A stretch of 64,000 nucleotides of DNA, from positions 1-64,000 of the forward strand of contig CAZDTP010000006.1 in the NCBI GenBank assembly GCA_964508365.1. Reading direction: 5' to 3'. Position numbers and translations under genes: made by a program. How positions within the stretch are numbered: position 1 is the first letter of the stretch; every line of letters begins with the position of its first letter. The DNA comes from an uncultured archaeon (GTDB lineage: Archaea > Asgardarchaeota > Lokiarchaeia > Sigyniarchaeales > SOKP01). The notes below the pieces were generated by a model. The model was not told where the DNA came from and did not search any database. It worked only from the letters and a program-made list of their open reading frames with translations. This document shows, piece by piece, positions 1-64,000 of the stretch.

Positions 1-490
1 CTTTACTCGAACTATAAGGATCAGCCCCCCCAAGGCGATCTGTTTCTTTATAACCTTTTCTTTTTTCTCTATTTTGATAACACTTATCTGTGGAAAAATT
101 TATCATTAAGTTGGCGCTTTTAGATTTTCTAAAAGCTTCAAAAATGTTAGTTGTACCTCCCACATTTATATCATAAGTTTCTTTAGGAATACTATAAGAC
201 TTTCTCACAATTGGTTGAGCAGCTAAATGATAGACAATTTCAGGTTTATATCTCTCAAAAGTTTTATTTAAATTGTTATAGTCTCTAATATCTCCTATAA
301 TGCTTGTAATTTTATCTTCAAGATGAGTCATAACATAATTATCATCGGATGTATAAGGAGGTAAAGCATATCCAATAACATTAGCACCTAATTCGTTTAA
401 AAGAATTGCCAACCAAGAGCCGATAAAACCAGTATGTCCCGTTATTAAAACCGTTTTATCTTCAAAATGGGTTATAATTTTATTTTTCAT
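1..490 (-). CDS. rfbG: CDP-glucose 4,6-dehydratase (N-terminal part; runs off the window start)
   Basis: Not in the ORF track. Manual translation from the ATG at 490 gives MKNKIITHFEDKTVLITGHTGFIGSWL...HLAAQPIVRKSY...STDKCY...LGGADPYSSSK. The ATG overlaps the rfbF stop (TAATG). Confidence 0.9.
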   Translation of the reverse strand, partial: MKNKIITHFEDKTVLITGHTGFIGSWLAILLNELGANVIGYALPPYTSDDNYVMTHLEDKITSIIGDIRDYNNLNKTFERYKPEIVYHLAAQPIVRKSYSIPKETYDINVGGTTNIFEAFRKSKSANLMINFSTDKCYQNREKRKGYKETDRLGGADPYSSSK

Positions 491-1263
491 TACCACACTT
501 TCCAAAATGCTTTATTCGTTGACCATAATTTGTTTAAATGATCAACATCTCTTTCATGATCCATACATTCCCAATTTCCCTCATGCTTATAAACCATTAG
601 TTCTCCCATAGTAGTAAGCTTATCGAGAAGATCTTTCTCAAAATCGCAATCCTCATCAGGAGTAAGCATATCCAAGATTGAATTATTAAAAACCATAAAT
701 CCACCATTAATTAAACCCACAGAAGTCTGTGGTTTTTCCATATAACTAACAACTTGTCCATTTTTCTCACCAATTTCACCAAAACGAGCTGAGGCATGAA
801 CCCCGGTAATAGTCATTGTTTTACCACAACTTTTATGAAATTCAACTAATTTATTAATATTTATATCCGCTACACCATCTCCGTAAGTTAACATGTTCAC
901 ATCCGGATCAAGGTATTTTTCAACTCTCTTTATCCTCCCACCTTTTAAAGTGTTTAATCCTGTTTCAATTAAACTAACTTTCCAATTGTCATCTTCATTT
1001 TGATTATGGAATGTTATGTTTCTATTTGAGATTTCGATTGTAAAGTCATTATTTTTTATGTTATAATGGTAAAAATAATCTTTAATAATATCCCCTTTTA
1101 CACCGAGACAGATAATAAAATCATTAAAACCATATGTAGCATAAATTTTCATGATATGCCATAAAATTGGCTTATTACCTATTTTAACCATTGGTTTAGG
1201 AATGACATTGGTTAAATGCCCTAATCTAGTCCCCCACCCTCCAGCAAATATTACAACCTTCAT
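490..1263 (-). CDS. rfbF: Glucose-1-phosphate cytidylyltransferase
   Basis: AGGWGTRL, PKPMVKIG, LTYGDGV, INGGFMV and WECMD motifs; coupled to rfbG. Confidence 0.92.
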   Translation of the reverse strand: MKVVIFAGGWGTRLGHLTNVIPKPMVKIGNKPILWHIMKIYATYGFNDFIICLGVKGDIIKDYFYHYNIKNNDFTIEISNRNITFHNQNEDDNWKVSLIETGLNTLKGGRIKRVEKYLDPDVNMLTYGDGVADININKLVEFHKSCGKTMTITGVHASARFGEIGEKNGQVVSYMEKPQTSVGLINGGFMVFNNSILDMLTPDEDCDFEKDLLDKLTTMGELMVYKHEGNWECMDHERDVDHLNKLWSTNKAFWKVW

Positions 1264-1363
1264 AATATATATTAAATTTACCTCTACTTTATTTTTTTAA
1301 TCAATTAAGTATGTATATCTTTTTACAAAAGTTTTTATAAAAATTTAATAAAACATTAGATTG

Positions 1364-2362
1364 TTATTTTCTATAAGTTTGAAATCGATCTAAATACCTA
1401 TATTCTCTAATCATTAATCGGTGACATCGTCTATGGGTTCGTCGTTTTAAACCTATTAATGATCCCATTAGAAGCGCTCTAATATGTGCAATAAAAAAAT
1501 TATATTTATTCTTAAAAATAGAATAGAGAATTTCAAATATAGTTTTCCTTACTTGATGAATAAGAAAAAATAAAACAATATCAATGAAAGAAAAATGCTT
1601 AAAAGTTAAAATTATCTTATTTCTTGTATACAGATATATTTGAAAGTAATTTCCTCTATACCCTAACCTATTTTCTTTTGTAATTAAATCGATCTTATGA
1701 TATACCCGTGTTTTAGGAAAATAAATTAATTTATATCCAATTGCCTTCGCTCTGTAATTCCAATCAACCTCCTCAGCATACATAAAGAAAATCTCGTCTA
1801 ATAACCCTATTTTTTGAATAACCTCTTTTCTAATAAATAATGCTGCTCCATTAGCATATGATGTTTCCCTTATTTGGTCATATTGACCGTTATCCTTTTG
1901 ACTTATTCCATAATGATAAGTAAAAGATATTGATCTCGGATTTAAATAAGCTCCTGCATACCATATGTAATTAGGTTTCTTATAGTATACGATTTTGGGA
2001 CATAACATTCCAATATCATTATTTAATTCTAAATAACTTATGATAGTATCAAGGAAATCTGGCTCAACTTCTGTATCATTATTTAATAAGCAAATATATT
2101 CTCCTTTAGATTCTTTGATTGCTTTGTTAGTACCTCCAGCAAAATAGAGTTTAATATTACTTCTTATCAATTTGATATTCAGTTTGGATGTAAATTGCTT
2201 AATATCATTTTTTAACTTGATAAAATTAGCATATGTCGATCCATTATCAGTAATTAGTATTTCAAAATTTTGATACTCTACTTTCATCAAGCTTTTCAAA
2301 CAATCGATTGTATATTGATTGTTATTGAAATTTACTAATAAAATCGATACTAACTTGTTCAT
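1364..2362 (-). CDS. GT2 glycosyltransferase (rhamnosyltransferase-like)
   Basis: SILLVNFN start, FAGGTN, LLNNDTEV, GAALFIR and FFMYAEEVDW motifs. Confidence 0.9.
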   Translation of the reverse strand: MNKLVSILLVNFNNNQYTIDCLKSLMKVEYQNFEILITDNGSTYANFIKLKNDIKQFTSKLNIKLIRSNIKLYFAGGTNKAIKESKGEYICLLNNDTEVEPDFLDTIISYLELNNDIGMLCPKIVYYKKPNYIWYAGAYLNPRSISFTYHYGISQKDNGQYDQIRETSYANGAALFIRKEVIQKIGLLDEIFFMYAEEVDWNYRAKAIGYKLIYFPKTRVYHKIDLITKENRLGYRGNYFQIYLYTRNKIILTFKHFSFIDIVLFFLIHQVRKTIFEILYSIFKNKYNFFIAHIRALLMGSLIGLKRRTHRRCHRLMIREYRYLDRFQTYRK

Positions 2363-2450
2363 TTTTATTTTTTTAATCGTTTATTCAATTTCAAGTTTAA
2401 CATTTTTAGATAGAATGAATAGTTTAGGTATTTTATGGTTTTTCAATTCT

Positions 2451-3992
2451 CTAATTATCGTTATAGAATAAGTTTGGATCTTTATTAGAAACTCTTAATG
2501 ATTCTCTTACAATCTTAATTAATTCCTTAATTTGATTAAATTGAATTGCTTTTGTTAAAAAAAGGAATAATGATGTAATTCCAAAATAAAAAACAGTCAA
2601 TAAGGCTAGATTATATAAACTATAATTATGGATATTAAAGTATACGATTAAAAAAAAGGAACAAAATCCAGCTAGTATTGATGAAAATAAAAATTTGATA
2701 AGAGAAAGGCTCATACATGAGTAGAACTGAATATTATTCATTTTCTTAACTTTATTCAAAGTTATTATAATATAAGCAATATGGGGTATTATAATTGCCA
2801 ATATCGCTCCGTAGGTAAAAATAAGTGGAATTAAAATTACACTTAAAATTACTGTGAAAAGCGCTGTGATACCATATAATTTAACGACGAGTTTTGGTTT
2901 ATTTGCTGCCCAAAGAAAATGCCCTCCTAAAATATCTATCATTTTAAAATTTAAATAAAAAATGAATACTTTAATGTAGATAGACGCATTGTAATACGCC
3001 GTCCCAAAAATGCTGATAACAATTTGATCAGAAAACATAAAAATAAAGATGGTAACAGGGATCATTATTAACAAACCATAATAGAATGTTAAATTAAATA
3101 TACTCTGAACATTTTTGCCACCTTCTTCTTTTTTTAGCATGTAATATGAGACATATGGAAAGACTAAATTAGATAATATAATTATAGGTAAGGATACAAT
3201 TTGAATTATTGTAAGAGTAATAGAATATACAGCAAATTCCGAGGGAGTTATAACAAATGCTAAAACAAATTGATTAAAGTTATTAATAATATAGAGAAAA
3301 ACTCCTGGTAAAAACATAAATACTGAAACTTTTAAAATTCGTTGAATAAATTTAAAATCAAACGAAAACATCTTTTTTATGAATTTTAATTTAATCACTA
3401 TAATAAAGAAAATTAGAAAATGTATCATCGACAACAATGCGTATAATGCCAATATTGTTGGAATTGATAAACGGATTATAAAATTTAAAAATATAATCAT
3501 TAGTTTTAATGAATTGAATATAATTTTGGATAATGCATAGTACTCATATAACCAAATGCCTAAAAATACATTCTCAAAATGTAGAATAAGGTTTGAAAAA
3601 AATAAATATATGGAAGCAAAGCTTAGTGCTATTCCTAAATCTGGAATGTTATAAATACTATTAACAAAATTCGACATTATGAACAGAATTAAGGAAGCTA
3701 TTGCCGAAAAGATAAAAATTAATTTAAATCCTTCTGTTACTAACTTTTGGACGCCTTCTTTGTCTTGATCTTTTTTAGCTGCTACAGATTGGATTATTGT
3801 CGATCCTATTCCAAAATTTGCCATAATCATGAAAAATGAAATAAAGGTAAAGGAAAAGCTATAGGAAGCAAACTCAGTCTGAGAGTAAAGATGAGATAAT
3901 ATGTAGATTATAATAACATTAGCACTAAAACCAATTATCTCTGTAATTAATGTTAATACAAAATTTTTTAACGTTCTTCCAGAAATTGACAT
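2451..3992 (-). CDS. Wzx/MurJ-like oligosaccharide flippase
   Basis: About 14 hydrophobic segments, NFGIGST loop, glycan-cluster context. Confidence 0.82.
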   Translation of the reverse strand: MSISGRTLKNFVLTLITEIIGFSANVIIIYILSHLYSQTEFASYSFSFTFISFFMIMANFGIGSTIIQSVAAKKDQDKEGVQKLVTEGFKLIFIFSAIASLILFIMSNFVNSIYNIPDLGIALSFASIYLFFSNLILHFENVFLGIWLYEYYALSKIIFNSLKLMIIFLNFIIRLSIPTILALYALLSMIHFLIFFIIVIKLKFIKKMFSFDFKFIQRILKVSVFMFLPGVFLYIINNFNQFVLAFVITPSEFAVYSITLTIIQIVSLPIIILSNLVFPYVSYYMLKKEEGGKNVQSIFNLTFYYGLLIMIPVTIFIFMFSDQIVISIFGTAYYNASIYIKVFIFYLNFKMIDILGGHFLWAANKPKLVVKLYGITALFTVILSVILIPLIFTYGAILAIIIPHIAYIIITLNKVKKMNNIQFYSCMSLSLIKFLFSSILAGFCSFFLIVYFNIHNYSLYNLALLTVFYFGITSLFLFLTKAIQFNQIKELIKIVRESLRVSNKDPNLFYNDN

Positions 3993-4066
3993 TGCCGAAA
4001 TGAGATTTTAATTTTTATTATAAGGTTAAAATAGTTTTGAAACACTAAAAATTTTTTTTTATTTAA

Positions 4067-5221
4067 TCATGACACTAATATTTTTTTTAAATATTCATGA
4101 TATTGACGAGTAATATTTTCCCAATCATAATTTTTTGCTATTTTTAGGGCATTTTTCTTTAAATCATCCCTTAGACTCTTATTTTGCAGGAGTTGCAAAA
4201 TTTTCAGGGAGAGATCATTATGATCATTTATTTTAAAAGTAAGCCCTCCATTGGAAAGAATAGTTGACATCGGGGGTTTATTCGCACATATAACGGGTGT
4301 GCCACTAGCCATCGCCTCCAATATAACTTGTCCAAAACCTTCCTTTTCTGATGGGAAAACAAAGATATCACTTGATGCAAGAAATTTAAGATAATCATTT
4401 TCATTTACAAATCCCAAAAATGAGGTATGATTTTGAAGTCCTAACGATTTTGCATATTGTTTACTATAATTCCATAAAGGTCCTTCTCCCGTTAATATTA
4501 AATGAGCATCAGGGATTTCCTTTATCACAAGGGCTAGGGCTTTTAATAAAACAGGAATTCTTTTTCTTGGGATCATAATTGCTGAAAAAAGTAAAATATT
4601 ATTTCCATATTTCAGTCTAATTTCTTTTGATTTATTTTTAGGGTTAAATTTTTCATGATCAACACCTATAGGAATTACAATAATATTTTTTTCATTTATT
4701 CCGTAATTCTTTACAATCTCATATTTTGAACTTTCTGAAATTGTAATGATTTTTTTATGATATTTAAACTGCTTTTTTTGAAGATAATGTAATGATGGAT
4801 ATGTAAAATAATCTCTAAAAGATGTCACTTCATCATAATGAAAAAAAATTGAGAAGAGGGGAAGTTTTTTAAGGAGAAAGAATTTTGAAAAAGGTATTAC
4901 CATAACTATAAGGATGGCATCAGAATTCTGATAAAATTGAACACTTTTTTTTCGAAAAAGATTAAATCCAAAAGTGATATAATTTAAATAGAATAGTGAG
5001 CCTATTTTTCCAATAAACATATGAGAATCTAAGAGTCTTAATATAGGGATTCCTCGGTAATTATCATTTTCCTTACCACCATTTCGAAAAGTAGTTAGTA
5101 TTTTAACGTCATTACCCATCTTTTTTAAAGGAAATGCAATATTCTCTACAAATCTCTCAACACCCTGTAGCATACCACGTTTTGGATAAGGGAAGACAGG
5201 AGTTATGATTGTAATTTTCAT
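4067..5221 (-). CDS. GT4 glycosyltransferase (paralog 1)
   Basis: DIFVFPSEKEGFGQVILEAMASGTPVI (EX7E motif). Confidence 0.92.
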   Translation of the reverse strand: MKITIITPVFPYPKRGMLQGVERFVENIAFPLKKMGNDVKILTTFRNGGKENDNYRGIPILRLLDSHMFIGKIGSLFYLNYITFGFNLFRKKSVQFYQNSDAILIVMVIPFSKFFLLKKLPLFSIFFHYDEVTSFRDYFTYPSLHYLQKKQFKYHKKIITISESSKYEIVKNYGINEKNIIVIPIGVDHEKFNPKNKSKEIRLKYGNNILLFSAIMIPRKRIPVLLKALALVIKEIPDAHLILTGEGPLWNYSKQYAKSLGLQNHTSFLGFVNENDYLKFLASSDIFVFPSEKEGFGQVILEAMASGTPVICANKPPMSTILSNGGLTFKINDHNDLSLKILQLLQNKSLRDDLKKNALKIAKNYDWENITRQYHEYLKKILVS

Positions 5222-5382
5222 GCTTTATTTTTAAGATAATGATTATTAATCATTAATTATCGTTATTTAAAATAATTAAGTAATTAATAATTGAATAATT
5301 ATGAAGTACATGGATGCAAAATTAAACTCATTTCTAATAATTAATATAAAGAAATCATAATACTAGGTAAAGTAGATGAGTT

Positions 5383-6837
5383 ATGAAGGTTTTATTTATT
5401 TTTAGCTTACAAAATTACCAATATTCTATTAAACCTCTCCAGAATCAAGAGCAAATTCAATTTGGATTATCTTATTTATCATCTCTTTTAAAATCAAAAG
5501 ATCATTATACAGATTTATTAGTTATTACGAGAGGTATTAAAAAGTCGTTTATTTTTGACTATATAAAACAAATGAACCCAGAAGTCATCGGGTTTACAGC
5601 GGTGGCTACTGAATATGAATTTATATTATCAATTGCAAAATATATTAAATCACAATTCCCTACAATATTTTTAATAATTGGAGGGCCACATACATCTCTC
5701 AATCCTGAAAATGTTATCACAGGCCCTTTCGATGCTCTTTGTATTGGAGAAGGAGAATTTCCAATTTTGGAATTAGTTGAACAATTAAAAACAAGAAAAA
5801 GCCCTTCAAGTATTCAAAATTTATGGATAAAGAAGGAAGGGAAAATTGAAAGAAATCCAATAAGAGAATTCATTCAAAATTTAGATTTTTTACCGTTCCC
5901 CGATAGAAAAATATGGCAAAAATGGATAAGATATCCAGAAACAAGACATGTAATTTTTCTTGGAAGAGGATGTCCATATCAATGCACTTATTGTTGTAAT
6001 CATGTTTTAAAAAAATTAGCCCCAGGAAATTATGTAAGGTTTAGATCTGTTGATAATATTATGAGCGAATTAAAGAAACTTATTATTGAATTTCCAAAGA
6101 CTAAAGAAATTTACTTTGAAATAGAAACCATTGGGATAAATATCAATTTTGCGATTGATTTATGTTTAGAATTAGAAAATTTTAATGAGGTAATCGAACA
6201 TAAGCTATCGTATGGAATCAATCTTAGGATTACTCCAAAAATGAATTTTGAACCTCTTTTTCAAGCCTTAAATCGAGCAAATTTTAGATTTATTAATATT
6301 GGAATAGAATCAGGTAGTGAAAGAATTAGAACGCAAATTTTAAAAAGATATTATTCAAATAAAGACATTATTGATACTGTAAAACTGGCAAAAAATTATG
6401 GTCTTAAAGTTAGCACCTACAATCTAATTGGGATTCCTGAAGAAACTTTCGAAGATTTTGAGAAAACAATAAATTGCAATAGAATTTGTTTACCCGACTG
6501 GACGCAATTATCGATATTTTTCCCTTATCAGGGAACTGAGTTGTATAATGTTTGTAGGGAAAAAGGCTTACTAAAATATAAAATTGATCAGAGAATGGAA
6601 AGACGTAGAGCTATTTTGAATCTGGAAAACTTTTCTAAAAAACAAATTCAAAAAGAATTTGAATGGTTTCATTATAAAGTATATAGAGGGTCTAGACCAA
6701 TATATTTCATTTTATTAAGAGTGTTTTATTCAAAATTAAATTCAAATCCTTCATTTAACAGATTATATCGATTAATTACGAGTTTATCAATTTTTAAACG
6801 AATAGAGTTATTTTTTGATAAATCTAGGGATTTTTAA
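5383..6837 (+). CDS. Cobalamin-binding radical SAM protein (class B methylase-like)
   Basis: N-terminal B12-domain motifs (GGPHTS, CIGEGE), RGCPYQCTYC (CX3CX2C), GIESGS, LIGIPEET. Confidence 0.9.
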   Translation: MKVLFIFSLQNYQYSIKPLQNQEQIQFGLSYLSSLLKSKDHYTDLLVITRGIKKSFIFDYIKQMNPEVIGFTAVATEYEFILSIAKYIKSQFPTIFLIIGGPHTSLNPENVITGPFDALCIGEGEFPILELVEQLKTRKSPSSIQNLWIKKEGKIERNPIREFIQNLDFLPFPDRKIWQKWIRYPETRHVIFLGRGCPYQCTYCCNHVLKKLAPGNYVRFRSVDNIMSELKKLIIEFPKTKEIYFEIETIGININFAIDLCLELENFNEVIEHKLSYGINLRITPKMNFEPLFQALNRANFRFINIGIESGSERIRTQILKRYYSNKDIIDTVKLAKNYGLKVSTYNLIGIPEETFEDFEKTINCNRICLPDWTQLSIFFPYQGTELYNVCREKGLLKYKIDQRMERRRAILNLENFSKKQIQKEFEWFHYKVYRGSRPIYFILLRVFYSKLNSNPSFNRLYRLITSLSIFKRIELFFDKSRDF

Positions 6838-6840
6838 TAA

Positions 6841-8499
6841 TTATTTAATTTCTTTCTTCTCTTTTGATACAGCAAATTTTAATACTCTTCTTATTATTTT
6901 ATGCGATTTCTTATCTTTGTTAAAATATAACGATATTAACTCGAAATCCTGATTAGAAAAAATTTTAAATAACAGATTAGATGCAAGGAAGATTAAAATG
7001 AAAATCAATAATGAAAAGATGTTCAGCGTCTCTAAAAACTGCAAACTTAATGTATTTAAAAAGAGTTGATTAATTCTAGAAAAAACAACATTCTCTAAAA
7101 CAATAGTTAGGATTAATGCTACGAAAAAAGATAAAAACTGTAAAGTAATTTTTCTCTTATTAATTTTCACAGAACCAACCTTTAGACTTAAATAAATATG
7201 AAATAGAATTTCCATTATCCCACTAAAGATTAATGATATTATAGCACCAATAATTCCAAAATAAATTAATCCTATGAAAAATAGAGGCACTCGGAGTAGG
7301 AAAATAATAAGAGTTATAATTGGAAAATATTTTACTTTATTTAGAGCACTAATCAAGGCACCTAATAAGGGTCCTAGACATTTAAAAATTGCTGTAAGAA
7401 GAAAAAATTTAATTAAAAGTGAATATATCAGAAAAGATTCTCCGTAAGCGACTACAAGAAAGAAATCTGTTAAGAAGATTAATATGCCAGTGATAAGTAA
7501 AATAAGAAATAAAGAATACTTGAATGAAATGTTATAAATTTGAATTATTTGATTATCTTCATTCTTTCTATTTAATTCTGAAAACGTTGTAATTAATGGT
7601 AATGAGAAGGATTCAGGAACTTTTGTAGATAGAGAAGAATAATTCATTGAAATAGAATAACCTGTTACCATTAAGGAATATTCAAAGCTACCAATTGCTT
7701 GTATTTGTAATTCCTTCCAAAATTCATTAAAAACGATGCCTATACTTATTGGAGCACCATATTTGGTAGTTCTTAGAATGTATTTCTTAAAAGAGTCTCT
7801 TTCCTTATTGTCAGGTTTAATTTTAATGTAAAGGGGTATAAAAATCATGATACTTATTAAAAAGGGCACTAAAGATGAAATAACGCTGATAAGAGCTAAT
7901 AACTCGATTTGAATGTACCCTATACACAGTAAAAAAAAAAAAAGAGCACTAATTTTACATAAATATTGGATCAGTAAAATAAGAAATATAGTTTTAAACA
8001 TGTGGAAACCTCGATATGTTGACTCAACAATTGAATTCAACCCATTTATTAGAATCAATGGGGATAATATCATCAATATATTTGTATAAGTATTAAGATT
8101 AATAGCAAAAACGGGAGCAAAACATACAAAGACTAAAAGACTAATTAGAAAAATAGGAATAAGAATTACAATTTTTAAGATGATGCTATTTCTGATAAAA
8201 TATTTCAATTGATTTGTTTGATTTGAAGCTATATAGGTTGGGATATAATAATTTAACGAAAAAGACAATGCAGGAGGCAAAAATTCTAATATCAATGAGA
8301 TTATCATAATATAGGAAGAAGCAATAATGAAAAAACCCCATAATTCTTTTGAAATTAATCTTGCCATAAGAAAAGAAGTAAATAATGAGAAAATGTACAA
8401 TCCATAATTATTCAAAAAAGAGTAAAAGGAACTTTTAACTAATATAGCTTGTTCTACTGTAATGTTTTTAGCAGAGTTTTGAATTTCTTCTTTTTTCAT
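6841..8499 (-). CDS. Oligosaccharide flippase family protein (second copy)
   Basis: Multi-pass hydrophobic 552-aa protein with a polysaccharide-biosynthesis-protein layout. Confidence 0.75.
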   Translation of the reverse strand: MKKEEIQNSAKNITVEQAILVKSSFYSFLNNYGLYIFSLFTSFLMARLISKELWGFFIIASSYIMIISLILEFLPPALSFSLNYYIPTYIASNQTNQLKYFIRNSIILKIVILIPIFLISLLVFVCFAPVFAINLNTYTNILMILSPLILINGLNSIVESTYRGFHMFKTIFLILLIQYLCKISALFFFLLCIGYIQIELLALISVISSLVPFLISIMIFIPLYIKIKPDNKERDSFKKYILRTTKYGAPISIGIVFNEFWKELQIQAIGSFEYSLMVTGYSISMNYSSLSTKVPESFSLPLITTFSELNRKNEDNQIIQIYNISFKYSLFLILLITGILIFLTDFFLVVAYGESFLIYSLLIKFFLLTAIFKCLGPLLGALISALNKVKYFPIITLIIFLLRVPLFFIGLIYFGIIGAIISLIFSGIMEILFHIYLSLKVGSVKINKRKITLQFLSFFVALILTIVLENVVFSRINQLFLNTLSLQFLETLNIFSLLIFILIFLASNLLFKIFSNQDFELISLYFNKDKKSHKIIRRVLKFAVSKEKKEIK

Positions 8500-9299
8500 T
8501 GTGCATTAAGTCCATTATATTTTATAATCCCAATCCCACAATTTCCTTGTTCCCAATCCTCAACAAATTCAAAATATTCATAATTATTTTTTATTTCATT
8601 CCAAAACTTATTCACTTCTACATTTTCTTCAGAACATATAACTATATCGTGAAATGCAATTATCCCATTCTTTTTTACCAAGGGAGCATACATTTCAAAA
8701 TCCATCTTTACACCTTCATAAGAATGGTCACCATCTATAAAGAGAATATCAATTCTTTTAGTTTTTAATTTCTTTGTTATTTTTTTAAGAGTTTTAGGGT
8801 TATGTGAATCTTCAGCCAATAACATCATTTTTTGTTTACTTGATGCAAATGCTTTATAAAAGCTTTTTGTCTTATAATTAATTCCTCCAATAAATTGCCC
8901 AACGGGTAAATCTACACTCATTATTAGAGCATTAGGATTGGATAATTGAGAAAGTAAATATAAATTACCTCCATTGGCAGTTCCAATTTCTAATACCACT
9001 TTTGACTGGATGGGAGCTATAGTTCTGCAAAATTCAATAATTTCACTTTTAATTTGTAGCGCAGATAAAACTAGAATAGGAGGTGCTCTTTTTGGAATTG
9101 AATATTTATATGATAATGCTATATTAATATAATCCTCTAAATTTTTACATTTAGCAGTTTCTCTTCTCAGATTTAATCCCGCATAATAGTAAAGTAAGTT
9201 TAAAAAAAAATTCTTTTTAAAGATTTGATCCATTAAACTACTTCTTAGCGATAAATTCTTTATTGTAGCTAATAATTTGTTAAGCATTTTAGTGATCAT
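8496..9299 (-). CDS. Class I SAM-dependent methyltransferase (Methyltransf_24-like, likely glycan O-methyltransferase)
   Basis: LEIGTANGG, LFIDGDHSYEGV and IAFHD motifs. Confidence 0.85.
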   Translation of the reverse strand: MITKMLNKLLATIKNLSLRSSLMDQIFKKNFFLNLLYYYAGLNLRRETAKCKNLEDYINIALSYKYSIPKRAPPILVLSALQIKSEIIEFCRTIAPIQSKVVLEIGTANGGNLYLLSQLSNPNALIMSVDLPVGQFIGGINYKTKSFYKAFASSKQKMMLLAEDSHNPKTLKKITKKLKTKRIDILFIDGDHSYEGVKMDFEMYAPLVKKNGIIAFHDIVICSEENVEVNKFWNEIKNNYEYFEFVEDWEQGNCGIGIIKYNGLNAQ

Positions 9300-9374
9300 A
9301 AAACATCAAATTTTAATTATTGTTAGGGATTTTCTTCATTTACTCTTGATTTAATAATTATTTGTTGGTAAAAA

Positions 9375-10538
9375 TCATTTTTCATTTAGCTTTATAATTT
9401 GATTTATATAATGTTGATAAGTTTTCGCAATATTGGACCATTCATACTTCTTAATAATTTTTATAGTATTGTTTTTGAGATCAGTTAATTTGTGTCTATT
9501 TTTTAATAAATTAATAATTTTTTCAGAAAGATCTTTTGGATCATTTAATTTAAAGGTGATACCACCATCTTCAATAAGATCAGACATCGGAAGTTTATTT
9601 GCACAGATTACAGGAGTTTCACTTGCCATTGCTTCTAATATAACTTGTCCAAATCCTTCCAATTCTGAGGGAAAGACAAATAAATCACTTGATGCATATA
9701 ATTTTGAGAGTTCTTCATCTCGTACAAAACCTAAAAAGGATACATTTTTCTGAATTCCTAAAGCTTTAGCTAATTTCTTGTAATAATCCAATTGCAGTCC
9801 CTCTCCAGTTAAAATAAGATGAATATCTGGAATTTCTTTAATAATATAAGTCATCGATTTTAACAAAATTTGCACTCGTTTTCTTGGCACCATTAATCCC
9901 GAGTAAAGTAAAACCGAATTACCATAAATTTTTCTCAATTCAATTGAACTTTTGGTTAAATTAAAGTTATCAGTATCAACACCGATAGGAATTACTTTAA
10001 TTGATTCCTCTTTAATATTATAATATTTAACTAAATCTATTTTCGAAGAATTCGAGATTGTTATTACATAGCTATTTCTATATTGTTTTTTCTCTAATAA
10101 ATGATAAATTGGATAATATAAAAGCCCTAGTTTATTCTCTCTAGGTACATAGTGGAAAAAAATTGAAACTAGAGGAATTTTTCTTTTATTGAAGAATCTA
10201 GTAAACCCTATAGGAAGGTTTAAAAGAATTACATCAGAATTTTTATAGAAGTTATAATTCTTTTTTCTAAAAAGATTTAGTCCAAAGGTAATGTAATGTA
10301 AAAAAAAAAATGACCCTAGATAGTTGCCGATTATACTTTTTAATTCTAAAATTCTAAGAATCTGTATATTGTTGAAAATCTCATATCTATTTCCTCCATT
10401 CCAAAAGGTTGTTATAATTTTTATATCATTTCCTAATTTTTTTAAGTATAGAGCTAGATTCTCTATAAATCTTTCTGAACCAGGAAACACTCCTCTTTTT
10501 GGATATGGGAATACTGGTGTTATAATAGTTATTTTCAT
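9375..10538 (-). CDS. GT4 glycosyltransferase (paralog 2)
   Basis: DLFVFPSELEGFGQVILEAMAS; N-terminus MKITIITPVFPYPKRG is identical to paralog 1. Confidence 0.92.
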   Translation of the reverse strand: MKITIITPVFPYPKRGVFPGSERFIENLALYLKKLGNDIKIITTFWNGGNRYEIFNNIQILRILELKSIIGNYLGSFFFLHYITFGLNLFRKKNYNFYKNSDVILLNLPIGFTRFFNKRKIPLVSIFFHYVPRENKLGLLYYPIYHLLEKKQYRNSYVITISNSSKIDLVKYYNIKEESIKVIPIGVDTDNFNLTKSSIELRKIYGNSVLLYSGLMVPRKRVQILLKSMTYIIKEIPDIHLILTGEGLQLDYYKKLAKALGIQKNVSFLGFVRDEELSKLYASSDLFVFPSELEGFGQVILEAMASETPVICANKLPMSDLIEDGGITFKLNDPKDLSEKIINLLKNRHKLTDLKNNTIKIIKKYEWSNIAKTYQHYINQIIKLNEK

Positions 10539-10556
10539 TTTTTATTATTAGTTTTT

Positions 10557-11699
10557 TTATGTTTTTATATATTCATAATATTTCTTTGCGATATTCAGCC
10601 AATCATACTTTTTTACAACCTTTAACGCGTTTTCTTTAAGCAAAGCTAATTCTTCTTGATTCACTAATAATTTAATAATTTTTTCTGACAAATCTTTTGG
10701 ATTGTTTAATTCGAATGTTATGCCCCCATTTCCAATTAACTCTGCCATAGGGGATTTATTGGCACAAATCACTGGGGTTCCGCTTGCCAATGCTTCTAAT
10801 ATTACTTGTCCAAAGCCTTCTAATTCTGAAGGAGTTACAAAAATATCAGCTGAAGCTAAATATTTCAATAGCTCTTTATCGTCAATAAAACCTAAAAATG
10901 TTACATTATTATGGATTTCTAATTTTTTAGATAACTCCTTACAATAATTTAACAGAGCACCTCTACCCGTCAATATTAAGTGAACGTCGGGAATTTGTTT
11001 AACTACATAAGTCATAGCTTTTAACAGAACTGGAATTCTTTTCCTAAAAATTATTAATCCCGCATAAAATATTATTTTATTTCCATATTTATCTCGAATT
11101 GCCTTTGAACGATTAGAAGGGTTAAATTTCTTGCTATTTATTCCATTAGGTATTACTTTAATGTCCTTTTCATCAATCCTATAGTGTTTCATAAGTGCTA
11201 TTTTAGAAGAATCAGACACAGTAATAACACGCTTAAGTTTATTGAATTGCTTATTTTCAAGGTAATGATAAACAGGAAAATAAAGGTAACCATAAATCGT
11301 ATTAATAGGGACATAATGATGAAAGATAGAAAAAGTACGAAGATTTTTGATTTTAAAGAAGCTAGTAAGTGGAATTGGTATATTTAAGATAATAGCATCG
11401 GAATCTTTATATAGCATATAATTACTTTTTCTAAAAAGGTTCAAACCAAAGGTAATATAATGTAAAAAACCAATAACAGCTATTTCTCCAATTAACGCTT
11501 TGAGTTCTCGAATTCTAAAAATCTCAATGCCTTTATATTGGTCGTATTTATTACCGCCATTCCAGAAAGTAGTAATAATCCTAACATCATTTCCCAATTT
11601 TTTTAAATTTACTGCAAGATTTTCAACATATCGTTCAAGACCAAAATAATCTCCGCGTTTTGGATATGGGAAAATAGGAGATATGATTGTAATTTTCAT
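10557..11699 (-). CDS. GT4 glycosyltransferase (paralog 3)
   Basis: DIFVTPSELEGFGQVILEALASGTPVI; MKITIISPIFPYPKRG start. Confidence 0.92.
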   Translation of the reverse strand: MKITIISPIFPYPKRGDYFGLERYVENLAVNLKKLGNDVRIITTFWNGGNKYDQYKGIEIFRIRELKALIGEIAVIGFLHYITFGLNLFRKSNYMLYKDSDAIILNIPIPLTSFFKIKNLRTFSIFHHYVPINTIYGYLYFPVYHYLENKQFNKLKRVITVSDSSKIALMKHYRIDEKDIKVIPNGINSKKFNPSNRSKAIRDKYGNKIIFYAGLIIFRKRIPVLLKAMTYVVKQIPDVHLILTGRGALLNYCKELSKKLEIHNNVTFLGFIDDKELLKYLASADIFVTPSELEGFGQVILEALASGTPVICANKSPMAELIGNGGITFELNNPKDLSEKIIKLLVNQEELALLKENALKVVKKYDWLNIAKKYYEYIKT

Positions 11700-11836
11700 A
11701 ATTTTATACTATATGGTTATAGCACTTGAATCATATGTTCAAACATGAAAATTATTAATTACTCTTAAATTATTTGTTATATAATAAATTGTATTTCATT
11801 TTAATCATCTGATAATTACATTTTTAAAAGTAGATT

Positions 11837-12571
11837 TTGCCAGTAAACTTGAATAGTTTGAAAAGAATAACTCTTACGATTGTAGGTAAATTTATCCCCG
11901 TAGGAATACCCATTCCTATACTGAGAGGACCTCTTCAAGGTTTTAAATTGATTACTGGGGCAGCTTCTGGAAAAGCTAAAGGAGTGTCTTATATCTTAAA
12001 TTTTAGTGAAACCCGTAGATTAAATCTCACAAAACAGTTAATACCTGTTAACGGAATATGTTTTGATGTCGGGGCAAATATTGGGGTTTACACGCTTCTC
12101 TTTTCGAAGTTTTCCAAGTTTGTCTATTCATTTGAACCGTCTCCTCGTAATCTTAGCTTTTTATATAAAATGCTTGAAATAAACAAGATTAAAAACGCTC
12201 AAGTGGTTAGATCCGCAGTTTCAGATTTCGTGGGATTTTGTTCTTTTAAAGAAAGTAATTCTTGTGCAACAGGTAAATTGGATGATGAAGGTGACCTAAA
12301 AGTACGGGTAACATCACTCGATAAGTTCATTGAAAAATCAAAAATTCTTCCGGATGTCATAAAGATTGATGTTGAGGGCGCTGAATTGTCTGTTCTTAAA
12401 GGTGCAAAAAATTGTATTTCAAAAAACCACCCATTAATCGTTTTAGAAACCCACGGTGACGAAATAAAAAAAAAGTGTTTTGAATTTTTAAAAAATATGA
12501 ATTATAAAGAGATCATACCATTAGATTCAGAATCGATAAAGAAAGCTAATGATTTTATTATTATTTCGTAA
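11837..12571 (+). CDS. FkbM-family methyltransferase
   Basis: FDVGANIG, YSFEP and IKIDVEGAE motifs; TTG start, exact start uncertain. Confidence 0.88.
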   Translation: MPVNLNSLKRITLTIVGKFIPVGIPIPILRGPLQGFKLITGAASGKAKGVSYILNFSETRRLNLTKQLIPVNGICFDVGANIGVYTLLFSKFSKFVYSFEPSPRNLSFLYKMLEINKIKNAQVVRSAVSDFVGFCSFKESNSCATGKLDDEGDLKVRVTSLDKFIEKSKILPDVIKIDVEGAELSVLKGAKNCISKNHPLIVLETHGDEIKKKCFEFLKNMNYKEIIPLDSESIKKANDFIIIS

Positions 12572-12589
12572 ATTTTTAAAATCTTAGTA

Positions 12590-13774
12590 TTAATTACTAA
12601 AAACAACTTTTTCTAAAATTTTTTCTAAATCTGATACGGTGTGTTCTATGTTAAAATTGTCTTTCACGATTTGATTACCACATTGAGAAAATTTTCTATA
12701 AAGTTCTTTATTTTTTAAAATTCTAATTGCTTTGATAGAGAAGTCATTAATATCGTAGTTTTTAATTAAATATCCACTTTTTCCATTTACAATGGTATCT
12801 GAAGGACCTCCTTCAAACGCAACGACAGGAGTGCCATTTTTCATAGATTCCAATGGGATTAATCCATACGCTTCGTCTATAGGAGTGTATAATGTTAAAG
12901 AGGCTTTCTGGTAAAAGAAATCTAAAAGGTCATCTTCTATAAATCCAGAAAATACAATGTTTTCTGAGGGAAGGTCCAATTTTTTAATCAATTTTTTAAT
13001 TAAAATACTATTTTCTGTCAATAACCAACCCCCGATCAGTAATTTGGCTTCGGGTATTTCTTTTAATATTTTTTCAAAAATATATATTAGTTCTTTTGCT
13101 CCTTTTAGGTGGTGGGTAAGCCCCAAAGTAAAAATAATTGGTATATTATTTGCTATATTCCATTTTTGCTGAAATCTTAAATATTCTGAATCGGTAAAAC
13201 CGTTACCAGTCTTTATTCCAATATGGTGAACAATACCATCGCGACCATAACATTTTACACCTCGCGCTCTAGTAAAATTACTGTTATAGATAACTTCATC
13301 TGCTCCGAGAGTTCCTTCGATATCGAATTTTTTATAAAAAAGCCTTAAACCCCAACTGGCAATTCTTAAGAAAAATGGAGCATTAGAGTAAAATTTTTTA
13401 TCGTGAAAAAAGCGAAAAGGCTCGTTACAGAAAAAAATGTGTTTCGAACCGTTCCTATTATTAACTTTCGTACAGATATAATTAGATGGAAAATTTACAG
13501 AGATATTTATATCGCTTTTTAATTGGTTTAAAATTCTAAGATAACTTTTTACGATATAATCAAATTTTAGCCAAAAAGGCGGGTGTGAGGGTAAAGGTCC
13601 GCCAACTTCGAACAATTTAATCTTATTATTAAATTTATAGAGTTTTTTATCAACCTTTTGTGAAACGACGGTTATATTATGACCTTTCTCGCATAATTTG
13701 TTTGCATAATCAGTTAAAAATATGCCCCCACCACCGTAAACGGAGAGATAGGATGCAACAAAAGTAATATTCAT
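12590..13774 (-). CDS. GT4 glycosyltransferase
   Basis: YTPIDEAYGLIPLESMKNGTPVV (EX7E); YGGG near the N-terminus. Confidence 0.9.
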   Translation of the reverse strand: MNITFVASYLSVYGGGGIFLTDYANKLCEKGHNITVVSQKVDKKLYKFNNKIKLFEVGGPLPSHPPFWLKFDYIVKSYLRILNQLKSDINISVNFPSNYICTKVNNRNGSKHIFFCNEPFRFFHDKKFYSNAPFFLRIASWGLRLFYKKFDIEGTLGADEVIYNSNFTRARGVKCYGRDGIVHHIGIKTGNGFTDSEYLRFQQKWNIANNIPIIFTLGLTHHLKGAKELIYIFEKILKEIPEAKLLIGGWLLTENSILIKKLIKKLDLPSENIVFSGFIEDDLLDFFYQKASLTLYTPIDEAYGLIPLESMKNGTPVVAFEGGPSDTIVNGKSGYLIKNYDINDFSIKAIRILKNKELYRKFSQCGNQIVKDNFNIEHTVSDLEKILEKVVFSN

Positions 13775-14110
13775 CTAAACACTATTTTTTTTTATTTTTT
13801 ATTAAAGAGTTAGTTTTACTAATATAAAAGGGTTTAAAAATAATTAGAACTAAGAGAGAAGAAGATTGGAATCAATCCAAATTTGTCAAAAATAACTTTT
13901 AATTTTGCAGTTAATTTATACCAAATATAGTTTGATAGCTGCTTTAGCTCGACTTCCAAGTTAATTTGGTTAGATGTTATTAAATTTTAATCATAATAAA
14001 ATTATTAAAAGATATATAGTCAATTTATGGTTTAGTTTAGTAATGGATTCTACTAAATTTTTTTGTGATATTAATAATCCCTCTCTCTCGAATTTGCAAA
14101 TATAGTTCAT

Positions 14111-14323
14111 TTGCACGCTTTGCAAGAAGGTCATAATTTTGCGAAATTTTCAGTAATTGAAAATACGCTTTCCATTTTTTTTATGGTGTTATTTATATCT
14201 CCAAATATTTTCAATTTTGGCGTCTTTGGGGGAGCACTTTCATATATTGTAGCAAAAAAAATAATTCAATTAATCTATCGTCCTAAAATTTATAGGAAAT
14301 TTAAACTTTCAAATTTTAATTGA
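14111..14323 (+). pseudogene. Possible flippase gene remnant
   Basis: ENTLSIFFMVLFISPNIFNFGVFGGALSYIVAK resembles the C-terminal 'L.P..FGxxGAA' helical hairpin of Wzx flippases. It sits in a ~640-bp gap with a TTG start. Confidence 0.3.
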
Positions 14324-14417
14324 ATAATTGAATATATATGTAGGTCTATGATCGACATAAAATATTTTTTTTTATCAGAATAGAAAAATTTTATCAGAAA
14401 TAGTTAATTTATGAAAA

Positions 14418-15773
14418 ATGATAATGCAAAAATTAATTTTCTTAGCTTTAGACGGATTGAGCTGGAATTTAATTGAAGAGTTAATTGCTAAGAAGCGATT
14501 AACAAATATCGAAAAAATAATCAATTCTGGAAGTTCAAGTGTATTGAAAGCAGAAGGTTTTTTGAGTTCTCCTAAAATTTTTTGCTCAATTTTTACCGGA
14601 AAAAAAGTAGAAAAACATGGAATAAGAGATTTTTATTCCAAAGAAGAAGATTTAAAATCCGATCAAATTTGGGATTTATTAAACGAAAAAGGCTTCAGAA
14701 TCGGCGTTTTTAGACCATTGAGTGTTTGGTCTGCTAAAAAATTTGATGGTTTTTGCATACCTAATCCCTTACTTTTAGAGAAAAGTACTTATCCTCAAAG
14801 TCTAAATTTTATTGGTGAATTAGATAAAAAAGCACGATCAGAGAAGTATTCTATATTTTTTATGATTAAAATTTTTTGGAAACTTGTGACATTTGGTTTC
14901 CCACTAATGCAGCTTCTTAAAATAATAAAAAGTAGTATTTTGTTAGCTTTTAAAAGAGGTTTGGAAGAGAGAATGCATCTTTTAAAAGAAATAGAATTAA
15001 GAATTCATACAAATTTGTATTATAAATTATTAAAAAAATATTCCTTGGATTTTTCCGTCTTTTTCGATTATTCATTTGATACCCTTGGTCATATATATTG
15101 GAGAAAAAAAGGCGAAAAATCAAAATATTCTGAAATTCTTCCTAACGCTTATAAAATTATCGATACATTCATAGGAAAGGTAAATAACTACGCTAAAAGG
15201 CATGATTATCATCTAATAATTTGCTCTGATCATGGCTTTGAAAAAATAGAAAAAAAATATCGTGAAAATTTTCGAACCATTAAAGTTTTAACTCTCTTAA
15301 GAGAACTAGGGTTTTATTACGATATTTACGGTATTTTCATGATCGGAAGCGTTGTTTTTCGACTAAGACCAGATTCAACAAATTCGTTAAAAGATTTTGA
15401 AAACACACTTAGGGCGATTAAATGTGAAGAGACAGAACTCTTTAACATTAAATCGTACGAAAAGAAGTTAATTGTTAAAATAAACGATTTTTATGAGGAT
15501 ACAGCAGGTTTAAAAGTGGAATTACCAAATAAGAAAACCTTGAATTTGGATTCGATTATTGATTTTAATCCAGGACATACAGGAGCTCATTCTGCGGATA
15601 ATGGTGTTTTTATATTTAAAGGTCCCCTTGTTAAAGAGGGAATTAAAATTAAGGATATTACTCCGTACGATATTACTCCAACGATTCTTGCGCTTTACGA
15701 CCAGCCAATCCCTCCCGACATTGACGGAAGAGTTCTAAAAGAAGTGTTTAAAGAAAAACCAGATGTTATTTGA
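14418..15773 (+). CDS. Alkaline phosphatase superfamily protein (nucleotide pyrophosphatase/phosphodiesterase-like)
   Basis: LALDGLSW, SSPKIFCSIFTG...HGI, DTLGH, ICSDHGF, HTGAH and DITPTIL motifs. Confidence 0.88.
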   Translation: MIMQKLIFLALDGLSWNLIEELIAKKRLTNIEKIINSGSSSVLKAEGFLSSPKIFCSIFTGKKVEKHGIRDFYSKEEDLKSDQIWDLLNEKGFRIGVFRPLSVWSAKKFDGFCIPNPLLLEKSTYPQSLNFIGELDKKARSEKYSIFFMIKIFWKLVTFGFPLMQLLKIIKSSILLAFKRGLEERMHLLKEIELRIHTNLYYKLLKKYSLDFSVFFDYSFDTLGHIYWRKKGEKSKYSEILPNAYKIIDTFIGKVNNYAKRHDYHLIICSDHGFEKIEKKYRENFRTIKVLTLLRELGFYYDIYGIFMIGSVVFRLRPDSTNSLKDFENTLRAIKCEETELFNIKSYEKKLIVKINDFYEDTAGLKVELPNKKTLNLDSIIDFNPGHTGAHSADNGVFIFKGPLVKEGIKIKDITPYDITPTILALYDQPIPPDIDGRVLKEVFKEKPDVI

Positions 15774-17031
15774 AAATCTTATAAATGGGTCTACTTCTTC
15801 CGTCGGATTGTTTATTAATTAGTTTAAATTTATTTAAACACGAATTTTTAATTATAAACCTAACAAACTGCTCGTTATCGTAGTTCACGAAGGCGTTGCG
15901 CATAATTTTCTCGCTAGGGTCGTGTGGTTGAAAATACATCGTCCTTAGTTTCAAACGGCCTAAAAATTCAATTAAATTCTGATAGAGTTCTTTCTCTCTC
16001 AAAAAATGATGAAAAATGTTAAGAGCTAATACTATATCATAATCTAATTTTTCATTCAAATCAAAAATAGATTTATTTATTATTTTAAACTTCTTACCTT
16101 CAATATCTCTTAGTTTTTTCATGTAATACACATTGCTCGGCCGAATTTCAACAGCATAGCAATCAAATCCTAAATCTTCGAATTTATGGCAAAAGTAAGC
16201 AAGATTTGCTCCAATATCCAATAAAGATCCCTTTTCAATTGTTAGATTCTGACTAATTATTACGAATCTTTGATCTGTATAGGAAGATTTAAACCTTAAA
16301 TCAGGGTGGATTAGTGGTTGGTAAAGTTCTCCATGAATAGATTGAAATTTTAAAAAATCGCTACTAAATTTAAGCCACAAGGGGTGTCTGATCATAACCT
16401 TAACAGTGACATCTTTTACGTTTAACAGCTTTAGAAGGGAAACGATAAACAAGCCATCAAACACAACAAAATTTCCCTCCGTTCCAATACCTACTTTAAT
16501 CTTTTCTATAGATTTATTTGATTTGAAGTTTTGATATATATTTTCCAAAGATTCTAAGAAACTTAGAAATTCTCTTTGGTCTGAACAACCTGCAACCGGT
16601 TGATTGGAAGTAATTTTATCGATAAATTCATTATAAGTAGCGATATCTTCCCATTTTATTTTTTTAATTAGACGAGATTCGAGTAGATTATATTCTCTGG
16701 TTTCAACAATGGGGATTAAATTACCAGAAGAATCCCAGTCATTTGTAAGATTTGGCAAATGCATCAATATGTTATCTCTTCTTTTTATCGAATAATTGAT
16801 TCTGTTAAGCTCTACTTTATAACTATTAATCTGATACTTGGAAGGATCAAAATGTTTATTTTCAATAAGTAGCTCAATAAACCAAAACTTATCGTACGCT
16901 TTATATATTAGCTTCTTAAAATAGGGAACAATTTCGAAAATCCTCCATGCGTAAAATGTATAAATAGTGTTTTTCAATATTGGAATTCTATTAAAAAAAT
17001 ACCAAATCATTCGAATTATTTTTTTTTTCAT
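15766..17031 (-). CDS. SAM-dependent methyltransferase with an N-terminal extension
   Basis: LLDIGANLAYF, YAVE and DIVLALNIFHH in the C-terminal half. Confidence 0.75.
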   Translation of the reverse strand: MKKKIIRMIWYFFNRIPILKNTIYTFYAWRIFEIVPYFKKLIYKAYDKFWFIELLIENKHFDPSKYQINSYKVELNRINYSIKRRDNILMHLPNLTNDWDSSGNLIPIVETREYNLLESRLIKKIKWEDIATYNEFIDKITSNQPVAGCSDQREFLSFLESLENIYQNFKSNKSIEKIKVGIGTEGNFVVFDGLFIVSLLKLLNVKDVTVKVMIRHPLWLKFSSDFLKFQSIHGELYQPLIHPDLRFKSSYTDQRFVIISQNLTIEKGSLLDIGANLAYFCHKFEDLGFDCYAVEIRPSNVYYMKKLRDIEGKKFKIINKSIFDLNEKLDYDIVLALNIFHHFLREKELYQNLIEFLGRLKLRTMYFQPHDPSEKIMRNAFVNYDNEQFVRFIIKNSCLNKFKLINKQSDGRSRPIYKIFK

Positions 17032-18236
17032 GAGTTAGGTCTTATTTTATTATTATTTAATACGCTCATATAGAGCTTATAGTGTGAATCTGCTGCTTTC
17101 TGCCAAGTATAATACTTTTCAACTCGCTCAAGACTCTTTTTACCCATTTGAGTTAGCAATTTTCTATCATTGAACAGTTCAATAATCTTTTCACTTACTT
17201 TTATTATGTCCATAAAGTCAGAAGTGTAACCCGTTTCTCCATTTACAATTATTTCACTTGGGCCCATAATATTAGAACCAATAACAGCTTTTCCACAAGC
17301 CATAGCCTCGCATATTACAAGCCCAAATATTTCTTGTCGCGAGGGATATACGATTAAGTCAGCCATGTTATAATATTCTGGGAGGTTAAATTTAGAGACA
17401 TAACCTACAAGGGTAACATATTTTGATAAATTGTATTGTTGAATTAGGTTTTTAACTATTGGGAGATATCCCGCATCTCCTCCAATAATAACTAGTTTTA
17501 CACTTTTTTTTTTTTTAATCACTAAATTTAGAATTTTTATTAACTTATCCACACCTTTACCTTTAGCAATTCGTCCAACATATAGTATGATGTCGGAATT
17601 TTCTAGTCCTAATTTTTTTTTTAAAATACCCCCATCAACAGGTTTAAAAATATCTGTATTGACTCCATGGGGAATAAAATGTATGTGATCCTCGTCAGCA
17701 CCGTATTTCTTTATAATAGGAATCTCCATTTTAGTAACCGCAATGTAATGTGGTTTCAAATATTTTTTAAGATATCCAGTTGCTATATCAGAAATCATTT
17801 TTGGGATTTTGTCTCTATAATCCCAATTTATACTGATTCCTCCGTGTGGAGAAATTATCAATGGTTTTTTCTTGATAAGCGAGACAATTAATCCGATATT
17901 TTCCTGAAAGCTTCTTAAAGAATGGGAATGGATAATATCAATATTTTTTTCATTCTTTAACAGAAAGGGTAGTAGCTTAAACGAAGTTCTATATTCCTTA
18001 AATTTTAAGAAAGAATCAAAACGATAAATTTTGAAATTTTTACTTCTTTCTTCGTAAAATTCGGTTCTTGCCCGTCCAAATTTCCGAATAGCTGATGTAG
18101 TATATATATTAGTCGAAATTCCTTTTGTCTCTAGAATTGGAGCAAGTTCCATTATGACATTGTATGGTCCGCCTAACTTTCCCGTGAAAAACGGAGTGAA
18201 CATTGCAATATTAATCATAGGATCTTGGTTCTCCAA
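17028..18236 (-). CDS. GT4 glycosyltransferase
   Basis: YVGRIAKGKG, PSRQEIFGLVICEAMACGK. Confidence 0.92.
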   Translation of the reverse strand: MENQDPMINIAMFTPFFTGKLGGPYNVIMELAPILETKGISTNIYTTSAIRKFGRARTEFYEERSKNFKIYRFDSFLKFKEYRTSFKLLPFLLKNEKNIDIIHSHSLRSFQENIGLIVSLIKKKPLIISPHGGISINWDYRDKIPKMISDIATGYLKKYLKPHYIAVTKMEIPIIKKYGADEDHIHFIPHGVNTDIFKPVDGGILKKKLGLENSDIILYVGRIAKGKGVDKLIKILNLVIKKKKSVKLVIIGGDAGYLPIVKNLIQQYNLSKYVTLVGYVSKFNLPEYYNMADLIVYPSRQEIFGLVICEAMACGKAVIGSNIMGPSEIIVNGETGYTSDFMDIIKVSEKIIELFNDRKLLTQMGKKSLERVEKYYTWQKAADSHYKLYMSVLNNNKIRPNS

Positions 18237-18247
18237 TTAATTCTATA

Positions 18248-19465
18248 TTAACTTAATTGTTTCTTTTCTTTAATCAAATCAAACATTATTTTTTTCAAAT
18301 CTTTCAAGATATTTGGCCACATATAGTGCTTTTTAATTAATTCGTAGCCTTGTAGACCAAGGTTTTTTAATTTTTCTTTTTCTTTTGTTAAATCTCTAAT
18401 TTTTTCTACTAATTCTTTTTGATTTTGAGCAAAAATTACTCCGTTATTTTTTCCTATTTCACGAACTACACTTGGTAGGCTAGTTGATAAAACAGGTTTT
18501 TTCATTGCCATATATTCCATTACTTTTACAGGAGTAATGTCTTTTGTAACATCGTTAAGTTCAAAGCTCATCAAACATAAATCTGCCAATTCAATGTACT
18601 CTGTAATTTCGAAAAATGGAACTTTGCCAGTTAGAATTACCCAATCTGCGTTAATCTCTTTAACATGATTAATTAAACGATTGTAAATTCCACCATCGCC
18701 AACGATTAAAAATTTAATATTTAATTTGCCGTTTTTTACATCAGCATTATAATAGTCAATAATTTCTTTTAATCCAGTAAAATCATATAGATACCCCATA
18801 TATAAAATAACAAAATCGTTGTCTTCTATTGAAATATTAGATTTCAAAACTCTAAGTTTTTCTCTATTTACAATAGTATTTTCGAGGGATATTCCATTTA
18901 AAAGAATGTTAACTTTCTCGATAGGAACACCTTCGTTTAAAACATATTTTTGAAGTGGTTTCGTAACAACAATCACGCGATCTGAGTTTTTAAATAAAAA
19001 TCGTGAAATCAGTCTAGCAAAATATTGAGCGTAATGTACTGGGACGAGCGTGTGTAACAAATCTATATAGTAAAATATGTAGGGGATTCTGAATAGTTTC
19101 GCTAATAATAACCCTATAGCTCCATTTGTTATTGAAAATCCTAGGATAATGTCTGGTCGATTTTTTCTGAAAAATGCTAATAATCCAAAAAAATTTGTTA
19201 TTAGGGAAGATATTCTTCTTATATATGGTACTTGAATATGCGCTGTTCGAATTATAACAACGCTTGAATTTTCTACTGCGCGATCTATGTTTCTATAAAT
19301 ATGTTTTTTTATAATTAACGATTTTAACTGCATATTTTTATCAATATCATAATCAAATATAGTAATCTTAACATTAGGGTTCTTTGACAATCTTTCAAAA
19401 ACATGATGTTGCGTGTGCGGTCCCCGAGTTAACCAATCAGTTTCTTGCAATCCAAGAATATTCAT
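18248..19465 (-). CDS. GT4 glycosyltransferase
   Basis: YMGYL, PVKVMEYMAMKKPVLST. Confidence 0.85.
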   Translation of the reverse strand: MNILGLQETDWLTRGPHTQHHVFERLSKNPNVKITIFDYDIDKNMQLKSLIIKKHIYRNIDRAVENSSVVIIRTAHIQVPYIRRISSLITNFFGLLAFFRKNRPDIILGFSITNGAIGLLLAKLFRIPYIFYYIDLLHTLVPVHYAQYFARLISRFLFKNSDRVIVVTKPLQKYVLNEGVPIEKVNILLNGISLENTIVNREKLRVLKSNISIEDNDFVILYMGYLYDFTGLKEIIDYYNADVKNGKLNIKFLIVGDGGIYNRLINHVKEINADWVILTGKVPFFEITEYIELADLCLMSFELNDVTKDITPVKVMEYMAMKKPVLSTSLPSVVREIGKNNGVIFAQNQKELVEKIRDLTKEKEKLKNLGLQGYELIKKHYMWPNILKDLKKIMFDLIKEKKQLS

Positions 19466-19716
19466 ATCTTAATCGAATCAAAATTAAATGTTAATTTATA
19501 ATAAAATACAATTTATTTAAAAGTTAATACCCCAGTCCCAATATGTCAGTAATTACCAAATTGAGATGATGAGATTTCAAAGGTATTATTAATCTCACCA
19601 ATCAAAAGAATTTTACATCAATTTTTATTTTTAAAATTATTAAAATGAAATAATTAGTATAAAAATATTTAGAATAAAGTAGATAAAAATTAGAATTTCT
19701 CGTAGGAAATCGAATT

Positions 19717-21105
19717 ATGACGCCAAATGTTTTACTTGTAGGTGGACTTGGATATATTGGTAGTATCTTATACGATGTAATAAAGGAAGAGGGTTGGAAT
19801 GTAGAAATATTAGATAACCATCTCTATAAGGAGCTAGAACCAACTAATATATTTACAGAAGCGGATACCAGAGATAAAGAAGTTATCAAAAAGTTTATTC
19901 AAAACTACGATGTGATCGTAAATTTAGCTGCTATCGTTGGTGATCCTGCTTGCTTGATTGATACAAATCTTGCTATTGATATAAATTGTATTGGGACCAG
20001 ACATGTTGCAGAGATTTGTAACAAATACAATAAAAAAATTGTTCACATCAGTACTTGTAGCATCTACGGAAGTGAACCAAATGTTATTGTAAGTGAGGAA
20101 AATGAAGGATTTCCAATTGATTTTTACGGTCAAACTAAGTATACTCAAGAAAGAATCGTTCGAGATATATGCAGCAAAGATTTCTGCATCCTTCGATTAG
20201 GAACTGCCTATGGTTTAAGTCCAAGAATGCGATATGATCTTGTTGTAAATACATTTGCTGCTCGGGCTGTAAAGTATAATAAGATAATGGTATTTGGAGG
20301 AGAACAAGAACGTCCGTTTGTTCATATAAGAGACATATCGAGAGCAATTGTTCATGTTATCAAGAATAACTTAAATGGAATTTATAACGTACGAGGAGAG
20401 AATTTAAGCTTACTAAAACTAAGTGAGATAGTAAAAGAGATTACTAACTGTCAAGTAGAAGTTAACAAAAACATCACTGATAAAAGGAGTTACATGGTAG
20501 ATAGCTCTAAATTGCTGAAAACAGGATTTGAATTTAAATTTACTGTTTCCGACGCTATTGAAGAAATTAGAAACTCACCAACTGCTCTTGAGATGCATAA
20601 AGGGGTATATTCAAATTTAAAATTAGCAGAGAGTGTCCATATAGCAAAAAATATTGGTATGAGAGAGATACGGCTAATTCCTGGAGGGATTGCGGTAGAC
20701 GATCGAGGGTGTTTAAACTTTGCCAACGATTTTAATTTTTACGGAGTAAAGCGTTTTTATCAAGTCCAAAATTTTGGGACATCAACGATCCGAGCATTTC
20801 ATGGGCATCTAAAAGAAGCTAAATACATTTATGTAGCGAAAGGCTCCGCTATCGTTGCAGCTGTAGAGTTAGACGATATAAAATCACCTTCTAAGAATAA
20901 GAAAGTGAATCGTTTTATTTTATCTGATAAGAAATCCCAAGTACTTTTTATTCCACCAAAATACGCAAATGGTTTTAGACCATTGGAAGAAGACACAAGA
21001 ATTCTATTCTTTTCAACAAGTTCATTGGAAGAGAGTAAAGGCGATGATTATCGGTTTCCAGTTGATTACTGGGGAAAAAAAGTGTGGGAAGTCGAGAATC
21101 GATAA
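19717..21105 (+). CDS. Extended SDR nucleotide-sugar epimerase/dehydratase fused to a C-terminal cupin (3,5-epimerase-like)
   Basis: GGLGYIG, STCSIYG and YGQTK, followed by DDRG...RAFHGHLKE...LFIPPKYANGF (cupin). Confidence 0.88.
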   Translation: MTPNVLLVGGLGYIGSILYDVIKEEGWNVEILDNHLYKELEPTNIFTEADTRDKEVIKKFIQNYDVIVNLAAIVGDPACLIDTNLAIDINCIGTRHVAEICNKYNKKIVHISTCSIYGSEPNVIVSEENEGFPIDFYGQTKYTQERIVRDICSKDFCILRLGTAYGLSPRMRYDLVVNTFAARAVKYNKIMVFGGEQERPFVHIRDISRAIVHVIKNNLNGIYNVRGENLSLLKLSEIVKEITNCQVEVNKNITDKRSYMVDSSKLLKTGFEFKFTVSDAIEEIRNSPTALEMHKGVYSNLKLAESVHIAKNIGMREIRLIPGGIAVDDRGCLNFANDFNFYGVKRFYQVQNFGTSTIRAFHGHLKEAKYIYVAKGSAIVAAVELDDIKSPSKNKKVNRFILSDKKSQVLFIPPKYANGFRPLEEDTRILFFSTSSLEESKGDDYRFPVDYWGKKVWEVENR

Positions 21106-21129
21106 TCTATAAGAGTAAAGGGGCTAAAA

Positions 21130-22026
21130 ATGACAAATGTATTAATTCTTGGTAAAAGTGGGATGTTGGGTTCAATGGTTTATCATTATTTTTCAAATTT
21201 TACTAATCTGATTGTTTATGGAACTGTTAGAAATCCGGATTACATGCAAGAGAATGATCTATTCTTTGACGCTTATAATTTTAAGCAATTAGAGGAAAAA
21301 GACTTCATCGATTTGAATATCGATTATATCATTAATTGTATTGGTATCACAAAACCATTTTCAAAAGACAACGATCCTGAAGGAGTTAAACGAGCAATAG
21401 CAATAAATTCAAAGTTTCCTTGGCAGCTAGCTGAGTATGCAAGTAAACACGACATTAAAGTAATTCAAATTGGTACTGATTGTGTATTTTCCGGTAAAGG
21501 AGGGTTGTATGACGAAGATAGTCCGCACGATCCCTTAGATGTGTATGGCAAGTCAAAAAGTTTAGGAGAAGTTTTTGATGGATCAGCGTTAATAATTAGA
21601 TGCTCGATAATTGGCCCCGAAGCAAAAGATCAGAAATCATTTTTATTAGAATGGTTTTTTAGCCAACCTCAAGGCGGTACAATTGGAGGTTTTGAACATC
21701 ATTTATGGAACGGGGTCACCACGCTTCAGTTTGCTCAACTTTGTGAAAAAATTATTGTTTCTAATGGCTACGATGAGTTACTCGAGAAATCGTATGTTCA
21801 TCATTTTACACCAAATACCACAGTAAACAAATATGAGTTAATGAATATTTTCAATGAGACTTTTAAAAAAGGGCTATCAATAAATCAAATTAATAAACCA
21901 GATGAAAAAGTTGATCGCACGCTAGCCTCAAAATACAACATTTTAGATAAGTACTACGAAAAGAAAGAAATGAAAGTAGCTATTGACGAATTAAAGGAAT
22001 ATAATGATAATCGTATAACTAGATAA
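21130..22026 (+). CDS. RmlD-like NDP-4-keto-6-deoxyhexose reductase
   Basis: GKSGMLG, IGTDCVFSG and YGKSK motifs. Confidence 0.88.
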   Translation: MTNVLILGKSGMLGSMVYHYFSNFTNLIVYGTVRNPDYMQENDLFFDAYNFKQLEEKDFIDLNIDYIINCIGITKPFSKDNDPEGVKRAIAINSKFPWQLAEYASKHDIKVIQIGTDCVFSGKGGLYDEDSPHDPLDVYGKSKSLGEVFDGSALIIRCSIIGPEAKDQKSFLLEWFFSQPQGGTIGGFEHHLWNGVTTLQFAQLCEKIIVSNGYDELLEKSYVHHFTPNTTVNKYELMNIFNETFKKGLSINQINKPDEKVDRTLASKYNILDKYYEKKEMKVAIDELKEYNDNRITR

Positions 22027-22046
22027 CACTATTTTTTGCTTGTATT

Positions 22047-23117
22047 TTACCTACTAAAATTTTTTGAGAAATTCAGTGAATTTCCTATAAGAATGTTACA
22101 AATTTTATCTGAAATATTTTCCCCATAATGAGTTACTGGCTCAATTTTGTGTGATAGAGCCATATCTGTTGCATCTAGCATTTGATCAACATCTATACCA
22201 CTAAGTGAATTCACTCCAAGTTCAATTAAGTCTATTCTTTCAGTGCTTTCTCTAATCGTGATACAAGGAGTACCAAATATAGCACTTTCTTCTACGACAG
22301 TTCCACTATCAGTTAAGACTAGTTCTGCTTCTTTCTCCATTCCTAAAAATTCTAGAAATCCTTGAGGAGGGATGGGTATGACACCTTCGGGAAATTCAAA
22401 TCCATATTTATCCATCATTATCTTAGCTTTAGGCATTAGTATGAATTTAATCTCAATGTTCTTTTTTTGATAGAGTATCCCTAGGAATGTTAGAATCTTG
22501 TGTAATTTTTCTTTAATCTCTAAATTTTCCGCACGATGGCATGTAACCAAATAAAAGGGGTTGTCTTGGTGGAATGTTGTTTGCACAGCGTGAACTACCT
22601 CAATTATTGGATTGCCAACGACCCAACACCTACGAGGATTAATTCCCTCTCTTATTAAATTTTCTCTGTGCTCAGGTAAATAACAAATGTTCAAATCTGC
22701 TAAATGATCGATTACAACTCGGTTCTTTTCTTCAGGCATTATCCAATTCTTACTACGCATACCAGCCTCTATGTGGATTAGAGGAATATTTAATTTTGAT
22801 GTTGCTAATGCAAATCCTAAGCTACTGTTATTATCACCTAGAACTACAACAAAGACGGGAGCTTCTTTAATCAAGACTTTTTCAAAATCGATCATTAACT
22901 TAGCTACTTGTGAAGCGTGGGTTCCACTTTTTATGTCAAGGTTGAAATCAGAAGGGCGGACATGTAACTGCTCGTAAAAAATCTTATTCAAGTTATAATC
23001 GTAATGTTGACCACTGTCAACTATGATGTTATTAAAAAGTTTATCTAACTTCTTTATAATTTGGGAAAGACGAATAATATCCGGTCTAATTCCGATACAA
23101 GTTATAATTTTCTTCAT
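22047..23117 (-). CDS. wecB: UDP-N-acetylhexosamine 2-epimerase (non-hydrolysing)
   Basis: GIRPDIIRL, SGQHYD, LGD, HIEAGMRS, MPEEKNR and TDSGTVVEE motifs. Confidence 0.9.
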   Translation of the reverse strand: MKKIITCIGIRPDIIRLSQIIKKLDKLFNNIIVDSGQHYDYNLNKIFYEQLHVRPSDFNLDIKSGTHASQVAKLMIDFEKVLIKEAPVFVVVLGDNNSSLGFALATSKLNIPLIHIEAGMRSKNWIMPEEKNRVVIDHLADLNICYLPEHRENLIREGINPRRCWVVGNPIIEVVHAVQTTFHQDNPFYLVTCHRAENLEIKEKLHKILTFLGILYQKKNIEIKFILMPKAKIMMDKYGFEFPEGVIPIPPQGFLEFLGMEKEAELVLTDSGTVVEESAIFGTPCITIRESTERIDLIELGVNSLSGIDVDQMLDATDMALSHKIEPVTHYGENISDKICNILIGNSLNFSKNFSR

Positions 23118-23188
23118 ATTTTCTTAAAAGGTTTATGATATATAATTTTAGTATATCTTTTCAACCATTTTAATTTCTCTTGTAATCG

Positions 23189-24055
23189 TTACCAAAGAAA
23201 TCCCTTTATGGTCTTCCTTTTTTTCTTTAAATTAAGAAAAAATTTCTTGAGATAATAAATAAGTAAACAAGCGAAAATATCAAGCGTTAGGGTTCTTAAT
23301 ATTATTTTTGAATATCCATACTCACGGTTATAGAGTTTAATAGGACATTCAAGAATTCGATGTTCTGATAATTTTGCTTGAAGAATTTGTTCAGTGCAAA
23401 AGGCGTAACCTATAAATTTTGCTTTGATGAAGAGAGGGATGAGTTTCTTATCAAACGCGCGAAACCCGTTTTGGTTATTCATAATTTTAATACCAAAGAA
23501 GAAATGAAGAAATTTCTCGATTAAAACTTCGCCTAGTCTCGTAGCTATGGGTAAACGGTAGTGATAAGAGCCTAAATACCTTGAACCAATAGTATAATCT
23601 GCTACTCCGTCAAAAATTGGTTTTATAAGATTATATATATCATCAGGGCTGTGTTGTCCATCAGTATCCATACTTACAATGACGTCTCCAGTTGCACATT
23701 GCATTCCCGTAATTATAGCGTTGCCGTATCCTCTATTTGCGAGATGACGAATTATTTTAAAATTAGCATATCCATCTACTTTTCTGATTTCGTTTAAGCT
23801 ATTATCAGAAGAATTATCGTCTATAATGATGATTTCAATACTTTTATTCCTAGGGAGATCCTCTAGTATTGACCGAATAGTATTTTCTTCGTTATATAAA
23901 GGTAAAATAATGGATAATATTATGGATTTTCCAGCATTTTGATGTTTATCTAAATATTCATACATCTCTTGAAAATCTGAAGCATTTTTAGTATATCTGG
24001 TTCTAATACTATTAATTGGAACCGCACTTGAATTGACGCGATTTAATAGCTTCAA
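23189..24055 (-). CDS. GT2 polyprenol-phosphate glycosyltransferase (DPM1-like), paralog A
   Basis: LPLYNEE, IDDNSSD, NRGYG, MDTDGQH, IGSRY and NNQNGFRAF motifs. Confidence 0.9.
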   Translation of the reverse strand: MKLLNRVNSSAVPINSIRTRYTKNASDFQEMYEYLDKHQNAGKSIILSIILPLYNEENTIRSILEDLPRNKSIEIIIIDDNSSDNSLNEIRKVDGYANFKIIRHLANRGYGNAIITGMQCATGDVIVSMDTDGQHSPDDIYNLIKPIFDGVADYTIGSRYLGSYHYRLPIATRLGEVLIEKFLHFFFGIKIMNNQNGFRAFDKKLIPLFIKAKFIGYAFCTEQILQAKLSEHRILECPIKLYNREYGYSKIILRTLTLDIFACLLIYYLKKFFLNLKKKRKTIKGFLW

Positions 24056-24338
24056 ATTAAGACCTTAGGAGAATTTAGATTGAATGATAACAGAAAAAAC
24101 TACAAATGAGTTAATAAGAAAAGAGTATAATACAATTTAAATTTAATTATAACATTTTCGCTTAAGAATTCTGTATGTTCGCATTATTCCATACCATTAA
24201 TGCCAATTAGAGGGAAAATCTCATTGATAGCCGTATCTTTAGTTTAAAATTTTAATTAAATTACTAAATCAAAATTAGGTTCAAAAGATATACTTATGAT
24301 AGATAGATTTTGTATGATAAAAGATATTTTTACTTAAA

Positions 24339-25322
24339 CTATGACATAAGTTTGGAACTACGTTCAATAAAGAACACAGGGTTAATAGTATCTATGTGTC
24401 TTGTATATCGAGCATAGGAAAAAATCTTAGGACCTTTAACAACTTTTTCGTAAATCTGAATCTGACCCGTTTTTAATCTTTTAAAAATTGTTATATTCAA
24501 TTTAACTAGAATATATTGAAGGATGCAAGAGAAGAGGTTCATAGTTAATTTGGTCAAAATGATATTTGAGGTTCCATATTTTCGATCATAGACTTTAATA
24601 GGGCATTCTTTTATTCTATAGCCTTTTATCATAGCTTTGATTATCTGCTCAGTACAAAAGGCATATCCTTCGTATTTAAAATCTTTAAAAATAGCTATGA
24701 CCTTCCTATTAAAAGCTCTAAAACCATTTTGATTATTCATTATTTTTTTGCCAAAGAATATCTGGAGCAGTTTTTCTATAAGTACTTCACCTAACCTAGT
24801 TGAAACAGGGAGTTTATAGAAATAGGATCCTAAATATCGTGAACCAATTGTGTAGTCAGCTTCGTCCATTAAAATTGGTTTAACCATTGCTAAGATATCG
24901 TAGGGACTATGTTGTCCATCAGAATCCATAGTTACTATTATTTCGCCTTGTGCGTTGTTTATTCCAGTAACAATAGCTGCCCCGTATCCGCGGTTTTTGT
25001 CGTGTTTAATCACTTTAATTTCATTGTTTTCGTTAATCCTTTCAATTTCTTTTAAACTGTTGTCTTTTGAGTGATCATCCACAACAATTATCTCTATCGA
25101 TTTATCTCTTGGTAAGTTTCCTAATACCTTCCCAATTGTTTGTTCCTCGTTATACAACGGTAAAACGATTGATATTAAAATCTGGTCATCTTTAGGTTTA
25201 AACTGATTAATAAATTCATAGAAATCGAGAAATGGGTCTTCTATCGGTTTAGAATAATCGAGAACCTCTATTAAAGACGAAGTAAGATTTTTAGATTCTA
25301 AAGATTTCAAAAACGGCTCCAT
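24339..25322 (-). CDS. GT2 polyprenol-phosphate glycosyltransferase (DPM1-like), paralog B
   Basis: LPLYNEE, VDDHSKD, NRGYG, MDSDGQH, IGSRY and NNQNGFRAF motifs. Confidence 0.9.
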   Translation of the reverse strand: MEPFLKSLESKNLTSSLIEVLDYSKPIEDPFLDFYEFINQFKPKDDQILISIVLPLYNEEQTIGKVLGNLPRDKSIEIIVVDDHSKDNSLKEIERINENNEIKVIKHDKNRGYGAAIVTGINNAQGEIIVTMDSDGQHSPYDILAMVKPILMDEADYTIGSRYLGSYFYKLPVSTRLGEVLIEKLLQIFFGKKIMNNQNGFRAFNRKVIAIFKDFKYEGYAFCTEQIIKAMIKGYRIKECPIKVYDRKYGTSNIILTKLTMNLFSCILQYILVKLNITIFKRLKTGQIQIYEKVVKGPKIFSYARYTRHIDTINPVFFIERSSKLMS

Positions 25323-25433
25323 ACTTTTTATTAAATGATTTACGGGTTTTTTAAGTGCTTGCTATAATTCATTATTAATGAGATAAATATAAACTTATTT
25401 CAATTTAAATAGAGATATATTAAAAGTAGTAAT

Positions 25434-26408
25434 TTAATTAACTTTCAATCCATAGGAAATTTGCCATTTGTATTGATTTTTTAGTCCTACATCGATGTTT
25501 ACTTTTGGCGAAAATCCCAGTAATTTCCTCGCTTTGGACACATCAGAATGAGTAAGCTCAACATCTCCTTTTTGTTTTTCGATGTATCTTATTTTTTTAT
25601 TAACACATGTTATGCTGTACATTTTTTCGACAAGTTCGTTAACTTCGATTGGAGAAGAGCCTCCCAAATTGAACACTTCTCCCTTTGCACTGTCTTTCTC
25701 TCCTGCGAGGATTAAACCATCAATGATATCAGATATATAAGTAAAGTCTCTTTTTTGAGTCCCATTACCATAAATCGGTATTTCCTTATTCTGCAGCATT
25801 AAATTAAAGAATTTTCTTATTGCCATATCAGGACGCCCCCGAGGACCGTATACAGTGTAAAATCTTAATGAAGTAATGGGAAGATTATATTCCTTATAAT
25901 ATAGATCCGCATAAATTTCCCCACATAGTTTAGTAACTGCGTATGGCGATATTGGACTTTTTGGATGCTCCTCGTCGACTGGAGTATATACGGGATTGCC
26001 GTAAACTGAAGAAGAGGAAGCATAAATTACCTTTTGTATTGAGGGAATATTAATTGAGTATTCAAAAACATTTACCGTGCTCACTATATTGTTATAAGTT
26101 ACAGCTGACGAATTGTGAATAGAATATCTCACACCAGCTTGAGCAGCTAAATGAAAAACATAATCGATTTCGTCGTTAATATTAGTTAGAGTTGAAAATT
26201 TAACTAAATCCCCTTTAATTAACTTATAATCACTGTTTTTTGAGTACTCGCTCAAAATCTCCTTTAACTGTTTCTCTTTACCAGGATAATAATCGTTATA
26301 ATTATCTAATAAGATAAGTAAATTGTTGTGTTTCAAGAGGGTTTCGGTTAAAGATGAACCTATAAAGCCCGCTGCTCCAGTTATCAAGACACATTTATTT
26401 TTAATCAT
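25434..26408 (-). CDS. NAD-dependent UDP-sugar 4-epimerase (UDP-glucuronate/glucose epimerase-like)
   Basis: GAAGFIG, HLAAQAGVR, ASSSSVYG, YAVTK and VYGPRGRPDMA motifs. Confidence 0.9.
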   Translation of the reverse strand: MIKNKCVLITGAAGFIGSSLTETLLKHNNLLILLDNYNDYYPGKEKQLKEILSEYSKNSDYKLIKGDLVKFSTLTNINDEIDYVFHLAAQAGVRYSIHNSSAVTYNNIVSTVNVFEYSINIPSIQKVIYASSSSVYGNPVYTPVDEEHPKSPISPYAVTKLCGEIYADLYYKEYNLPITSLRFYTVYGPRGRPDMAIRKFFNLMLQNKEIPIYGNGTQKRDFTYISDIIDGLILAGEKDSAKGEVFNLGGSSPIEVNELVEKMYSITCVNKKIRYIEKQKGDVELTHSDVSKARKLLGFSPKVNIDVGLKNQYKWQISYGLKVN

Positions 26409-26527
26409 AGTTTTATGAAAACGAGTATTTATAAGAATTTTTCTTATTGAATATTTTTTTTAATTTTCTGTCAAATTAGAGTAAAAAATAAACCTTATGT
26501 TTAATGGTAAATGATTAACTTCTGATT

Positions 26528-28813
26528 ATGTACAATTTTAAGTTGGGATTAATAAAATCACTTCTTCACGTACGTAAGCACTTTAATTGCTATATATTTG
26601 TCGTATCACTTATTTCTGTAGCATTTTTATTATTAAAGTTAATAGGGATTGATATTCTTCTTAATTTTGAGGGTAATATATTATTTGGTTCATTTTTTGG
26701 CTTTTTCTGGATGATTTCTTCAATTTTCATTATTTTATTCTTACCATCATATCCCATTTTCTTTGCAATCTATAAAAATTTCAAATTTAATACACTAGAG
26801 AAGATTTGTTTAACAATAGTTATCAATTTGAGTTTTTACATTATTATAGGGTATTTTGGAAACGGATTAGGGTTTGCTCTAAATATTTATTACTTTTTTT
26901 CACTCTTACTTAGCTTCTATTTCGTACTACTGATCATAAGCTTGATTTTAAATAAGAATAACAAGATCAATAAGAAAAATTCTTTAAAATCTAAGAAAAA
27001 CTATTCAGTAGATAGCTATGAGGATTTCTCGGTTTTTGAATATATAAAAAATAAACTCTCCTTAAATGTAATTCTGTTGATTATCTTTACGGTTTTGCTA
27101 ATTATAGCATTACTTGTTAATGTAGAAATTTTTGGTGGGACAGATCCTTGGTACCACATTTTAATTATTAGAATAATAGTAAATGCTAATTCTTTACCAC
27201 TTAACCAATATTTCGGAGCAATGGGTTTTCATATAATTGGTGCTGTGTTTCATCTATTTTCAGGCATAGAGTTATTATTGATCCCTAATAGCTTTGTATT
27301 ATTTACCATCCCTTTAACATCACTAATCGTATATAATATTATAATGAGAATATTTTCAAATAAATCATTAGCGATCTTTGGCATTTTCATCTTGTTAATC
27401 ACTACATTAGGTTTCATTAATTTAACTTTTCAATATTGGCCTTCCAGTATCGTTTTTATTCAAGGATTAACAATTTTTTTTCTGTTATATGTTAGATTAA
27501 GAAATTACATCAAAGTAGAGAGACCCTCTTGGAAAAAAATCTTAGCTAATTTACCTTTTACTTATTTGTATATCTCTATAGTTTTTATTGCGCTATATCT
27601 CTCTCACTCTCTAATAGCGTTAATATTTCTTATCTCATTTGCATGGATATACCTTGTTTATTTGGTTAAAGACTATAAGCGAGGTTTTGATTTTATGCTA
27701 TGCGTTATACTTTTCGTTATTTTTCTAATTTTATTCATATCTAACATAAGTACGGGGCATCTGAGTGCGTTTAGCTCTATTTTCTCTTTACCCTGGATTT
27801 ACCTGTTATTTGGAGCAATTTCAATTACAATTATAGGAGGAATTTTGATCGTCTACTTAAGAACTCAAATCACATTTGAAAAAGGACGCTTTAATTTAAT
27901 TTTAATGGGGAAAAAATTTAAAATTTATACTACAATTGAGAAATATTTTATCCCCTTAGTTTTCGTTGTGACTTTATTCTTTACTGTAGGATTTTTTATT
28001 GCTAACCTATTATTGTTGAACTTAAATTTAATAACTATTTTTGTAAGTTTCGAAGTTATAATCCTAGTCATATTTGCATTATGGGGGCTCGTAATATTTC
28101 AAAATAAGGCTAAAGGAAAACCATTATTCTTATGGTTACTGTCCTTTGTCTTTATAATTATAGCAGGTCTATTCTCTGATGTGCTTCGAGGCTCATTAAG
28201 TTTCATCTCAAGATTGTTTTACCTTGCCTCGCCTATTATCGCAATTGGGTTTCTTTCATATTTGTATAAATTGATAAAAACAGGTAAGATAAAAAAATTA
28301 CAAATTAAATTTTTTTTTCTTTTCTTTGTGAGTTATTCTTCTACAGTTTCATACTTAGAGCTTTTCTCATCCATAGACTTTTATAGTATTAATAATAACG
28401 AATTAACCGCAGTGCAATGGTATTTACAAAACTCTGATAATCGAAATTTGTTAGTATTAGAATTTGGGTGGAGCCCCGTCTTTGTCTATTTTGATTATCC
28501 ATATGAAGAGAAAAATAGTTCGCTTCCTATTACCACAACTCAAGACTTTTTCACTTTCAATAATATCTTAATTGTACCTGAAAATCATATAAACGAAAAT
28601 GGAACAAATATTTTAAGGGAGTTAAAAGAACAAAGAAATATGGATGTATACATCCTTTTAACTAAAAATTATTTAACAACATTTCAAATGGAATTTTTCG
28701 GAGAACTTACTGACGAACAATTCGAAAACTATTACACATTAGATTATTTAAACAGGATTTTCTCAGTTAAGTACGTAAATGGTGAAAGTCTTCCATATTA
28801 TTGGGTTATTTAA
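26528..28813 (+). CDS. Polytopic membrane protein, probable GT-C-fold glycosyltransferase (STT3/PMT-like layout)
   Basis: About 17 TM segments, a GGTDPWYH motif after an early TM, and a C-terminal soluble domain starting ELTAVQWYLQN. Confidence 0.6.
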   Translation: MYNFKLGLIKSLLHVRKHFNCYIFVVSLISVAFLLLKLIGIDILLNFEGNILFGSFFGFFWMISSIFIILFLPSYPIFFAIYKNFKFNTLEKICLTIVINLSFYIIIGYFGNGLGFALNIYYFFSLLLSFYFVLLIISLILNKNNKINKKNSLKSKKNYSVDSYEDFSVFEYIKNKLSLNVILLIIFTVLLIIALLVNVEIFGGTDPWYHILIIRIIVNANSLPLNQYFGAMGFHIIGAVFHLFSGIELLLIPNSFVLFTIPLTSLIVYNIIMRIFSNKSLAIFGIFILLITTLGFINLTFQYWPSSIVFIQGLTIFFLLYVRLRNYIKVERPSWKKILANLPFTYLYISIVFIALYLSHSLIALIFLISFAWIYLVYLVKDYKRGFDFMLCVILFVIFLILFISNISTGHLSAFSSIFSLPWIYLLFGAISITIIGGILIVYLRTQITFEKGRFNLILMGKKFKIYTTIEKYFIPLVFVVTLFFTVGFFIANLLLLNLNLITIFVSFEVIILVIFALWGLVIFQNKAKGKPLFLWLLSFVFIIIAGLFSDVLRGSLSFISRLFYLASPIIAIGFLSYLYKLIKTGKIKKLQIKFFFLFFVSYSSTVSYLELFSSIDFYSINNNELTAVQWYLQNSDNRNLLVLEFGWSPVFVYFDYPYEEKNSSLPITTTQDFFTFNNILIVPENHINENGTNILRELKEQRNMDVYILLTKNYLTTFQMEFFGELTDEQFENYYTLDYLNRIFSVKYVNGESLPYYWVI

Positions 28814-29594
28814 GAATATCGTATTTCCCAGGAAAAAGACCTTCAAATTTATCTTTTAATATGAGATTTTTATTTCCTTCAATTTTAAAAAACTGTGGTA
28901 ATTTTCCTACTTGTCCAACTTTATTCTCTCGAGATATTAACGCACCATAAACTCCTTCTATATCTTCTGCTGCATCTAACGCATTTTTTATGGATTTCTC
29001 AACATCAACCCCTTTAACTAAATTGGCTACTCTTGTAGCTGCAGCATCCGCTAAAGTTGCATCCCTGGCAAATATGGTGACTGCATCTGCTTGCCCTAAA
29101 CTAATAGCATGCCCTACAGTTGCAGAACTCGTCCCAATTCCGAGAGGACAGTTTTTCTTTTCAATCAAAAAACCAATATTTAAGTTTAACTCGTTGTATC
29201 CTGCAAATAAGGCGATTTTCATATCCTTTTCAGAGTCGACTGCAACTTCTCCTCCATTTTCAACTAACGCAATCTTTGCGGGTACGTAATCGGGATCATC
29301 CTCCAATTTCATCCTATTTAACATGACATCAGCAAGTGCACCTGCGACAGCAGCCATAGGCCCAACATCACATAATACTGAAGCTTCGCTCATTAAATTA
29401 ATAATTTCAAACTCAGTGGTAATCCTTATTGGCGAAAAAGACGTGAGAAATTTATTATTTTGTTTCAGATATTTTTCTAAGATCTTACGATGATATTCAA
29501 GGCTTTCTTTTGCTTTTCTAATAGCAATTTTTGATTCAGAGATTATAGTAACATCCGATTCTTGTTCTAAAAAATGGTGTTTATATATCTTCAA
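28806..29594 (-). CDS. UPF0280 / ApbE-like protein
   Basis: GPMAAVAG, ENGGE, TSSATVGHAISLGQADAV and ADAAAT motifs. Confidence 0.85.
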   Translation of the reverse strand: MKIYKHHFLEQESDVTIISESKIAIRKAKESLEYHRKILEKYLKQNNKFLTSFSPIRITTEFEIINLMSEASVLCDVGPMAAVAGALADVMLNRMKLEDDPDYVPAKIALVENGGEVAVDSEKDMKIALFAGYNELNLNIGFLIEKKNCPLGIGTSSATVGHAISLGQADAVTIFARDATLADAAATRVANLVKGVDVEKSIKNALDAAEDIEGVYGALISRENKVGQVGKLPQFFKIEGNKNLILKDKFEGLFPGKYDILK

Positions 29595-29702
29595 TTTTAT
29601 GATTAATTACCCATTACTAGATCTTAAATCTTGAGATATTGATTTAATTAAATATAAATAAATTCGACTTTATTAATTATTCAAAAATTTAAAAATCGAA
29701 TT

Positions 29703-30194
29703 ATGAGACAAATTAACTACGACGAAATCATCTCACAGCTGAAAACAGAGCTTAATTCTGAATGTGCAATTGCAAATATATATGGAATTGTATTGTCCTC
29801 AAACATAAAAGAATTTTCTAAAGGGAAAGTCATTCCTTATAAAATTCTTTCACTTATCTCTAGTTCTAAAGAGATAGCGACTGAATTAAATTTAAATAAG
29901 ATAAATTCCTTTGCATTAGAAGCTCAAGAGTATAATTATTTGTTTACTTTTAGTAAAGAATTAATTTTAATCTCCAAATTAGGCTTAAATATGAATTTAG
30001 CTAAGTATATGCCTTCAATATCCGTGTTCTTGAAGAAATTAAACGAAAAGTACAAGGAACAAGAAATTACTGAGTTTTCATTATTTGATTTTTCAAAAGA
30101 AATTCAAAAAATTAAAGATACCTTCCAAGAAAAGAAAAGTAGCGATAAGCGATATTCAATTATTAAAGATTTGGTAAATTACATCTCAAAGTAA
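29703..30194 (+). CDS. Roadblock/LC7 (MglB/LAMTOR-like) domain protein
   Basis: By-eye secondary-structure pattern helix-beta-beta-helix-beta-beta-beta-helix (CAIANIYGIVLSS; INSFALEAQ-YNYLFTF-ELILISK); directly upstream of a GTPase gene. Confidence 0.55.
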   Translation: MRQINYDEIISQLKTELNSECAIANIYGIVLSSNIKEFSKGKVIPYKILSLISSSKEIATELNLNKINSFALEAQEYNYLFTFSKELILISKLGLNMNLAKYMPSISVFLKKLNEKYKEQEITEFSLFDFSKEIQKIKDTFQEKKSSDKRYSIIKDLVNYISK

Positions 30195-30240
30195 TAAAAT
30201 AAGAATTGAAAAAAAGATAATGTATTGTGGATGAAAAATT

Positions 30241-32346
30241 ATGCTAAGACAAGTTTACATTTATAGAAGCGGCAAGCTACTCTATTATCGTCATTTTGGA
30301 AAAGCACTTAAGAAAGAAGCTTTTGAATCGTTAGTAGGTGATTTGATGCAAGATGCTTTTGCCAAAGGAGGTAAAAATGTAGAATATCACGATTATTATA
30401 AATATAGAATATCGTACATTACAGATAAAGATTTAGAGTTAATGTTTTTATTTGTTACTGGGCTAACAGATAATTTCGATAATATTAAAAAAGAATTAAT
30501 AAAGTGTAAAAAAGAATTTTTAAATTTATTTGAAGACATACTCCAACACAAATTTGACGCTAAAACATTCGAGATTTTTGACCCTACAATCGATTCAATT
30601 CATAGGAATTTAAGACCAAAAATATCGTTAGTAGGATTTTCTGGCGTAGGAAAAACTACTATAACTCGTTTAATCAAAGCTGAAGAAATTCCTATGGAAC
30701 ACATTCCGACCATAACAGGAGACATCGCTACAATCAAAATAGGAAAACTACACTTTCATTTATGGGATTTTGCTGGACAAGAACAGTTCAGCTATTTGTG
30801 GAATAATTTCATTAAAGGGAGCGATGCTGTTTTATTGATAACAGATTCTACCTTAGAAAATGTAGAAAAAAGTAAATTCTTCCTTGAGCTCATAAAAGAA
30901 CAAGCCGCTCAAGCACATACTTCTGTAATTGGTAATAAACAGGATTTAGACGATGCTATGAAACCAGAACAAATAGAGAAGATATTGGGGTTAAAAACCT
31001 ATTCAATGATCGCAAAGAATTCAGGAAATCGAGATAAAATGATAACTATCATTGCTGATATACTTGAAATGAGCGCAGAAGTTTCACCTCTATTGCAACC
31101 ATTGTTAGAACGAGATACTTATACAGAAGAAGCTGTTAAAGCTTTAGAAAGCGGAAAATTTGAGGATGCTGCAATGTGTTTTGAGAAAATAAGCGATCTC
31201 TGCATTGAATTAGGAGATGATTCTCTTGGGAAGGAATTTTATGAAAAATCACAAAAAATTAAAACCATGATTCAAGCAGCTAGTACACCTCAAACAGAAC
31301 CAGTTCAAGAACCACCTACACCCAAAGAAGAACCGCCTAAACCGATAGAAACACCACCCACACCCAAAGAAGAATCGCCTAAACCGATAGAAACACCACC
31401 CACACCCAAAGAAGAACCGCCTAAACCGATAGAAACACCACCCACACCCAAAGTAGAACCACCTAAACCGATAGAGGGGCCACCTAAATTTAAAAAACCT
31501 ACATTTCCTGATAGCCCTAAAGTTGAAGGTTTAGAAAAACCAAAAATACCTATTGCTACTCCACCACGTCTTCCTAAAAAAGTAGAAGAAGCTGGAAAAG
31601 AATCAGAATTGGTAGAAACTGTAAAACCAACAGAACAAAAAGAAGTAGTAATCCAAAAACAAAATGAATCTGAGATGCTAGTTCAGCCAAAAATCCAAAA
31701 AACAGTTGTAGGTTTGAATTTAAATCCCGAAGATTTTATGGTGAAACAAAGACCAAAAACTGTAACTAACGTACCTAAAGATGCTAAAAATAAACTGAAG
31801 ACATCACCTTTCGCCCACGTTTCTAATCCTACGGAATCAAAAAGACCCGTACCTATTTCACCAACAGAGTTAGTTAGTAAAAAATTACCTTCGGGATTCA
31901 TACCACCTGAGAAGAAAGCCGCACCTAAGATTCAGAACATACCTAAAATCCCAACATCAGAGATATCAAAAGAACCTCCTGCTCCTCCTATGCCTGTGAG
32001 CCCCACTACTTTAGTAAAAACCACTCCAAAAGTAACCCCTCCTCAACCTCCTAAAGAACCTAATGTGAAGACTCTACCTGATATCGTGCAAAATCAGACT
32101 ATAGTGGATATGCCCGCAATAACGGTAACTACAGATGCAGGGCAAAAAGCAGATTTAGAAAAATCTTTAATGGATCTAAAAATAAAGAAAGCAAGCACTA
32201 CCAGAATGTCGTTGGATTTTGACATGAAGGAACTTACAGGGGAAATCACTGGAGAAGAACTTGAGAAAAAGAAGAATAAGTTATCTATAATTGAAAAAAA
32301 TATTAATGAACAAATCAAAGAAATAGAAAAATTACTGGGAAGATAA
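30241..32346 (+). CDS. Longin-like domain + Arf/Rag-like small GTPase + helical TPR-like module + Pro-rich linker + C-terminal helical hairpin
   Basis: N-terminal longin-like start (MLRQVYIYRSGKLLYYRHF); G1 GFSGVGKT, G2 HIPT, G3 WDFAGQ, G4 NKQD; Pro-rich region from ~aa 350. Confidence 0.85.
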   Translation: MLRQVYIYRSGKLLYYRHFGKALKKEAFESLVGDLMQDAFAKGGKNVEYHDYYKYRISYITDKDLELMFLFVTGLTDNFDNIKKELIKCKKEFLNLFEDILQHKFDAKTFEIFDPTIDSIHRNLRPKISLVGFSGVGKTTITRLIKAEEIPMEHIPTITGDIATIKIGKLHFHLWDFAGQEQFSYLWNNFIKGSDAVLLITDSTLENVEKSKFFLELIKEQAAQAHTSVIGNKQDLDDAMKPEQIEKILGLKTYSMIAKNSGNRDKMITIIADILEMSAEVSPLLQPLLERDTYTEEAVKALESGKFEDAAMCFEKISDLCIELGDDSLGKEFYEKSQKIKTMIQAASTPQTEPVQEPPTPKEEPPKPIETPPTPKEESPKPIETPPTPKEEPPKPIETPPTPKVEPPKPIEGPPKFKKPTFPDSPKVEGLEKPKIPIATPPRLPKKVEEAGKESELVETVKPTEQKEVVIQKQNESEMLVQPKIQKTVVGLNLNPEDFMVKQRPKTVTNVPKDAKNKLKTSPFAHVSNPTESKRPVPISPTELVSKKLPSGFIPPEKKAAPKIQNIPKIPTSEISKEPPAPPMPVSPTTLVKTTPKVTPPQPPKEPNVKTLPDIVQNQTIVDMPAITVTTDAGQKADLEKSLMDLKIKKASTTRMSLDFDMKELTGEITGEELEKKKNKLSIIEKNINEQIKEIEKLLGR
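31312..31479 (+). repeat. Four tandem 42-bp repeats encoding PPTPKEEPPKPIET
   Basis: Near-identical ccacc(c/t)acacccaaagaagaaccgcctaaaccgatagaaaca units, directly visible. Confidence 0.95.
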
Positions 32347-32516
32347 TCTTATCTGAAATCTCTTAGTTTTATAACTTATTTTAAAGATTTTTAGAATTCT
32401 AAGAAAAATCCTTAAGATTAAGAACCATTATTTCATCATAATAATAAGACTTTTTTTCTTTTTATACTTAAAAGAGGTAATATTCTTCAAATATTTATAT
32501 TGCATCAGCGTATATT

Positions 32517-33959
32517 ATGACTCCAATTGTTATTATGAAATTTGGTGGAAGCTGTTTAATTGATAAGAAAGCTTTCAAAAAAATTCTCGAAATATTAGAA
32601 ATTTATAAGGATGATAAAAAAATAATTGTGGCTTCAGCACTTAATGGAATAACGGATTTGTTATTGAATACGGCGCAAAATGTTAATAATTCTAAAATTC
32701 TTGATGATAATATTGCTATCTTGGAGAATAAGCATATTGATAGGATTGAACAAATATTTGAAGAAGATTCTGAGTATTACAATAAAGCAAAAGATTGGGT
32801 TGACAAAAAACTTAGTGAATTGGAAGATGCGCTTGAGGATATTAAAGAATTCGGATTAGAACCATATTACAAAGATTATGTCTTAAGCTTCGGTGAGATT
32901 TTGTCAACATTCATCTTAAATCAATATATTTTAAGTAAAGGGTTAGAATCAGTTTACATTCCTGCAAATAAGGTAATAATAACAAATGATGAGTTTAACA
33001 ATGCTTATCCTTTTTATGAATTTACTAATGAACGTGTCAAAAAATTAATAATCCCTTTATTAGAGAATACTAAAAAAGATATAATAATCTCTATTACTGG
33101 TTTCATAGGGAGAAATAAAATTGGATACACAACCACTTTAGGGAGAGGAGGTTCAGATTATACTGCAACTATTCTTGCACATTCCATATACGAAGTTGCG
33201 AACGATAAGAACATAAAAGTAATTTTATGGAAAGACGTAGATGGTTTGCTAGCTATTAATCCAAAGTACATCTCACAATCAACGCTTATAAAAAATTTAG
33301 ACTACAAAGAAGCAAAGCATATTGCAAATTTTGGGGCAAAAATACTTCATCCGAAATGTCTTGAAGCGATTGAAAATAAAAATATTCCCCTTGAACTGAG
33401 AAACTTCAACAAACCTCTTGAGAAAGTTGAATTTACTAAAATATCTGCAGAGACAGATAAAAATGAAATCAAAGGAATTTCCACTGTTGAGGACGCTGTA
33501 ATAATAACTGTATCTTCAGGGAGTTTAGTTGATGTACCAGGCGTTTTAGCAAAAATATTTAAAGTTATTAGCAAAAATAGAATAAGCGTCTCCTTAGTTG
33601 CTCAAAGTGCTTCGGAAATTAGTACCTCGTTTATCGTAAAAGAAGCAGATTCCATCAGAGCGGTAAAGGCGTTAGAGAGCTCTGGTTACTTTTCAGATTT
33701 TTTTGAAATTAAATCTGAAGAAGTCGCAATAATAAATGTTACTGGTTTTAAGATCTTAGAAAATTTGACAAAAGTAATGATATTTCAAGCTTTAGAAAAG
33801 AGAAAGATACATGTGAAAGCTCTAACTCAGAGTACTGAGGAATTGAACCTCTCCATAGTCATAAAGAGAGAACATATCGAAGACGCTATCAAAATTATTC
33901 ACGAGGATTTATGTGAGAATTCTGAAGAAGAAGAAAACAGCTTATGTAACCAAACATAG
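32517..33959 (+). CDS. lysC: Aspartate kinase with C-terminal ACT domains
   Basis: MKFGGS, SFGEILS, TTLGRGGSDYTA, WKDVDG and GAKILHP motifs. Confidence 0.92.
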   Translation: MTPIVIMKFGGSCLIDKKAFKKILEILEIYKDDKKIIVASALNGITDLLLNTAQNVNNSKILDDNIAILENKHIDRIEQIFEEDSEYYNKAKDWVDKKLSELEDALEDIKEFGLEPYYKDYVLSFGEILSTFILNQYILSKGLESVYIPANKVIITNDEFNNAYPFYEFTNERVKKLIIPLLENTKKDIIISITGFIGRNKIGYTTTLGRGGSDYTATILAHSIYEVANDKNIKVILWKDVDGLLAINPKYISQSTLIKNLDYKEAKHIANFGAKILHPKCLEAIENKNIPLELRNFNKPLEKVEFTKISAETDKNEIKGISTVEDAVIITVSSGSLVDVPGVLAKIFKVISKNRISVSLVAQSASEISTSFIVKEADSIRAVKALESSGYFSDFFEIKSEEVAIINVTGFKILENLTKVMIFQALEKRKIHVKALTQSTEELNLSIVIKREHIEDAIKIIHEDLCENSEEEENSLCNQT

Positions 33960-34000
33960 TTAAATCTATATTTTAGATTTATAAAAAGAATTAGTTAAGA

Positions 34001-34528
34001 TTATTGAGTTCTTGACTCAACAATTCTACGTGTAAGTTCAGTAAAGGAGTCGTCAACATTAATACCTGATTTTGCTGAAGTTTCAATGTAAATACTGCCT
34101 TCCTTCTCAGCAAAAGCCCGAGCCTCGTCTCTATCTATTACTTCTCCGACATCTTCAAGTAAATCTGCTTTATTCCCAATTAATACAAATGGTATGTTTT
34201 CGTTGCTAAATTGTCGTATTTCTGTTAGCCATTTTCTTGTTTCGATGTAAGTTTGTTCTCTTGTTAAATCAAAAACTAATAAAGCGCCAGCAGCTCCCTT
34301 GTAGAAAGTTGATCGGATGAATTCGAACCTTTGTTGACCACCAATATCCCATATGCTTAAAGTTGCTACTTCGCCTGGTTTAAATTCTACATCTTTGGTG
34401 AGAATGTCTACTCCAACCGTTAATTTGTAGTTTGCCGCGAATCGGTTTTTAATAAACCTCTGAACCAAACTCGTCTTTCCGACAGCAGCAGCACCCGTGA
34501 GTAAAACTTTTAATTTAAAACTTGACAT
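34001..34528 (-). CDS. Rab-like small GTPase
   Basis: G1 GAAAVGKT, TVGVD, WDIGGQQRF, FYKGA, LVFDLT, GNKAD, ETSAK. Confidence 0.95.
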   Translation of the reverse strand: MSSFKLKVLLTGAAAVGKTSLVQRFIKNRFAANYKLTVGVDILTKDVEFKPGEVATLSIWDIGGQQRFEFIRSTFYKGAAGALLVFDLTREQTYIETRKWLTEIRQFSNENIPFVLIGNKADLLEDVGEVIDRDEARAFAEKEGSIYIETSAKSGINVDDSFTELTRRIVESRTQ

Positions 34529-34825
34529 AAAAGACCTCTACCTTGAATATTATAATTAAATTATTACAAAATTTATTTGAATATAATTTATTATCTTTAT
34601 TATTAAATTCTATTTATTTAATTCTTTTTATAATATTAATACTATTTCGGATAAAAATTTAATATATTTATCTCTTAAATACTTTTATACTCTTTTTATA
34701 GAATAAGTGTGAATTATTAAATGTTTCTGGTCTTTAAGACTAATCCTACAATGCTTAACATTTTCCGAGTTATAATATGGAATAGTATTAGTTCTAAAAG
34801 AGCTAAATACTAATTTTAAAGTGAT

Positions 34826-36820
34826 TTATCTTTTTGGGATATGCGCATATTCTTTCAGACTGGGAAATAAATTTAAGTTTAAATGAGGAAAGTACATAGC
34901 TGAAGCAAATTCTTTTTGGAAATCTTTTTCAATTGCTATTTCGACATACTTTATTTTTTCCTGTAATTTTCGCGCTTTTTTTCTTAAATCTACATTTAAT
35001 AAACAATTTTGCGCTCCGATCCCTGCTGCGTTACCAATTTGAAAAAGTTTTTCGTCAGGAATATCAGGAATCATCCCTATAAATTTCGCGTTACTTTTAT
35101 TGATGTAATTTCCAAATGCTCCTGCTAAAAGAATCTGTTTAATTTCTAGTTCTGAGTTGTTTACACGATTTAAATGGTTTAAAATCAAACGTGCTCCAGA
35201 GAAGAACGCCCCTTTTGCCATTTGTAATTCTCTAACATCACTTTGTGAAATCGTAATGTGTCTCTTAATTGGGGTATCGTCTTTATTTACTAATATAAAT
35301 TTAAAGTTTTTCTCTTCTTTTACTATACGCTCGTGGTCTATGAATTCTTTATTAAAGTTACCACTTTTTGTAAGCAGTTTCGCTCGTAACATTTCGGCTA
35401 CTGCATCAATAATACCAGAACCACAAATACCTATGGGTTTTCTGTTATTAATTGTGGTATATTCAACACCAAAATCAATCGGGTCAATTTTTAGAGTGTC
35501 AATAGCCCCTGCTGCGGCTCGCATGCCGTGGTTAATATGAGCACCTTCTAAGGCAGATCCCGCTGCACAAGATCCCGTATAAAGTACATCCTTATTACCT
35601 ATCACCAATTCACCATTAGTCCCAACATCAATTGCTAATGTTAATTCTGGTTCTTCATCAATCTCTGATGAAATAATTACTCCCATTGTGTCAGCTCCAA
35701 CGAAACCCGCAATCAATGGTAATAAATAAACATATCCGCTTCTAGAAATCTCAAGATTAACATCTTTGGCCTTTATGTTTAAATCACTCTTCAGCGCGGG
35801 CACATAAGGACTTAAGCCGATATATGTAGGATTTATATTGAGGAATAGATGATGCATAACCGAATTTCCAACGATTGTTGCCTCATATATTTGACTAGGT
35901 GAAACATTAGCATTAGTACATGTTTCTTCTATTATTGAGTTTAAAGATTCTATCAGAACAGAATTTAGTTTTACAAGTCCCGCGGGATTATCTTTTGTGT
36001 ATGTTATACGCGAAACAACATCTTCCCCATAGGCTGTCTGTGGATTAAGAGCTGATGCAATTGAATATACTTTTCCATTGAGCAAATTGATTAAATAACC
36101 AACAAGAGTAGTAGTTCCAATGTCAAATGCGATTCCGAAACAATCTTCGGTTTTATTACCTGCTTCGCAGTCTATAAATTTCTTATTATTGTATAATGTT
36201 AATGAAATACGGTGCTGCTCTTCTCTTAAGACTAGGGGAATTTTTCTTATGGTATCGATTTCAAACGAAACATCACTATGAATTCCTTTATTATCCTTAC
36301 TTGACGAAAGAGAAGATAAAATTCTTTCAATATCAGGAACAGGGTTTTCTAAATTTGGTTTATTAATTTCAACAAAAATTTTCCTTACATTCGGATTAAG
36401 GTTTATTTTTTTAGATTTTCCTGATGTCAATATCTTAAAATCTTCGACTAGTAGATCTTTGGGCAGAAATATTCTAAACTGGGGTGGTTGATGTGTTTCA
36501 ACTGACTGAATTTGGGATTTTTTTACTCTACATTGACAAGCCAACCGCCAGTTTTCTTTAATCTCCGACTGCGTAAGAAATTTCATTTCAGAGTTTGTTG
36601 GCGGATTTAAAAAATGCATTCCTTCTTGAACCACTATTTTACACTTTCCGCATGTTCCGTTACCACCACAAAGGGACTGCACACGGATATTTGAATTGAT
36701 TAGTAATTCGTAAAAGGTTTCATTCTTGGTGTAGAAGAGCCTTCTCGAGATCGGTTCAATATCGACTATAATCTGAAAATTATTACTTTTCACGAAAGCT
36801 CCTCTTGTTAACTTTTTCAA
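34826..36820 (-). CDS. ASKHA-type ATPase with N-terminal 2Fe-2S ferredoxin (RACo/AcsV-like reductive activator of corrinoid proteins)
   Basis: CGGNGTCGKC...RLACQ; DIGTTT, NPQTAYGEDVVSR, DVGTNGE, CAAGSALEG, GICGSG and LAGAFG motifs. Confidence 0.92.
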   Translation of the reverse strand: MKKLTRGAFVKSNNFQIIVDIEPISRRLFYTKNETFYELLINSNIRVQSLCGGNGTCGKCKIVVQEGMHFLNPPTNSEMKFLTQSEIKENWRLACQCRVKKSQIQSVETHQPPQFRIFLPKDLLVEDFKILTSGKSKKINLNPNVRKIFVEINKPNLENPVPDIERILSSLSSSKDNKGIHSDVSFEIDTIRKIPLVLREEQHRISLTLYNNKKFIDCEAGNKTEDCFGIAFDIGTTTLVGYLINLLNGKVYSIASALNPQTAYGEDVVSRITYTKDNPAGLVKLNSVLIESLNSIIEETCTNANVSPSQIYEATIVGNSVMHHLFLNINPTYIGLSPYVPALKSDLNIKAKDVNLEISRSGYVYLLPLIAGFVGADTMGVIISSEIDEEPELTLAIDVGTNGELVIGNKDVLYTGSCAAGSALEGAHINHGMRAAAGAIDTLKIDPIDFGVEYTTINNRKPIGICGSGIIDAVAEMLRAKLLTKSGNFNKEFIDHERIVKEEKNFKFILVNKDDTPIKRHITISQSDVRELQMAKGAFFSGARLILNHLNRVNNSELEIKQILLAGAFGNYINKSNAKFIGMIPDIPDEKLFQIGNAAGIGAQNCLLNVDLRKKARKLQEKIKYVEIAIEKDFQKEFASAMYFPHLNLNLFPSLKEYAHIPKR

Positions 36821-36974
36821 AATGAGTTTAAAGGTTAATTTTAATAATAAAATTAAACATTTAAATATAAAAAGTTTAATTAATAAATCGGTTTACATTA
36901 TTGTAGGAACTAACAATAAATTCACGCTTCACTTATACTTTATATGAAATATTAAAAGAGGTTTTTAGATAAAG

Positions 36975-39900
36975 ATGGAGGGAAATGAAGAACTTGCTCA
37001 GGAAGCTTTAAGGTATCTCAATTTAGCTCAAAAATTTGAGAATGAAAAAAATTTTGAAAAAGCTGTGGAGAGTTATGATTTAGCAGCAACTTATCTTAAA
37101 AATAGTGGTTTTTTGATGGATAAAATAAGTGATATCTATTTTAGGATCGAAGAATTAAAAGATTTTACAAAACAAGAGATAACATATAATCAAGCAAGAG
37201 CAAAAAATCAACTTGAGCAATTACAAGAACAAGCTTTTTCTTTGTTGGATGGAGCTCAAAAATTAGAGATAGATGGATTTTTGGAAGACGCAATTGAACA
37301 ATATGAGGCAGCAATCAAATTATTAATTCAAACAGGTTGGTCTGAAGCTCAATTAAGCAATTTACAAAGCAAACTAATTACATTATCAGAAAATTTAAGA
37401 CACCATAAAGTAGTGACCAAAACCAAAATTGGGGAAGTTCAAGAACAAGATAATAGTCAGAAAGAAATTAAACCACAGGTTGTTAGCGCTTTTGGAGAAA
37501 AGAAAAGCACAGTAAAAGCTGAAGAATTAAAGAAGTTTAAAGAGATGAAACAGCAAGAGCAAGAAATACAAAACGACGCGTTTAAGTTTATTGATAATGC
37601 AAAATTTTTTGAAAACGATAAGAATTTCGATAAAGCAATCGAGAATTACGAAAACGCTGTAAAATTATTGAATTCTATAGGGTGGCACGACCAAACAAAG
37701 AATATCAACCTAGTTATTGAAAAATTAAAAAATGATAAAAAAGAGTTTGAACAATTTAGAACTCAGAAACAAATAGAACCTAAATTTAATAAAGAACAGA
37801 CTGATGAGTATGAAGGAATAAGGACACATATCTATAGAGATGAAGAGAAAATACAAATTGAAGCATTTAATTTAGTGGATTTTGGTAAAAAATTGGAAAG
37901 AGAGAAGAAATACGATCAAGCGGTTAATAAATTTCAGAAAGCAATTGAATTGTTTAAATCCATTGAATGGGATTCTTATATTCAACCAGTTATCAACTTT
38001 ATCAAAAATATCGAAAATAAACAGTCGCGGGAAGAAGAAGAAGTTATTTTAAGACAAAAAAGGGAGGACCAGCTAAAAAACCTACAAGATACGATATATT
38101 TTAAGGAAAAAGATGAAATTATTGAAACCGCAAAAGAACTGGATAAAAGAAGATTCGAATACGAACAAAAAAGAAAAGAAAATTTGAGGAAAGAAGAGAA
38201 CTTGTTTATAATTTTAGATGACGCGGATAGAATACTAAAAGAAGAATCTGATTATAACAAAGCAATTAATAGGTACACAGAAGCATTAGAATATCTAAAG
38301 GGATTAGGGCCAGATTGGGAATCGAATGCTTCTACAATTGAAGAGACTATTTTAAGTATTAAAAACTTAGAAGAATACAAAGTTGAAAAAGATTTAGAGC
38401 ACCAAACTAAATTAGAACTACGCAGAAAAAGTGATTTAGAATTTCAACAGCTCACCTCAATAGAGTTAGCAAAGGAAAGAGCAAAAATAAGGCAGAGAGA
38501 AAGCACTTTACAAGAAAAAATAGAAGAATCGGAACAACGCGAAAAGCGTAAAGCTGACGCGTATAAAGCTTTAGATAAAGCTGATTATTATATAAAAAAA
38601 TCGGAGTTAGATAAAGCAATTGCTGCTTATCAAAATGCGGGAAATATCTTCGCAAGTATACAATGGAACGACGAATTACATTTAATTGAAAATTCGATAA
38701 GAGAATTAGAAAATAGGAAAAGAGAACAATTATTAACAAAACAAAAAGAAATGATGAAATCTATTGAGAAATTTAAGGTTGAACAGCAGTTTCAGGAACA
38801 GATATCAAAACAACTCCGATTAGAAAGAGAGCAATTAAAAGAGAAAAAAATCTTATTAAGAGATCATAATGCAGAATTAATGCATCGAGAGAAGCGAAAA
38901 GATGAAGCCTTTAGGATATTGGAAAATGCTCATGTCTATCTTGAAAAAGGCAATTTTGATAAAGCAATTGAATTCTATCAGCAGGTAACTGGTATTTTTG
39001 CTGAAATTCAATGGTATGATGAAATGGAGAGGATAGGGAACGCTATAATCGAAATCGAAAATAAAAAACGTGATGTTAATCTCAAAAAACAAAGAGATAT
39101 GGAAATTCTTATCAAGAAAGAAAGAGAGGATAGAGAATTTCAAGAAAAAGTAATCAATGAGATGAACGCAAAGAGAAAAAAACTAGAAGAAAGAGAGATA
39201 GTTAAGAAAGAACGCGAAAATGAACTTAATTTTAGAGAAATGCAAAAGGAAAACGCGTTTAAAATCTTGGATGAAGCGCAAAACTATCTTTCTTTAGGAG
39301 AATTCGAGTTAGCAATTGAAAGCTATAGAAATGTAAATCAAATTTTTGCTCAAATTCAATGGATCGACGAAATTACATTTATTAACCAAACAATTAACAA
39401 AATCGAAAATGAAAAGAAGGAACAAGAAATAAGGAAACAAAGGGAGTTCGAGCAGTTAATCAAAGAAGATGCCGAACACAATCAATTTCTAAACAATTTA
39501 AAAATTCAAAGAGAAAGAGAAAAAAGATTAATCCAAAAAGAAAGGGATATTTTAGAAACAAAAAAGGAATTGAGTTCCCAGAACGCTTTAAAACAACAAG
39601 AAGCGTTCAAAATCATTGAGGAAGCTGATGAATTTTTAGCGAAAGAGAACTATGATGAAGCCATTGACTCATATCAAAATGCGCTTAAATCCCTCAAAGA
39701 CATAGGGTGGACGGGAAAATACATTTCATTGTTAGAAGAGTCAGTTCGAAATCTGCAATTTAAAAAGAACGAAAGAGAGCGCCAAAAATTACTCGAAAAA
39801 GAAAAACTACGAAAACAAGTAGAAGAAGAAAGAGAATTTGAGAGAATAGTGACAGAAAGTTTTCAAAAAGAAAGAGAAAAGATGCTATCTAAGAAGATCG

Positions 39901-41900
39901 AGCTTTTTAAAAAAGAAGATATGAAGAAATTAATGGAGACAAAGAAGATGGAAGCCTTTTCCATAATGGATAAGGCAGACCAACTATTAACAGAAGGGAA
40001 GTATGAAGAATCTATAGAAAATTATTATAAAGCAGAGTTAATCTTAATTCAGATTCAGTTTCCTATTGAAATAATAAAAGATACCATCATAAAAATTCAA
40101 GAAAAAAAACGGGAAGCCGACATATTAAAGCAACAAGAGTTAGAAAATGAAATTAGAAAACAAGAAAAAGAGAAACACTTTCTTCAGACTATTGCTGATA
40201 ACATGAAATACGAAGAAAAACAAATGAGAGTTAAACAAATTAAAATTAAAAAACAAGAAGACCTTAAATTACATTTGGAAAAACGCAAAGAAGCTGCTTT
40301 CGAATTGCTTGACGAAGCTGAATTATATATAAAGCGTGCAGATTACGATAAAGCATTAGAGTACTATCGAAGCGCGGAGTTAGTGCTAAATGAAATTAAC
40401 TACCCTACGAATTCGATTAAAGAGTCAATCGTTCAACTTAAAAAGAAGAAGAGAGTCCACGAATTCCAAAAACAAAAAGCACTTGAAAAAAAGCTTCAAA
40501 AAGAACGTGAGGAAATTGATTTTCAAAAGAGAGTCTCGCAAAATATCAGTAAAGAAAGAGAACGCTTAAAACTAAAAAAGATTGAAGATAAAAAATTAAT
40601 TTTAACACAAGCAATTATAGAAAGAAAAAAAGATGACGCTTTTAATATTTTAGATGAAGCTGAGCTACACATTAACAATTCTAACTTCGAATTAGCAATT
40701 ATGAGTTATAGGAAAGCTATGTTAATTCTTAATGAGATAAATTTTCCAACAGATTCCATTAGCGCTATGATCGTAAAGGCGGAAACGCTTAAAAAACAAA
40801 GAGAACAAGAAGAGGAGCTAAAGTTAAAAAGAGAATTAGAACGGCTGAAAGAGGAGAGGAATTTGGAAAATATCTTAAAGGAAAGAAGACGTCAAGAAAG
40901 AGAAAAGAAGAAAGCTCAGCAGATTGCAGCTAAACAAAGAGAAAGAATTATTCAAGACCAATTGACGTTTAGAGAAGCAGCATATTCTCTCTTAGAAGAT
41001 GGTGGAAAATATATTAAAATGAGCACTCCTGATTTCGATAAAGCAATATCTTTGTATATTCAAGCAAGAGATTTATTAGCTGAAAAAATAGGGTGGGAAC
41101 CCGAAATTACTAATTTAAACACTTTAATCAAGGATTTAATCCATGAAAAAGAACATTATTTAGAAAAGAAAAAAGCAGAAGAAGAAACTAACATTAAAAG
41201 ACAACAAGAATATGAACTTTTTCGCGAAGAGATGGAGAAACAACAAATGGAAACTGAACTTAGAAAAAGAGAACAACAAAAGAAATTTAAGAAGTTATAC
41301 GAAACTCAGAAACAAACTGAAAAAATAAGAGAAGAAGGATTAAAGCTTATAGATGAAGGGAAAGAATTAGCTACTAAATATGATTTTACGGCTGCATACA
41401 TGAAATTTAATACAGCGATTACTAAGTTTAAGGAAATTGGTTGGAGCGAACAAGCGAAATTTATTAAGAAAGAGATTGAGAATACGAGAGAATTTGAGCA
41501 AAATGTAATTGAAAGTGATCGGAAAATAAAAAGAATTCACCAAGAACTAGAAAACCAAAAGATAAAAGAAGATCGTAAAAAGAAACAAGAAGAACAAGAA
41601 ATTAAAAGCAAGATAAAAGAAGTGAGTGTTTTAGCAGGAGAAGTTTCAAACCTAATCAAAATTAAAAAAGAAAAAGAAGAGTTGCTGTCTCATCAAAGAA
41701 GAGAAATAGTTGTATCTAAATCTAAGGAATTCCGTAAGGACATGCAAAACTTATTAAATTTGAAGCAAGATTTAACACGGGAATTGTCTGAATCAAAAGC
41801 AGCATTAGAGAATAAGAAAAAAGAAGCTGAACTAGCAAAGGATAAAGAAAAGGCAGACGAAATAAAGAAAATGTTGAAGGATATATCAAAAAACAAATAA
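36975..41900 (+). CDS. 1641-aa protein of 14 MIT/TPR-like helical modules separated by E/K/R-rich helices
   Basis: Repeated A(F/Y)x(I/L)(L/I)(D/E)xAx(8-9)(F/Y)(D/E)xAIxxYxxAxxx(F/L)xxI(G/Q/N)(W/F/Y) motif, counted 14 times. Confidence 0.85.
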   Translation: MEGNEELAQEALRYLNLAQKFENEKNFEKAVESYDLAATYLKNSGFLMDKISDIYFRIEELKDFTKQEITYNQARAKNQLEQLQEQAFSLLDGAQKLEIDGFLEDAIEQYEAAIKLLIQTGWSEAQLSNLQSKLITLSENLRHHKVVTKTKIGEVQEQDNSQKEIKPQVVSAFGEKKSTVKAEELKKFKEMKQQEQEIQNDAFKFIDNAKFFENDKNFDKAIENYENAVKLLNSIGWHDQTKNINLVIEKLKNDKKEFEQFRTQKQIEPKFNKEQTDEYEGIRTHIYRDEEKIQIEAFNLVDFGKKLEREKKYDQAVNKFQKAIELFKSIEWDSYIQPVINFIKNIENKQSREEEEVILRQKREDQLKNLQDTIYFKEKDEIIETAKELDKRRFEYEQKRKENLRKEENLFIILDDADRILKEESDYNKAINRYTEALEYLKGLGPDWESNASTIEETILSIKNLEEYKVEKDLEHQTKLELRRKSDLEFQQLTSIELAKERAKIRQRESTLQEKIEESEQREKRKADAYKALDKADYYIKKSELDKAIAAYQNAGNIFASIQWNDELHLIENSIRELENRKREQLLTKQKEMMKSIEKFKVEQQFQEQISKQLRLEREQLKEKKILLRDHNAELMHREKRKDEAFRILENAHVYLEKGNFDKAIEFYQQVTGIFAEIQWYDEMERIGNAIIEIENKKRDVNLKKQRDMEILIKKEREDREFQEKVINEMNAKRKKLEEREIVKKERENELNFREMQKENAFKILDEAQNYLSLGEFELAIESYRNVNQIFAQIQWIDEITFINQTINKIENEKKEQEIRKQREFEQLIKEDAEHNQFLNNLKIQREREKRLIQKERDILETKKELSSQNALKQQEAFKIIEEADEFLAKENYDEAIDSYQNALKSLKDIGWTGKYISLLEESVRNLQFKKNERERQKLLEKEKLRKQVEEEREFERIVTESFQKEREKMLSKKIELFKKEDMKKLMETKKMEAFSIMDKADQLLTEGKYEESIENYYKAELILIQIQFPIEIIKDTIIKIQEKKREADILKQQELENEIRKQEKEKHFLQTIADNMKYEEKQMRVKQIKIKKQEDLKLHLEKRKEAAFELLDEAELYIKRADYDKALEYYRSAELVLNEINYPTNSIKESIVQLKKKKRVHEFQKQKALEKKLQKEREEIDFQKRVSQNISKERERLKLKKIEDKKLILTQAIIERKKDDAFNILDEAELHINNSNFELAIMSYRKAMLILNEINFPTDSISAMIVKAETLKKQREQEEELKLKRELERLKEERNLENILKERRRQEREKKKAQQIAAKQRERIIQDQLTFREAAYSLLEDGGKYIKMSTPDFDKAISLYIQARDLLAEKIGWEPEITNLNTLIKDLIHEKEHYLEKKKAEEETNIKRQQEYELFREEMEKQQMETELRKREQQKKFKKLYETQKQTEKIREEGLKLIDEGKELATKYDFTAAYMKFNTAITKFKEIGWSEQAKFIKKEIENTREFEQNVIESDRKIKRIHQELENQKIKEDRKKKQEEQEIKSKIKEVSVLAGEVSNLIKIKKEKEELLSHQRREIVVSKSKEFRKDMQNLLNLKQDLTRELSESKAALENKKKEAELAKDKEKADEIKKMLKDISKNK

Positions 41901-41912
41901 TCTCGTATTTTC

Positions 41913-43445
41913 CTAACCTATATCTCTATTATATACCCTCTTATATAATATGCTTGCGTAAATTAATCCTATAATATTAATTCCTAACAAAACCATAAAG
42001 GTGATATTACCATATTCAAAAACCAGTCTTACTAAAAAATTTCCTGATTCTTTGCTATGTAATTTTACTAATAAAAAATAATCTTGAAAAACGCTTGTAA
42101 AAACACCCAATCTTTTTAATCGACGATCTGGAATTATTTGGTTAATAGTATTAGAAATCATCGCAGGTATCCCGAACTCGTTAGGTTCACTGTGAAACAC
42201 ATACATTTCAGCTTTCGCTAGACCGAGCTGCACTAGTTCGAAATAATAGTGGTTAGGAGCCAGCCTAATTGGTAGACAATAAACGCTATAATTTTCATTA
42301 AGTAAAAATCCAATTTCAGTACTATCATTAATTAGAACAGGTGGTTCTAAGGCGTCTAAAGCAGCGTAACCTTGAACTACACCCCATCCTTGAACATTGT
42401 CCTGAAAAACTTTTGCATTTATAGTTTTAAGAGAAGTTAATGATATTATGCTTTTTATTTGCGATGGAGTGAGTGATTCATCCTTTTCAAGCATTAGAGC
42501 AGCTAACCCCGCGACGAATGGTGTAGCTCCCGAAGTTCCTGATCTAAAACTGTACTGGTTTAAAAGATCTATATCCGCACCATAAATCGCAACTGCAGGG
42601 GCACATACATCTGGTTTTTTAGTCATCTCAATAGTAGGGCCTTTAGCACTATACGGATACATGTTACCATCATAATCTACACCACCAACTGCAAGTGTTG
42701 CTTTATCAGAAGCGGGAGCGTTAATAGTTCTATCTCCATAAGCGGAATTGGGATTGCCATCATTACCTGCTGCTGCAATTACTAAAATTCCTATATCTGC
42801 AAGTCTTCGAGTAAGTTTCTGAATGTATAATATGGAAAAAATATTATCTGCTTCAGGTTTTGCTCCAAAGCTCATACTTACTATTCTAATATTAAATGTA
42901 TCCTTGTTTAGAAGAATCCAATTGATCGCATTCTCAAATATAGTTGCATTTGTTTCTCCACTACTATCAAAAATCCTCAATATGACAAATTTTATACCAG
43001 GTGCGACACCCCGATATTGACTTGAATTACCACCCAGAATAGATGCCGCCCATGTACCATGACCATAATCATCTTGTGGATAGTCAGAATTGTTATTAAT
43101 GAAATCAACGTACATAATAATCCTATCGGTCCAATTCAACTTCCCATCGTTAGTAAAAACGCTATGGTTGCAAAAAATACCAGTATCTACCATAGCAATA
43201 GTTACATTATTTCCGGTTAATCCATATTTATTATCAATGTCTCGTAGTCCAATATGATCGCTAGCATTGAATGTAGAGCTAAGTTCTAATTCATTAGGCA
43301 ATATCTGACGTGAGTTATCTACATTCCAACTAGTTAAGTGTAAATCGACTGGATGAGGAATATTATATCCGAAAATACCAATAATTAAAAATTGGGAAAT
43401 GGGAAAAGCTATAAAGATGATACAAATTAAACAAGGCTTTCTCAA
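41913..43445 (-). CDS. Subtilisin-like S8 serine peptidase with N- and C-terminal hydrophobic segments
   Basis: Catalytic triad VDTG / HGT / GTSGATP; oxyanion-hole AAGNDG. Confidence 0.92.
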   Translation of the reverse strand: MRKPCLICIIFIAFPISQFLIIGIFGYNIPHPVDLHLTSWNVDNSRQILPNELELSSTFNASDHIGLRDIDNKYGLTGNNVTIAMVDTGIFCNHSVFTNDGKLNWTDRIIMYVDFINNNSDYPQDDYGHGTWAASILGGNSSQYRGVAPGIKFVILRIFDSSGETNATIFENAINWILLNKDTFNIRIVSMSFGAKPEADNIFSILYIQKLTRRLADIGILVIAAAGNDGNPNSAYGDRTINAPASDKATLAVGGVDYDGNMYPYSAKGPTIEMTKKPDVCAPAVAIYGADIDLLNQYSFRSGTSGATPFVAGLAALMLEKDESLTPSQIKSIISLTSLKTINAKVFQDNVQGWGVVQGYAALDALEPPVLINDSTEIGFLLNENYSVYCLPIRLAPNHYYFELVQLGLAKAEMYVFHSEPNEFGIPAMISNTINQIIPDRRLKRLGVFTSVFQDYFLLVKLHSKESGNFLVRLVFEYGNITFMVLLGINIIGLIYASILYKRVYNRDIG

Positions 43446-43522
43446 AAAGAAACACCAAAAGAATTTAAATTTGCTTGAAGGATAATTAATATATATTATA
43501 ATAAAATTTAGGGATATTTAAA

Positions 43523-45100
43523 ATGACAGAAAACAAGGAAAATATCAAAAAATCCCGTATGTACGCCCGCCAACAATTAATTGACGGTTGGGATCAAGAA
43601 ATTGTAAGTAAAGGTTGTATTATGATTGTTGGTGTGGGAGCCTTAGGTTGCGAAATAGCAAAGGATTTTGCATTAATGGGTATTGGAAAATTAGTTTTAG
43701 TGGACCTTGACACCATTGAAACATCTAATTTGTCCCGTCAGATGTTATTCAAACCGGGGGATGAAGGTCGTCCTAAAGCAGAAGTCGCAGCTGAAAGACT
43801 TAAAGACATGAATCCTTTTTTGAAAGTCGATTTTTATTTTGAAAAACTCCAAAAATTACCAATGTCGGTGTACGAAGAATGCGATGTCATCATTGCCGCT
43901 TTAGATAACTTTAATGCAAGGTTAGATTTGAATAAGATTTGTCTTCGGATGAAAAAACCAATGGTAGAGGGAGGAACAGTAGGATTTGAAGGTCATGTAC
44001 AAATAGTCATTCCTAAAGATTCAGCACTCGAATATAAAAATAGAGAAATTGAAATCGAAAACATTGTAGAAACGAGAATGTGGGAATTTGATAATCCAGA
44101 GTACTTAGATGCACAAAAAGAAATCGAACAACTAGAATATTTGATAGAGCGGTTGAAGCAAGAGAAACTCGAACCATTTAGAAGGTTAGTAAGAAAACAG
44201 GTAGAAGCAGAATTTGATAACAAATATGCAGAGGATGTTTTGAATATAACGCCTTGTTACCGATGTTTAGTCCCGATTCCTCCTGCAGATGATAAGTTGA
44301 TTGCAGCGTGTACTTTAAAAGGGCTTCCAAGAAATAGAAACCATTGCGTTATAAAAGCTGAAGTCATTTTCGAAAAAGAATACGGTTTTAAACCTGATAT
44401 GAATGTTGATGACGATGTGGTAAAATTATTGGCTTTAGCTCAGAAAGAATTGGCAGAATTAAGGAACCGAGTTTTTAATGAAAATGTTCCTGAAGAAAAG
44501 TTAGAAACGCTTACGCCAGAAGAAATTAAAGAGTGGAAAGAAAATATTAAAGAGACTTTCGGAGAAGATTATAAATTTGAAGAAATGGAAAACATCTTAG
44601 GTAATAAAATTGCTGCTATTCAATCAGTAAGTTCTATAATTTCTAGCATTCAATCGCAAGAAGCCTTAAAATTGTTATTTCGATTACATGGAAGAAATAT
44701 TGGTCCACCTATGGATCCTCCTTATGTTAATTATAATGGCGTATATGGCCAATTTGATCATTTAGATATTATCAAACGAGAAGATTGTCTAGCGTGTGGA
44801 GATATTGAAGGTGAAGAAAATGTACAATTAGTCGTTCCTTTTGATGCCGATATAGGTTATATTTTCAAAGCTATGAGAATAATAGGTCATGCTTTAGAAC
44901 CCATTTTATGGATGATTACAAACCCTGTTAATAAAGAAATGTATTGGAATCCTTATATGAGCGGTGAATTTAAAGATCCAACTATAAAACTGACAACACT
45001 AAAAATAAAAAGCAACGATATAATAGCTCTCACTCCACTTGGAAAAGCAAAAGTAGAATCAGAAATTAAAAAATACAATGTGGTTATTACTTTCATGTAA
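43523..45100 (+). CDS. Ubiquitin-like-activating enzyme E1 (ThiF family, UBA3/UBA2-like)
   Basis: YARQ, VGVGALGC, DLDTIETSNLSRQ; Zn motifs PCYRC and DCLAC; catalytic-type Cys263 in IAACTLKGLPR. Confidence 0.9.
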   Translation: MTENKENIKKSRMYARQQLIDGWDQEIVSKGCIMIVGVGALGCEIAKDFALMGIGKLVLVDLDTIETSNLSRQMLFKPGDEGRPKAEVAAERLKDMNPFLKVDFYFEKLQKLPMSVYEECDVIIAALDNFNARLDLNKICLRMKKPMVEGGTVGFEGHVQIVIPKDSALEYKNREIEIENIVETRMWEFDNPEYLDAQKEIEQLEYLIERLKQEKLEPFRRLVRKQVEAEFDNKYAEDVLNITPCYRCLVPIPPADDKLIAACTLKGLPRNRNHCVIKAEVIFEKEYGFKPDMNVDDDVVKLLALAQKELAELRNRVFNENVPEEKLETLTPEEIKEWKENIKETFGEDYKFEEMENILGNKIAAIQSVSSIISSIQSQEALKLLFRLHGRNIGPPMDPPYVNYNGVYGQFDHLDIIKREDCLACGDIEGEENVQLVVPFDADIGYIFKAMRIIGHALEPILWMITNPVNKEMYWNPYMSGEFKDPTIKLTTLKIKSNDIIALTPLGKAKVESEIKKYNVVITFM

Positions 45101-45129
45101 AAGTTGTTTTTCTTTTATGTTAATTCCAA

Positions 45130-45756
45130 TCATATTCGTGAAAAATTTTTTATTTTTCTTACATGGTTAATAAGAGTGTCGATATGATAAGTCTCTACAC
45201 CTGCATTAGCTCCAGCTAATAAGTCTACTTCTAAATCGCCAAAATAGATTAATTCTTCAGTATTAACTTTGAAATGATCTAAGATTTTCAATAGACCTTC
45301 GGGTTCTGGTTTCCATTTTCTAACATCTTCTCGCCCTACAAAAAATTCAATTTCATCAAGGATTCCTGCCATTTCAAGTGATTTGAAAATAGTTGATCGT
45401 GTGTTTAATGAAAAAACTGCCAACTTAGCGTTATGAAATACTCCAAATAACTCTTTATTATTTATAAAAAAAAGGATCTCTTTAATGGGCTCGTTTCTCG
45501 TTATATTTTCAAGTTCGTATTGCTTTATAAGGTTAAAATTCAATTGAAGTTCTTCTTCATCCCCTTTCTCAACGATTCTAGATAAGATTGCCGACATACT
45601 ACTGTAATTGATAATTTCTCGATACTTTTCAGTAAATCGGGAAGTTAAAACCTTACGTAATGAATGCCAATCTGCAGCCAATCTTACAATAGTACCATCT
45701 AAGTCAAAAACAATAACTTTCTTACCTGTAAATGAGAATGGTATCTTTCTTGTCAT
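45130..45756 (-). CDS. HAD-superfamily hydrolase (phosphoglycolate phosphatase-like)
   Basis: FDLDGT, KPEPEG and FGDLEVD motifs. Confidence 0.9.
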   Translation of the reverse strand: MTRKIPFSFTGKKVIVFDLDGTIVRLAADWHSLRKVLTSRFTEKYREIINYSSMSAILSRIVEKGDEEELQLNFNLIKQYELENITRNEPIKEILFFINNKELFGVFHNAKLAVFSLNTRSTIFKSLEMAGILDEIEFFVGREDVRKWKPEPEGLLKILDHFKVNTEELIYFGDLEVDLLAGANAGVETYHIDTLINHVRKIKNFSRI

Positions 45757-45909
45757 GCGCTCGAAAAAATCTTCTTCTATTAGATATTAAATTCTTAACA
45801 ATTTTTTTTATTTTAATTTATAGCATCTTAAGTTTAACATATTATCTATAGGAAATATAAATTGATGGATAGTCTATAAAAAATAAGGGATAAAAAATTG
45901 TATTTAATC

Positions 45910-46419
45910 CTAATCCATGGCATATTTAGCAGTCCATGACTTAGCTTTTGCTTCAAACTTCTTTTGAGCTCTGAAATATTGCTCGCCCGCCTCGTGGTTA
46001 AGAGGGTCTCCTGGGTTAAAGAAGGGAGGTTCAACATGCATCATACCTTTTAAGGCTTCTGTGATATTAGTTAAGGTTTTTGAAGGTGTCCACCCAGATG
46101 CACCAGTTGAAGCGTCTACCTTGCCAACAAGGTCAGGATTAATCAGATCTAAACATATATTAAGTTTTCCTGGAGGAATGCTGCTATCTATATTAGGGTG
46201 CCACATTAATGTAACTGCGTATGCGTATGGAGGAGCAAATGGATAATTTTCAGGGAATTTGATTTCGAATATGAACTTTCCTTTTCCGTAGGGAGTTCCT
46301 TCCTTTCCTATTATTGTAAGTCGAAGGTGATCGATACTGCGCCCCCATGGTTCGATGATGACATTAGGATCATCCTTGTACGCTTCAATAGCTTCCGTAT
46401 AATCGGTTTCTTCTCGCAT
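45910..46419 (-). CDS. Ubiquitin-conjugating enzyme E2 (UBC fold)
   Basis: GTPY..G.F, FPENYPFAPP, WHPN, catalytic Cys89 (NICLDLI), WTP, PGDPLNHEAG. Confidence 0.93.
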   Translation of the reverse strand: MREETDYTEAIEAYKDDPNVIIEPWGRSIDHLRLTIIGKEGTPYGKGKFIFEIKFPENYPFAPPYAYAVTLMWHPNIDSSIPPGKLNICLDLINPDLVGKVDASTGASGWTPSKTLTNITEALKGMMHVEPPFFNPGDPLNHEAGEQYFRAQKKFEAKAKSWTAKYAMD

Positions 46420-46654
46420 TAAATTTCACTTCTGTTTTGAATTTTTTAAATTATATTAAATATTAGTTAGGGTTTTCTTTAAAAAAATTTGTGCTATTTT
46501 AGATTTTTATTATAAATAGAATATATTGCAAAAACTACCAAGATTGAAAAGATTTATTTTTGTAAATTATTAATTCCCTTCATTCATACAACATCTAAAA
46601 GAAAATCGTAAAAATTATATTACTACATTAATTAAAAAATATATCGAAACTTTA

Positions 46655-46806
46655 CCCCCCTTAGCTCAGTTGGTCAGAGCGCGCGGCTGTAGATCAATAT
46701 CGCATACTAAGGTTTTTACCTATGAAGTATTGTCAGCCGATACCGTGAGGTCCTCGGCTCAAATGGATTTTCCGTTTAGGATATTATGGGTATCCGAGAG
46801 GGGGGA
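46655..46806 (+). tRNA. trnY: tRNA-Tyr(GTA) with two introns (approx. 46693-46741 at 37/38 and 46764-46792 at 59/60)
   Basis: Acceptor CCCCCCT/AGGGGGG with C1-G72 and discriminator A; D-stem GCTC/GAGC; anticodon stem CGCGG/CCGTG with GTA; T-stem CTCGG/CCGAG. CCA is not encoded. Confidence 0.9.
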
Positions 46807-46818
46807 CTATTTTTTTTT

Positions 46819-48789
46819 CTATATATTACTTTTAATCTTCCTTCTATGGTTAACTATTACAAAACCACTTAAAATTAAAATAAGCATTAGAAAGAGCGCC
46901 AATTCATAACCAGGTATAGCTTGATCGCCATTTTGAACTAATGAGTCCAATGATAGATGAAATTCATCCTCTAATTGAACCAGAACATAATTACTATAAA
47001 TTAAGCTTACTCGATGAGGTTGCTTTGAAATGTTAAAAAACAATTCGGTTGTTCCATTAATCCAGACTGTTTGACTAAAAATCAAAGAATTTGAGGCATC
47101 ATATACGTATAAAGGAACTTGTTGGGAGTAATTATACTCGTTCAGAGGCTCGTTTAAATCTACAATAACTATATTTAAATTCTGAGTTTCAGAATTGTAA
47201 ATGTTTTTTGTAATTGAATATTTTGGAAGTAAGAGATTATCGAACCAGGGGAAGAAAAACCAATCTAACGACATTCCTACTACATCCTCGAATGCCTGCT
47301 GTATATCTGATAATATGACGATCTCAAATTGGTGTCTCTCAAAATATAACTTTAAACCTTCTAAAAAGGCTGTAAGTCCTATAGTTTGGCGTAACTTTTC
47401 AAAAATTAGCGGTGCTTTATGATAGGCGACATAGTAATAATCAGTATCTGTAGCTATACATTCGTAAATTGTTTGATTTATTTTTGAACTAAACCCATTA
47501 TTTGCATAGTAAACTCTTACTTCATCAATATAGCGCGTATATTGGAAATATTCCCAATCTCCATGATAATACTCTCCGTAGTAATCAGTTGACCAACAAG
47601 TTAACCCTTCGTCTAAAAATCCTACATCTATTTCGTCGTTTCCAACTAAGTTATACCACCACTGATGGCATATTTCGTGAGCAATTATTTTTTCTAAAAG
47701 CCTTCGTTCTACATCGAGAGGATACCCCCAGCTAGCTATTGATTCCGAAATGTACACTTGATTGGGGTATTCCATACCTCCAAAATCCGTGTATTCTTCT
47801 ACGACATTAAGTGTCGGGTAAGGATATAATCCAAAAGAATTGTTATAAAGAATTAAGGCATTTTCAGCGTGATTTAAGGCAGAATTGTTCCATAGATATT
47901 CATCTTTTAGAAGAAAATAGGTTGAAACATTTACACCATTTAAAATTTTTGATTGTACTTGAAAATACCGCGAAGCTGAAAAAGTGACTTCCCGTACAGG
48001 ATAAATAGGATTAAAGTGATAACATGTAGTTGCGCCGCTTTCTAATTTTTCTTCTAAGTTTCCGGTAGCTGCAATTATCAATTCGTTAGGGGCGTTAATA
48101 AATAAGTTATAATAAGCCATATCAAAATAAAATGGATCACCCGTAGTCAAATAAGAATCAGTGTTCCAACCGTCTTCACTATCATAAACGCAAGGTATAG
48201 GATAAAAACTCGCAAACTTATAAATCCTCGATTGGTCGTAAACGCTTCCGTGAGAATTTGCTCTATCAATTCCTCCATCTGGAAGGGTTGCGTTAAATTG
48301 AATTATAAATTCGGTTCTTTTTTGAGGTTCTAAATTTGTAGTTAGGTTTACCCACATAATTTGCTGATTTGAATATACCTCAAACGGGATTGCTATATTT
48401 GGGTTATCTAAATCTGTAACATTTACAATTTCAATGAGACCAGGTCTTATATCGTAGTACATTCCTGATAAATAAATGTGAAAAGGAATTCTTGTATAGT
48501 TTACGCTATCGTCATTATAGAAATTCACCGTCAAATTTCCTTCAATAGAAGAGCTTGCTTCGTCCATGATTACAGATAAATTATAACGAGAGAAATTCCC
48601 GCTGATTTGAGCTAATTTTGGATAATCTTTAACCTTCTCAACAATTTCATCTCCCAAACTAGAGATAAAATTATTCTTTTGGAATTTAAAAGGGAAGATA
48701 TAAACGGAAGTGAAAACGCAATTTATTAAGAAAATACCTATTAAAACACAAGTAAATTTATGATATTTCTTTTTCATGTTTCTAATCAA
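46819..48789 (-). CDS. Secreted M1-family zinc aminopeptidase with C-terminal PGY-TM-basic (Loki-CTERM/PGF-CTERM-like) anchor
   Basis: GGMEYP, HEICHQWW...LDEG (HEXXH-X18-E), Y...K motif; ends IPGYELALFLMLILILSGFVIVNHRRKIK. Confidence 0.9.
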   Translation of the reverse strand: MIRNMKKKYHKFTCVLIGIFLINCVFTSVYIFPFKFQKNNFISSLGDEIVEKVKDYPKLAQISGNFSRYNLSVIMDEASSSIEGNLTVNFYNDDSVNYTRIPFHIYLSGMYYDIRPGLIEIVNVTDLDNPNIAIPFEVYSNQQIMWVNLTTNLEPQKRTEFIIQFNATLPDGGIDRANSHGSVYDQSRIYKFASFYPIPCVYDSEDGWNTDSYLTTGDPFYFDMAYYNLFINAPNELIIAATGNLEEKLESGATTCYHFNPIYPVREVTFSASRYFQVQSKILNGVNVSTYFLLKDEYLWNNSALNHAENALILYNNSFGLYPYPTLNVVEEYTDFGGMEYPNQVYISESIASWGYPLDVERRLLEKIIAHEICHQWWYNLVGNDEIDVGFLDEGLTCWSTDYYGEYYHGDWEYFQYTRYIDEVRVYYANNGFSSKINQTIYECIATDTDYYYVAYHKAPLIFEKLRQTIGLTAFLEGLKLYFERHQFEIVILSDIQQAFEDVVGMSLDWFFFPWFDNLLLPKYSITKNIYNSETQNLNIVIVDLNEPLNEYNYSQQVPLYVYDASNSLIFSQTVWINGTTELFFNISKQPHRVSLIYSNYVLVQLEDEFHLSLDSLVQNGDQAIPGYELALFLMLILILSGFVIVNHRRKIKSNI

Positions 48790-48913
48790 ACAAGTTATTA
48801 CAAAAAGTTAAAGTAACGTATCTTGATAAATATTTTTACAAACTTCTACTAACTTGATAAAATTCTTATTTTGATTAGCATTATTTTTCATTAGAAATAG
48901 TTTGATTTTTTGA

Positions 48914-49840
48914 TTGAGAGCAATGAAAAAGAAAAGAACTGCTGTTGTTGGTGCTGGTTGGTTTGGTAAGGCACATATAAGAAACTTTCATGACCTTTCA
49001 GAGCTTGTTGGAATATGTGATACTAACGAATCTAAAATAGAACCATTAGCAAAACAATACGATGGAGTAAATGTTTATACTAATGTAGATGACTTGATTA
49101 AAAACGAATCCATAGACGCAGCAAGTATAGTTACACCACCCAAATACATTCCAGAAATCGCTAAGAAATTTGCTGATGCGGGTATCGATATTTTAATGGA
49201 AAAACCTATGGCGCTTAAGTTAGAGGATTTAATCCCTTTTAAGGATTACGATAATATAAGAATAATGCCGGGTTTTATTGAACTTTTTAATCCGGTTGTT
49301 GATAAACTATTAAACCATCTTGACGAGATTGGTGAGATTATCTCAATTGCTTCTAAACGCGTTGGTTTGTATCCTAAGAGAGATTGGGATATGGGAGTAA
49401 TTCTGGATTTGTCAATCCACGACATTTATCTTCAAGAAAAAATTATGAGTAAGAACGAGATTGTAAATGCTTTTGGGTTAAAAAAATGTTATAAAGATAA
49501 TATTCATGCTGATGCGGCATTCATTATTTTAGATTTTGGCACGGTTATCGGTCAAATTGAATCGAATTGGTTGACTCCATCGAAATTCAGAAGAATTTAT
49601 GTTAATGGGGAATTTGGGGGTATATCCGCTGATTTCATCACTCAACAAGTAAATATACGAACAGGAATAGATTTGCAGGGAGAATATCCAATCACTAAAG
49701 ATACTTCGTTTACACCCTTAAGAGGAGACGAACCTTTAAAGAGAGAGATTAATAATTTTCTTTACGATAAAGAACAGGATGTTACCCTCGACGATGGTAT
49801 AAGAGCATTAGACATTGCTTTAAAAATAGTAAATTCTTAA
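48914..49840 (+). CDS. Gfo/Idh/MocA-family oxidoreductase
   Basis: VVGAGWFG, MEKPMA, ELFNP and DLSIHD motifs; likely start is the ATG at 48923. Confidence 0.9.
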   Translation: MRAMKKKRTAVVGAGWFGKAHIRNFHDLSELVGICDTNESKIEPLAKQYDGVNVYTNVDDLIKNESIDAASIVTPPKYIPEIAKKFADAGIDILMEKPMALKLEDLIPFKDYDNIRIMPGFIELFNPVVDKLLNHLDEIGEIISIASKRVGLYPKRDWDMGVILDLSIHDIYLQEKIMSKNEIVNAFGLKKCYKDNIHADAAFIILDFGTVIGQIESNWLTPSKFRRIYVNGEFGGISADFITQQVNIRTGIDLQGEYPITKDTSFTPLRGDEPLKREINNFLYDKEQDVTLDDGIRALDIALKIVNS

Positions 49841-49872
49841 TTTTATAGTAAATACAAAATAATTAGGTTGTA

Positions 49873-50304
49873 ATGATGGATGAGTCTAATAAGGATCAAG
49901 AACAGCACGAATTAGAAAAATTACGTATGAAAAAAATGAAAGCGCTTATGGAGGCTCAAAAGAGGCAGCAAGCAAGCCAAGAGAGAGTTGTATCAATTAA
50001 TGATAAAATTATCTATGTATTAAGAGTTGTCCTAGCAACAGATGCTTTTTCTTACTTAGAAAAAATAAGGACGAACGAACCAATGGTATATCAGGCAATA
50101 TACAACGAACTAGTGAGTCCAGATGTTATATCCAATATAGATTATTTAATTTCCATTATCAATAGGCAAGGTGGCATACCTAGAAAGATTCCTTTGGATG
50201 CGATTATCTATTTAGAACGAAAGATTAAAGGAGTTAAAGGAAAGATTCAAGTTAAAAAGGGTAATGGCGAGATGATGGATTTAGGATCTTTTTTGAAGAA
50301 ATAG
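49873..50304 (+). CDS. PDCD5-like double-stranded DNA-binding protein (divergent)
   Basis: ELEKLRMKKM N-terminal helix followed by VLRVVLATDAFSYLEKIR, similar to the PDCD5 'ILxxxLtpeArxRL' pattern. Confidence 0.55.
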   Translation: MMDESNKDQEQHELEKLRMKKMKALMEAQKRQQASQERVVSINDKIIYVLRVVLATDAFSYLEKIRTNEPMVYQAIYNELVSPDVISNIDYLISIINRQGGIPRKIPLDAIIYLERKIKGVKGKIQVKKGNGEMMDLGSFLKK

Positions 50305-50370
50305 TCTGCTTTTCTTCTATAATAGGATAAGATTTTAATTTTTTAGAGCAGTTATTAGTCGGTAATGAAT

Positions 50371-50925
50371 CTATTGCTCTCTGGCTGAAATTATCGCATT
50401 TACTTCCCATTCACCATTATTCATAGGATTAGCATCAATACTCGAAAACTGAAATGCGAATGGACGCTTAAATATTTGCTCAATCATAGGGCTGAATGAA
50501 CTAACAGCGAAAATTAATATTCTCTTTAAAATACTCTCAACTTTAGTATCTATTTTGCATTCTTTTAGGACTTCCTCAACAATATTAATCTCTGCTAAGT
50601 TATAATGATATTGATAGACCAATTTAAAATCGACCGGCGTTGGTGCTTCAGGATAAGCCATAGTTAAACCCCTCTTTCTGAAAGGAAAGAGCGTATTCAG
50701 ATAAAAGGTAAATATCTCGTCGTAATGATCCCTAAGTAAGTAGGAAATTCTAGATCCTTCTTTGTATTCTGGCCAATATGTTTGCATTAACTCAATTAGT
50801 CGAGGATAATTTTTGTATTTGTTTTGGCTTTCTTTTTGCAAATAGTATAGTAATCTGTTTTTCAGCGGTTTGAATTCGTTGTCTTTCGCTACTCTTTCCA
50901 CGAATTTTCTAAATCTTAGGCTCAT
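50371..50925 (-). CDS. Hypothetical protein
   Basis: 184-aa ORF with ATG start filling the gap; no recognised motif. Confidence 0.7.
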   Translation of the reverse strand: MSLRFRKFVERVAKDNEFKPLKNRLLYYLQKESQNKYKNYPRLIELMQTYWPEYKEGSRISYLLRDHYDEIFTFYLNTLFPFRKRGLTMAYPEAPTPVDFKLVYQYHYNLAEINIVEEVLKECKIDTKVESILKRILIFAVSSFSPMIEQIFKRPFAFQFSSIDANPMNNGEWEVNAIISAREQ

Positions 50926-51106
50926 GTTTAATAGAGGAGGAATAGGTTATTAAGTACTTTACTATAAAATCTTTATTTTTTTATATGATACTCATATATT
51001 ATAATCTTATGTATTCTGTAAGGACTTTCTCATAAAACATTTGTGAAATATTTTTATTAATTATTCTTGGTAAAAATAAATAGTTGGTTAAATTCATAAT
51101 AGTATC

Positions 51107-52312
51107 ATGTTCAACAAAGTTGCTTTAGTGTATACTGACCAGTACGATAGATACGATTTTGGACCAAATCACCCGTTACGTCCATTAAGGTTGAAACTAA
51201 CCTATGAACTTATGGAAAAACTAAATCTCCTGAGTCATGAAAGGCTGGTAATAAAAGAACCAATAATAGCAACTAGAGAACAAATAGAACAAGCACACGA
51301 TCCTGAATATGTTGAAGTTGTTAAAATATTGAGTGCCAATCCTGAAGATAGAAAAATTCAACCCTATAGATATGGTTTAGGTCCAGGTGACAATCCCATA
51401 TTTAGAGGAATGTATGAAGCTTCCGCTCTTGTATGCGGAGCAAGCATCGTAGCTGCAGATTCAGTTTGGAAGAACGATGATATTATAATTGCTTTTAATC
51501 CTGCTGGAGGATTACACCATGCTCAAAAAAAAAGTGCTTCAGGGTTTTGTATTTTCAACGATATCGCGGTTGCGATACATCACCTAAAGCAATTAAAAAA
51601 AGACATTAAAATAGCGTATCTAGACATCGATTGTCATCATGGTGATGGTGTGCAATGGTTATTTTACGACGATCCGAATGTTTTAACCATTTCTTTTCAT
51701 GAAAGTGGAAAGTTTTTATTTCCCGGCACAGGAAGCACAAATGAGATTGGTGAGGGACTGGGAAAAGGATTTTCATTAAATTTTCCTTTACTCCCCGAAA
51801 CCAATAATAGAATGTTTGTAAAACTATTTAGATATTGTGTGCCTAGAATTTTAGATGCATATTCTCCCGATTTGTTATTTACTCAACTCGGCGTTGATAT
51901 GCACTTCAATGATCCGTTAACTCAAATGGGACTTTCTATATCGGCATACAAGGATATTGCTCAAACCCTTTATACTTGTGCTCATGATTATTGTAATAAT
52001 AGATGGGTCGCGGTAGGGGGAGGGGGTTATCTCATGACGGTCGTTCCAAGAGCTTGGAGCATAATCCTTGCGAGGATGCTAGATGTAAAATTAAAAAATG
52101 AATTACCTAACGATTGGATAGAACAAGTTAAGAAAGAAGTTCCGAATGAGGAAACACCTTATTTATTATGGGATCGCGATGATAAATCGGAGGTCCAGCT
52201 CCTTTCTCATCCAGAAATAGCAAAAAAAATGATTGATTATAATAACGATTTAAAAAACCTATGCGATAACGAATATTTACCTAATATTTCACAAAAGATA
52301 AAAGAAAGTTAA
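51107..52312 (+). CDS. Zn-dependent histone deacetylase family protein (class I/AcuC-like)
   Basis: HPLRP.R, GGLHHA, SGFCIFND, DIDCHHGDGVQ, LGVDMHFNDPL and GGGGY motifs. Confidence 0.95.
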   Translation: MFNKVALVYTDQYDRYDFGPNHPLRPLRLKLTYELMEKLNLLSHERLVIKEPIIATREQIEQAHDPEYVEVVKILSANPEDRKIQPYRYGLGPGDNPIFRGMYEASALVCGASIVAADSVWKNDDIIIAFNPAGGLHHAQKKSASGFCIFNDIAVAIHHLKQLKKDIKIAYLDIDCHHGDGVQWLFYDDPNVLTISFHESGKFLFPGTGSTNEIGEGLGKGFSLNFPLLPETNNRMFVKLFRYCVPRILDAYSPDLLFTQLGVDMHFNDPLTQMGLSISAYKDIAQTLYTCAHDYCNNRWVAVGGGGYLMTVVPRAWSIILARMLDVKLKNELPNDWIEQVKKEVPNEETPYLLWDRDDKSEVQLLSHPEIAKKMIDYNNDLKNLCDNEYLPNISQKIKES

Positions 52313-53031
52313 TTGTTAGGGATATTATTTTTTTTAAGAATCCAGTTATCAATTGTAAAGTTTTGAGAGATATCGTTTGAAGAATTGTAATTTGATCGGA
52401 TTACCGATTTGGGTATCCAGATTTCTTTATCGTTATTAAATTGGATAAGTAATGCTTTTTCTGTTTCTCCCTCTATAACTCCCTTAATTTGACTTACTTC
52501 GTTTTCATTAAGTTCGATGGATTGTTTAATGATAGGTAATGCCGTAGCGTCATTATCATGATTCTTTTGTTCATTATCTTTTAGACCATTAACACTAGAT
52601 TTTTCGGAGTTTAGTTTTACTACCGTAGCATACTCTATTTTTTCTTTCAAAATATGCCTTAATAATAGCCGGAAAATCTCAGTTTGAGCAAAGTTCAACA
52701 TTTTAGAATAATTACCAATATAAATCAGAAGTTTTTTCTTAGCCTCATCTTCCCATTTGAAAGATATCTGAGTCTTCACTTCATTAAAATTATGATAGCT
52801 AGACCAGGAATCAGAATTTCTTTGTAGTACCTCAAGAATCATAATTATTTCGTCTAAATTGCATTTTATCGTCTTTCCTTCTCCTAAAGATGGTTTTTCC
52901 CACGAACCATCTGGTTTTTTCTTAATACACTTCAAATATATAAACGAATCCGATTTTGAAGAGCTAAGAAGTGTGAGTCCTGTTGATTGTCCAAAAAAGC
53001 TTTGACTGTGTTTATCTACCATTTTTATCAA
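52309..53031 (-). CDS. Hypothetical two-domain protein; N-terminal domain Whirly/PC4-like (candidate ssDNA/RNA binder)
   Basis: Two beta-rich-then-helix units in aa ~5-135; C-terminal small beta domain with ETEKA...WIPKS motif. Confidence 0.5.
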   Translation of the reverse strand: MIKMVDKHSQSFFGQSTGLTLLSSSKSDSFIYLKCIKKKPDGSWEKPSLGEGKTIKCNLDEIIMILEVLQRNSDSWSSYHNFNEVKTQISFKWEDEAKKKLLIYIGNYSKMLNFAQTEIFRLLLRHILKEKIEYATVVKLNSEKSSVNGLKDNEQKNHDNDATALPIIKQSIELNENEVSQIKGVIEGETEKALLIQFNNDKEIWIPKSVIRSNYNSSNDISQNFTIDNWILKKNNIPNN

Positions 53032-53105
53032 TTTTTTATAGTTAATTTTACTTTTTTACTGAATACAGTTATTTGGATTTTTAATATTCTAATTATATTT
53101 AAAGG

Positions 53106-53893
53106 AAAATTTTGGGGTGGATACAAAATTCAGTGTTTTTTAATATATTTGAATTTATTCAAGGATTATAATTCATATATTTCTTTATTCCATAAAAGCC
53201 CCAAGACATAGTAAAAATTGGAAATAATAGAAGAATAAAGTTAAAAATAGCTAAATCTATAAATTCTATTTTCTCAAAATAAATAACGTACATTGGCACA
53301 ATAAAGAAAAATATTGATAAGCAAAATATTATAAGAAAGAGTAATTGAAATTTAAAATATTTTTTAAAGCATTTCTTACAGAAATATCCTTTGATCCAAA
53401 ATGACATTGGTCTAATGACTTCTTTTTTACTTTGCTTGAATATTTCATTAGATATTGTTTGACCACAGCATCTACAAAAAGTTGTTGAAGATTTTTTATG
53501 GTTTCTCTCCACATAGTATTGATTATGAAAATTTAATGCTCTTTTAAATATGAAATAGATTATTATTCCTTGAACAATCCAGAAACTACTCAGAATTAAC
53601 CATAAGACTAACATTATAAAGTCATGATCATATACAGGAATAACTGTATTCAAAACAATAGCAAGATTATATTCCAAAAGAAATGCTAATAATTGGAGTA
53701 AAATCATTGAAATGCCTAAAAAGATCCATAAATATCCGTATGAGATGGAATATTTCTTTGAAGGAATGTATTTAAACACTCGTGAATCCATATAAACTCA
53801 ATAGTTATAAAGTTTTACTAATCTATACGATATTTGAATATTTAAAAGTAAGGATTTTTTATTTTAACTAAATCTTGTATCCACCCAAATTTT
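53106..53893. repeat. Imperfect ~28-bp inverted repeats (53106-53134 and 53867-53893) flanking one gene
   Basis: Left AAAATTTTGGGGTGGATACAAAATTCAGT; reverse complement of right AAAATTTGGGTGGATACAAGATTTAGT; exact 12-bp core GGGTGGATACAA. Confidence 0.75.
53159..53791 (-). CDS. Membrane protein (about 4 TM) with a central Cys-rich Zn-ribbon-like loop
   Basis: Two TM pairs flanking FCRCCG...YFCKKC. Confidence 0.7.
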   Translation of the reverse strand: MDSRVFKYIPSKKYSISYGYLWIFLGISMILLQLLAFLLEYNLAIVLNTVIPVYDHDFIMLVLWLILSSFWIVQGIIIYFIFKRALNFHNQYYVERNHKKSSTTFCRCCGQTISNEIFKQSKKEVIRPMSFWIKGYFCKKCFKKYFKFQLLFLIIFCLSIFFFIVPMYVIYFEKIEFIDLAIFNFILLLFPIFTMSWGFYGIKKYMNYNP

Positions 53894-54089
53894 ATGAACT
53901 ACCTTAACCATTCGTATGGGTAAGAAACGAGAAAGAAAGGACTAAAGACTTAAATATTAATTAAAAATAGTTATGTAAGAAAATAGTCATTTTTACTGAA
54001 GTTTAAACATAAACAACATTGATCATGTATTGAAATACAAGAAACAAAAGGTTTTTAGAAAAAAATATTAAGTTACAATCGAAATTTTT

Positions 54090-54971
54090 TTAATTTAATA
54101 AATCTAAAAATCTGTTTAGAATAGCATGATATTCATCTCTTTTGAGTAAAGTGCCCATATGCCCTACATTCTCAAATATTATTTCTTCCACATTAGGATA
54201 TTGACTTCTTAATTCCTCATGATAAGGAAATCCATGATCGTCATTTGCTGTAAAAATAAGAACTTTACCATCCCACCCGTAATAATCTTCTATATTGTAT
54301 TTTTCACCGTTGAATTCACCTGTGAGAATTGATTGGCATTGTATAACGCTTTTCTCTAGTTTATTAAACCTTTCTTTTATAAATGCCATTGTAAAATTAA
54401 ACTCCTCCCTAATTTCAGTGATCATTTCTTTATCTTCATCGGCTAATTTCAAAAGTTTTTTTGACATCACCTTCCTTAATAGAAAAGCTGGTATGAATTT
54501 AAGCAGCTTTTTCATTTTTTTAAAATCTTTTACCCATTCATTTTTTGGAGGATAACTATTGATAAGAATAAGCGCCTCTATATTTTTATAATTTCTATGG
54601 AAGTACGGTTGAGCCATAAAACTTCCAAAACTCTGACCTATTAAAATATATTTTTCCACGTTTTCTTTTTTTAGAATTTCATTTACTCCTTCACTAAATT
54701 CATCTAAACTTTCAAAATTGGTAATTGACGGGGCGATAATCCTATAATTTTTTTCAAAAAATCGAATAGCTTGTAAATTACCTTCGGCATTTCCAAGTGC
54801 TCCATGAAAGGTAAGAACTGTTTTTTCACCAGTTCCACAGCTAATATATTCTAGTTCCTTATTTCTGAACTTAATAGTCTTTATGGGATGATTTTTTCTA
54901 TAATCCACAAGGCGTTGATAAAGTTCCGGGGTTATATCCTTATAAAATTTGGAATTCCTTTGATTTTTCAT
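54090..54971 (-). CDS. Alpha/beta hydrolase
   Basis: FHGALG, GQSFG nucleophile elbow, ANDD acid region, VGHM catalytic His. Confidence 0.88.
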   Translation of the reverse strand: MKNQRNSKFYKDITPELYQRLVDYRKNHPIKTIKFRNKELEYISCGTGEKTVLTFHGALGNAEGNLQAIRFFEKNYRIIAPSITNFESLDEFSEGVNEILKKENVEKYILIGQSFGSFMAQPYFHRNYKNIEALILINSYPPKNEWVKDFKKMKKLLKFIPAFLLRKVMSKKLLKLADEDKEMITEIREEFNFTMAFIKERFNKLEKSVIQCQSILTGEFNGEKYNIEDYYGWDGKVLIFTANDDHGFPYHEELRSQYPNVEEIIFENVGHMGTLLKRDEYHAILNRFLDLLN

Positions 54972-55212
54972 CTCTACTACCTTGATTTTTCATCTCACCT
55001 AAAATTTTTTTGTCGCTAATTAAACATAGCTATTTTTGATATATAAATATTTTCATTCTTTTATGGAATTTGAATAATCGAATTCTTTTTTCTAAATGAT
55101 TTATCTGGAAAAATAATGGTTTAATTATGAATAAATGAATGAATTTTTTAAGGAAAATATTAAAATACTGAAAATTTTATTTCGAAAAAATTCAATTCAA
55201 TCCTTTTAATAG

Positions 55213-56349
55213 ATGATTCATAATTCATTCGATACTAAAAATTTATTATGTTATTTTCATTTATTTAACCTGATGACCAAAAAATCTGATTATAAATCAG
55301 AACAGGAAAGAATACTCCAGATTAAATACAATTTAATTAAATTTAACCTATTTGAAGGAACGATTGCAGATCATATAGAACACATTATCAAAATAATAAT
55401 TAATATTGGAAAAATTCGGGGGAGGAGCACTCGATTATCAATTATCTTAGTAATTTTTTTCCTTCTTAGAAAATTAACTCAAAAGGAACTACAAAAATTA
55501 ACAGGATATTCACGATCTAGTATTTCAACATCCATGAATTATATGTGTAAATCTGGTGTAGTCAATAAAGTACCAATTAAAGGAACTCATACATTTGAAT
55601 ATCGATTAAAGGGCAACGAATTTGAAATGCTCTTAGGAAATTATCTGGCAATTTTAGATTCTGTTATAACAGTAAAAAATGCATTAGAAATTAAAAAAAT
55701 CATCAAGGCAAATAGAAATCAAAATAACAAATTAATAAATAATTTTATAGAAACTCTCGATAAATACCAGATATTGCTTGAAAACATATGTAACAATACA
55801 ATATCAATGATAAGAAAACCTATAAATCTCATAAAAAATAAAGAAGATAATTGGATTATAAACAAACATACAGATAATCCAAATGAAATTATTGCCGCCT
55901 TTTTTAATCTAACATTGTTTTATGACCAAAAAAAGAGCCTCTCGGAGATATTATGTCACTTTATAGAGCATAAAAAATTAACCCAAAAGGAATTATGTAG
56001 TCTAACTAGCTATTCAGCGGGAACAATTTCTCAGGGCTTAAAATTTTTGGTCAATAATAGTTTAATCAAGGAGATAAATACAAGGAGAGGTGCACAAAAA
56101 GAATACTTTGTTATATCAATTTCAGATTACTTCATCCAAAGAAATATTATTATTACAAAAGCCATACTTGGACAGAAATTAATTTATGAAAAAATAAAGG
56201 AGGAATTGGATACAAACATTGGTGAATTAAGCTATTTGAAAGGATATAATGAATTATATATATATTTATTACAGAATCTAACAGTTATGCCAATATTTGA
56301 AAAAGCATTAGAAGATTATATTAAAATAAAAAATGAAATGAATAAATAA
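55213..56349 (+). CDS. Transcriptional regulator with two tandem MarR/GbsR-like winged HTH domains
   Basis: LTQKELQKLTGYSRSSIS and LTQKELCSLTSYSAGTIS; real start may be the ATG at 55273. Confidence 0.8.
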   Translation: MIHNSFDTKNLLCYFHLFNLMTKKSDYKSEQERILQIKYNLIKFNLFEGTIADHIEHIIKIIINIGKIRGRSTRLSIILVIFFLLRKLTQKELQKLTGYSRSSISTSMNYMCKSGVVNKVPIKGTHTFEYRLKGNEFEMLLGNYLAILDSVITVKNALEIKKIIKANRNQNNKLINNFIETLDKYQILLENICNNTISMIRKPINLIKNKEDNWIINKHTDNPNEIIAAFFNLTLFYDQKKSLSEILCHFIEHKKLTQKELCSLTSYSAGTISQGLKFLVNNSLIKEINTRRGAQKEYFVISISDYFIQRNIIITKAILGQKLIYEKIKEELDTNIGELSYLKGYNELYIYLLQNLTVMPIFEKALEDYIKIKNEMNK

Positions 56350-56552
56350 ATGTTCTTTTCTAATCCTCATTTATTTTTAAAATGCTATTTTAGTTCAAGA
56401 TTCTTTTGGGCATGTATAAATGGTGATGATTGGGATTAGCTATTCCAATGAGCTATTAAATTTAATTTATTATTAAGTATTGAAAATGAATAGATAACTT
56501 TTTCTCATACCTGCTTTTTCCTAAAAATATTTTGGGATATACTAATTAATAC

Positions 56553-57524
56553 TTGATTATATCAACTTTTCCTCCATCACTGAATTTTGTACCTACTCAA
56601 AGTTTGTTAGAAATTCAAGAATCTAGAATACCGTTTGAATATATTAGTTCTAAGAGAATTTTTTTTTACAAAAACATCAAAGTTCTTGTGTTTAAGCGCC
56701 AAATGAAACAAATATCGTTAATAAGCACTCCCGCAGAGTCATATTTTCATAGAGCAATCAAGCTATTTCTATATAAATATATTTATGAAAATAATAAAAC
56801 AATCGTAAAAAGATCACTTGAAAAATACTTTGGCAACCGTTATGCTGATGTATATTTTAAACTTGATACAGGCAAAGAAATCGTTGTTGAAGTTCAAAAT
56901 TCTAAAATTTCTGTTAAAGAAATAATAGCGAGAACTAAGGACTATAATATAAAGGATATTTTCGTCCTATGGATGTTATACGGGGATGGAAAATGCGCTG
57001 CTTCTCCTAAGGGGGCTAAAGATGTAAAATCTATTAAAATAAGTCCAGCAGAAAATTATTTACATCGAATGTATGGAGGTCGTGTTTATTACGTAAACTT
57101 AGATATAAGAAGAAATAAAGCGTCGTTAAAAACTCCTTTCGCAATCCATTATTCTAAACCAATAAAGAAGAACCAACGAGGTTTGTTTAAAAATCGTTAC
57201 GACAGTTTTTACATTCGTAATTCAAATTTTATAACAATTCCTAATTGGAAAATTGTGTGTACAGAATTCTCGGGATTTAAGATAGCTCGCTTTTACGATA
57301 AAAATATTAAATCCATCTTAAAGAATAAGATTTTGAGTTTTTATGAGATTGAGAAAAAACGAATCCCTAATGATAAGAAATTCATTCGAGAGATATTGAA
57401 AAAATTTAATAAGAAATATGGGATTTACATGATATATAATTCAATTCTTGAATTATCTTCTGAAAATAAGATTGAATTTTCTCGAAAAATTATTACAAAG
57501 ATTAAGAGTAAAATTAATTTTTAA
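56553..57524 (+). CDS. CoiA-like PD-(D/E)xK nuclease domain protein
   Basis: ESYFHRAIK, RYADVY and VEVQNS motifs; real start probably the ATG at 56703. Confidence 0.75.
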   Translation: MIISTFPPSLNFVPTQSLLEIQESRIPFEYISSKRIFFYKNIKVLVFKRQMKQISLISTPAESYFHRAIKLFLYKYIYENNKTIVKRSLEKYFGNRYADVYFKLDTGKEIVVEVQNSKISVKEIIARTKDYNIKDIFVLWMLYGDGKCAASPKGAKDVKSIKISPAENYLHRMYGGRVYYVNLDIRRNKASLKTPFAIHYSKPIKKNQRGLFKNRYDSFYIRNSNFITIPNWKIVCTEFSGFKIARFYDKNIKSILKNKILSFYEIEKKRIPNDKKFIREILKKFNKKYGIYMIYNSILELSSENKIEFSRKIITKIKSKINF

Positions 57525-58027
57525 TACTTATTATTAATTTTAATTACAGATATAATAGTCGTTAAAAATCAATTAGATTTTTATGAAAAATCTCATAAAT
57601 ACGACTAAATAACTTGCAGTAATTATAATTTAGATTTTCCTTTTTGTCATGTGAAAAGATAGATATCTTTAAATAGTTGAAAATTCAATATAACCTTAGA
57701 AAAAAAAAATTGGAAGCCATGATTACATATATATTCTTATACCTAAGAGTCTTAGGACTCAATACCTCAACCCTTAACCCTGTTATTAGATAAATACGTC
57801 TCCTCTTTTTATATTTTTGAACATCTTGGTTTCCGATTTTACTTCTTTTTACATATTTTCGATTTTTGAACTTAGAAATCGTCTTTTTTTTTAGAAGATG
57901 CATACCTTTGGTCGTAGTTTAATTAGGCAAAATGTTGAATAGTTAAAACCAAATCAAGAATTGAAAAGTCTGAAAAAATTTATAAAAAACAAGTCTATTA
58001 ATTAATAAGAAGAAATTATTAATTGAG

Positions 58028-58486
58028 TTGAGGTTGGAAATGGTTAAAACAATAAAATTAAGAAATGGTTCAGAGATAGAATTTGACGAAAAGGCACCCC
58101 AAACTCTTTTTGAAATAATAATTAGCGAGATTTTAATACCTAAATATAAAGAGAATAAGGATTGGAACTTAACCATAAATATTATACTTGAAGAGATAAA
58201 TCAAATCATATCCAAATACGAGTTAGAACCGACGTTAAAAATAGGGCTTTTAAACCAGGTAGAAAAGCACTTGGATAAAGACATTGAGGAATTAACCGGT
58301 TGCGATAAAATTGAGATATTATTTTTGAATATGGATGATATTGTTGAAGATCTTAAGAAACTAATTGTCGCTGGTAAAGATAAACAAGATTTACGTAATG
58401 ACATGGCACATCTAATCTTCCCACTCACAGTTTTTGAACTTGGAGAGCTATTTATTTATTTAGGAAAGAGAGCGTTTCTCAAGTAG
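58028..58486 (+). CDS. Hypothetical helical protein
   Basis: 152-aa ORF with typical codon usage; likely start at MVKTIK. Confidence 0.7.
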   Translation: MRLEMVKTIKLRNGSEIEFDEKAPQTLFEIIISEILIPKYKENKDWNLTINIILEEINQIISKYELEPTLKIGLLNQVEKHLDKDIEELTGCDKIEILFLNMDDIVEDLKKLIVAGKDKQDLRNDMAHLIFPLTVFELGELFIYLGKRAFLK

Positions 58487-58546
58487 GTTAAATTAACTTA
58501 CATTCAATTAAATTAACTTGTAGAGTCTGTATATAAAAATTCTTAT

Positions 58547-59524
58547 CTACTTTTTTACTAGAGTTGTTATTGGTCGCGATTGCAAAGTGTATAATGTGTT
58601 GTTTTCTATTGCCCATTCAATATCTTGAGGATAGTTAAAAAGCGCTTCCAACTTCAAACCTAAATTATGAATTTGCAAAAGTTGAGATGAATTTAAAGAG
58701 CACATTTCTCTAAATTTTCTTTCAGTGTCAATAAGTATAGTAGAATCGCCTTTTGGATTAGCAACAGAAGTTTTTTCTTTTTTTCCAATTATCATTTTTA
58801 TTATATCAAAATTGTCTTTCTTAACTACTATCAAATCGGGAATAATTGTATTGTTCGTGATTGTTTCACCAAGACCCCAAGTAGAATTAATCATCATTTG
58901 GTCAATATTGTTGTTGATTACATTTGCTGTAAATAATACTCCTGAAACTTGAGGTTTTAACATTCTTTGAACGATGATAGCCATTTCTAAATTCAAAGGA
59001 GTAATATTGAATCCTCTTTTGTTTAATTGTATAAGATATAAGAGAATTTGAGGTGAAAAAAGAGAAGCCCAACACATTTTAATCGATAAAATAATTTCTG
59101 TGATACTTTTGATGTTAAGAAACGATTGAGCTTGCCCAGCGAACGAAAAATTATTTGAGTCCTCATAATTAGCAGAAGATCTAACTGCATAAGAGTAATG
59201 CTCATCAATATCTGAAAATTCTTTGATGTGCTTTTGTTGTATCTCTGAAATTATGTTTGATGGCATTTTAGAAGTTAAGAATAAATCCTTAATCTTTGTT
59301 GAAATTTCAATTACTTCTTTTGGGTTGTACTCTTTCGCAAAAATTTCTTCAATGATAGGCTTAATGCGAGATTCTTTGATGAACGATGTAAAAGCTTTAG
59401 TACTTATAGCATACCCCAGAGGGACATTTATTTCATTTTTAATTAAGGTAAAAATGTTGGAAGCTTTCCCTCCAAAAAGACGTGTATCTTCTTTACCTTC
59501 TTTTAAACTTGTTATATATTCCAT
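58547..59524 (-). CDS. Stand-alone ATP-grasp nucleotide-binding module of PEP synthase/dikinase type (PPDK_N)
   Basis: GGKA, AVRSSANYED...SFAGQ, IVQRM, SGVLFT, WGLGE, PQDIEWA, LQSRPITT, then stop. Confidence 0.92.
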   Translation of the reverse strand: MEYITSLKEGKEDTRLFGGKASNIFTLIKNEINVPLGYAISTKAFTSFIKESRIKPIIEEIFAKEYNPKEVIEISTKIKDLFLTSKMPSNIISEIQQKHIKEFSDIDEHYSYAVRSSANYEDSNNFSFAGQAQSFLNIKSITEIILSIKMCWASLFSPQILLYLIQLNKRGFNITPLNLEMAIIVQRMLKPQVSGVLFTANVINNNIDQMMINSTWGLGETITNNTIIPDLIVVKKDNFDIIKMIIGKKEKTSVANPKGDSTILIDTERKFREMCSLNSSQLLQIHNLGLKLEALFNYPQDIEWAIENNTLYTLQSRPITTLVKK

Positions 59525-59563
59525 AATATGATTGTGAAAACTATCTTACTACTAACCATGAAT

Positions 59564-59935
59564 TTAATCATAAACATAAAGAAACCCTTTATCTTCTCCA
59601 TCGTGTGTAATTTTTACTTTTTTATCGATCAGTAATGGTATCTCGTTAGGAGAAATTTTAATTCCCATGATGCAAGGGATTCCAAACTCTCTCGAGATAA
59701 TAGCTAAGTGGGAACCAGCCCCACCTGTAGAACAAATAGTACCGGTTAGATCTGATAAAATGGGCCCTAATGTTGTTATCCCGGCATCGTGTACTAAACA
59801 TATTTTACCTTTTGCTTTATCAAACAAATCGATCACGTGTTCAATCTTAGTAACATAGACTAAAGTTCCTGAAACCTCTAATTTAGATGAACATGACAAG
59901 CCTTCACCTACTTTCCTCATGATTATAATCCCCAC
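59564..59935 (-). CDS. Stand-alone phospho-histidine swivel (PEP-utiliser mobile) domain
   Basis: TGGAGSHLAIISREFGIPCIMG (His codon at 59708-59710); likely start at MRKVGEG. Confidence 0.92.
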   Translation of the reverse strand: MGIIIMRKVGEGLSCSSKLEVSGTLVYVTKIEHVIDLFDKAKGKICLVHDAGITTLGPILSDLTGTICSTGGAGSHLAIISREFGIPCIMGIKISPNEIPLLIDKKVKITHDGEDKGFLYVYD

Positions 59936-60082
59936 GGAGTAAAATCTTTCTCAATGTTTAATATATCAAAATCTTAAGTATTGTAATTAAATGTATTTAA
60001 AAAACTTAAAACTATTTCATAGATTTAAATAGAATTAAGTTTAAAATTAAATATAAAAGGAAAGATTTTAAGGGATTAACTT

Positions 60083-61240
60083 ATGGACATTAAAGAAGCA
60101 AATGAATTAATAGCTCATGCTTCCGAGCTAGTTGATTACCAAGTATCAAAAAGAGGTCTTTTAGAGACACAACTTTTCCCAGTAACTGCTTATATTTGCG
60201 TATCGTTTTATAATGCTTACGATATGTTATATGAAATTTTGAAAAAAATTTCGGAAAAAACAACTCCTGAAATTATGGGAAGGGAAAGTCGAAAAATCTT
60301 GTCAGAAATTCATGCTCTAAGTATATTTTATATTCCGTTATACTACATGATTGGGAGAATGGGAGAAATTCAAAGGAAGGGTGGTGATCCTAGAAGTGAA
60401 AGCCCAGAAAAAAGAAAACAAACATTATTTGTATTAGATTTTTGGAAAAAGTTGGCCACCTCTTATTTCAAGGATGAAAAACTATCTGTTTATGACTCTA
60501 ACAAAAAAAACATGGTTTTAGATCATTCTACCGTTAAAAAAACTTTAAAAAATGTCATAGATCTTTCTAAAGATGAAGTTATTAAACTAAAAAGAACCGT
60601 AGCAAATCTTGAGGTTGTTTCTTTTCTTGACGAATGTGAAGCAAGAGCAAAGATATGTGATCATGGACCCTACAAAATTAACGATAACGAAAGTTTAGTT
60701 TTTAGAGAGATTTCACATCTTTACGATGGTGGTAGCCCACACTTCCCTTGGTCAGAAACAAATGCCAAAGCTCCTTTTAATAATATTGCTTTTGCTTTTC
60801 GATTGAAGGATGTACAAAATAATTTCGATGATTTCGCTACTCTTGAAACTATTCCTCAAGATTTTACGGATAACATCACAGGTGTTGCCCTCTTAACTCG
60901 TAGCGAACAAAAAATTAAAACTCTTGATTGGAACATCTTAGATTCATTTAAAGACTATTCGGAAAGAGCGAATAAAGAGTTATTTTTGAAGTTTTCGAAA
61001 TGGGATAGAAAACAAAGGTTAATTGCTGGTGCGTACGCTTACTGTTATGGATATGCTAGATACACCAATTTTGTTGGAATCACGAATGATATAAATTGGG
61101 ATCTTACGGAGAAAACGATGAATACTTACGTACCAATGTTTATGGAGAGCGATTTTGACCCAGGTATCCCGAGGCTTTTTCGGAGTAAATCTAAAAAGAG
61201 AAAAGAAGGCCCATCGTTATACTTACTCCCCGAGGAATGA
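60083..61240 (+). CDS. Hypothetical, largely helical protein; candidate substrate-binding subunit of the split dikinase
   Basis: 385-aa ORF divergent from the His-domain gene across a 147-bp gap; no recognised family motif. Confidence 0.7.
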   Translation: MDIKEANELIAHASELVDYQVSKRGLLETQLFPVTAYICVSFYNAYDMLYEILKKISEKTTPEIMGRESRKILSEIHALSIFYIPLYYMIGRMGEIQRKGGDPRSESPEKRKQTLFVLDFWKKLATSYFKDEKLSVYDSNKKNMVLDHSTVKKTLKNVIDLSKDEVIKLKRTVANLEVVSFLDECEARAKICDHGPYKINDNESLVFREISHLYDGGSPHFPWSETNAKAPFNNIAFAFRLKDVQNNFDDFATLETIPQDFTDNITGVALLTRSEQKIKTLDWNILDSFKDYSERANKELFLKFSKWDRKQRLIAGAYAYCYGYARYTNFVGITNDINWDLTEKTMNTYVPMFMESDFDPGIPRLFRSKSKKRKEGPSLYLLPEE

Positions 61241-62166
61241 AAGTTATGGATAAAAGTTGCTTACCTCTTGGTTTAGATAGTCGCGATGAACTACTACATC
61301 AACCTACTGACGAATTAAAATGGCGCGAATCTTACTATTTTAATTGGGCAGATTTGGAAAATAGAATTTCAGGTTTTTCAACAATAGGGATTGTTCCTAA
61401 CGAAAATAGACGAGAGATTGTATTTTTATTATTTTTAGAGGATCGAAATGAAGTATATTATAAGGAACTTCCATTACATGAATACGAGACAGATGCAAAT
61501 GTGATGTTAAAATATAAAAATCTCTCATACAAACTTATTGAACCATTTAAAAAGTGGGAGATAAGTTATAAATCAAGAAAAATAGAGTTTGATATTACCT
61601 TTGAAACTAGATTTCCAACTTTCAATTTTGGTAAAGATTCATCTAAATCTTGGCACCAGCATTTTGAATCGTCAGGAGTAATTTCGGGTAAATTGATTAA
61701 GAAAGACGGAGAAGTCATCAACATTAACGGGTATGGTCAACGCGACAAAAGTTGGGGCTTTCGAGACTGGCACCAGTTTGATAAATGGTACGCTGGTCAT
61801 TTTCAATTTAAATTTTGGTCATGTGCATTTCGAAAAGATTTTAGTAGTGATCAAATTGATTTATCGGGTCATACATCGACTGAAAAAGGAAATATTCCTA
61901 TATCTAATCTAGAGATTAAAACTCAAATAGATTCTGACCTGTTTAATAGTCCACTTATTACATACTATGAATTTACGGATGCAAATGATAAAACATATAA
62001 AATTAAAGCTGAGCGATTTGCTAGAAATTCTTTTATTCGGTTTGTTAGAAGTTTTGACGGGGGAAATACAGAATTATTTGAACAAATGGCAATTTTAAAA
62101 GATTTGAAAAGCGGAGAAACTGGAGTTGGTATGATGGAACATTTAAGGACCCATAAGTTAGAATAA
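61237..62166 (+). CDS. All-beta protein, probable tocopherol-cyclase/AttH/CrtC-like double beta-barrel
   Basis: WRESYYFNW, QHFESSG.I.G and GYGQRDKSWGFRDW motifs; Trp/Tyr-rich; 4-bp overlap with the upstream gene. Confidence 0.6.
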   Translation: MKVMDKSCLPLGLDSRDELLHQPTDELKWRESYYFNWADLENRISGFSTIGIVPNENRREIVFLLFLEDRNEVYYKELPLHEYETDANVMLKYKNLSYKLIEPFKKWEISYKSRKIEFDITFETRFPTFNFGKDSSKSWHQHFESSGVISGKLIKKDGEVININGYGQRDKSWGFRDWHQFDKWYAGHFQFKFWSCAFRKDFSSDQIDLSGHTSTEKGNIPISNLEIKTQIDSDLFNSPLITYYEFTDANDKTYKIKAERFARNSFIRFVRSFDGGNTELFEQMAILKDLKSGETGVGMMEHLRTHKLE

Positions 62167-62296
62167 AGAAATAATTTCTTATTTTCGGCTTCCATTTGTG
62201 TTAAAAAATATGAAAGAAATAGTTTTATTAAGTAAAAAGTCTAATTTGTATTATTAAAATTAATATTAAAATTTTGAAGCAAAAAGGGATTAATTC

Positions 62297-63166
62297 ATGT
62301 GTCAGTGGTGTATGTCTCACGGTGCGGGTAAAAAATGGTATATGAACGCTAAAAATTACTCCGATGAGCTTGCTGAAGAAAGTAATATGAAAGATTACTT
62401 GACGGAGCAATGGATGAATTTTGAGCAAGTTTATATTAGAAAAATTATGGGGTTTTCTTCTAAAGATTTAGGATATAAGTTGAAAATGCCAGTAATTGGA
62501 AAAATCCTTCGTTGGAGGGCTGAAAACATGATCCACAGCCAAAAAAAAAGGAGAAATCCCGTAAGAGCTGATGGGCATTTCGGTCAAGTTATACCCTTAG
62601 AGGATGCTCAAATTATCATGTCAGAACTTGCGGCTGAACCTATAATATGTAATTATTGTATGTGTCGTTGGATGCAAAGAAAGAAAAAAGAAGCTGTCTG
62701 CATAAACTTTGGTGTTTTGTCAGAGGTCCTCGAAAAATTACCCCGTTTTATACCAAAAGATCGAGTAGTAAGGATTGACCGAGAGACAGCAGTTGAAAAA
62801 TTGGAAGAATTTAATAAAAAAGGTTACATTTCAAGCGTTTGGTTTCAACCAATACCATACATAAATGCAGTCTGTTCGTGTGAGAGCCCTGAGTGTGGAG
62901 CGTTTACATTACGTAACAATTTTGATATCAACGTGATGTATAAAGCGGAATATATTATCCAATTAGATCAAGATAAATGCCAAGGATGTAAATCATGTGT
63001 TGCTATGTGTCAATTAAGTGCGATTCGGTTTATTCCTTCAATGGATAGAGTTATAATCGATTATAATAAATGCTTTGGATGCGGCGTTTGTCGTCACGCT
63101 TGTAAACACGACGCCTTAAAATTAATTCCCCGAGAGGATTATCCGGGATTTGATGGAACGTACTAG
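62297..63166 (+). CDS. Multi-Cys iron-sulfur protein with C-terminal 2x[4Fe-4S] domain
   Basis: MCQWC, CNYCMC and VCSCESPEC, plus CQGCKSCVAMC and CFGCGVCRHAC. Confidence 0.88.
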   Translation: MCQWCMSHGAGKKWYMNAKNYSDELAEESNMKDYLTEQWMNFEQVYIRKIMGFSSKDLGYKLKMPVIGKILRWRAENMIHSQKKRRNPVRADGHFGQVIPLEDAQIIMSELAAEPIICNYCMCRWMQRKKKEAVCINFGVLSEVLEKLPRFIPKDRVVRIDRETAVEKLEEFNKKGYISSVWFQPIPYINAVCSCESPECGAFTLRNNFDINVMYKAEYIIQLDQDKCQGCKSCVAMCQLSAIRFIPSMDRVIIDYNKCFGCGVCRHACKHDALKLIPREDYPGFDGTY

Positions 63167-63174
63167 GTGATTAT

Positions 63175-63453
63175 ATGAGTAAAGCAAATAAAAAGAAAAG
63201 AACTAAGATCAGAATAGATTATTCTATTTGTGGAGAAAAAGGAAAAATTGATCCCAGAAACTGCGGTTTGTGTATGAAAGCGTGTGATCCAGCGGTATTT
63301 ATTATGCATGAAACGTTAGGCACCGAGAAGAAGCAAAAAGACATGTACGATCCTCAAGATTGGAGAATCACGCCTATATGGGGCTCACTCTGTAGTCGTT
63401 GTTATAAATGTGTCGAAGTTTGCCCCGAAAATGCAATTACAATTACATGGTAA
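63175..63453 (+). CDS. Small dicluster-type [4Fe-4S] ferredoxin
   Basis: C...CGLCMKAC and CSRCYKCVEVCP. Confidence 0.85.
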   Translation: MSKANKKKRTKIRIDYSICGEKGKIDPRNCGLCMKACDPAVFIMHETLGTEKKQKDMYDPQDWRITPIWGSLCSRCYKCVEVCPENAITITW

Positions 63454-63497
63454 ATCGTTAAGTTCAAAAATCTTTAACTTTTTATTATTTTTAGAGT

Positions 63498-64000
63498 ATG
63501 AAAAGAAAGTTTAATCCTAAAGATATAAAGATCGGTTTGAAATTACCAACTATTCTAACCCCTTTAAGTTCTATATTTATCCGTATGGCATTTCTTGTAG
63601 ATTATGTTTATTCTCCCCTTTTCAAAATTTTTGAACTAATTGGGCGATCGAAAAGACTCAAAAATATCAATTTTCTACCAGAAACTAGTTCGATTAGACT
63701 CAAGGAAGTCTTGATAGAGCTCGAAGATGGGGGAAAATTAGCGACAGATATTTACTTACCTAAAGAACTTTACAAAAAAAAGGGAACGGGGCCGACTATT
63801 CTAGTAAGACTACCTTATTGGAAAGATCGTCTTAGTATTTTAGGATACTTTATAGCTTCTAAAGGATATGTCGTTGTGATTCAAGATATTCGGGGTTGTG
63901 GTCGATCAAGGGAGTATGGTACTAATTCACTATATATGTACGAACGACAAGATGGAATCGAAACTTTACGTTGGATTACTCGTCGATTTTGGTATAACAA
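63498..64000 (+). CDS. CocE/NonD-family (peptidase S15-like) hydrolase, 5' part (runs off the window end)
   Basis: Not in the ORF track. Manual translation MKRKFNPK...DGGKLATDIYLP...PTILVRLPY...GYVVVIQDIRGCGRS...ERQDGIETLRWI. Confidence 0.85.
   Translation, partial: MKRKFNPKDIKIGLKLPTILTPLSSIFIRMAFLVDYVYSPLFKIFELIGRSKRLKNINFLPETSSIRLKEVLIELEDGGKLATDIYLPKELYKKKGTGPTILVRLPYWKDRLSILGYFIASKGYVVVIQDIRGCGRSREYGTNSLYMYERQDGIETLRWITRRFWYN

Follow-up and report, generated by a model that had tools for sequence, protein, structure and literature searches.

What kind of protein carries the same small helical module fourteen times at nearly regular distances, and what might such an arrangement be for? 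The question is raised by a gene (P0001) on the forward strand at 36975..41900 of a 64,000-nucleotide window, by which we mean the whole stretch of DNA that was analysed. The gene is present in full, its open reading frame starting at the first ATG past the preceding stop codon, and it encodes a protein of 1641 aa, here called the rod protein, for which full-length homologs are known. A sequence-only reading had described it as MIT-like three-helix modules joined by long charged helices and had proposed an extended scaffold or ruler, possibly for ESCRT-III. We propose that the gene encodes a cytoplasmic all-helical rod acting as a fixed-geometry spacer or ruler-type scaffold, a reading to which we assign a probability of about one half.

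The gene lies between conserved neighbours. Upstream and divergent, on the reverse strand at 34001..36820, are genes kept in 4 of the 5 genera examined; they include a RACo-type activase (34826-36820) and, two genes away from the rod gene, a small Ras-like GTPase (34001-34528). Downstream and on the same strand as the rod gene is a ThiF/E1-like gene (43523..45100, forward strand). This order was found in 5 genera, including one in which the upstream neighbours are altered. In the window an antisense subtilase gene (41913-43445, reverse strand) separates the rod and E1-like genes, an insertion seen in two genera.

Fourteen modules at invariant spacing

An HMM built from nine copies found with a regular expression recovered exactly 14 modules of ~65 aa, the number previously counted, with i-Evalues of 1e-10 to 1e-30; the unit quoted in the sequence-only reading was located at aa 642-680. 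The modules start at aa 8, 83, 198, 293, 408, 525, 641, 757, 873, 990, 1104, 1218, 1334 and 1452. Beyond them the HMM gave just three weak matches (E 0.075 to 1), and 50 shuffled versions of the protein gave one match in all. The other modules are 19-49% identical to module 7, and no DNA-level tandem repeat of ~348 nt was found in the gene, so the copies are old rather than an assembly artefact. The first three spacings are 76, 115 and 95 aa and the later ones 113-119 aa (113, 119, 116, 116, 116, 117, 114, 114, 114 and 119 aa for modules 4-14). Taking the values modulo 7, modulo 11 or per 3.6 residues revealed no clean rule.

Several regions could be delimited along the protein, all encoded on the forward strand. 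The head comprises modules 1 and 2 (aa 8-73 and 83-149; 36996..37421), which are 76 aa apart and constant in all size classes. It is followed by a variable N-terminal region (37413..37850) made of linker 2, module 3 (aa 198-263) and linker 3. Indels occur at aa 147-162 in linker 2, which also carries Pro167, and at aa 272-286 in linker 3, which carries Pro269; as these are the sole internal sites at which orthologs differ in length, the two linkers are likely hinges. From there on, aa 287-1638 form an indel-free rod (37833..41888) of modules 4-14 and helical linkers of ~55-60 aa. Within it, modules 6-11 make up a central cassette (38547..40478), and the protein ends in a C-terminal helical tail (aa 1511-1641; 41505..41897). 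No TM segment was detected (maximum Kyte-Doolittle 19-residue mean 1.21), a Pfam search of the protein returned MIT and TPR-type families only, with no enzymatic domain, and an NCBIfam search gave nothing above its cut-offs. The earlier statement that the protein has neither TM segment nor catalytic motif thus holds.

Full-length homologs with 38-85% identity are present in Loki-type Asgard genomes, and about 110 of them, over the same range of identity, have an identical spacing vector, varying in length in linkers 2 and 3 only. In a set of 22 diverse orthologs with 14 units, indels were restricted to aa 1-5, 147-162, 272-286 and 1639-1641. When 79 sequences were aligned over a stretch of 377 residues, the alignment had 377 columns and was thus gap-free down to 40% identity. 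Conservation is only slightly lower in the linkers than in the modules (0.64-0.73 versus 0.68-0.82). Natural variants differ by whole units: the size classes comprise 9, 14, 18, 20 and 25 units and arise through block gain or loss of modules 6-11, cassette blocks being repeated in the 18-, 20- and 25-unit relatives and the cassette being mostly missing in the 9-unit relative. The head and the ~190-aa tail remain constant, the distance from the start of the last module to the C-terminus being 190-195 aa in every size class. Conserved as they are, the rod spacings are non-uniform (113 to 119 aa), which is awkward for a one-to-one fit to a strictly periodic filament. The spacing vector is also non-palindromic, so antiparallel in-register pairing of nodes is unlikely, and an antiparallel in-register homodimer was rejected as the cause of the length conservation.

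The rod protein is restricted to one Loki-type archaeal family, whose genomes each carry several paralogous rods. It belongs to a wider, Loki-only superfamily in which 116 aa is clearly the commonest spacing (n=155 versus n=31 for the next value). Among its members is DSAG12_01611, a class B paralog from the cultured Promethearchaeum syntrophicum MK-D1. Pfam searches of five distant superfamily members gave no additional domain hinting at function, and no published description of the rod protein, the MK-D1 relative included, was found in the literature. New here are the residue-exact spacing, the absence of indels over aa 287-1638, the whole-unit variants, the 116-aa Loki-only superfamily and the synteny with the E1-like gene.

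Node fold and the helices between nodes

The fold of a single node was predicted with AF2 from module 7 (aa 639-707; 38889..39095). The model is a three-helix bundle (pLDDT 89.7, pTM 0.70). With Foldseek, the best full-length fit was the NRBF2 MIT domain (TM 0.83-0.85, rmsd 1.8 Å), followed by the katanin (TM 0.70) and Vps4 (TM 0.54-0.58) MIT domains; that of MITD1 also superposes. The MIT domain is an asymmetric bundle whose first two helices are TPR-like. When the node was compared with representative PDB chains using VIA-align 2 (Z 8.6-10.8), several folds were tied: MIT (Z 9.3-10.3), TPR plus cap (Z 9.9-10.4), a plectin spectrin repeat (Z 9.2) and designed bundles. For the modelled node, such a search cannot separate MIT from a capped TPR.

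Profile searches gave matches of both types. Against the Pfam MIT profile (PF04212, curated cut-off 30 bits), the whole protein scored 72.5 bits summed over 6 partial stretches, the best of which span profile positions 2-35 or 3-39 of 66, that is helices 1-2 only. In the genome scan two modules were scored, at 23.7 bits each, and no scored module gave a full-length match above the cut-off. Of all Pfam families, MIT was matched by the largest number of single modules (57 of 136 at E<=0.01; lowest E 6e-8). The 34-aa helix-turn-helix consensus of TPRs (PF00515, PF07719 and relatives) is also present, positions 14-36 of the module profile aligning to it with ~17 bits per stretch; the hairpins are 76-119 aa apart and isolated in the AF2 models, so that arrays of at least three contiguous stacked repeats are not formed. 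Searching PDB sequences with the whole rod protein gave no match below E 0.028, and a feature search of the ESM Atlas gave TPR-like or hypothetical clusters only, at low scores (0.87 or below). The description of the modules as MIT-like is therefore partly borne out: the predicted three-helix fold agrees with it, NRBF2 being the best full-length fit, while the sequence match stops after helix 2 and the comparison with representative PDB chains favours MIT no more than a capped TPR. The comparison with a TPR superhelix, which the sequence-only reading had suggested as a check, came out in favour of isolated bundles.

To follow the chain from node to node, modules 6-8 with their linkers (aa 525-873; 38547..39591) were modelled with AF2 as aa 517-893. 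Mean pLDDT was 86 and linker values were ~75-92. The model contains continuous helices of ~92 aa (model residues 52-142, 165-258 and 281-373) and a short helix 2 of 17 aa, so that helix 3 of each module is predicted to run unbroken into helix 1 of the next. Its pTM is only 0.35, which counts against straightness or rigidity being established. Foldseek matches to the whole three-unit model had rmsd values above 45 Å, the sensible local match being the Sulfolobus Vps4 MIT domain (2w2u). An extended beads-on-a-rod shape, as had been anticipated, is thus predicted. Such continuity of one helix into the next is of the spectrin type; the ~106-aa unit of three long helices that goes with it in spectrin is absent, helix 2 having 17 aa, and PF00435 gave no match in the rod protein at E<=1.

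The linkers had been described as charged helical spacers rich in E, K and R. They are charged (50-57%) and, in the AF2 model, helical, but they are not pure E/K/R tracts: 21-34% of their residues are hydrophobic, whereas ER/K single alpha-helices combine a very high E/K/R content with almost no hydrophobics. One hydrophobic residue per heptad is conserved, giving a periodicity peak at 3.5 residues and an 'a'-type stripe at unit offsets 69, 83, 90, 97, 104 and 111, with mostly polar 'd' positions. This stripe and the composition argue against linkers of the classic ER/K kind. Apart from Pro167 and Pro269 in the variable region, the linkers contain no proline. Given this hydrophobic content (21-34%), the long helices may be unstable as monomers and may pair or fold back, and pairing into coiled coils or fold-back would change any estimate of rod length.

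A proposed fixed-geometry rod and its alternatives

In the arrangement that we propose, each ~116-aa unit would consist of one ~92-residue helix and one 17-residue return helix. A three-helix node of MIT/TPR-like kind would form where the return helix packs against the end of the long helix before it and the start of the one after it, and successive nodes would be joined, spectrin-fashion, by a common unbroken helix. From helix geometry, the advance per unit would be roughly 11 nm and the 14-unit form very roughly 130-170 nm long. As the node folds from local sequence, folding alone cannot set the length of the ~50-aa free helix, and conservation of linker length to the residue points to selection both on how far apart successive nodes lie along the axis and on how they are rotated against one another. 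The selected geometry may fit a partner or lattice that is itself periodic, or adjacent copies of the rod that assemble with a stagger; the likely contact sites would be the nodes and the hydrophobic stripe of the linkers. Rod length would evolve in whole units only, via gain or loss in the central cassette. The residue-exact spacing and the whole-unit size variants together considerably strengthen the earlier idea of a ruler or scaffold.

A cytoskeletal rod that assembles with itself is the first alternative, and a tentative one. The linker stripes would pair into coiled-coil dimers or staggered filaments, the nodes would be joints rather than ligand sites, and length would be conserved because staggered neighbours must keep register. 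Spectrin, intermediate filaments and bacterial coiled-coil-rich proteins serve as models. The composition of the linkers, their 3.5-residue peak and their 'a'-type stripe are coiled-coil-like rather than ER/K-like, the connectivity of the AF2 model resembles that of spectrin, and the several paralogous rods of a genome could pair. Furthermore, the best structural match, NRBF2/Atg38, consists of an MIT domain and then a dimerising coiled coil. However, a single conserved hydrophobic per heptad with mostly polar 'd' positions fits a canonical two-stranded coiled coil poorly, and a parallel in-register homodimer alone would not forbid indels.

A multivalent ESCRT-III scaffold, as the sequence-only reading had envisaged, appears improbable. 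MIT domains bind the MIM helices of ESCRT-III in the groove between helices 2 and 3 or helices 1 and 3; the nodes of the rod would bind C-terminal MIM helices in this way, and the rod would run along or bridge ESCRT-III polymers. The prevalence of MIT among the Pfam matches of single modules and the fit of the node to MIT domains, including an archaeal Vps4 MIT, are consistent with this, and the same genome encodes Vps4 and two ESCRT-III proteins whose tails look MIM1-like by eye (LEEELNKLK and LEDEIDKLR). The rod gene also neighbours an E1-like gene, and a link between the ubiquitin and ESCRT systems has been described for Asgard archaea (PMC11188069). On the other hand, the MIT profile covers only the part of the module that is common with TPR. 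The positions conserved across all modules are nearly all core hydrophobics, with no common polar groove signature evident, and the Vps4 and ESCRT-III genes lie on other contigs, away from the rod gene. Finally, ESCRT-III and Vps4 have been described across Asgard lineages (PMC11188069) whereas the rod is confined to one family.

Somewhat more doubtful still is a golgin- or EEA1-like tether, or an adaptor for the systems encoded by the neighbouring genes, in which the nodes of a 100-300 nm rod would capture small GTPases or E1/E2 ubiquitin-like components. Long tethers of eukaryotes are helical rods bearing GTPase-binding sites at intervals, and the gene order fits: the E1-like neighbour is found on the same strand in 5 genera, even where the upstream genes have changed, and the Ras-like GTPase lies two genes upstream in 4. 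All the genomes compared come from one family, however, and the synteny with the E1-like gene could simply have been inherited inside that family, with no bearing on function. The antisense subtilase gene lying between them in two genera speaks against a strict operon of the rod and E1-like genes, the paralogous class B rods adjoin a UPF0182 gene instead, and the rod has no membrane anchor or recognisable GTPase-binding domain.

It is very improbable that this is an ordinary TPR protein with hairpins stacked in a superhelix and charged stretches as disordered spacers: TPR_1, TPR_2 and TPR_12 pass the whole-protein Pfam cut-offs, the module profile scores consensus TPR designs best and some homologs are annotated at source as 'TPR repeat protein', but in every 116 aa just one stretch of ~23 residues resembles a TPR, without contiguous 34-aa arrays, and superposing TPR arrays on the node gives an rmsd no better than ~10 Å. 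Moreover, the nodes are joined by confidently predicted helices, and the conservation of the linkers and their freedom from indels are not what disordered spacers would show.

The fixed-geometry rod remains our preferred reading. A bolder version of it, which we offer as speculation, is that the rod and the 116-aa superfamily form an archaeal ruler or tether along or between Lokiactin or ESCRT-III polymers or membranes, with a node every ~11 nm and the number of units (9, 14, 18, 20 or 25) setting cell dimensions. If so, the spacing of protrusions or filament bundles would be set by unit number, and the rod, with an origin inside Lokiarchaeia, would correspond in function to nebulin, spectrin or golgins. 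The family is large, conserved, unannotated and found in Loki-type archaea only, and its architecture displays an unusually explicit geometric constraint, of the kind to be expected if the protein were a ruler, a spacer or part of a lattice. The natural series of 9 to 25 units and the MK-D1 paralog make the ruler idea directly testable, and the architecture might serve as a template when nanoscale rods are designed to carry addressable nodes at set distances.

Comparison with known systems

The node resembles the MIT domains of Vps4, katanin p60, MITD1 and NRBF2/Atg38 in being a ~70-aa three-helix bundle and, as in NRBF2/Atg38, its helix 3 is predicted to run on into a long helix. In known MIT proteins, an enzyme or adaptor bears one or two such domains at one of its ends, whereas the rods have 9-25 nodes, predicted to be linked through common outer helices, and no enzyme domain. 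Helices 1-2 of the node are equally like those of TPR proteins with a C-terminal capping helix (Cpr7, CHIP, Sti1/Hop), with equal structural scores; the rod differs from these in having one hairpin per 116 aa in place of tandem 34-aa arrays and a superhelix.

Like the ER/K single alpha-helices of myosin VI/X and caldesmon, the linkers are long charged helices predicted to act as spacers between folded units. Classic helices of this type are about three quarters E/K/R and their sequence evolves freely; the rod linkers are less charged, have conserved hydrophobic positions and are highly conserved in sequence. Spectrin, dystrophin and plakins share with the predicted rod the chaining of three-helix bundles through continuous helices and a repeat of fixed length. 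Spectrin repeats have ~106 aa in three long helices without free helix between bundles, whereas the bundle of the rod is short and ~50 aa of helix are free between nodes. Although the folds are unrelated and the likeness is one of analogy only, drawn for the rod from its sequence and models, the nebulin and titin rulers are likewise giant and modular, with a length set by the number of modules and variants that differ by whole blocks.

Repeat array and spacing of the predicted rod protein

The rod gene is a single open reading frame (36975-41900, plus strand; 1641 aa) in a G+C-poor window (25-35% in 2-kb bins) on contig C6 of a 4.07 Mb genome in 149 contigs. An HMM seeded with nine motif-matched copies from the rod protein identified exactly 14 modules, starting at aa 8, 83, 198, 293, 408, 525, 641, 757, 873, 990, 1104, 1218, 1334 and 1452, and 50 shuffles of the protein gave one match altogether. 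This confirmed the 14-module array proposed in the sequence-only reading, as did the hydropathy profile (maximum KD19 = 1.21) for its claim that no TM segment is present. No tandem repeat of 348 nt is present in the DNA of the gene, and identity to module 7 across the modules is just 19-49%, so the repeats are ancient.

The main new result is the residue-exact conservation of module geometry. In ~110 homologs (38-85% identity), successive spacings are 76, variable, variable, 113, 119 (or 118), 116, 116, 116, 117, 114, 114, 114 and 119 aa, and 79 sequences aligned over 377 residues give no gap column. Among 22 diverse 14-unit orthologs, indels were restricted to the termini and to linkers 2 and 3 (aa 147-162 and 272-286), with none at aa 287-1638. 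Size classes of 9, 14, 18, 20 and 25 units (~1075, 1641, 2122, 2331 and 2927 aa, respectively) arose as blocks of the central cassette, modules 6-11, were gained or lost; neither the head (modules 1-2) nor the C-terminal tail of ~190 aa changes. As each node folds from local sequence, folding cannot explain the fixed length of the free helix between nodes, and the constraint must therefore come from higher-order geometry: it must be on inter-node distance and rotational phase.

Nodes and linkers

Pfam matches to the rod protein were limited to MIT (72.5 bits summed) and TPR-type families, and NCBIfam gave no match above its cut-offs. The sequence signal is confined to helix 2 and the last part of helix 1: Pfam MIT alignments end at profile position 35-39 of 66, and each of the two modules scored in a genome scan reached 23.7 bits, below the cut-off of 30. 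When 136 modules were scanned one by one, MIT was the most frequent match (57/136), followed by TPR_1 (31/136), TPR_2 (27/136) and SNAP (11/136). A profile built from these 136 modules matched consensus TPR designs over positions 14-36 and genuine MIT domains (calpain-7, archaeal Vps4, Atg38) with E-values of 5e-4 to 7e-3, the calpain-7 and Vps4 alignments extending into helix 3. The AF2 model of module 7 is an isolated three-helix bundle (pLDDT 89.7, pTM 0.70) whose best full-length Foldseek superpositions are MIT domains (NRBF2, TM 0.83-0.85, rmsd 1.8 Å; katanin p60N, TM 0.70; Vps4 and MITD1, ~0.55), compared with an rmsd of ~10 Å for TPR arrays; against representative PDB chains, MIT, TPR-plus-cap and other small bundles were tied (Z 9-10.8). 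The modules had been called MIT-like; the three-helix fold agrees, the profile match is partial, and the modules are fairly described as three-helix nodes of MIT type within the TPR clan.

Modules 6-8 were modelled with AF2 from 79 aligned sequences (mean pLDDT 86). Helix 3 of one node is predicted to cross the linker without a break and become helix 1 of the following node (H52-142, H165-258 and H281-373), helix 2 of each node being 17 residues long; in this model the last helix of one bundle would continue into the first of the next, as in spectrin. The linkers lack proline; charged residues make up 50-57% of them and hydrophobic residues 21-34%, with one conserved hydrophobic position in each heptad (unit offsets 69, 83, 90, 97, 104 and 111), and their conservation nearly equals that of the modules. 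This rules out classic ER/K single helices, contrary to the sequence-only reading, and the conserved stripe must contact something.

Distribution and related giants

Every homolog with a name derives from a Lokiarchaeota or Promethearchaeota MAG, which makes the host a Loki-type Asgard archaeon. When 300 genomes from across the phylum were sampled, a three-unit profile matched 63/68 genomes of the window's own family and, weakly, 2/6 of the sister family, with 0/226 in the other 28 families; only 247 of 1.84 billion representative proteins matched at E<=1e-3.

Members of the wider superfamily whose names were checked are all Loki-type. With representatives carrying the rod protein's own spacing signature set aside, the commonest spacing is, by a wide margin, 116 aa (155 occurrences), followed by 113 (31), 127 (29) and 76 aa (25), and 116 aa appears as a "magic" period across the superfamily. 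In the Loki giant P0135, 16/17 spacings are exactly 116 aa and the remaining one 117; Loki giants of the set P0135, P0178, P0236 and P0132 show runs of 116, 127 (12-13 consecutive) or 76-78 aa. The 116- and 127-aa periods differ by 11 residues, roughly three turns of helix. At least two more proteins with such modules are encoded in the window's genome; their modules are related and end in GW, and their helices are charged. One is on contig C38 (L010 1-2352, minus strand; at least 784 aa, interrupted by a run of N) and another on C6 outside the window at ~102-103.5 kb (L012 676-2037, minus strand; 453 aa).

Giants built of modules and long helices also form a second class, paralogous to the first (P0207, L020 8001-15644, plus strand, CP042905.2; P0147, L021 8001-12692, plus strand). 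At both loci the gene adjoins a divergent UPF0182 gene of ~1050 aa as well as a small ORF of 86-127 aa. This class includes the wider-superfamily member DSAG12_01611 (2547 aa) from the cultured strain Promethearchaeum syntrophicum MK-D1, an experimentally accessible relative.

Interpretation and gene neighbourhood

The best-supported reading is that the rod protein is a predicted rod-like scaffold whose geometry is fixed and whose length comes in whole units, a ruler or spacer in which one unit would span ~11 nm, judging from helix geometry. The scaffold or ruler proposed earlier gains strong support from the residue-exact spacing and whole-unit size classes, its rod shape being a prediction. 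A self-assembling coiled-coil-type cytoskeletal element is a rival. An ESCRT-III scaffold, which the sequence-only reading offered as a possibility, is another; profiles and the AF2 model suggest an MIT-type fold, MIM binding by the nodes would be putative, and Vps4 and two ESCRT-III genes lie on contigs other than that of the rod gene. The stronger ESCRT-III/Snf7 homolog lies right at the beginning of contig C27 (L018 18-716, plus strand), ~12 kb from a 180-aa protein (L004 1177-1719, plus strand) that matches the MIT profile weakly (21.6 bits). Vps4 is not on C27 and is found on C88, adjoining a 402-aa ORF (L001 1894-3102, plus strand) that by eye resembles IS200/IS605-type TnpB/OrfB.

A further rival is a tether of the golgin type, or else an adaptor serving the GTPase or E1 systems encoded nearby. 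Genes near the rod gene encode Arf/Ras-family GTPases (30241-32346, plus strand, and 34001-34528, minus strand; one a 701-aa fusion), a RACo-type activase, a subtilase, a ThiF/E1-like protein (43523-45100, plus strand) and a HAD hydrolase. The rod gene is followed by the ThiF/E1-like gene on the same strand in five genera, with an antisense subtilase between them in two, and RACo and a Ras-like GTPase are upstream and divergent in four. An ordinary TPR protein, as suggested by TPR-type profile matches, is essentially excluded by the data.

In databases the rod protein is labelled "hypothetical" or "TPR repeat protein", and no description of it or its family was found in the literature searched. 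Its elements are of known kinds: nodes of MIT/TPR type, connectivity like that of spectrin, and a modular rod resembling a ruler.

Follow-up and report, generated by a model that had tools for sequence, protein, structure and literature searches.

A 525-residue Asgard E1-like enzyme with a UBA3-like domain plan, two helical insertions and a predicted homodimeric state

How did symmetric MoeB-like dimers become the asymmetric multidomain E1s of eukaryotes in the course of the origin of ubiquitin signalling? The question is raised here by the gene P0001, found in a 64,000-nucleotide stretch of DNA (the window) from a Loki-type Asgard archaeon. Full-length relatives of its product form more than 120 database clusters at 74-93% identity, so P0001 is a real gene and a chance ORF is excluded. 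In public records the family goes by the names 'ThiF family adenylyltransferase' and 'molybdopterin/thiamine biosynthesis adenylyltransferase', and ThiF (5.9e-57) was the sole Pfam match on the whole protein, with E2_bind, UAE_UbL, E1_UFD and SCCH absent. Because Pfam returned ThiF only, the additional domains were judged by fold. On the evidence below, P0001 is very likely a canonical-type E1 for a ubiquitin-like protein, and it is probably an E2-coupled, homodimeric one. The gene and its parts are as follows:

43523..45100, + strand: E1 gene P0001, 525 aa, stop codon included; ORF without internal stops
43523..44017, + strand: adenylation domain, N-terminal part (residues 1-165), from conserved columns and superposition on MoeB/ThiF
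44018..44248, + strand: insertion 1 (residues 166-242) with charged helices 174-186 and 192-234, from length comparison, the two-copy model and conservation
44249..44347, + strand: crossover segment (residues 243-275) with C245, C248, C263, H274 and C275, from conservation and alignment
44309-44311, + strand: codon of C263, from motif location
44348..44617, + strand: putative helical catalytic-Cys domain (residues 276-365), including insertion 2, from modelled helices
44459-44557, + strand: insertion 2 (residues 313-345), from length comparison with 415-aa relatives
44618..44800, + strand: adenylation domain, C-terminal part (residues 366-426), with C422/C425 and core dimer-interface residues, from Cys columns and the two-copy model
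44801..45097, + strand: C-terminal ubiquitin-fold domain (residues 427-525), from fold searches

P0001 has the Rossmann-type adenylation fold of the E1-like superfamily, including the GxGxxG motif, the Arg finger and the Mg-binding Asp. A script located GVGALGCE at position 37, VIP at 162-164, TPCYRC at 243, IAACTLKG at 260 and REDCLAC at 419; C275 lies in an NRNHC motif. The residues of the ATP/Mg site (G37, G39, G42, E44, D61, D63, N69, R72, Q73, K85, D128, R133 and N137) are invariant or nearly so in our alignments. Among 63 aligned E1-likes, G37, G39, G42, D61, D63, N69, K85, D128 and R133 do not vary and R72 is kept in at least 90%. R16, which occupies the position of the trans-acting Arg of MoeB, is retained alongside every active-site residue. 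The core superposes on MoeB/ThiF over 230-235 residues with Z 31-32 and an rmsd of 1.6-1.9 A.

A first-pass annotation, made from the sequence alone, had placed a catalytic-type Cys after the first CxxC, followed by a helical Cys domain and a second CxxC, and this arrangement holds. Since IAACTLKG starts at 260, the catalytic-type Cys is C263, which is invariant across the 63 aligned E1-likes. In the model, a helical segment (272-360) comes directly after it, with helices at 272-287, 296-321, 332-346 and 352-360 (pLDDT about 79-96), and the second CxxC lies within REDCLAC. The crossover segment is the best-conserved region of the protein (entropy 0.09 among 122 clade members) and aligns weakly with the PLCTL...H segment of yeast Uba1, which contains the catalytic Cys600. 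As in canonical E1s, the crossover loop of the model carries a helical domain that opens with a catalytic-type Cys. The two CxxC pairs, C245/C248 and C422/C425, form a putative four-Cys zinc site; C245, C248 and C422 are conserved in at least 90% of the 63 aligned E1-likes, and C425 is invariant in a 16-sequence alignment. To judge by these columns, P0001 would hold a structural zinc in the manner of UBA3, SAE2 and MoeB.

The same annotation had described a beta-rich C-terminal domain of about 90 aa with a UBA3-like E2-binding fold, and the fold searches agree. The domain comprises 99 aa, contains both strands and helices in the model, and reaches a pLDDT of 90.6 when modelled alone. In a structure search of 48,161 chains, its seven best matches were all E1 ubiquitin-fold domains (Z 8.5-10.1), among them UBA3 (Z 10.1, rmsd 2.9, 90 residues aligned), SAE2 (9.6) and plant SAE2 (8.5), and ubiquitin chains scored below these, at 7.8 at most. 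Foldseek on the isolated domain gave the same identity, with UBA6 as best match, and the sequence profile yielded weak UBL-domain matches. By its modelled fold, the domain is an E1 ubiquitin-fold domain and a putative E2 binder.

For the whole-chain model, Foldseek placed UBA3 at the top (2nvu_B, E 4.7e-27) and UBA6, SAE2 and UBA1 next, which supports the initial assignment of the domain plan to the UBA3/UBA2/UBA1 catalytic subunits. VIA aligned 366-383 residues of P0001 with UBA3 over model residues 4-525 (Z 29.4-29.5) at an rmsd of 8.6-11.2 A; the domains of P0001 are therefore oriented differently from those of UBA3. Among sequence matches in the PDB, the active adenylation domains of UBA1 were best (2.8e-38), ahead of UBA3/SAE2 (about 6e-29) and MoeB (8e-24).

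The UBA3-like plan was described earlier for Caldiarchaeum and is common to Asgard and Caldiarchaeum E1-likes of about 415 aa (PMC5654768). E1s of Ub-E1-E2-(srfp) operons, about 410-420 aa long, are known from Caldiarchaeum subterraneum (PMC5654768) and Helarchaeia (bioRxiv 10.1101/2023.07.25.550441), and such operon-type archaeal E1s run E1-E2-E3 cascades in vitro (PMC5654768; bioRxiv 10.1101/2023.07.25.550441). They share with P0001 the adenylation domain, a CxxC, a Cys in ACTLxGxPRxxxHC, a small helical Cys domain, a second CxxC and a C-terminal UBL. P0001 differs from them in its two added helical stretches, one of 78 aa and one of about 30 aa, in being encoded outside any operon with a Ubl or RING protein, and in being confined to one order, where it stands beside a 411-aa operon-type E1 in the same genome. 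In the tree, the 525-residue type, P0122 and a tandem form are grouped together (starred value of 99) with the 415-aa P0124 as sister (starred value of 96), and all of these fall inside a 26-row archaeal group with modest support (SH-aLRT 81). In this tree, P0001 branches as a derived member from within the archaeal E1-likes of about 415 aa. The tree was built by a quick method and is unrooted, and UBA3 and UBA2 are absent among the 150 representatives listed; the proposal of a NEDD8/SUMO-type precursor was therefore compared with UBA1-like sequences only. That proposal, also from the first-pass annotation, did not survive: the plan is shared by the Asgard E1-likes of about 415 aa, P0001 is nested and derived, its sequence is nearest to UBA1 and not to UBA3/SAE2, and the modifier and E2 that it probably works with are of the ubiquitin and ubiquitin-E2 type. 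The new part of P0001 is its insertions, the UBA3-like plan being already known in archaea.

Insertion 1 had been noticed at the outset as a charged helical stretch of about 75 aa between VIP and TPCYRC, and it measures 78 aa, with 43% charged residues and a net charge of -9. This stretch is 78-91 aa long in the P0001 clade vs 2-17 aa in 49 other E1-likes. Its two helices have low confidence in the monomer model (pLDDT 42-72), so the shape of the insertion alone says little. The first reading had overlooked insertion 2, about 30 aa within the Cys domain, where P0001 has 47 aa vs about 15 aa in the 415-aa relatives. Among the genomes sampled, both insertions occur in P0001's order only. No region of the protein varies more than insertion 1 (entropy 1.23 vs 0.41 for the core). 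Within it, conservation is nevertheless at least 98% at Y194, A197, I201, L204 and I208, and 78% at L211; in the 51%-identical relative P0122 these seam residues are kept, or replaced conservatively (Leu to Ile at 211). Mean conservation at the six core seam positions is 0.96 vs 0.66 at the non-seam positions of the helix, a value that only 12 of 20,000 randomly drawn sets of six positions reach. Conserved hydrophobic residues on an amphipathic helix could equally well pack on another protein or within the same chain.

We predicted a two-copy complex of residues 1-430, which scored 0.52 vs 0.00 for the best control, although MoeB/ThiF dimers with a similar core interface have been solved and that part of the pass may therefore be memory. 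Among proteins of known structure, 20 of the 30 same-chain pairs and 1 of the 23 single chains score as high as 0.52. Across the two-copy runs, contact agreement was at least 52% and partner pLDDT at least 72. The predicted interface joins adenylation-domain surfaces, including residues 366-413, which we take to be the MoeB/ThiF-type dimer face, and residues 174-235 in an a/d heptad pattern; its lowest-error pairs, 201:208 and 204:204, lie between the two insertion helices. The model suggests that helix 192-234 of insertion 1 pairs with its twin over the dimer axis in an antiparallel coiled coil, centred on L204 and formed by the six best-conserved residues of the insertion, a prediction that we regard as evenly balanced.

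The relatives of P0001 bear on the same point. In its sister lineage (Sigynarchaeota in public records), tandem E1s of 730-878 aa that include Cys and ubiquitin-fold domains are found. In their N-terminal half, R16 is kept, D63, S68, Q73 and D128 are lost in 20 of 20 sequences, and N69 and R72 are lost in most of the 20; in the C-terminal half the active site is kept and R16 is lost in 19 of 20. The halves of UBA1, and the APPBP1-UBA3 and SAE1-SAE2 pairs, divide their work by a like complementary degeneration. P0001 has both R16 and the full active site, as expected for a symmetric dimer. When the inactive half of a tandem relative was used as bait, the search of the genome returned the five known ThiF paralogues and no degenerate partner subunit; the best match was P0001 itself, at 37% to its adenylation domain. 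Canonical E1s pair an active with an inactive adenylation domain, either as a subunit or as a fused IAD, and P0001 has a single adenylation domain. The early suggestion of a homodimer therefore remains plausible on three grounds (no degenerate partner in the genome, R16 and active site kept, a two-copy model that passes its controls), and P0001 is likely to work in this form. The further suggestion, that the insertion replaces the partner subunit, stands in part: an added dimer contact is predicted, but the wording is overstated because close relatives lack the insertion and the Arg finger does not need it.

The gene neighbourhood points to an E2 and, at a distance, to a modifier. The features concerned are:

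45910..46419, - strand: partner E2, 169 aa, with an HPN...C motif (Pfam UQ_con 2.3e-25)
36975..41900, + strand: upstream neighbour, giant MIT/TPR-repeat protein, 1641 aa (Pfam MIT 3e-20), context only
G000:C1:58412-58660, another contig of the source genome: candidate modifier, a GG-ended ubiquitin-like protein of 83 aa, from linkage and distribution

The E2 and E1 genes share a contig and run towards each other, 0.7-11 kb apart, in 18 genomes of the family and also in CP070831. The nearest solved relatives of the E2 are the ubiquitin E2s Ubc1, Ubc4 and UBE2D. In the window, a HAD hydrolase gene lies between the E1 and E2 genes. CP070831 encodes a 2119-aa counterpart of the MIT giant directly upstream of its E1 orthologue and after the same RACo gene; the order RACo, MIT-repeat giant, E1, E2 is kept in this 76%-identical genome. 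P0001 does not form a Ub-E1-E2-RING operon, the E2 alone being nearby. In the source genome, the GG-ended Ubl shows no linkage to the E1 and has no ubiquitin-system genes around it; a MoeB-like ThiF gene (246 aa) is found 8 kb away. Elsewhere, its orthologue sits directly upstream of the tandem E1 P0123, and in the genome G209 it is clustered with a 68%-identical E2 paralogue. The distribution of this Ubl matches that of the E1 (33 of 40 genomes in family f1, 3 of 3 in f2 and 0 of 157 in the other 25 families), a match that counts as a single observation because one lineage is involved. No E2 or Ubl was found within 8 kb of P0122 or of the insertion-less P0124 on their contigs, and the Ubl contigs of G203 and G202 are too short to show an E1. 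The genome has three further Ubl paralogues, all AG-ended, and besides the 169-aa E2 it encodes another of 175 aa; the GG-ended protein is, on balance, our favoured substrate of P0001. A role in a defence system was set aside, the E1, E2 and Ubl being conserved core genes with stable synteny across the order. For a bacterial-type system, the better candidate is a separate JAB-E1-E2-like operon carried by contig C31.

In the mechanism that we propose, the adenylation domain would adenylate the C-terminal Gly of the ubiquitin-like protein, Cys263 on a mobile helical domain in the crossover loop would accept it as a thioester, and the modifier would then be passed to the E2. Unlike eukaryotic E1s, the enzyme would be a symmetric homodimer in which both active sites are complete and R16 of either chain serves the ATP site of the other. 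Insertion 1, just before the crossover loop, would pair with its twin as an antiparallel two-helix coiled coil across the two-fold axis, and would so clamp the dimer at one more place, close to where the moving parts are anchored.

Three other explanations were weighed. P0001 could be a mere adenylyltransferase of the MoeB/ThiF kind, serving sulfur carriers or cofactors and feeding no E2, as the lone ThiF match, the names given to its relatives and the best superposition of its core on MoeB/ThiF would allow. We regard this as highly improbable: P0001 has and conserves a catalytic-type Cys with its Cys domain and a ubiquitin-fold domain, a conserved E2 stands next to it, the genome has the separate 246-aa MoeB-like protein, and its similarity to UBA1 exceeds that to MoeB. 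A heterodimer, with another ThiF paralogue in the place of APPBP1 or SAE1, is suggested by the five ThiF-family genes of the genome (P0001 and proteins of 411, 296, 290 and 246 aa), by the heterodimeric state of the eukaryotic relatives and by the inactive-plus-active tandem enzyme of the sister lineage. It too seems very unlikely, as the inactive tandem half is closest to the adenylation domain of P0001 and to no other paralogue, the 411- and 296-aa proteins belong to E1-E2 operons of their own (the former to a Ub-E1-E2 operon, G000:C3, L002), and both the retained R16 with its full active site and the homodimer model speak for self-association.

The remaining explanation accepts the E1 and the dimer and reassigns the insertion, either to a docking arm for an E3-like adaptor, a substrate or the MIT-repeat giant, or to a regulator of crossover-loop and Cys-domain movement. 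The charge and variability of the insertion, its poor confidence in the monomer model and the conserved order of RACo, MIT-repeat giant, E1 and E2 fit such a role, and so does its place directly before the crossover loop, which in canonical E1s is remodelled during thioester formation. On the other hand, the lowest-error two-copy contacts join the two insertion helices at invariant a/d positions, and neighbouring genes by themselves are weak evidence; we consider this explanation a minority possibility, to be taken seriously, beside the dimer clamp.

Comparison with known enzymes places the predicted clamped homodimer among them. UBA3 (PDB 2NVU, 3GZN, 1TT5), the best whole-chain match, likewise has a four-Cys zinc site, a small Cys domain and, at the C-terminus, a beta-grasp domain, which in UBA3 binds the E2, but it is 18-28% identical to P0001 over the structural alignment and lacks a counterpart of insertion 1. 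UBA3 needs APPBP1, whereas P0001 keeps its own Arg finger and no partner was found for it in the genome; and, in contrast to NEDD8 and Ubc12, the Ubl and E2 associated with P0001 look ubiquitin-like. The sequence of P0001 is closest to the active adenylation domain of UBA1, UBA6 and UBA7, yet it lacks their inactive adenylation domain, FCCH and four-helix bundle. Its Cys domain has about 100 aa, and the SCCH of UBA1 is far bigger; the tandem enzymes of the sister lineage are nearer to the UBA1 plan. MoeB and ThiF have the same core fold and the four-Cys zinc site, and they form symmetric homodimers in which the Arg acts in trans, as predicted for P0001, but they have no catalytic Cys domain, ubiquitin-fold domain or E2 partner, and P0001 at 525 aa does not have their minimal architecture of about 250 aa. 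BilD, the bacterial E1 of the Bil system, is encoded in a defence operon; it is an IAD-AAD pseudo-dimer and has no ubiquitin-fold domain (bioRxiv 10.1101/2023.09.26.559546). Both BilD and P0001 are E1s of prokaryotes in which the crossover loop carries a Cys domain and four cysteines make up a zinc site; P0001 differs in its single adenylation domain, its ubiquitin-fold domain and its status as a conserved core gene of its order.

Because the evidence points to an E2-coupled E1, the public adenylyltransferase label is probably wrong for the P0001 family. A full catalytic module, with adenylation, Cys and ubiquitin-fold domains, would here reside on a protein that still resembles a symmetric homodimer. 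One archaeal order would have modified this predicted dimer with a helical clamp of its own, and its closest relatives fused an inactivated copy to the enzyme, as in UBA1. It is conceivable, though we hold it slightly short of even, that Lokiarchaeales possess a second, dispersed ubiquitin system (the GG-ended Ubl, the 525-aa E1 and its E2) beside the operon-type one, and that a single E1 clade includes both a homodimer locked by a coiled coil and a fused inactive-plus-active tandem. The pair formed by P0001 and the tandem enzymes would offer a handle on the benefit of asymmetry, on crosstalk between active sites and on the choice among co-resident Ubls. If true, this would be a living Asgard replay of how a homodimer turned into a pseudo-heterodimer and so gave rise to the eukaryotic E1s.

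The open reading frame of the 525-aa E1 (P0001, hereafter E1-525; window:43523-45100, plus strand) comprises 525 codons with no interruption, and all motifs listed in the first-pass annotation were located in the translation where it had placed them:

Residue 37: GVGALGCE
Residues 162-164: VIP
Residues 165-242: charged stretch of 78 residues (43% charged), preceding TPCYRC
C245 and C248: TPCYRC
C263, the catalytic-type Cys: in IAACTLKG
C275: in NRNHC
C422 and C425: REDCLAC, with 99 more residues before the stop

Homologs were found in more than 120 protein clusters (annotated as Lokiarchaeota/Promethearchaeota), 74-93% identical over the full length and all 515-532 aa long. The full-length homologs show that the gene is real. 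The aligned family shows little or no variation at the ATP/Mg-site residues, at R16 (the position of the MoeB trans-acting Arg), at C263, and at the four zinc cysteines.

Pfam detected ThiF alone in E1-525 (5.9e-57), and the best matches among PDB sequences were the active adenylation domains of UBA1 (2.8e-38), followed by UBA7 and UBA6, UBA3 and SAE2 (about 6e-29), and MoeB (8e-24). An AlphaFold2 model built from a 63-sequence alignment (mean pLDDT 83.4) retrieved UBA3 first in a whole-chain Foldseek search (2nvu_B, E 4.7e-27), then UBA6, SAE2, and UBA1. In VIA-align superpositions, MoeB/ThiF covered 230-235 residues of the core (Z 31-32, rmsd 1.6-1.9 Å); UBA3 and SAE2 aligned over 366-383 residues of model positions 4-525 (Z about 29.4) at an rmsd of 7-11 Å, and the domains of E1-525 are therefore oriented differently. 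The last 99 residues, modeled alone (pLDDT 90.6), are predicted to fold as the beta-grasp that the first-pass annotation required: in a Foldseek-independent search of 48,161 chains, all seven best hits were E2-binding ubiquitin-fold domains, led by that of UBA3 (Z 10.1, 90 residues aligned), with SAE2/UBA2 of human, yeast, and plant at Z 8.5-9.6 and ubiquitin-containing chains at Z 7.8 or less. Foldseek returned the same families for this domain, and its sequence profile matched UBL domains weakly. Thus, the first-pass comparison of the architecture with UBA3 was right, for the whole chain and for the C-terminal domain.

This plan is not new and is already known for archaeal E1-like proteins. 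About 26 representatives of 388-458 aa (mostly 410-420 aa), including a 411-aa E1 from the same genome, have the same order of elements and share with E1-525 the ACTLxGxPRxxxHC motif, the second CxxC, and the C-terminal domain. The Caldiarchaeum cascade was reconstituted by Hennell James et al., who modeled its E1-like protein on NEDD8 E1 and described a Cys domain, zinc, and a C-terminal UBL (PMC5654768); a Helarchaeial cascade has been reconstituted as well (bioRxiv 10.1101/2023.07.25.550441). In our 72-row tree, the 525-type, P0122 (a 51%-identical relative with the insertion), and a tandem form constitute one group (support 99), to which P0124, a 415-aa relative lacking the insertion, is sister (support 96). 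All of these are nested among archaeal E1-like proteins, the wider group having an SH-aLRT of only 81, and UBA1-like sequences stand apart on a long branch. Because of this nesting, E1-525 is a derived twig with no privileged position as an ancestor, and the tree gives no support to the proposal that it represents a precursor of NEDD8/SUMO E1s.

The helical insertion regarded as unusual is real, new, and order-specific. Between VIP and the first CxxC (insertion 1), the 525-type clade has 78-91 aa and other aligned E1-like proteins 2-17 aa; the Cys-domain stretch carrying insertion 2 measures 47 aa in this clade and about 15 aa (0-23) elsewhere. A sample of 201 genomes from across the phylum gave full-length matches in only two families, both of one order (63-100% identity in the window's own family, 51-55% in the second), and matches outside them cover the adenylation domain only. 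For all four genomes of one genus, g3 (G019:C52:6396-8012, G030:C178:453-2057, G113:C712:151-1758, and G156:C108:8382-9977), the full-length match has 73-74% identity and was reported with two stop codons within its span, which may lie at its edges or interrupt the gene. Variability among the 122 clade members peaks in insertion 1 (entropy 1.23 vs 0.41 for the core), which nonetheless contains a near-invariant stripe of Y194, A197, I201, L204, E205, and I208.

Two copies of residues 1-430, modeled with their alignment, scored 0.52 (runs 0.51, 0.57, and 0.52) against 0.00 for the best control. Of proteins with solved structures, 20 of 30 one-chain pairs and 1 of 23 single chains attained the mark of 0.52; contact agreement between runs was at least 52%, and partner pLDDT at least 72. 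One part of the predicted interface joins adenylation-domain surfaces (9-20, 44-53, 67-78, and 366-413) and resembles MoeB/ThiF dimers of known structure, which the predictor may simply be reproducing here. The other involves residues 174-235, with contacts at a spacing of 3-4, and its lowest-error pairs (201:208, 204:204, and 194:216) indicate a predicted antiparallel coiled coil centered on L204. None of the solved E1 structures is known to us to contain such an element. The six core seam positions (Y194, A197, I201, L204, I208, and L211) have a mean conservation of 0.96 vs 0.66 at non-seam helix positions; only 12 of 20,000 random six-position draws attain 0.96, and at these positions P0122 differs only by Leu-to-Ile at 211. 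The main rival reading is that insertion 1 serves as a docking or regulatory arm, and conserved hydrophobic residues at these positions are also expected if the helix packs on something else. On the modeling, an additional coiled-coil dimer contact is the best explanation of insertion 1, with roughly an even chance of being correct. The homodimer suggested at first pass is itself favored by the two-copy model and by the retention of R16 together with a full active site, both of which a symmetric homodimer requires; a search of the genome found no stand-alone inactive partner.

Among the closest non-inserted relatives are tandem E1s (at least 20 clusters, 730-878 aa, assigned to Sigynarchaeota or Lokiarchaeia in public records), each with two adenylation domains besides the Cys and C-terminal domains:

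L014:1291-3693: tandem E1 P0123 (relatives P0272-P0290), immediately preceded by a ubiquitin gene

All 20 N-terminal halves retain R16, and all 20 have lost D63, S68, Q73, and D128 (now N), with N69 and R72 gone from most; the C-terminal halves retain every active-site residue, but R16 has been lost from 19 of 20. UBA1 and the APPBP1-UBA3 and SAE1-SAE2 pairs divide labor in this way. The contrast with E1-525, which has both R16 and the active site, is separate evidence for its predicted symmetric dimer. The inactive half is nearest to the adenylation domain of the E1-525 lineage itself (37%). Read from these residues, the tandem E1 is a predicted UBA1-like pseudo-heterodimer in an archaeon, of which no description was found in the literature searched.

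The following genes lie near E1-525 or encode other conjugation components:

window:45910-46419, minus strand: E2-169, a UQ_con protein (Pfam) nearest to ubiquitin E2s
window:36975-41900, plus strand: giant MIT/TPR-repeat protein (1641 aa; counterpart in the complete genome CP070831, L015:1495-7854, 2119 aa)
G000:C1:58412-58660 (L023:8412-8660), minus strand: ubiquitin-like protein (Ubl) with its C-terminus exactly GG, listed with L027-L031
L002 (G000:C3): operon of Ubl (111 aa), E1 (411 aa), and E2 (175 aa), listed with L007-L009 and two further Ubl paralogs
L004:884-2944 (G000:C31): co-directional JAB/MPN peptidase (167 aa), ThiF (296 aa), and weak UQ_con (188 aa), a third E1-E2 set resembling bacterial-type E1-E2-JAB operons

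The giant gene lies directly upstream of E1 and downstream of the same RACo gene in the window genome and CP070831. Three of the four Ubl genes in the genome, one of them in the operon, encode acidic N-terminal tails and end in AG plus 2-6 extra residues, and would therefore need processing. Some orthologs of the GG-ended Ubl have one extra residue (I, V, or C) past GG. In the source genome, the gene for the GG-ended Ubl has no in-frame ATG, GTG, or TTG; where orthologs have their aligned ATG, it has ACG and five genus g2 genomes have ATT, each a few codons past an in-frame stop, which suggests a conserved near-cognate start codon. In G209, a 379-aa protein encoded between the GG-ended Ubl and an E2 paralog on the same strand (L024:807-1946, G209:C630) ends in a second Ubl copy (last ~90 residues, SAG plus tail) and is possibly a substrate or adaptor fused to a Ubl.

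In 18 genomes of the family, E2-169 and E1 are convergent genes of one contig, separated by 0.7-11 kb, and CP070831 has the convergent pair as well; E2-169 orthologs across the order are 69-78% identical. The GG-ended Ubl most closely resembles ubiquitin, and its identity within the order is 74-95%. It shares 86% identity with the ubiquitin encoded directly upstream of P0123, forms one co-directional cluster in G209 with a 68%-identical paralog of E2-169, and has the distribution of E1-525 (33/40 genomes in the window's family, 3/3 in the second, and 0/157 in 25 others). From these pairwise linkages in different lineages and one shared phyletic pattern, we infer that the GG-ended Ubl, E1-525, and E2-169 would constitute a triad.

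What the first reader, a model, noticed from the sequence alone, without database searches (positions are those of the whole stretch)
58547..61240. Candidate three-subunit PEP-synthase-like phosphotransferase (free ATP-grasp + free phospho-His + unknown acceptor subunit)
Seen: the ATP-grasp module (ending right after LQSRPITT) and the His swivel domain (GSHLAIISREFGIP) are separate genes. They are transcribed His-first, which is the reverse of the fused enzymes, so this is not a frameshifted PEP synthase. No PEP/pyruvate TIM barrel is present in the window. Known: rifampin phosphotransferase and phenylphosphate synthase use this ATP -> phospho-His -> hydroxyl chemistry with a large helical acceptor-binding domain. 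Inference: the divergent 385-aa helical orphan is the missing acceptor-binding subunit, giving a fully modular dikinase-type kinase for an unknown small molecule or lipid.
Basis: partly seen in the sequence, partly recalled or inferred. Interest (0 to 1): 0.82.

Follow-up and report, generated by a model that had tools for sequence, protein, structure and literature searches.

The report
Split dikinase feeding a phosphate lyase
A Loki-type Asgard archaeon encodes, as separate genes, an ATP-binding domain, a free phospho-histidine carrier, a conserved partner protein with no recognisable fold and a relative of 25-phosphosteroid lyase, which together most likely remove an unreactive hydroxyl group by phosphorylating it and then expelling the phosphate; I found no paper describing such an enzyme.

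Summary
A free PPDK_N ATP-grasp gene (325 aa) and a free swivel-His gene (118-123 aa) lie divergent from a 385-aa orphan. The genome has a complete PEP synthase and a complete PPDK elsewhere, and no stray PEP-binding barrel.

The orphan is a real partner:
- Among 150 Lokiarchaeia genomes, 58 have it. Of these, 56 also have a free swivel, and none of the 92 orphan-negative genomes does.
- Paralogous loci repeat the same gene set.
- Actinobacteria such as Gordonia, Nocardia and Pseudonocardia carry natural swivel-orphan fusions.

It is not an RPH/PpsA-type substrate domain. A very confident model (pLDDT 96.7) matches nothing in the PDB (best Z 4.6), and RPH aligns only to the swivel.

A fourth conserved gene, DUF7065/7064, overlaps the orphan's stop codon by 4 bp. 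It is a sequence relative of 25-phosphosteroid lyase (E 5.6e-9, shared motifs). A Cys-rich Fe-S protein and a ferredoxin stay linked to the set across Asgard classes.

Best reading (about 0.55): an AMP-forming, three-part dikinase plus a phosphate lyase, acting as an ATP-dependent dehydratase for an unknown hydrophobic alcohol.

Follow-ups on other Lokiarchaeial genomes in this scan reached the same reading. I saw those reports only after my own result.

The parts
58547..59524 (-). P0001, free ATP-grasp (PPDK_N) subunit, 325 aa. Inferred to bind ATP and phosphorylate the swivel His.
   Evidence: Pfam PPDK_N 243.9 bits. PDB sequence matches to PEP synthase and to the RPH ATP-grasp domain, E 2e-44 over residues 14-322. 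27% identity to the genome's own PEP synthase. Free-standing orthologues of 320-345 aa in at least 51 Lokiarchaeia genomes.
59564..59935 (-). P0002, free phospho-histidine swivel domain. 123 aa from the GTG start, or more likely 118 aa from the ATG at 59920. Catalytic His76 lies in GGAGSHLAIISRE.
   Evidence: Pfam PEP-utilizers 39.5 bits. Free-standing frames of 118-140 aa in 56 genomes. The His is invariant in 17 archaeal and actinobacterial copies. In a fusion homologue the swivel superposes on RPH residues 761-867 with Z 15.6 and rmsd 1.9 A.
59936..60082 (.). 147-bp AT-rich divergent intergenic region, presumed to hold promoters for both arms.
   Evidence: Sequence read. No promoter analysis was done.
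60083..61240 (+). P0003, 385-aa partner with no detectable known fold. Inferred to be the second docking site of the swivel, i.e. the acceptor-site (phosphotransfer) subunit. Conserved residues: R24, R92, E186-x-R188, G195-P196-Y197, E209, P222-W223, G316.
   Evidence: No Pfam, NCBIfam or PDB sequence hit. AF2 model pLDDT 96.7, pTM 0.94. Foldseek finds no hit at E<=0.001, and the all-PDB VIA search gives a best Z of 4.6. Family and conserved motif. Co-occurrence, synteny and fusions.
61237..62166 (+). P0004, DUF7065/DUF7064 protein, a relative of 25-phosphosteroid lyase. Inferred to eliminate phosphate from the phosphoester. Its start overlaps the P0003 stop by 4 bp (ATGA).
   Evidence: Pfam DUF7065 60.7 bits, and NCBIfam Rv3169 family below its cut-off. 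The family profile A4 hits PDB 9fzn/9g2i/9g4c, '25-phosphosteroid lyase', at E 5.6e-9, sharing the YYFN, G-x-RD-x-SWG-x-R and G-x-G-x-x-E motifs. Adjacent to the orphan in 28 of 29 orthologous loci.
62297..63166 (+). 289-aa Cys-rich Fe-S protein: an unassigned N-terminal ~210 aa with CxxC-type motifs, followed by a C-terminal 2x[4Fe-4S] ferredoxin domain. A conserved accessory of the module.
   Evidence: Fer4 families match residues 221-280 only. It stays linked to the module in Lokiarchaeia and in other Asgard classes, even when moved to the other side.
63175..63453 (+). 92-aa ferredoxin, always paired with the 289-aa Fe-S protein.
   Evidence: Fer4_9/Fer4 hits. Synteny.
63498..64000 (+). 5' part of a CocE/NonD (S15) hydrolase, about 669 aa, which runs 1510 nt past the window end. 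Last gene of the co-oriented run. Conserved only in the closest genera.
   Evidence: Peptidase_S15 and CocE_NonD hits. The rest of the gene was read in L076 and has a PepX_C domain. Synteny.

Best explanation
The locus encodes a multi-component, ATP-dependent dehydratase built from a three-way split dikinase and a phosphate lyase. None of the steps below has been shown biochemically.

1. Inferred from family membership: the free ATP-grasp protein P0001 binds ATP and transfers the beta-phosphate to His76 of the free swivel protein P0002, releasing AMP and Pi, as in PEP synthase, RPH and PpsAB/HpeHI.
2. Inferred from gene context and fusions: the phospho-swivel docks on the 385-aa protein P0003. 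This new-fold domain carries a conserved Arg/Glu/GPY site and passes the phosphoryl group to a hydroxyl of a bound, probably hydrophobic, substrate.
3. Inferred from homology: the translationally coupled P0004, a relative of 25-phosphosteroid lyase, eliminates the phosphate to leave an alkene.
4. Speculative: the conserved Fe-S protein and ferredoxin add a redox step on the product or the precursor.

In some genomes a single free ATP-grasp gene is found with 2-5 orphan copies. This suggests a hub-and-spoke relay in which shared phosphodonor parts serve several acceptor/lyase pairs.
For: Domain identities.

Not a broken PEP synthase:
- The genome already has a complete PEP synthase and a complete PPDK, and no free barrel.
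- P0001 is only 27% identical to the resident PEP synthase.

Functional linkage of the four genes:
- Among 150 Lokiarchaeia genomes the orphan occurs in 58 and the free swivel in 56, all within those 58. No orphan-negative genome has a free swivel. Within the window's own genus both are present in the same 22 of 39 genomes.
- A free ATP-grasp occurs in at least 51 of the 58.
- In orthologous loci the orphan and DUF7065 genes are adjacent in 28 of 29, and the swivel is divergent upstream in 23 of 29.
- Paralogous loci, about 33% identical, repeat ATP-grasp + swivel + orphan + DUF7065. One of them has the order swivel-orphan-swivel-orphan.
- Other Asgard classes keep the set despite rearrangement.

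Fusions (Rosetta stone): proteins with an N-terminal swivel and a C-terminal orphan domain exist in Gordonia otitidis (WP_007239118.1) and widely in Mycobacteriales and Pseudonocardiales. These loci hold three swivel-orphan units, a weak DUF7065 homologue and a truncated PPDK. The fusion model has pTM 0.92 with a low-confidence linker, as expected for a tethered swivel.

The swivel His is invariant in 17 copies. The orphan family conserves several Arg residues and a Glu.

Lyase homology: the A4 profile matches 25-phosphosteroid lyase at E 5.6e-9 with shared motifs.

Precedents: the kinase-plus-lyase logic and the unusually high group-transfer potential of tertiary phosphoesters are described in PMC8449060 and PMC7411048. 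Two-component dikinases are described in PMC12167813.
Against: - There is no biochemical, transcript or substrate information.
- I could not read the model coordinates, so I did not test whether the swivel His faces the conserved Arg/GPY site.
- The lyase match covers mainly the N-terminal 165 residues and is a family-level relation. The family also borders on tocopherol-cyclase-like proteins, so P0004 could catalyse a cyclisation or a hydration instead.
- The known 25-PSL works with an APH-like kinase, not a dikinase.
- In some genomes the orphan-lyase pair has no swivel or ATP-grasp next to it, so action in trans has to be assumed.
- The role of the Fe-S pair is unexplained.
- The genomes counted are related to one another, so the co-occurrence counts overstate independence.
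Confidence: 0.55

Rival explanations
1. This is a plain three-subunit small-molecule kinase. The phosphoester is the end product or is used for a later carboxylation or condensation, as with phenylphosphate or PigC. P0004 is only a lipocalin-like binding or cyclase protein, not a lyase.
For: Known split dikinases (PpsAB, HpeHI, CreHI) phosphorylate phenols and are followed by carboxylases or oxidases. The ESM atlas places DUF7064/7065 next to tocopherol cyclases.
Against: P0004 shares the conserved motifs of 25-phosphosteroid lyase and is translationally coupled to the orphan. No carboxylase (UbiD or biotin type) or phosphatase is conserved in the loci examined.
Confidence: 0.17
2. P0003 is not the acceptor site. 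It is a scaffold or specificity adaptor, and the swivel delivers the phosphoryl group directly to a substrate held in the P0004 barrel, which then acts as both acceptor site and lyase.
For: P0003 and P0004 are nearly always adjacent and overlap by 4 bp. No catalytic test of P0003 exists.
Against: Natural fusions join the swivel to the orphan domain, never to DUF7065, in the proteins examined. The orphan has invariant Arg, Glu and GPY residues typical of a catalytic or anion-binding site. Some orphan copies lack an adjacent DUF7065 gene (L045).
Confidence: 0.13
3. This is a regulatory or protein-directed phosphorelay. P0003 is itself the final phospho-acceptor or a sensor, rather than an enzyme acting on a small molecule.
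For: PTS-like His relays exist, and swivel domains also occur as regulatory appendages, for example at the C-terminus of pyruvate kinase.
Against: The neighbours are consistently metabolic: a lyase homologue, Fe-S proteins, a hydrolase, an MFS transporter, double-cubane/HGD-like reductases and an acyl-CoA ligase. No DNA-binding or signalling domain is fused to the family.
Confidence: 0.05
4. This is a decayed, split remnant of a PEP synthase or PPDK with no function of its own.
For: The best NCBIfam hits of both modules are PEP synthase models, all far below their cut-offs.
Against: The frames are intact and conserved as separate genes in more than 50 genomes at 43-90% identity. The gene order is reversed. 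Identity to the resident PEP synthase is only 27%. No barrel fragment is present.
Confidence: 0.01

Closest known systems
25-hydroxysteroid kinase (25-HSK) plus 25-phosphosteroid lyase (25-PSL) of Sterolibacterium denitrificans, an ATP-dependent dehydration of a tertiary alcohol (PMC7411048, PMC8449060; PDB 9FZN, 9G2I, 9G4C)
   Same: The logic is the same: a kinase followed by a phosphate-eliminating lyase. P0004 is a sequence relative of 25-PSL with shared motifs.
   Different: The kinase here is a three-part phospho-histidine dikinase, expected to form AMP + Pi, not the ~40-kDa phosphotransferase-family kinase that forms ADP. The substrate is unknown. The host is an Asgard archaeon. An Fe-S pair is attached instead of Mo hydroxylases.
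Two-component small-molecule dikinases PpsAB (phenylphosphate synthase), CreHI and HpeHI, and single-chain rifampin phosphotransferase RPH (PMC12167813)
   Same: A free ATP-grasp component and a swivel His that shuttles phosphate to a separate acceptor site. The swivel is structurally closest to that of RPH (Z 15.6).
   Different: In those enzymes the swivel is fused C-terminally to an RPH-type substrate-binding domain. HpeH aligns to RPH over 473 residues. Here the swivel is free, or fused N-terminally in Actinobacteria. Its partner domain shows no similarity to RPH residues before 761 or to any PDB fold.
PEP synthase and pyruvate phosphate dikinase
   Same: PPDK_N ATP-grasp and PEP-utilizers swivel with the catalytic His.
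   Different: There is no PEP/pyruvate TIM barrel, the genes are separate and in reversed order, and identity to the genome's own PEP synthase is only 27%.
Bacterial PTS (Enzyme I / HPr / multiple Enzymes II)
   Same: A possible hub-and-spoke use of shared phospho-His donors for several specific acceptors: one ATP-grasp gene against 2-5 orphan copies in some genomes. This is inference.
   Different: The donor is ATP through an ATP-grasp, not PEP. The acceptors are soluble enzymes of a new fold, not transporters.

Membership tests
PEP synthase / PPDK (PEP-utilising dikinases) | N-terminal PPDK_N ATP-grasp domain | tested here: met
   PF01326 at 243.9 bits, profile positions 3-312 of 328.
PEP synthase / PPDK (PEP-utilising dikinases) | Swivel domain with the catalytic His | tested here: met
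   PF00391 at 39.5 bits. The His in GSHLAIISRE is invariant in 17 homologues.
PEP synthase / PPDK (PEP-utilising dikinases) | C-terminal PEP/pyruvate-binding TIM barrel (PEP-utilizers_C) available to the modules | tested here: not met
   In the genome PF02896 is found only inside the full-length PEP synthase (C73) and PPDK (C58). There is none in the window and no free copy.
RPH / two-component dikinases (PpsAB, HpeHI, CreHI) | ATP-grasp component of the PEP-synthase/RPH type, free or N-terminal | tested here: met
   P0001 matches the RPH-Lm ATP-grasp domain at E 2e-44 over residues 14-322.
RPH / two-component dikinases (PpsAB, HpeHI, CreHI) | Swivel fused to the C-terminus of an RPH-type substrate-binding domain | tested here: not met
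   P0002 consists of the swivel alone. In the natural fusions the swivel is N-terminal.
RPH / two-component dikinases (PpsAB, HpeHI, CreHI) | Acceptor domain homologous to the rifampin-binding domain of RPH | tested here: inconclusive
   No sequence hit. Foldseek gives no hit at E<=0.001. The all-PDB VIA search gives a best Z of 4.6, and RPH is not among the 50 listed rows. In the fusion model RPH aligns only over residues 5-121 against RPH 761-867.
25-HSK / 25-PSL ATP-dependent dehydratase | Lyase component homologous to 25-phosphosteroid lyase | tested here: met
   Profile A4 against 9fzn_A gives E 5.6e-9 over residues 16-180 against 20-182, with shared YYFN, RDxSWGxR and GxGxxE motifs.
25-HSK / 25-PSL ATP-dependent dehydratase | Kinase component of the 25-HSK phosphotransferase type (ADP-forming) | tested here: not met
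   The conserved partners are PPDK_N and PEP-utilizers modules. An APH gene was seen next to one actinobacterial locus only and is not conserved.
25-HSK / 25-PSL ATP-dependent dehydratase | Acts on a tertiary steroid C25 alcohol or its phosphoester | not testable with these tools
   No substrate information can be derived from the sequence.
Pfam DUF7065/DUF7064 (Rv3169 family) | Score above the Pfam gathering threshold | tested here: met
   P0004 scores 60.7 bits for DUF7065 against a cut-off of 27. Paralogues hit both DUF7065 and DUF7064. The NCBIfam Rv3169_fam score of 43.7 is below its cut-off of 150.

The most novel reading that the evidence does not exclude
Asgard archaea and Actinobacteria share an undescribed, PTS-like phospho-histidine relay. 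One ATP-grasp donor and free swivel carriers serve several acceptor enzymes of a completely new fold. Each acceptor enzyme is paired with a phosphate lyase and, in Asgard, with low-potential Fe-S proteins. Together they carry out AMP-forming, essentially irreversible deoxygenation (dehydration, perhaps followed by reduction) of unactivated, for example tertiary isoprenoid or sterol-like, alcohols without oxygen.
Probability: 0.3. Interest if true: 0.85.

Novelty: new variant of a known kind. Interest (0 to 1): 0.76.

Why it matters
If this is right, the locus defines a third architecture of swivel-His dikinases, after the barrel type and the RPH type, with an acceptor domain that has no structural relative. 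It would also link dikinase chemistry to phosphate elimination.

Tertiary phosphoesters have a group-transfer potential about equal to that of ATP (PMC8449060), so the ADP-forming kinase is fully reversible. A dikinase that spends two anhydride bonds would make activation of such alcohols irreversible. That would give a rationale for how anaerobes, including Asgard archaea in sediments, attack inert lipid alcohols.

The homologous clusters in culturable Gordonia, Nocardia, Rhodococcus and Pseudonocardia make the hypothesis directly testable by genetics and biochemistry. The 25-PSL relatives also gain a second type of kinase partner.

Tried and rejected
I reconstructed synteny with the genome search and the fetch from genomes instead.
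I used the single Gordonia fusion protein instead.
- Searches with the orphan that gave nothing:
  - Pfam and NCBIfam.
  - PDB by sequence and by profile.
  - The ESM atlas, with no usable hit.
  - Foldseek against the PDB.
  - The all-PDB VIA search, best Z 4.6 to unrelated small domains. Only the central part of the model was well tested by the listed rows.
- I looked for orphan-lyase fusions in the long family members from Burkholderia ambifaria (726 aa) and a 728-aa metagenomic protein. There are none, and their C-terminal halves are unassigned.
- RNA evidence: no RNA holder was listed for the locus.
- Literature: no paper mentions DUF7065. No open paper on the 25-PSL structures was found. 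Searches for a free swivel system returned only the known two-component dikinases.
- The predicted models' coordinates are not exposed to scripts. The distance from the swivel His to the conserved pocket could therefore not be measured.
- The idea that a stray PEP-utilizers_C gene reconstitutes PEP synthase is rejected.
Full report
**1. The observation**

The window comes from a 4.07-Mb Lokiarchaeial MAG, judged from source names of near-identical proteins and from its placement by the genome search.

- P0001, 58547-59524(-), 325 aa, is a complete PPDK_N ATP-grasp domain (243.9 bits) ending ...LQSRPITTLVKK.
- P0002, 59564-59935(-), is nothing but a PEP-utilizers swivel domain with the catalytic His in GGAGSHLAIISREFGIP. 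Homologues are 118-140 aa, so the ATG at 59920 is the likelier start.
- The swivel gene precedes the ATP-grasp gene by 39 nt, the reverse of fused enzymes.
- P0003, 60083-61240(+), 385 aa, is divergent across a 147-bp AT-rich spacer and has no Pfam or NCBIfam match.

The genome holds one full PEP synthase and one full PPDK on other contigs, and PEP-utilizers_C occurs only inside them. P0001 is 27% identical to the resident PEP synthase N-domain. A frameshifted or reconstitutable PEP synthase is therefore excluded.

**2. Is the orphan a partner?**

Four independent lines of evidence say yes.

- **Phyletic pattern.** In 150 Lokiarchaeia genomes the orphan is found in 58 and a free swivel in 56. 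All 56 are among the 58, and none of the 92 orphan-negative genomes has a free swivel. Within the window's own genus both are present in the same 22 of 39 genomes. The two exceptions are G128, which is 78% complete, and G053, which has only a distant paralogue. A free ATP-grasp (frame of 300-352 aa) is seen in at least 51 of the 58, and in at most three orphan-negative genomes, two of them as fragments. The genomes are related to one another, so I give these as counts, not statistics.
- **Orthologous synteny.** In 29 loci with 1.5-kb flanks, the orphan is followed by the P0004 homologue in 28. The divergent swivel is present in 23 and the ATP-grasp in 19.
- **Paralogous loci.** Copies only about 33% identical repeat the same four families. 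One locus (L042) reads ATP-grasp | swivel-orphan-swivel-orphan | DUF7065. Other Asgard classes keep the set too. Overall, 80 of 300 sampled genomes of the phylum carry the family.
- **Fusions.** The family has 176 clusters at 50% identity. It includes proteins with an N-terminal swivel and a C-terminal orphan domain, for example Gordonia otitidis WP_007239118.1. These are widespread in Mycobacteriales and Pseudonocardiales, where they are annotated only as 'PEP-utilizing enzyme'.

The actinobacterial loci contain three swivel-orphan units, a weak DUF7065 homologue, an acyl-CoA-ligase-type gene and a barrel-less PPDK of the PRK05878 type within 8 kb.

**3. What the orphan is not**

An alignment-based AlphaFold model of P0003 is very confident (pLDDT 96.7, pTM 0.94). 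It shows helical bundles around a central antiparallel sheet.

- Foldseek against the PDB gives no hit at E<=0.001.
- A Foldseek-independent scan of 48,161 PDB representatives gives a best Z of 4.6, to unrelated small domains.
- A model of the Gordonia fusion (pLDDT 92.5, pTM 0.92, with a low-confidence linker at 128-150) matches RPH, PPDK, Enzyme I and the pyruvate kinase C-domain only through its swivel. RPH residues 761-867 align to model residues 5-121 with Z 15.6 and rmsd 1.9 A.

By contrast, the substrate-binding component HpeH of a known two-component dikinase aligns to RPH over 473 residues (PMC12167813). The orphan is therefore not detectably an RPH/PpsA-type domain.

The family conserves R24, R92, E186-x-R188, G195-P196-Y197, E209, P222-W223 and G316. 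Such a pattern fits an anion-binding or catalytic pocket.

**4. The fourth gene**

P0004 (61237-62166) overlaps the orphan's stop codon by 4 bp and belongs to DUF7065/DUF7064. A profile of orthologues and paralogues (A4) hits the PDB entries named '25-phosphosteroid lyase' (9FZN, 9G2I, 9G4C) at E 5.6e-9. The family's invariant motifs line up: ESYYFN with DRYYFN, GxRDxSWGxR with GSRDRSWGVR, and GxGxxE with GYGMME.

25-PSL is the enzyme that expels phosphate from 25-phospho-steroids after 25-HSK has phosphorylated the tertiary alcohol. Together the two enzymes form an ATP-dependent dehydratase (PMC7411048, PMC8449060, PMC11061730). PMC8449060 reports that this phosphoester has a transfer potential about equal to that of ATP, which makes the ADP-forming kinase fully reversible. 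A dikinase that releases AMP + Pi would pull such a phosphorylation forward. This is my inference.

**5. Further conserved parts**

A 289-aa Cys-rich protein with a C-terminal 2x[4Fe-4S] domain and a 92-aa ferredoxin follow P0004. They stay with the module in Lokiarchaeia and in three other Asgard families, even when relocated to the opposite flank.

A CocE/NonD hydrolase ends the run in the closest genera. One paralogous locus is flanked by an MFS transporter and two HGD-D/double-cubane-type reductase genes. Some redox step on a hydrophobic metabolite is therefore likely, but its nature is open.

**6. Shared donors**

Several genomes (G007, G026, G095, G096, G098, G010) show one free ATP-grasp gene but 2-5 orphan copies. 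Some orphan-lyase pairs have no swivel or ATP-grasp next to them. This suggests that the donor parts act in trans on several acceptor/lyase pairs, as in a PTS-like hub. Divergent copies may have been missed at the thresholds used.

**7. Verdict**

The best reading is a tripartite, AMP-forming dikinase with a new-fold acceptor subunit, coupled to a phosphate lyase, acting as an ATP-dependent dehydratase on an unknown hydrophobic alcohol (confidence about 0.55). Association of the four genes is much more certain than their chemistry.

I found no paper describing the orphan family or a free-swivel dikinase. After obtaining the lyase hit, I looked up earlier notes of this scan. Follow-up agents on several other Lokiarchaeial genomes had reached the same kinase-plus-lyase reading. 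This is therefore a recurrent finding of the scan on other DNA, not independent confirmation.

Noticed in passing
window 58028-58486 (+): A 152-aa ORF with no Pfam hit lies convergent with the ATP-grasp gene. It is conserved at 75-89% identity in the same position in related genomes, even where the ATP-grasp gene is missing from the locus (L053-L055).
   Followed up: partly
window 55213-56349 (+) and 56553-57524 (+): A 378-aa protein with two winged-helix (MarR/ArsR-like) DNA-binding units, followed by a CoiA-nuclease-like protein. The CoiA-like gene is syntenic in the closest genomes.
   Followed up: no
L042 (G026:C240) 4593-5993 and 12338-14901: The paralogous module (one ATP-grasp, two swivel-orphan pairs, DUF7065/7064) is flanked by an MFS_2 transporter and by two HGD-D / double-cubane-cluster reductase-like genes. 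This hints at a low-potential redox step.
   Followed up: partly
L073 (Pseudonocardia aurantiaca) 6220-17636; also L061-L075: A conserved actinobacterial cluster holds three swivel-orphan units (one fused), a DUF7065-like gene, two unassigned genes of about 200 aa, an AMP-binding ligase and a barrel-less PPDK of the PRK05878 type that carries its own swivel. That makes four swivel domains in one cluster.
   Followed up: partly
P0173 (Burkholderia ambifaria, 726 aa) and P0155 (728 aa): The orphan domain occupies residues ~21-369 and is followed by about 350 residues with no detectable family. This C-terminal part is neither a second orphan copy nor a DUF7065 domain.
   Followed up: partly
L076 (contig beyond the window) 1568-2371 (-) and 2891-3742 (+): A TrmB-family regulator and a radical SAM protein lie directly after the CocE/NonD hydrolase gene that ends the operon.
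   Followed up: no
many Lokiarchaeia genomes (table): Besides PEP synthase and PPDK, most genomes carry one to three PPDK_N proteins of about 900-945 aa, 31-42% identical to P0001. The window's genome showed none at the threshold used. Their C-terminal parts were not examined.
   Followed up: no
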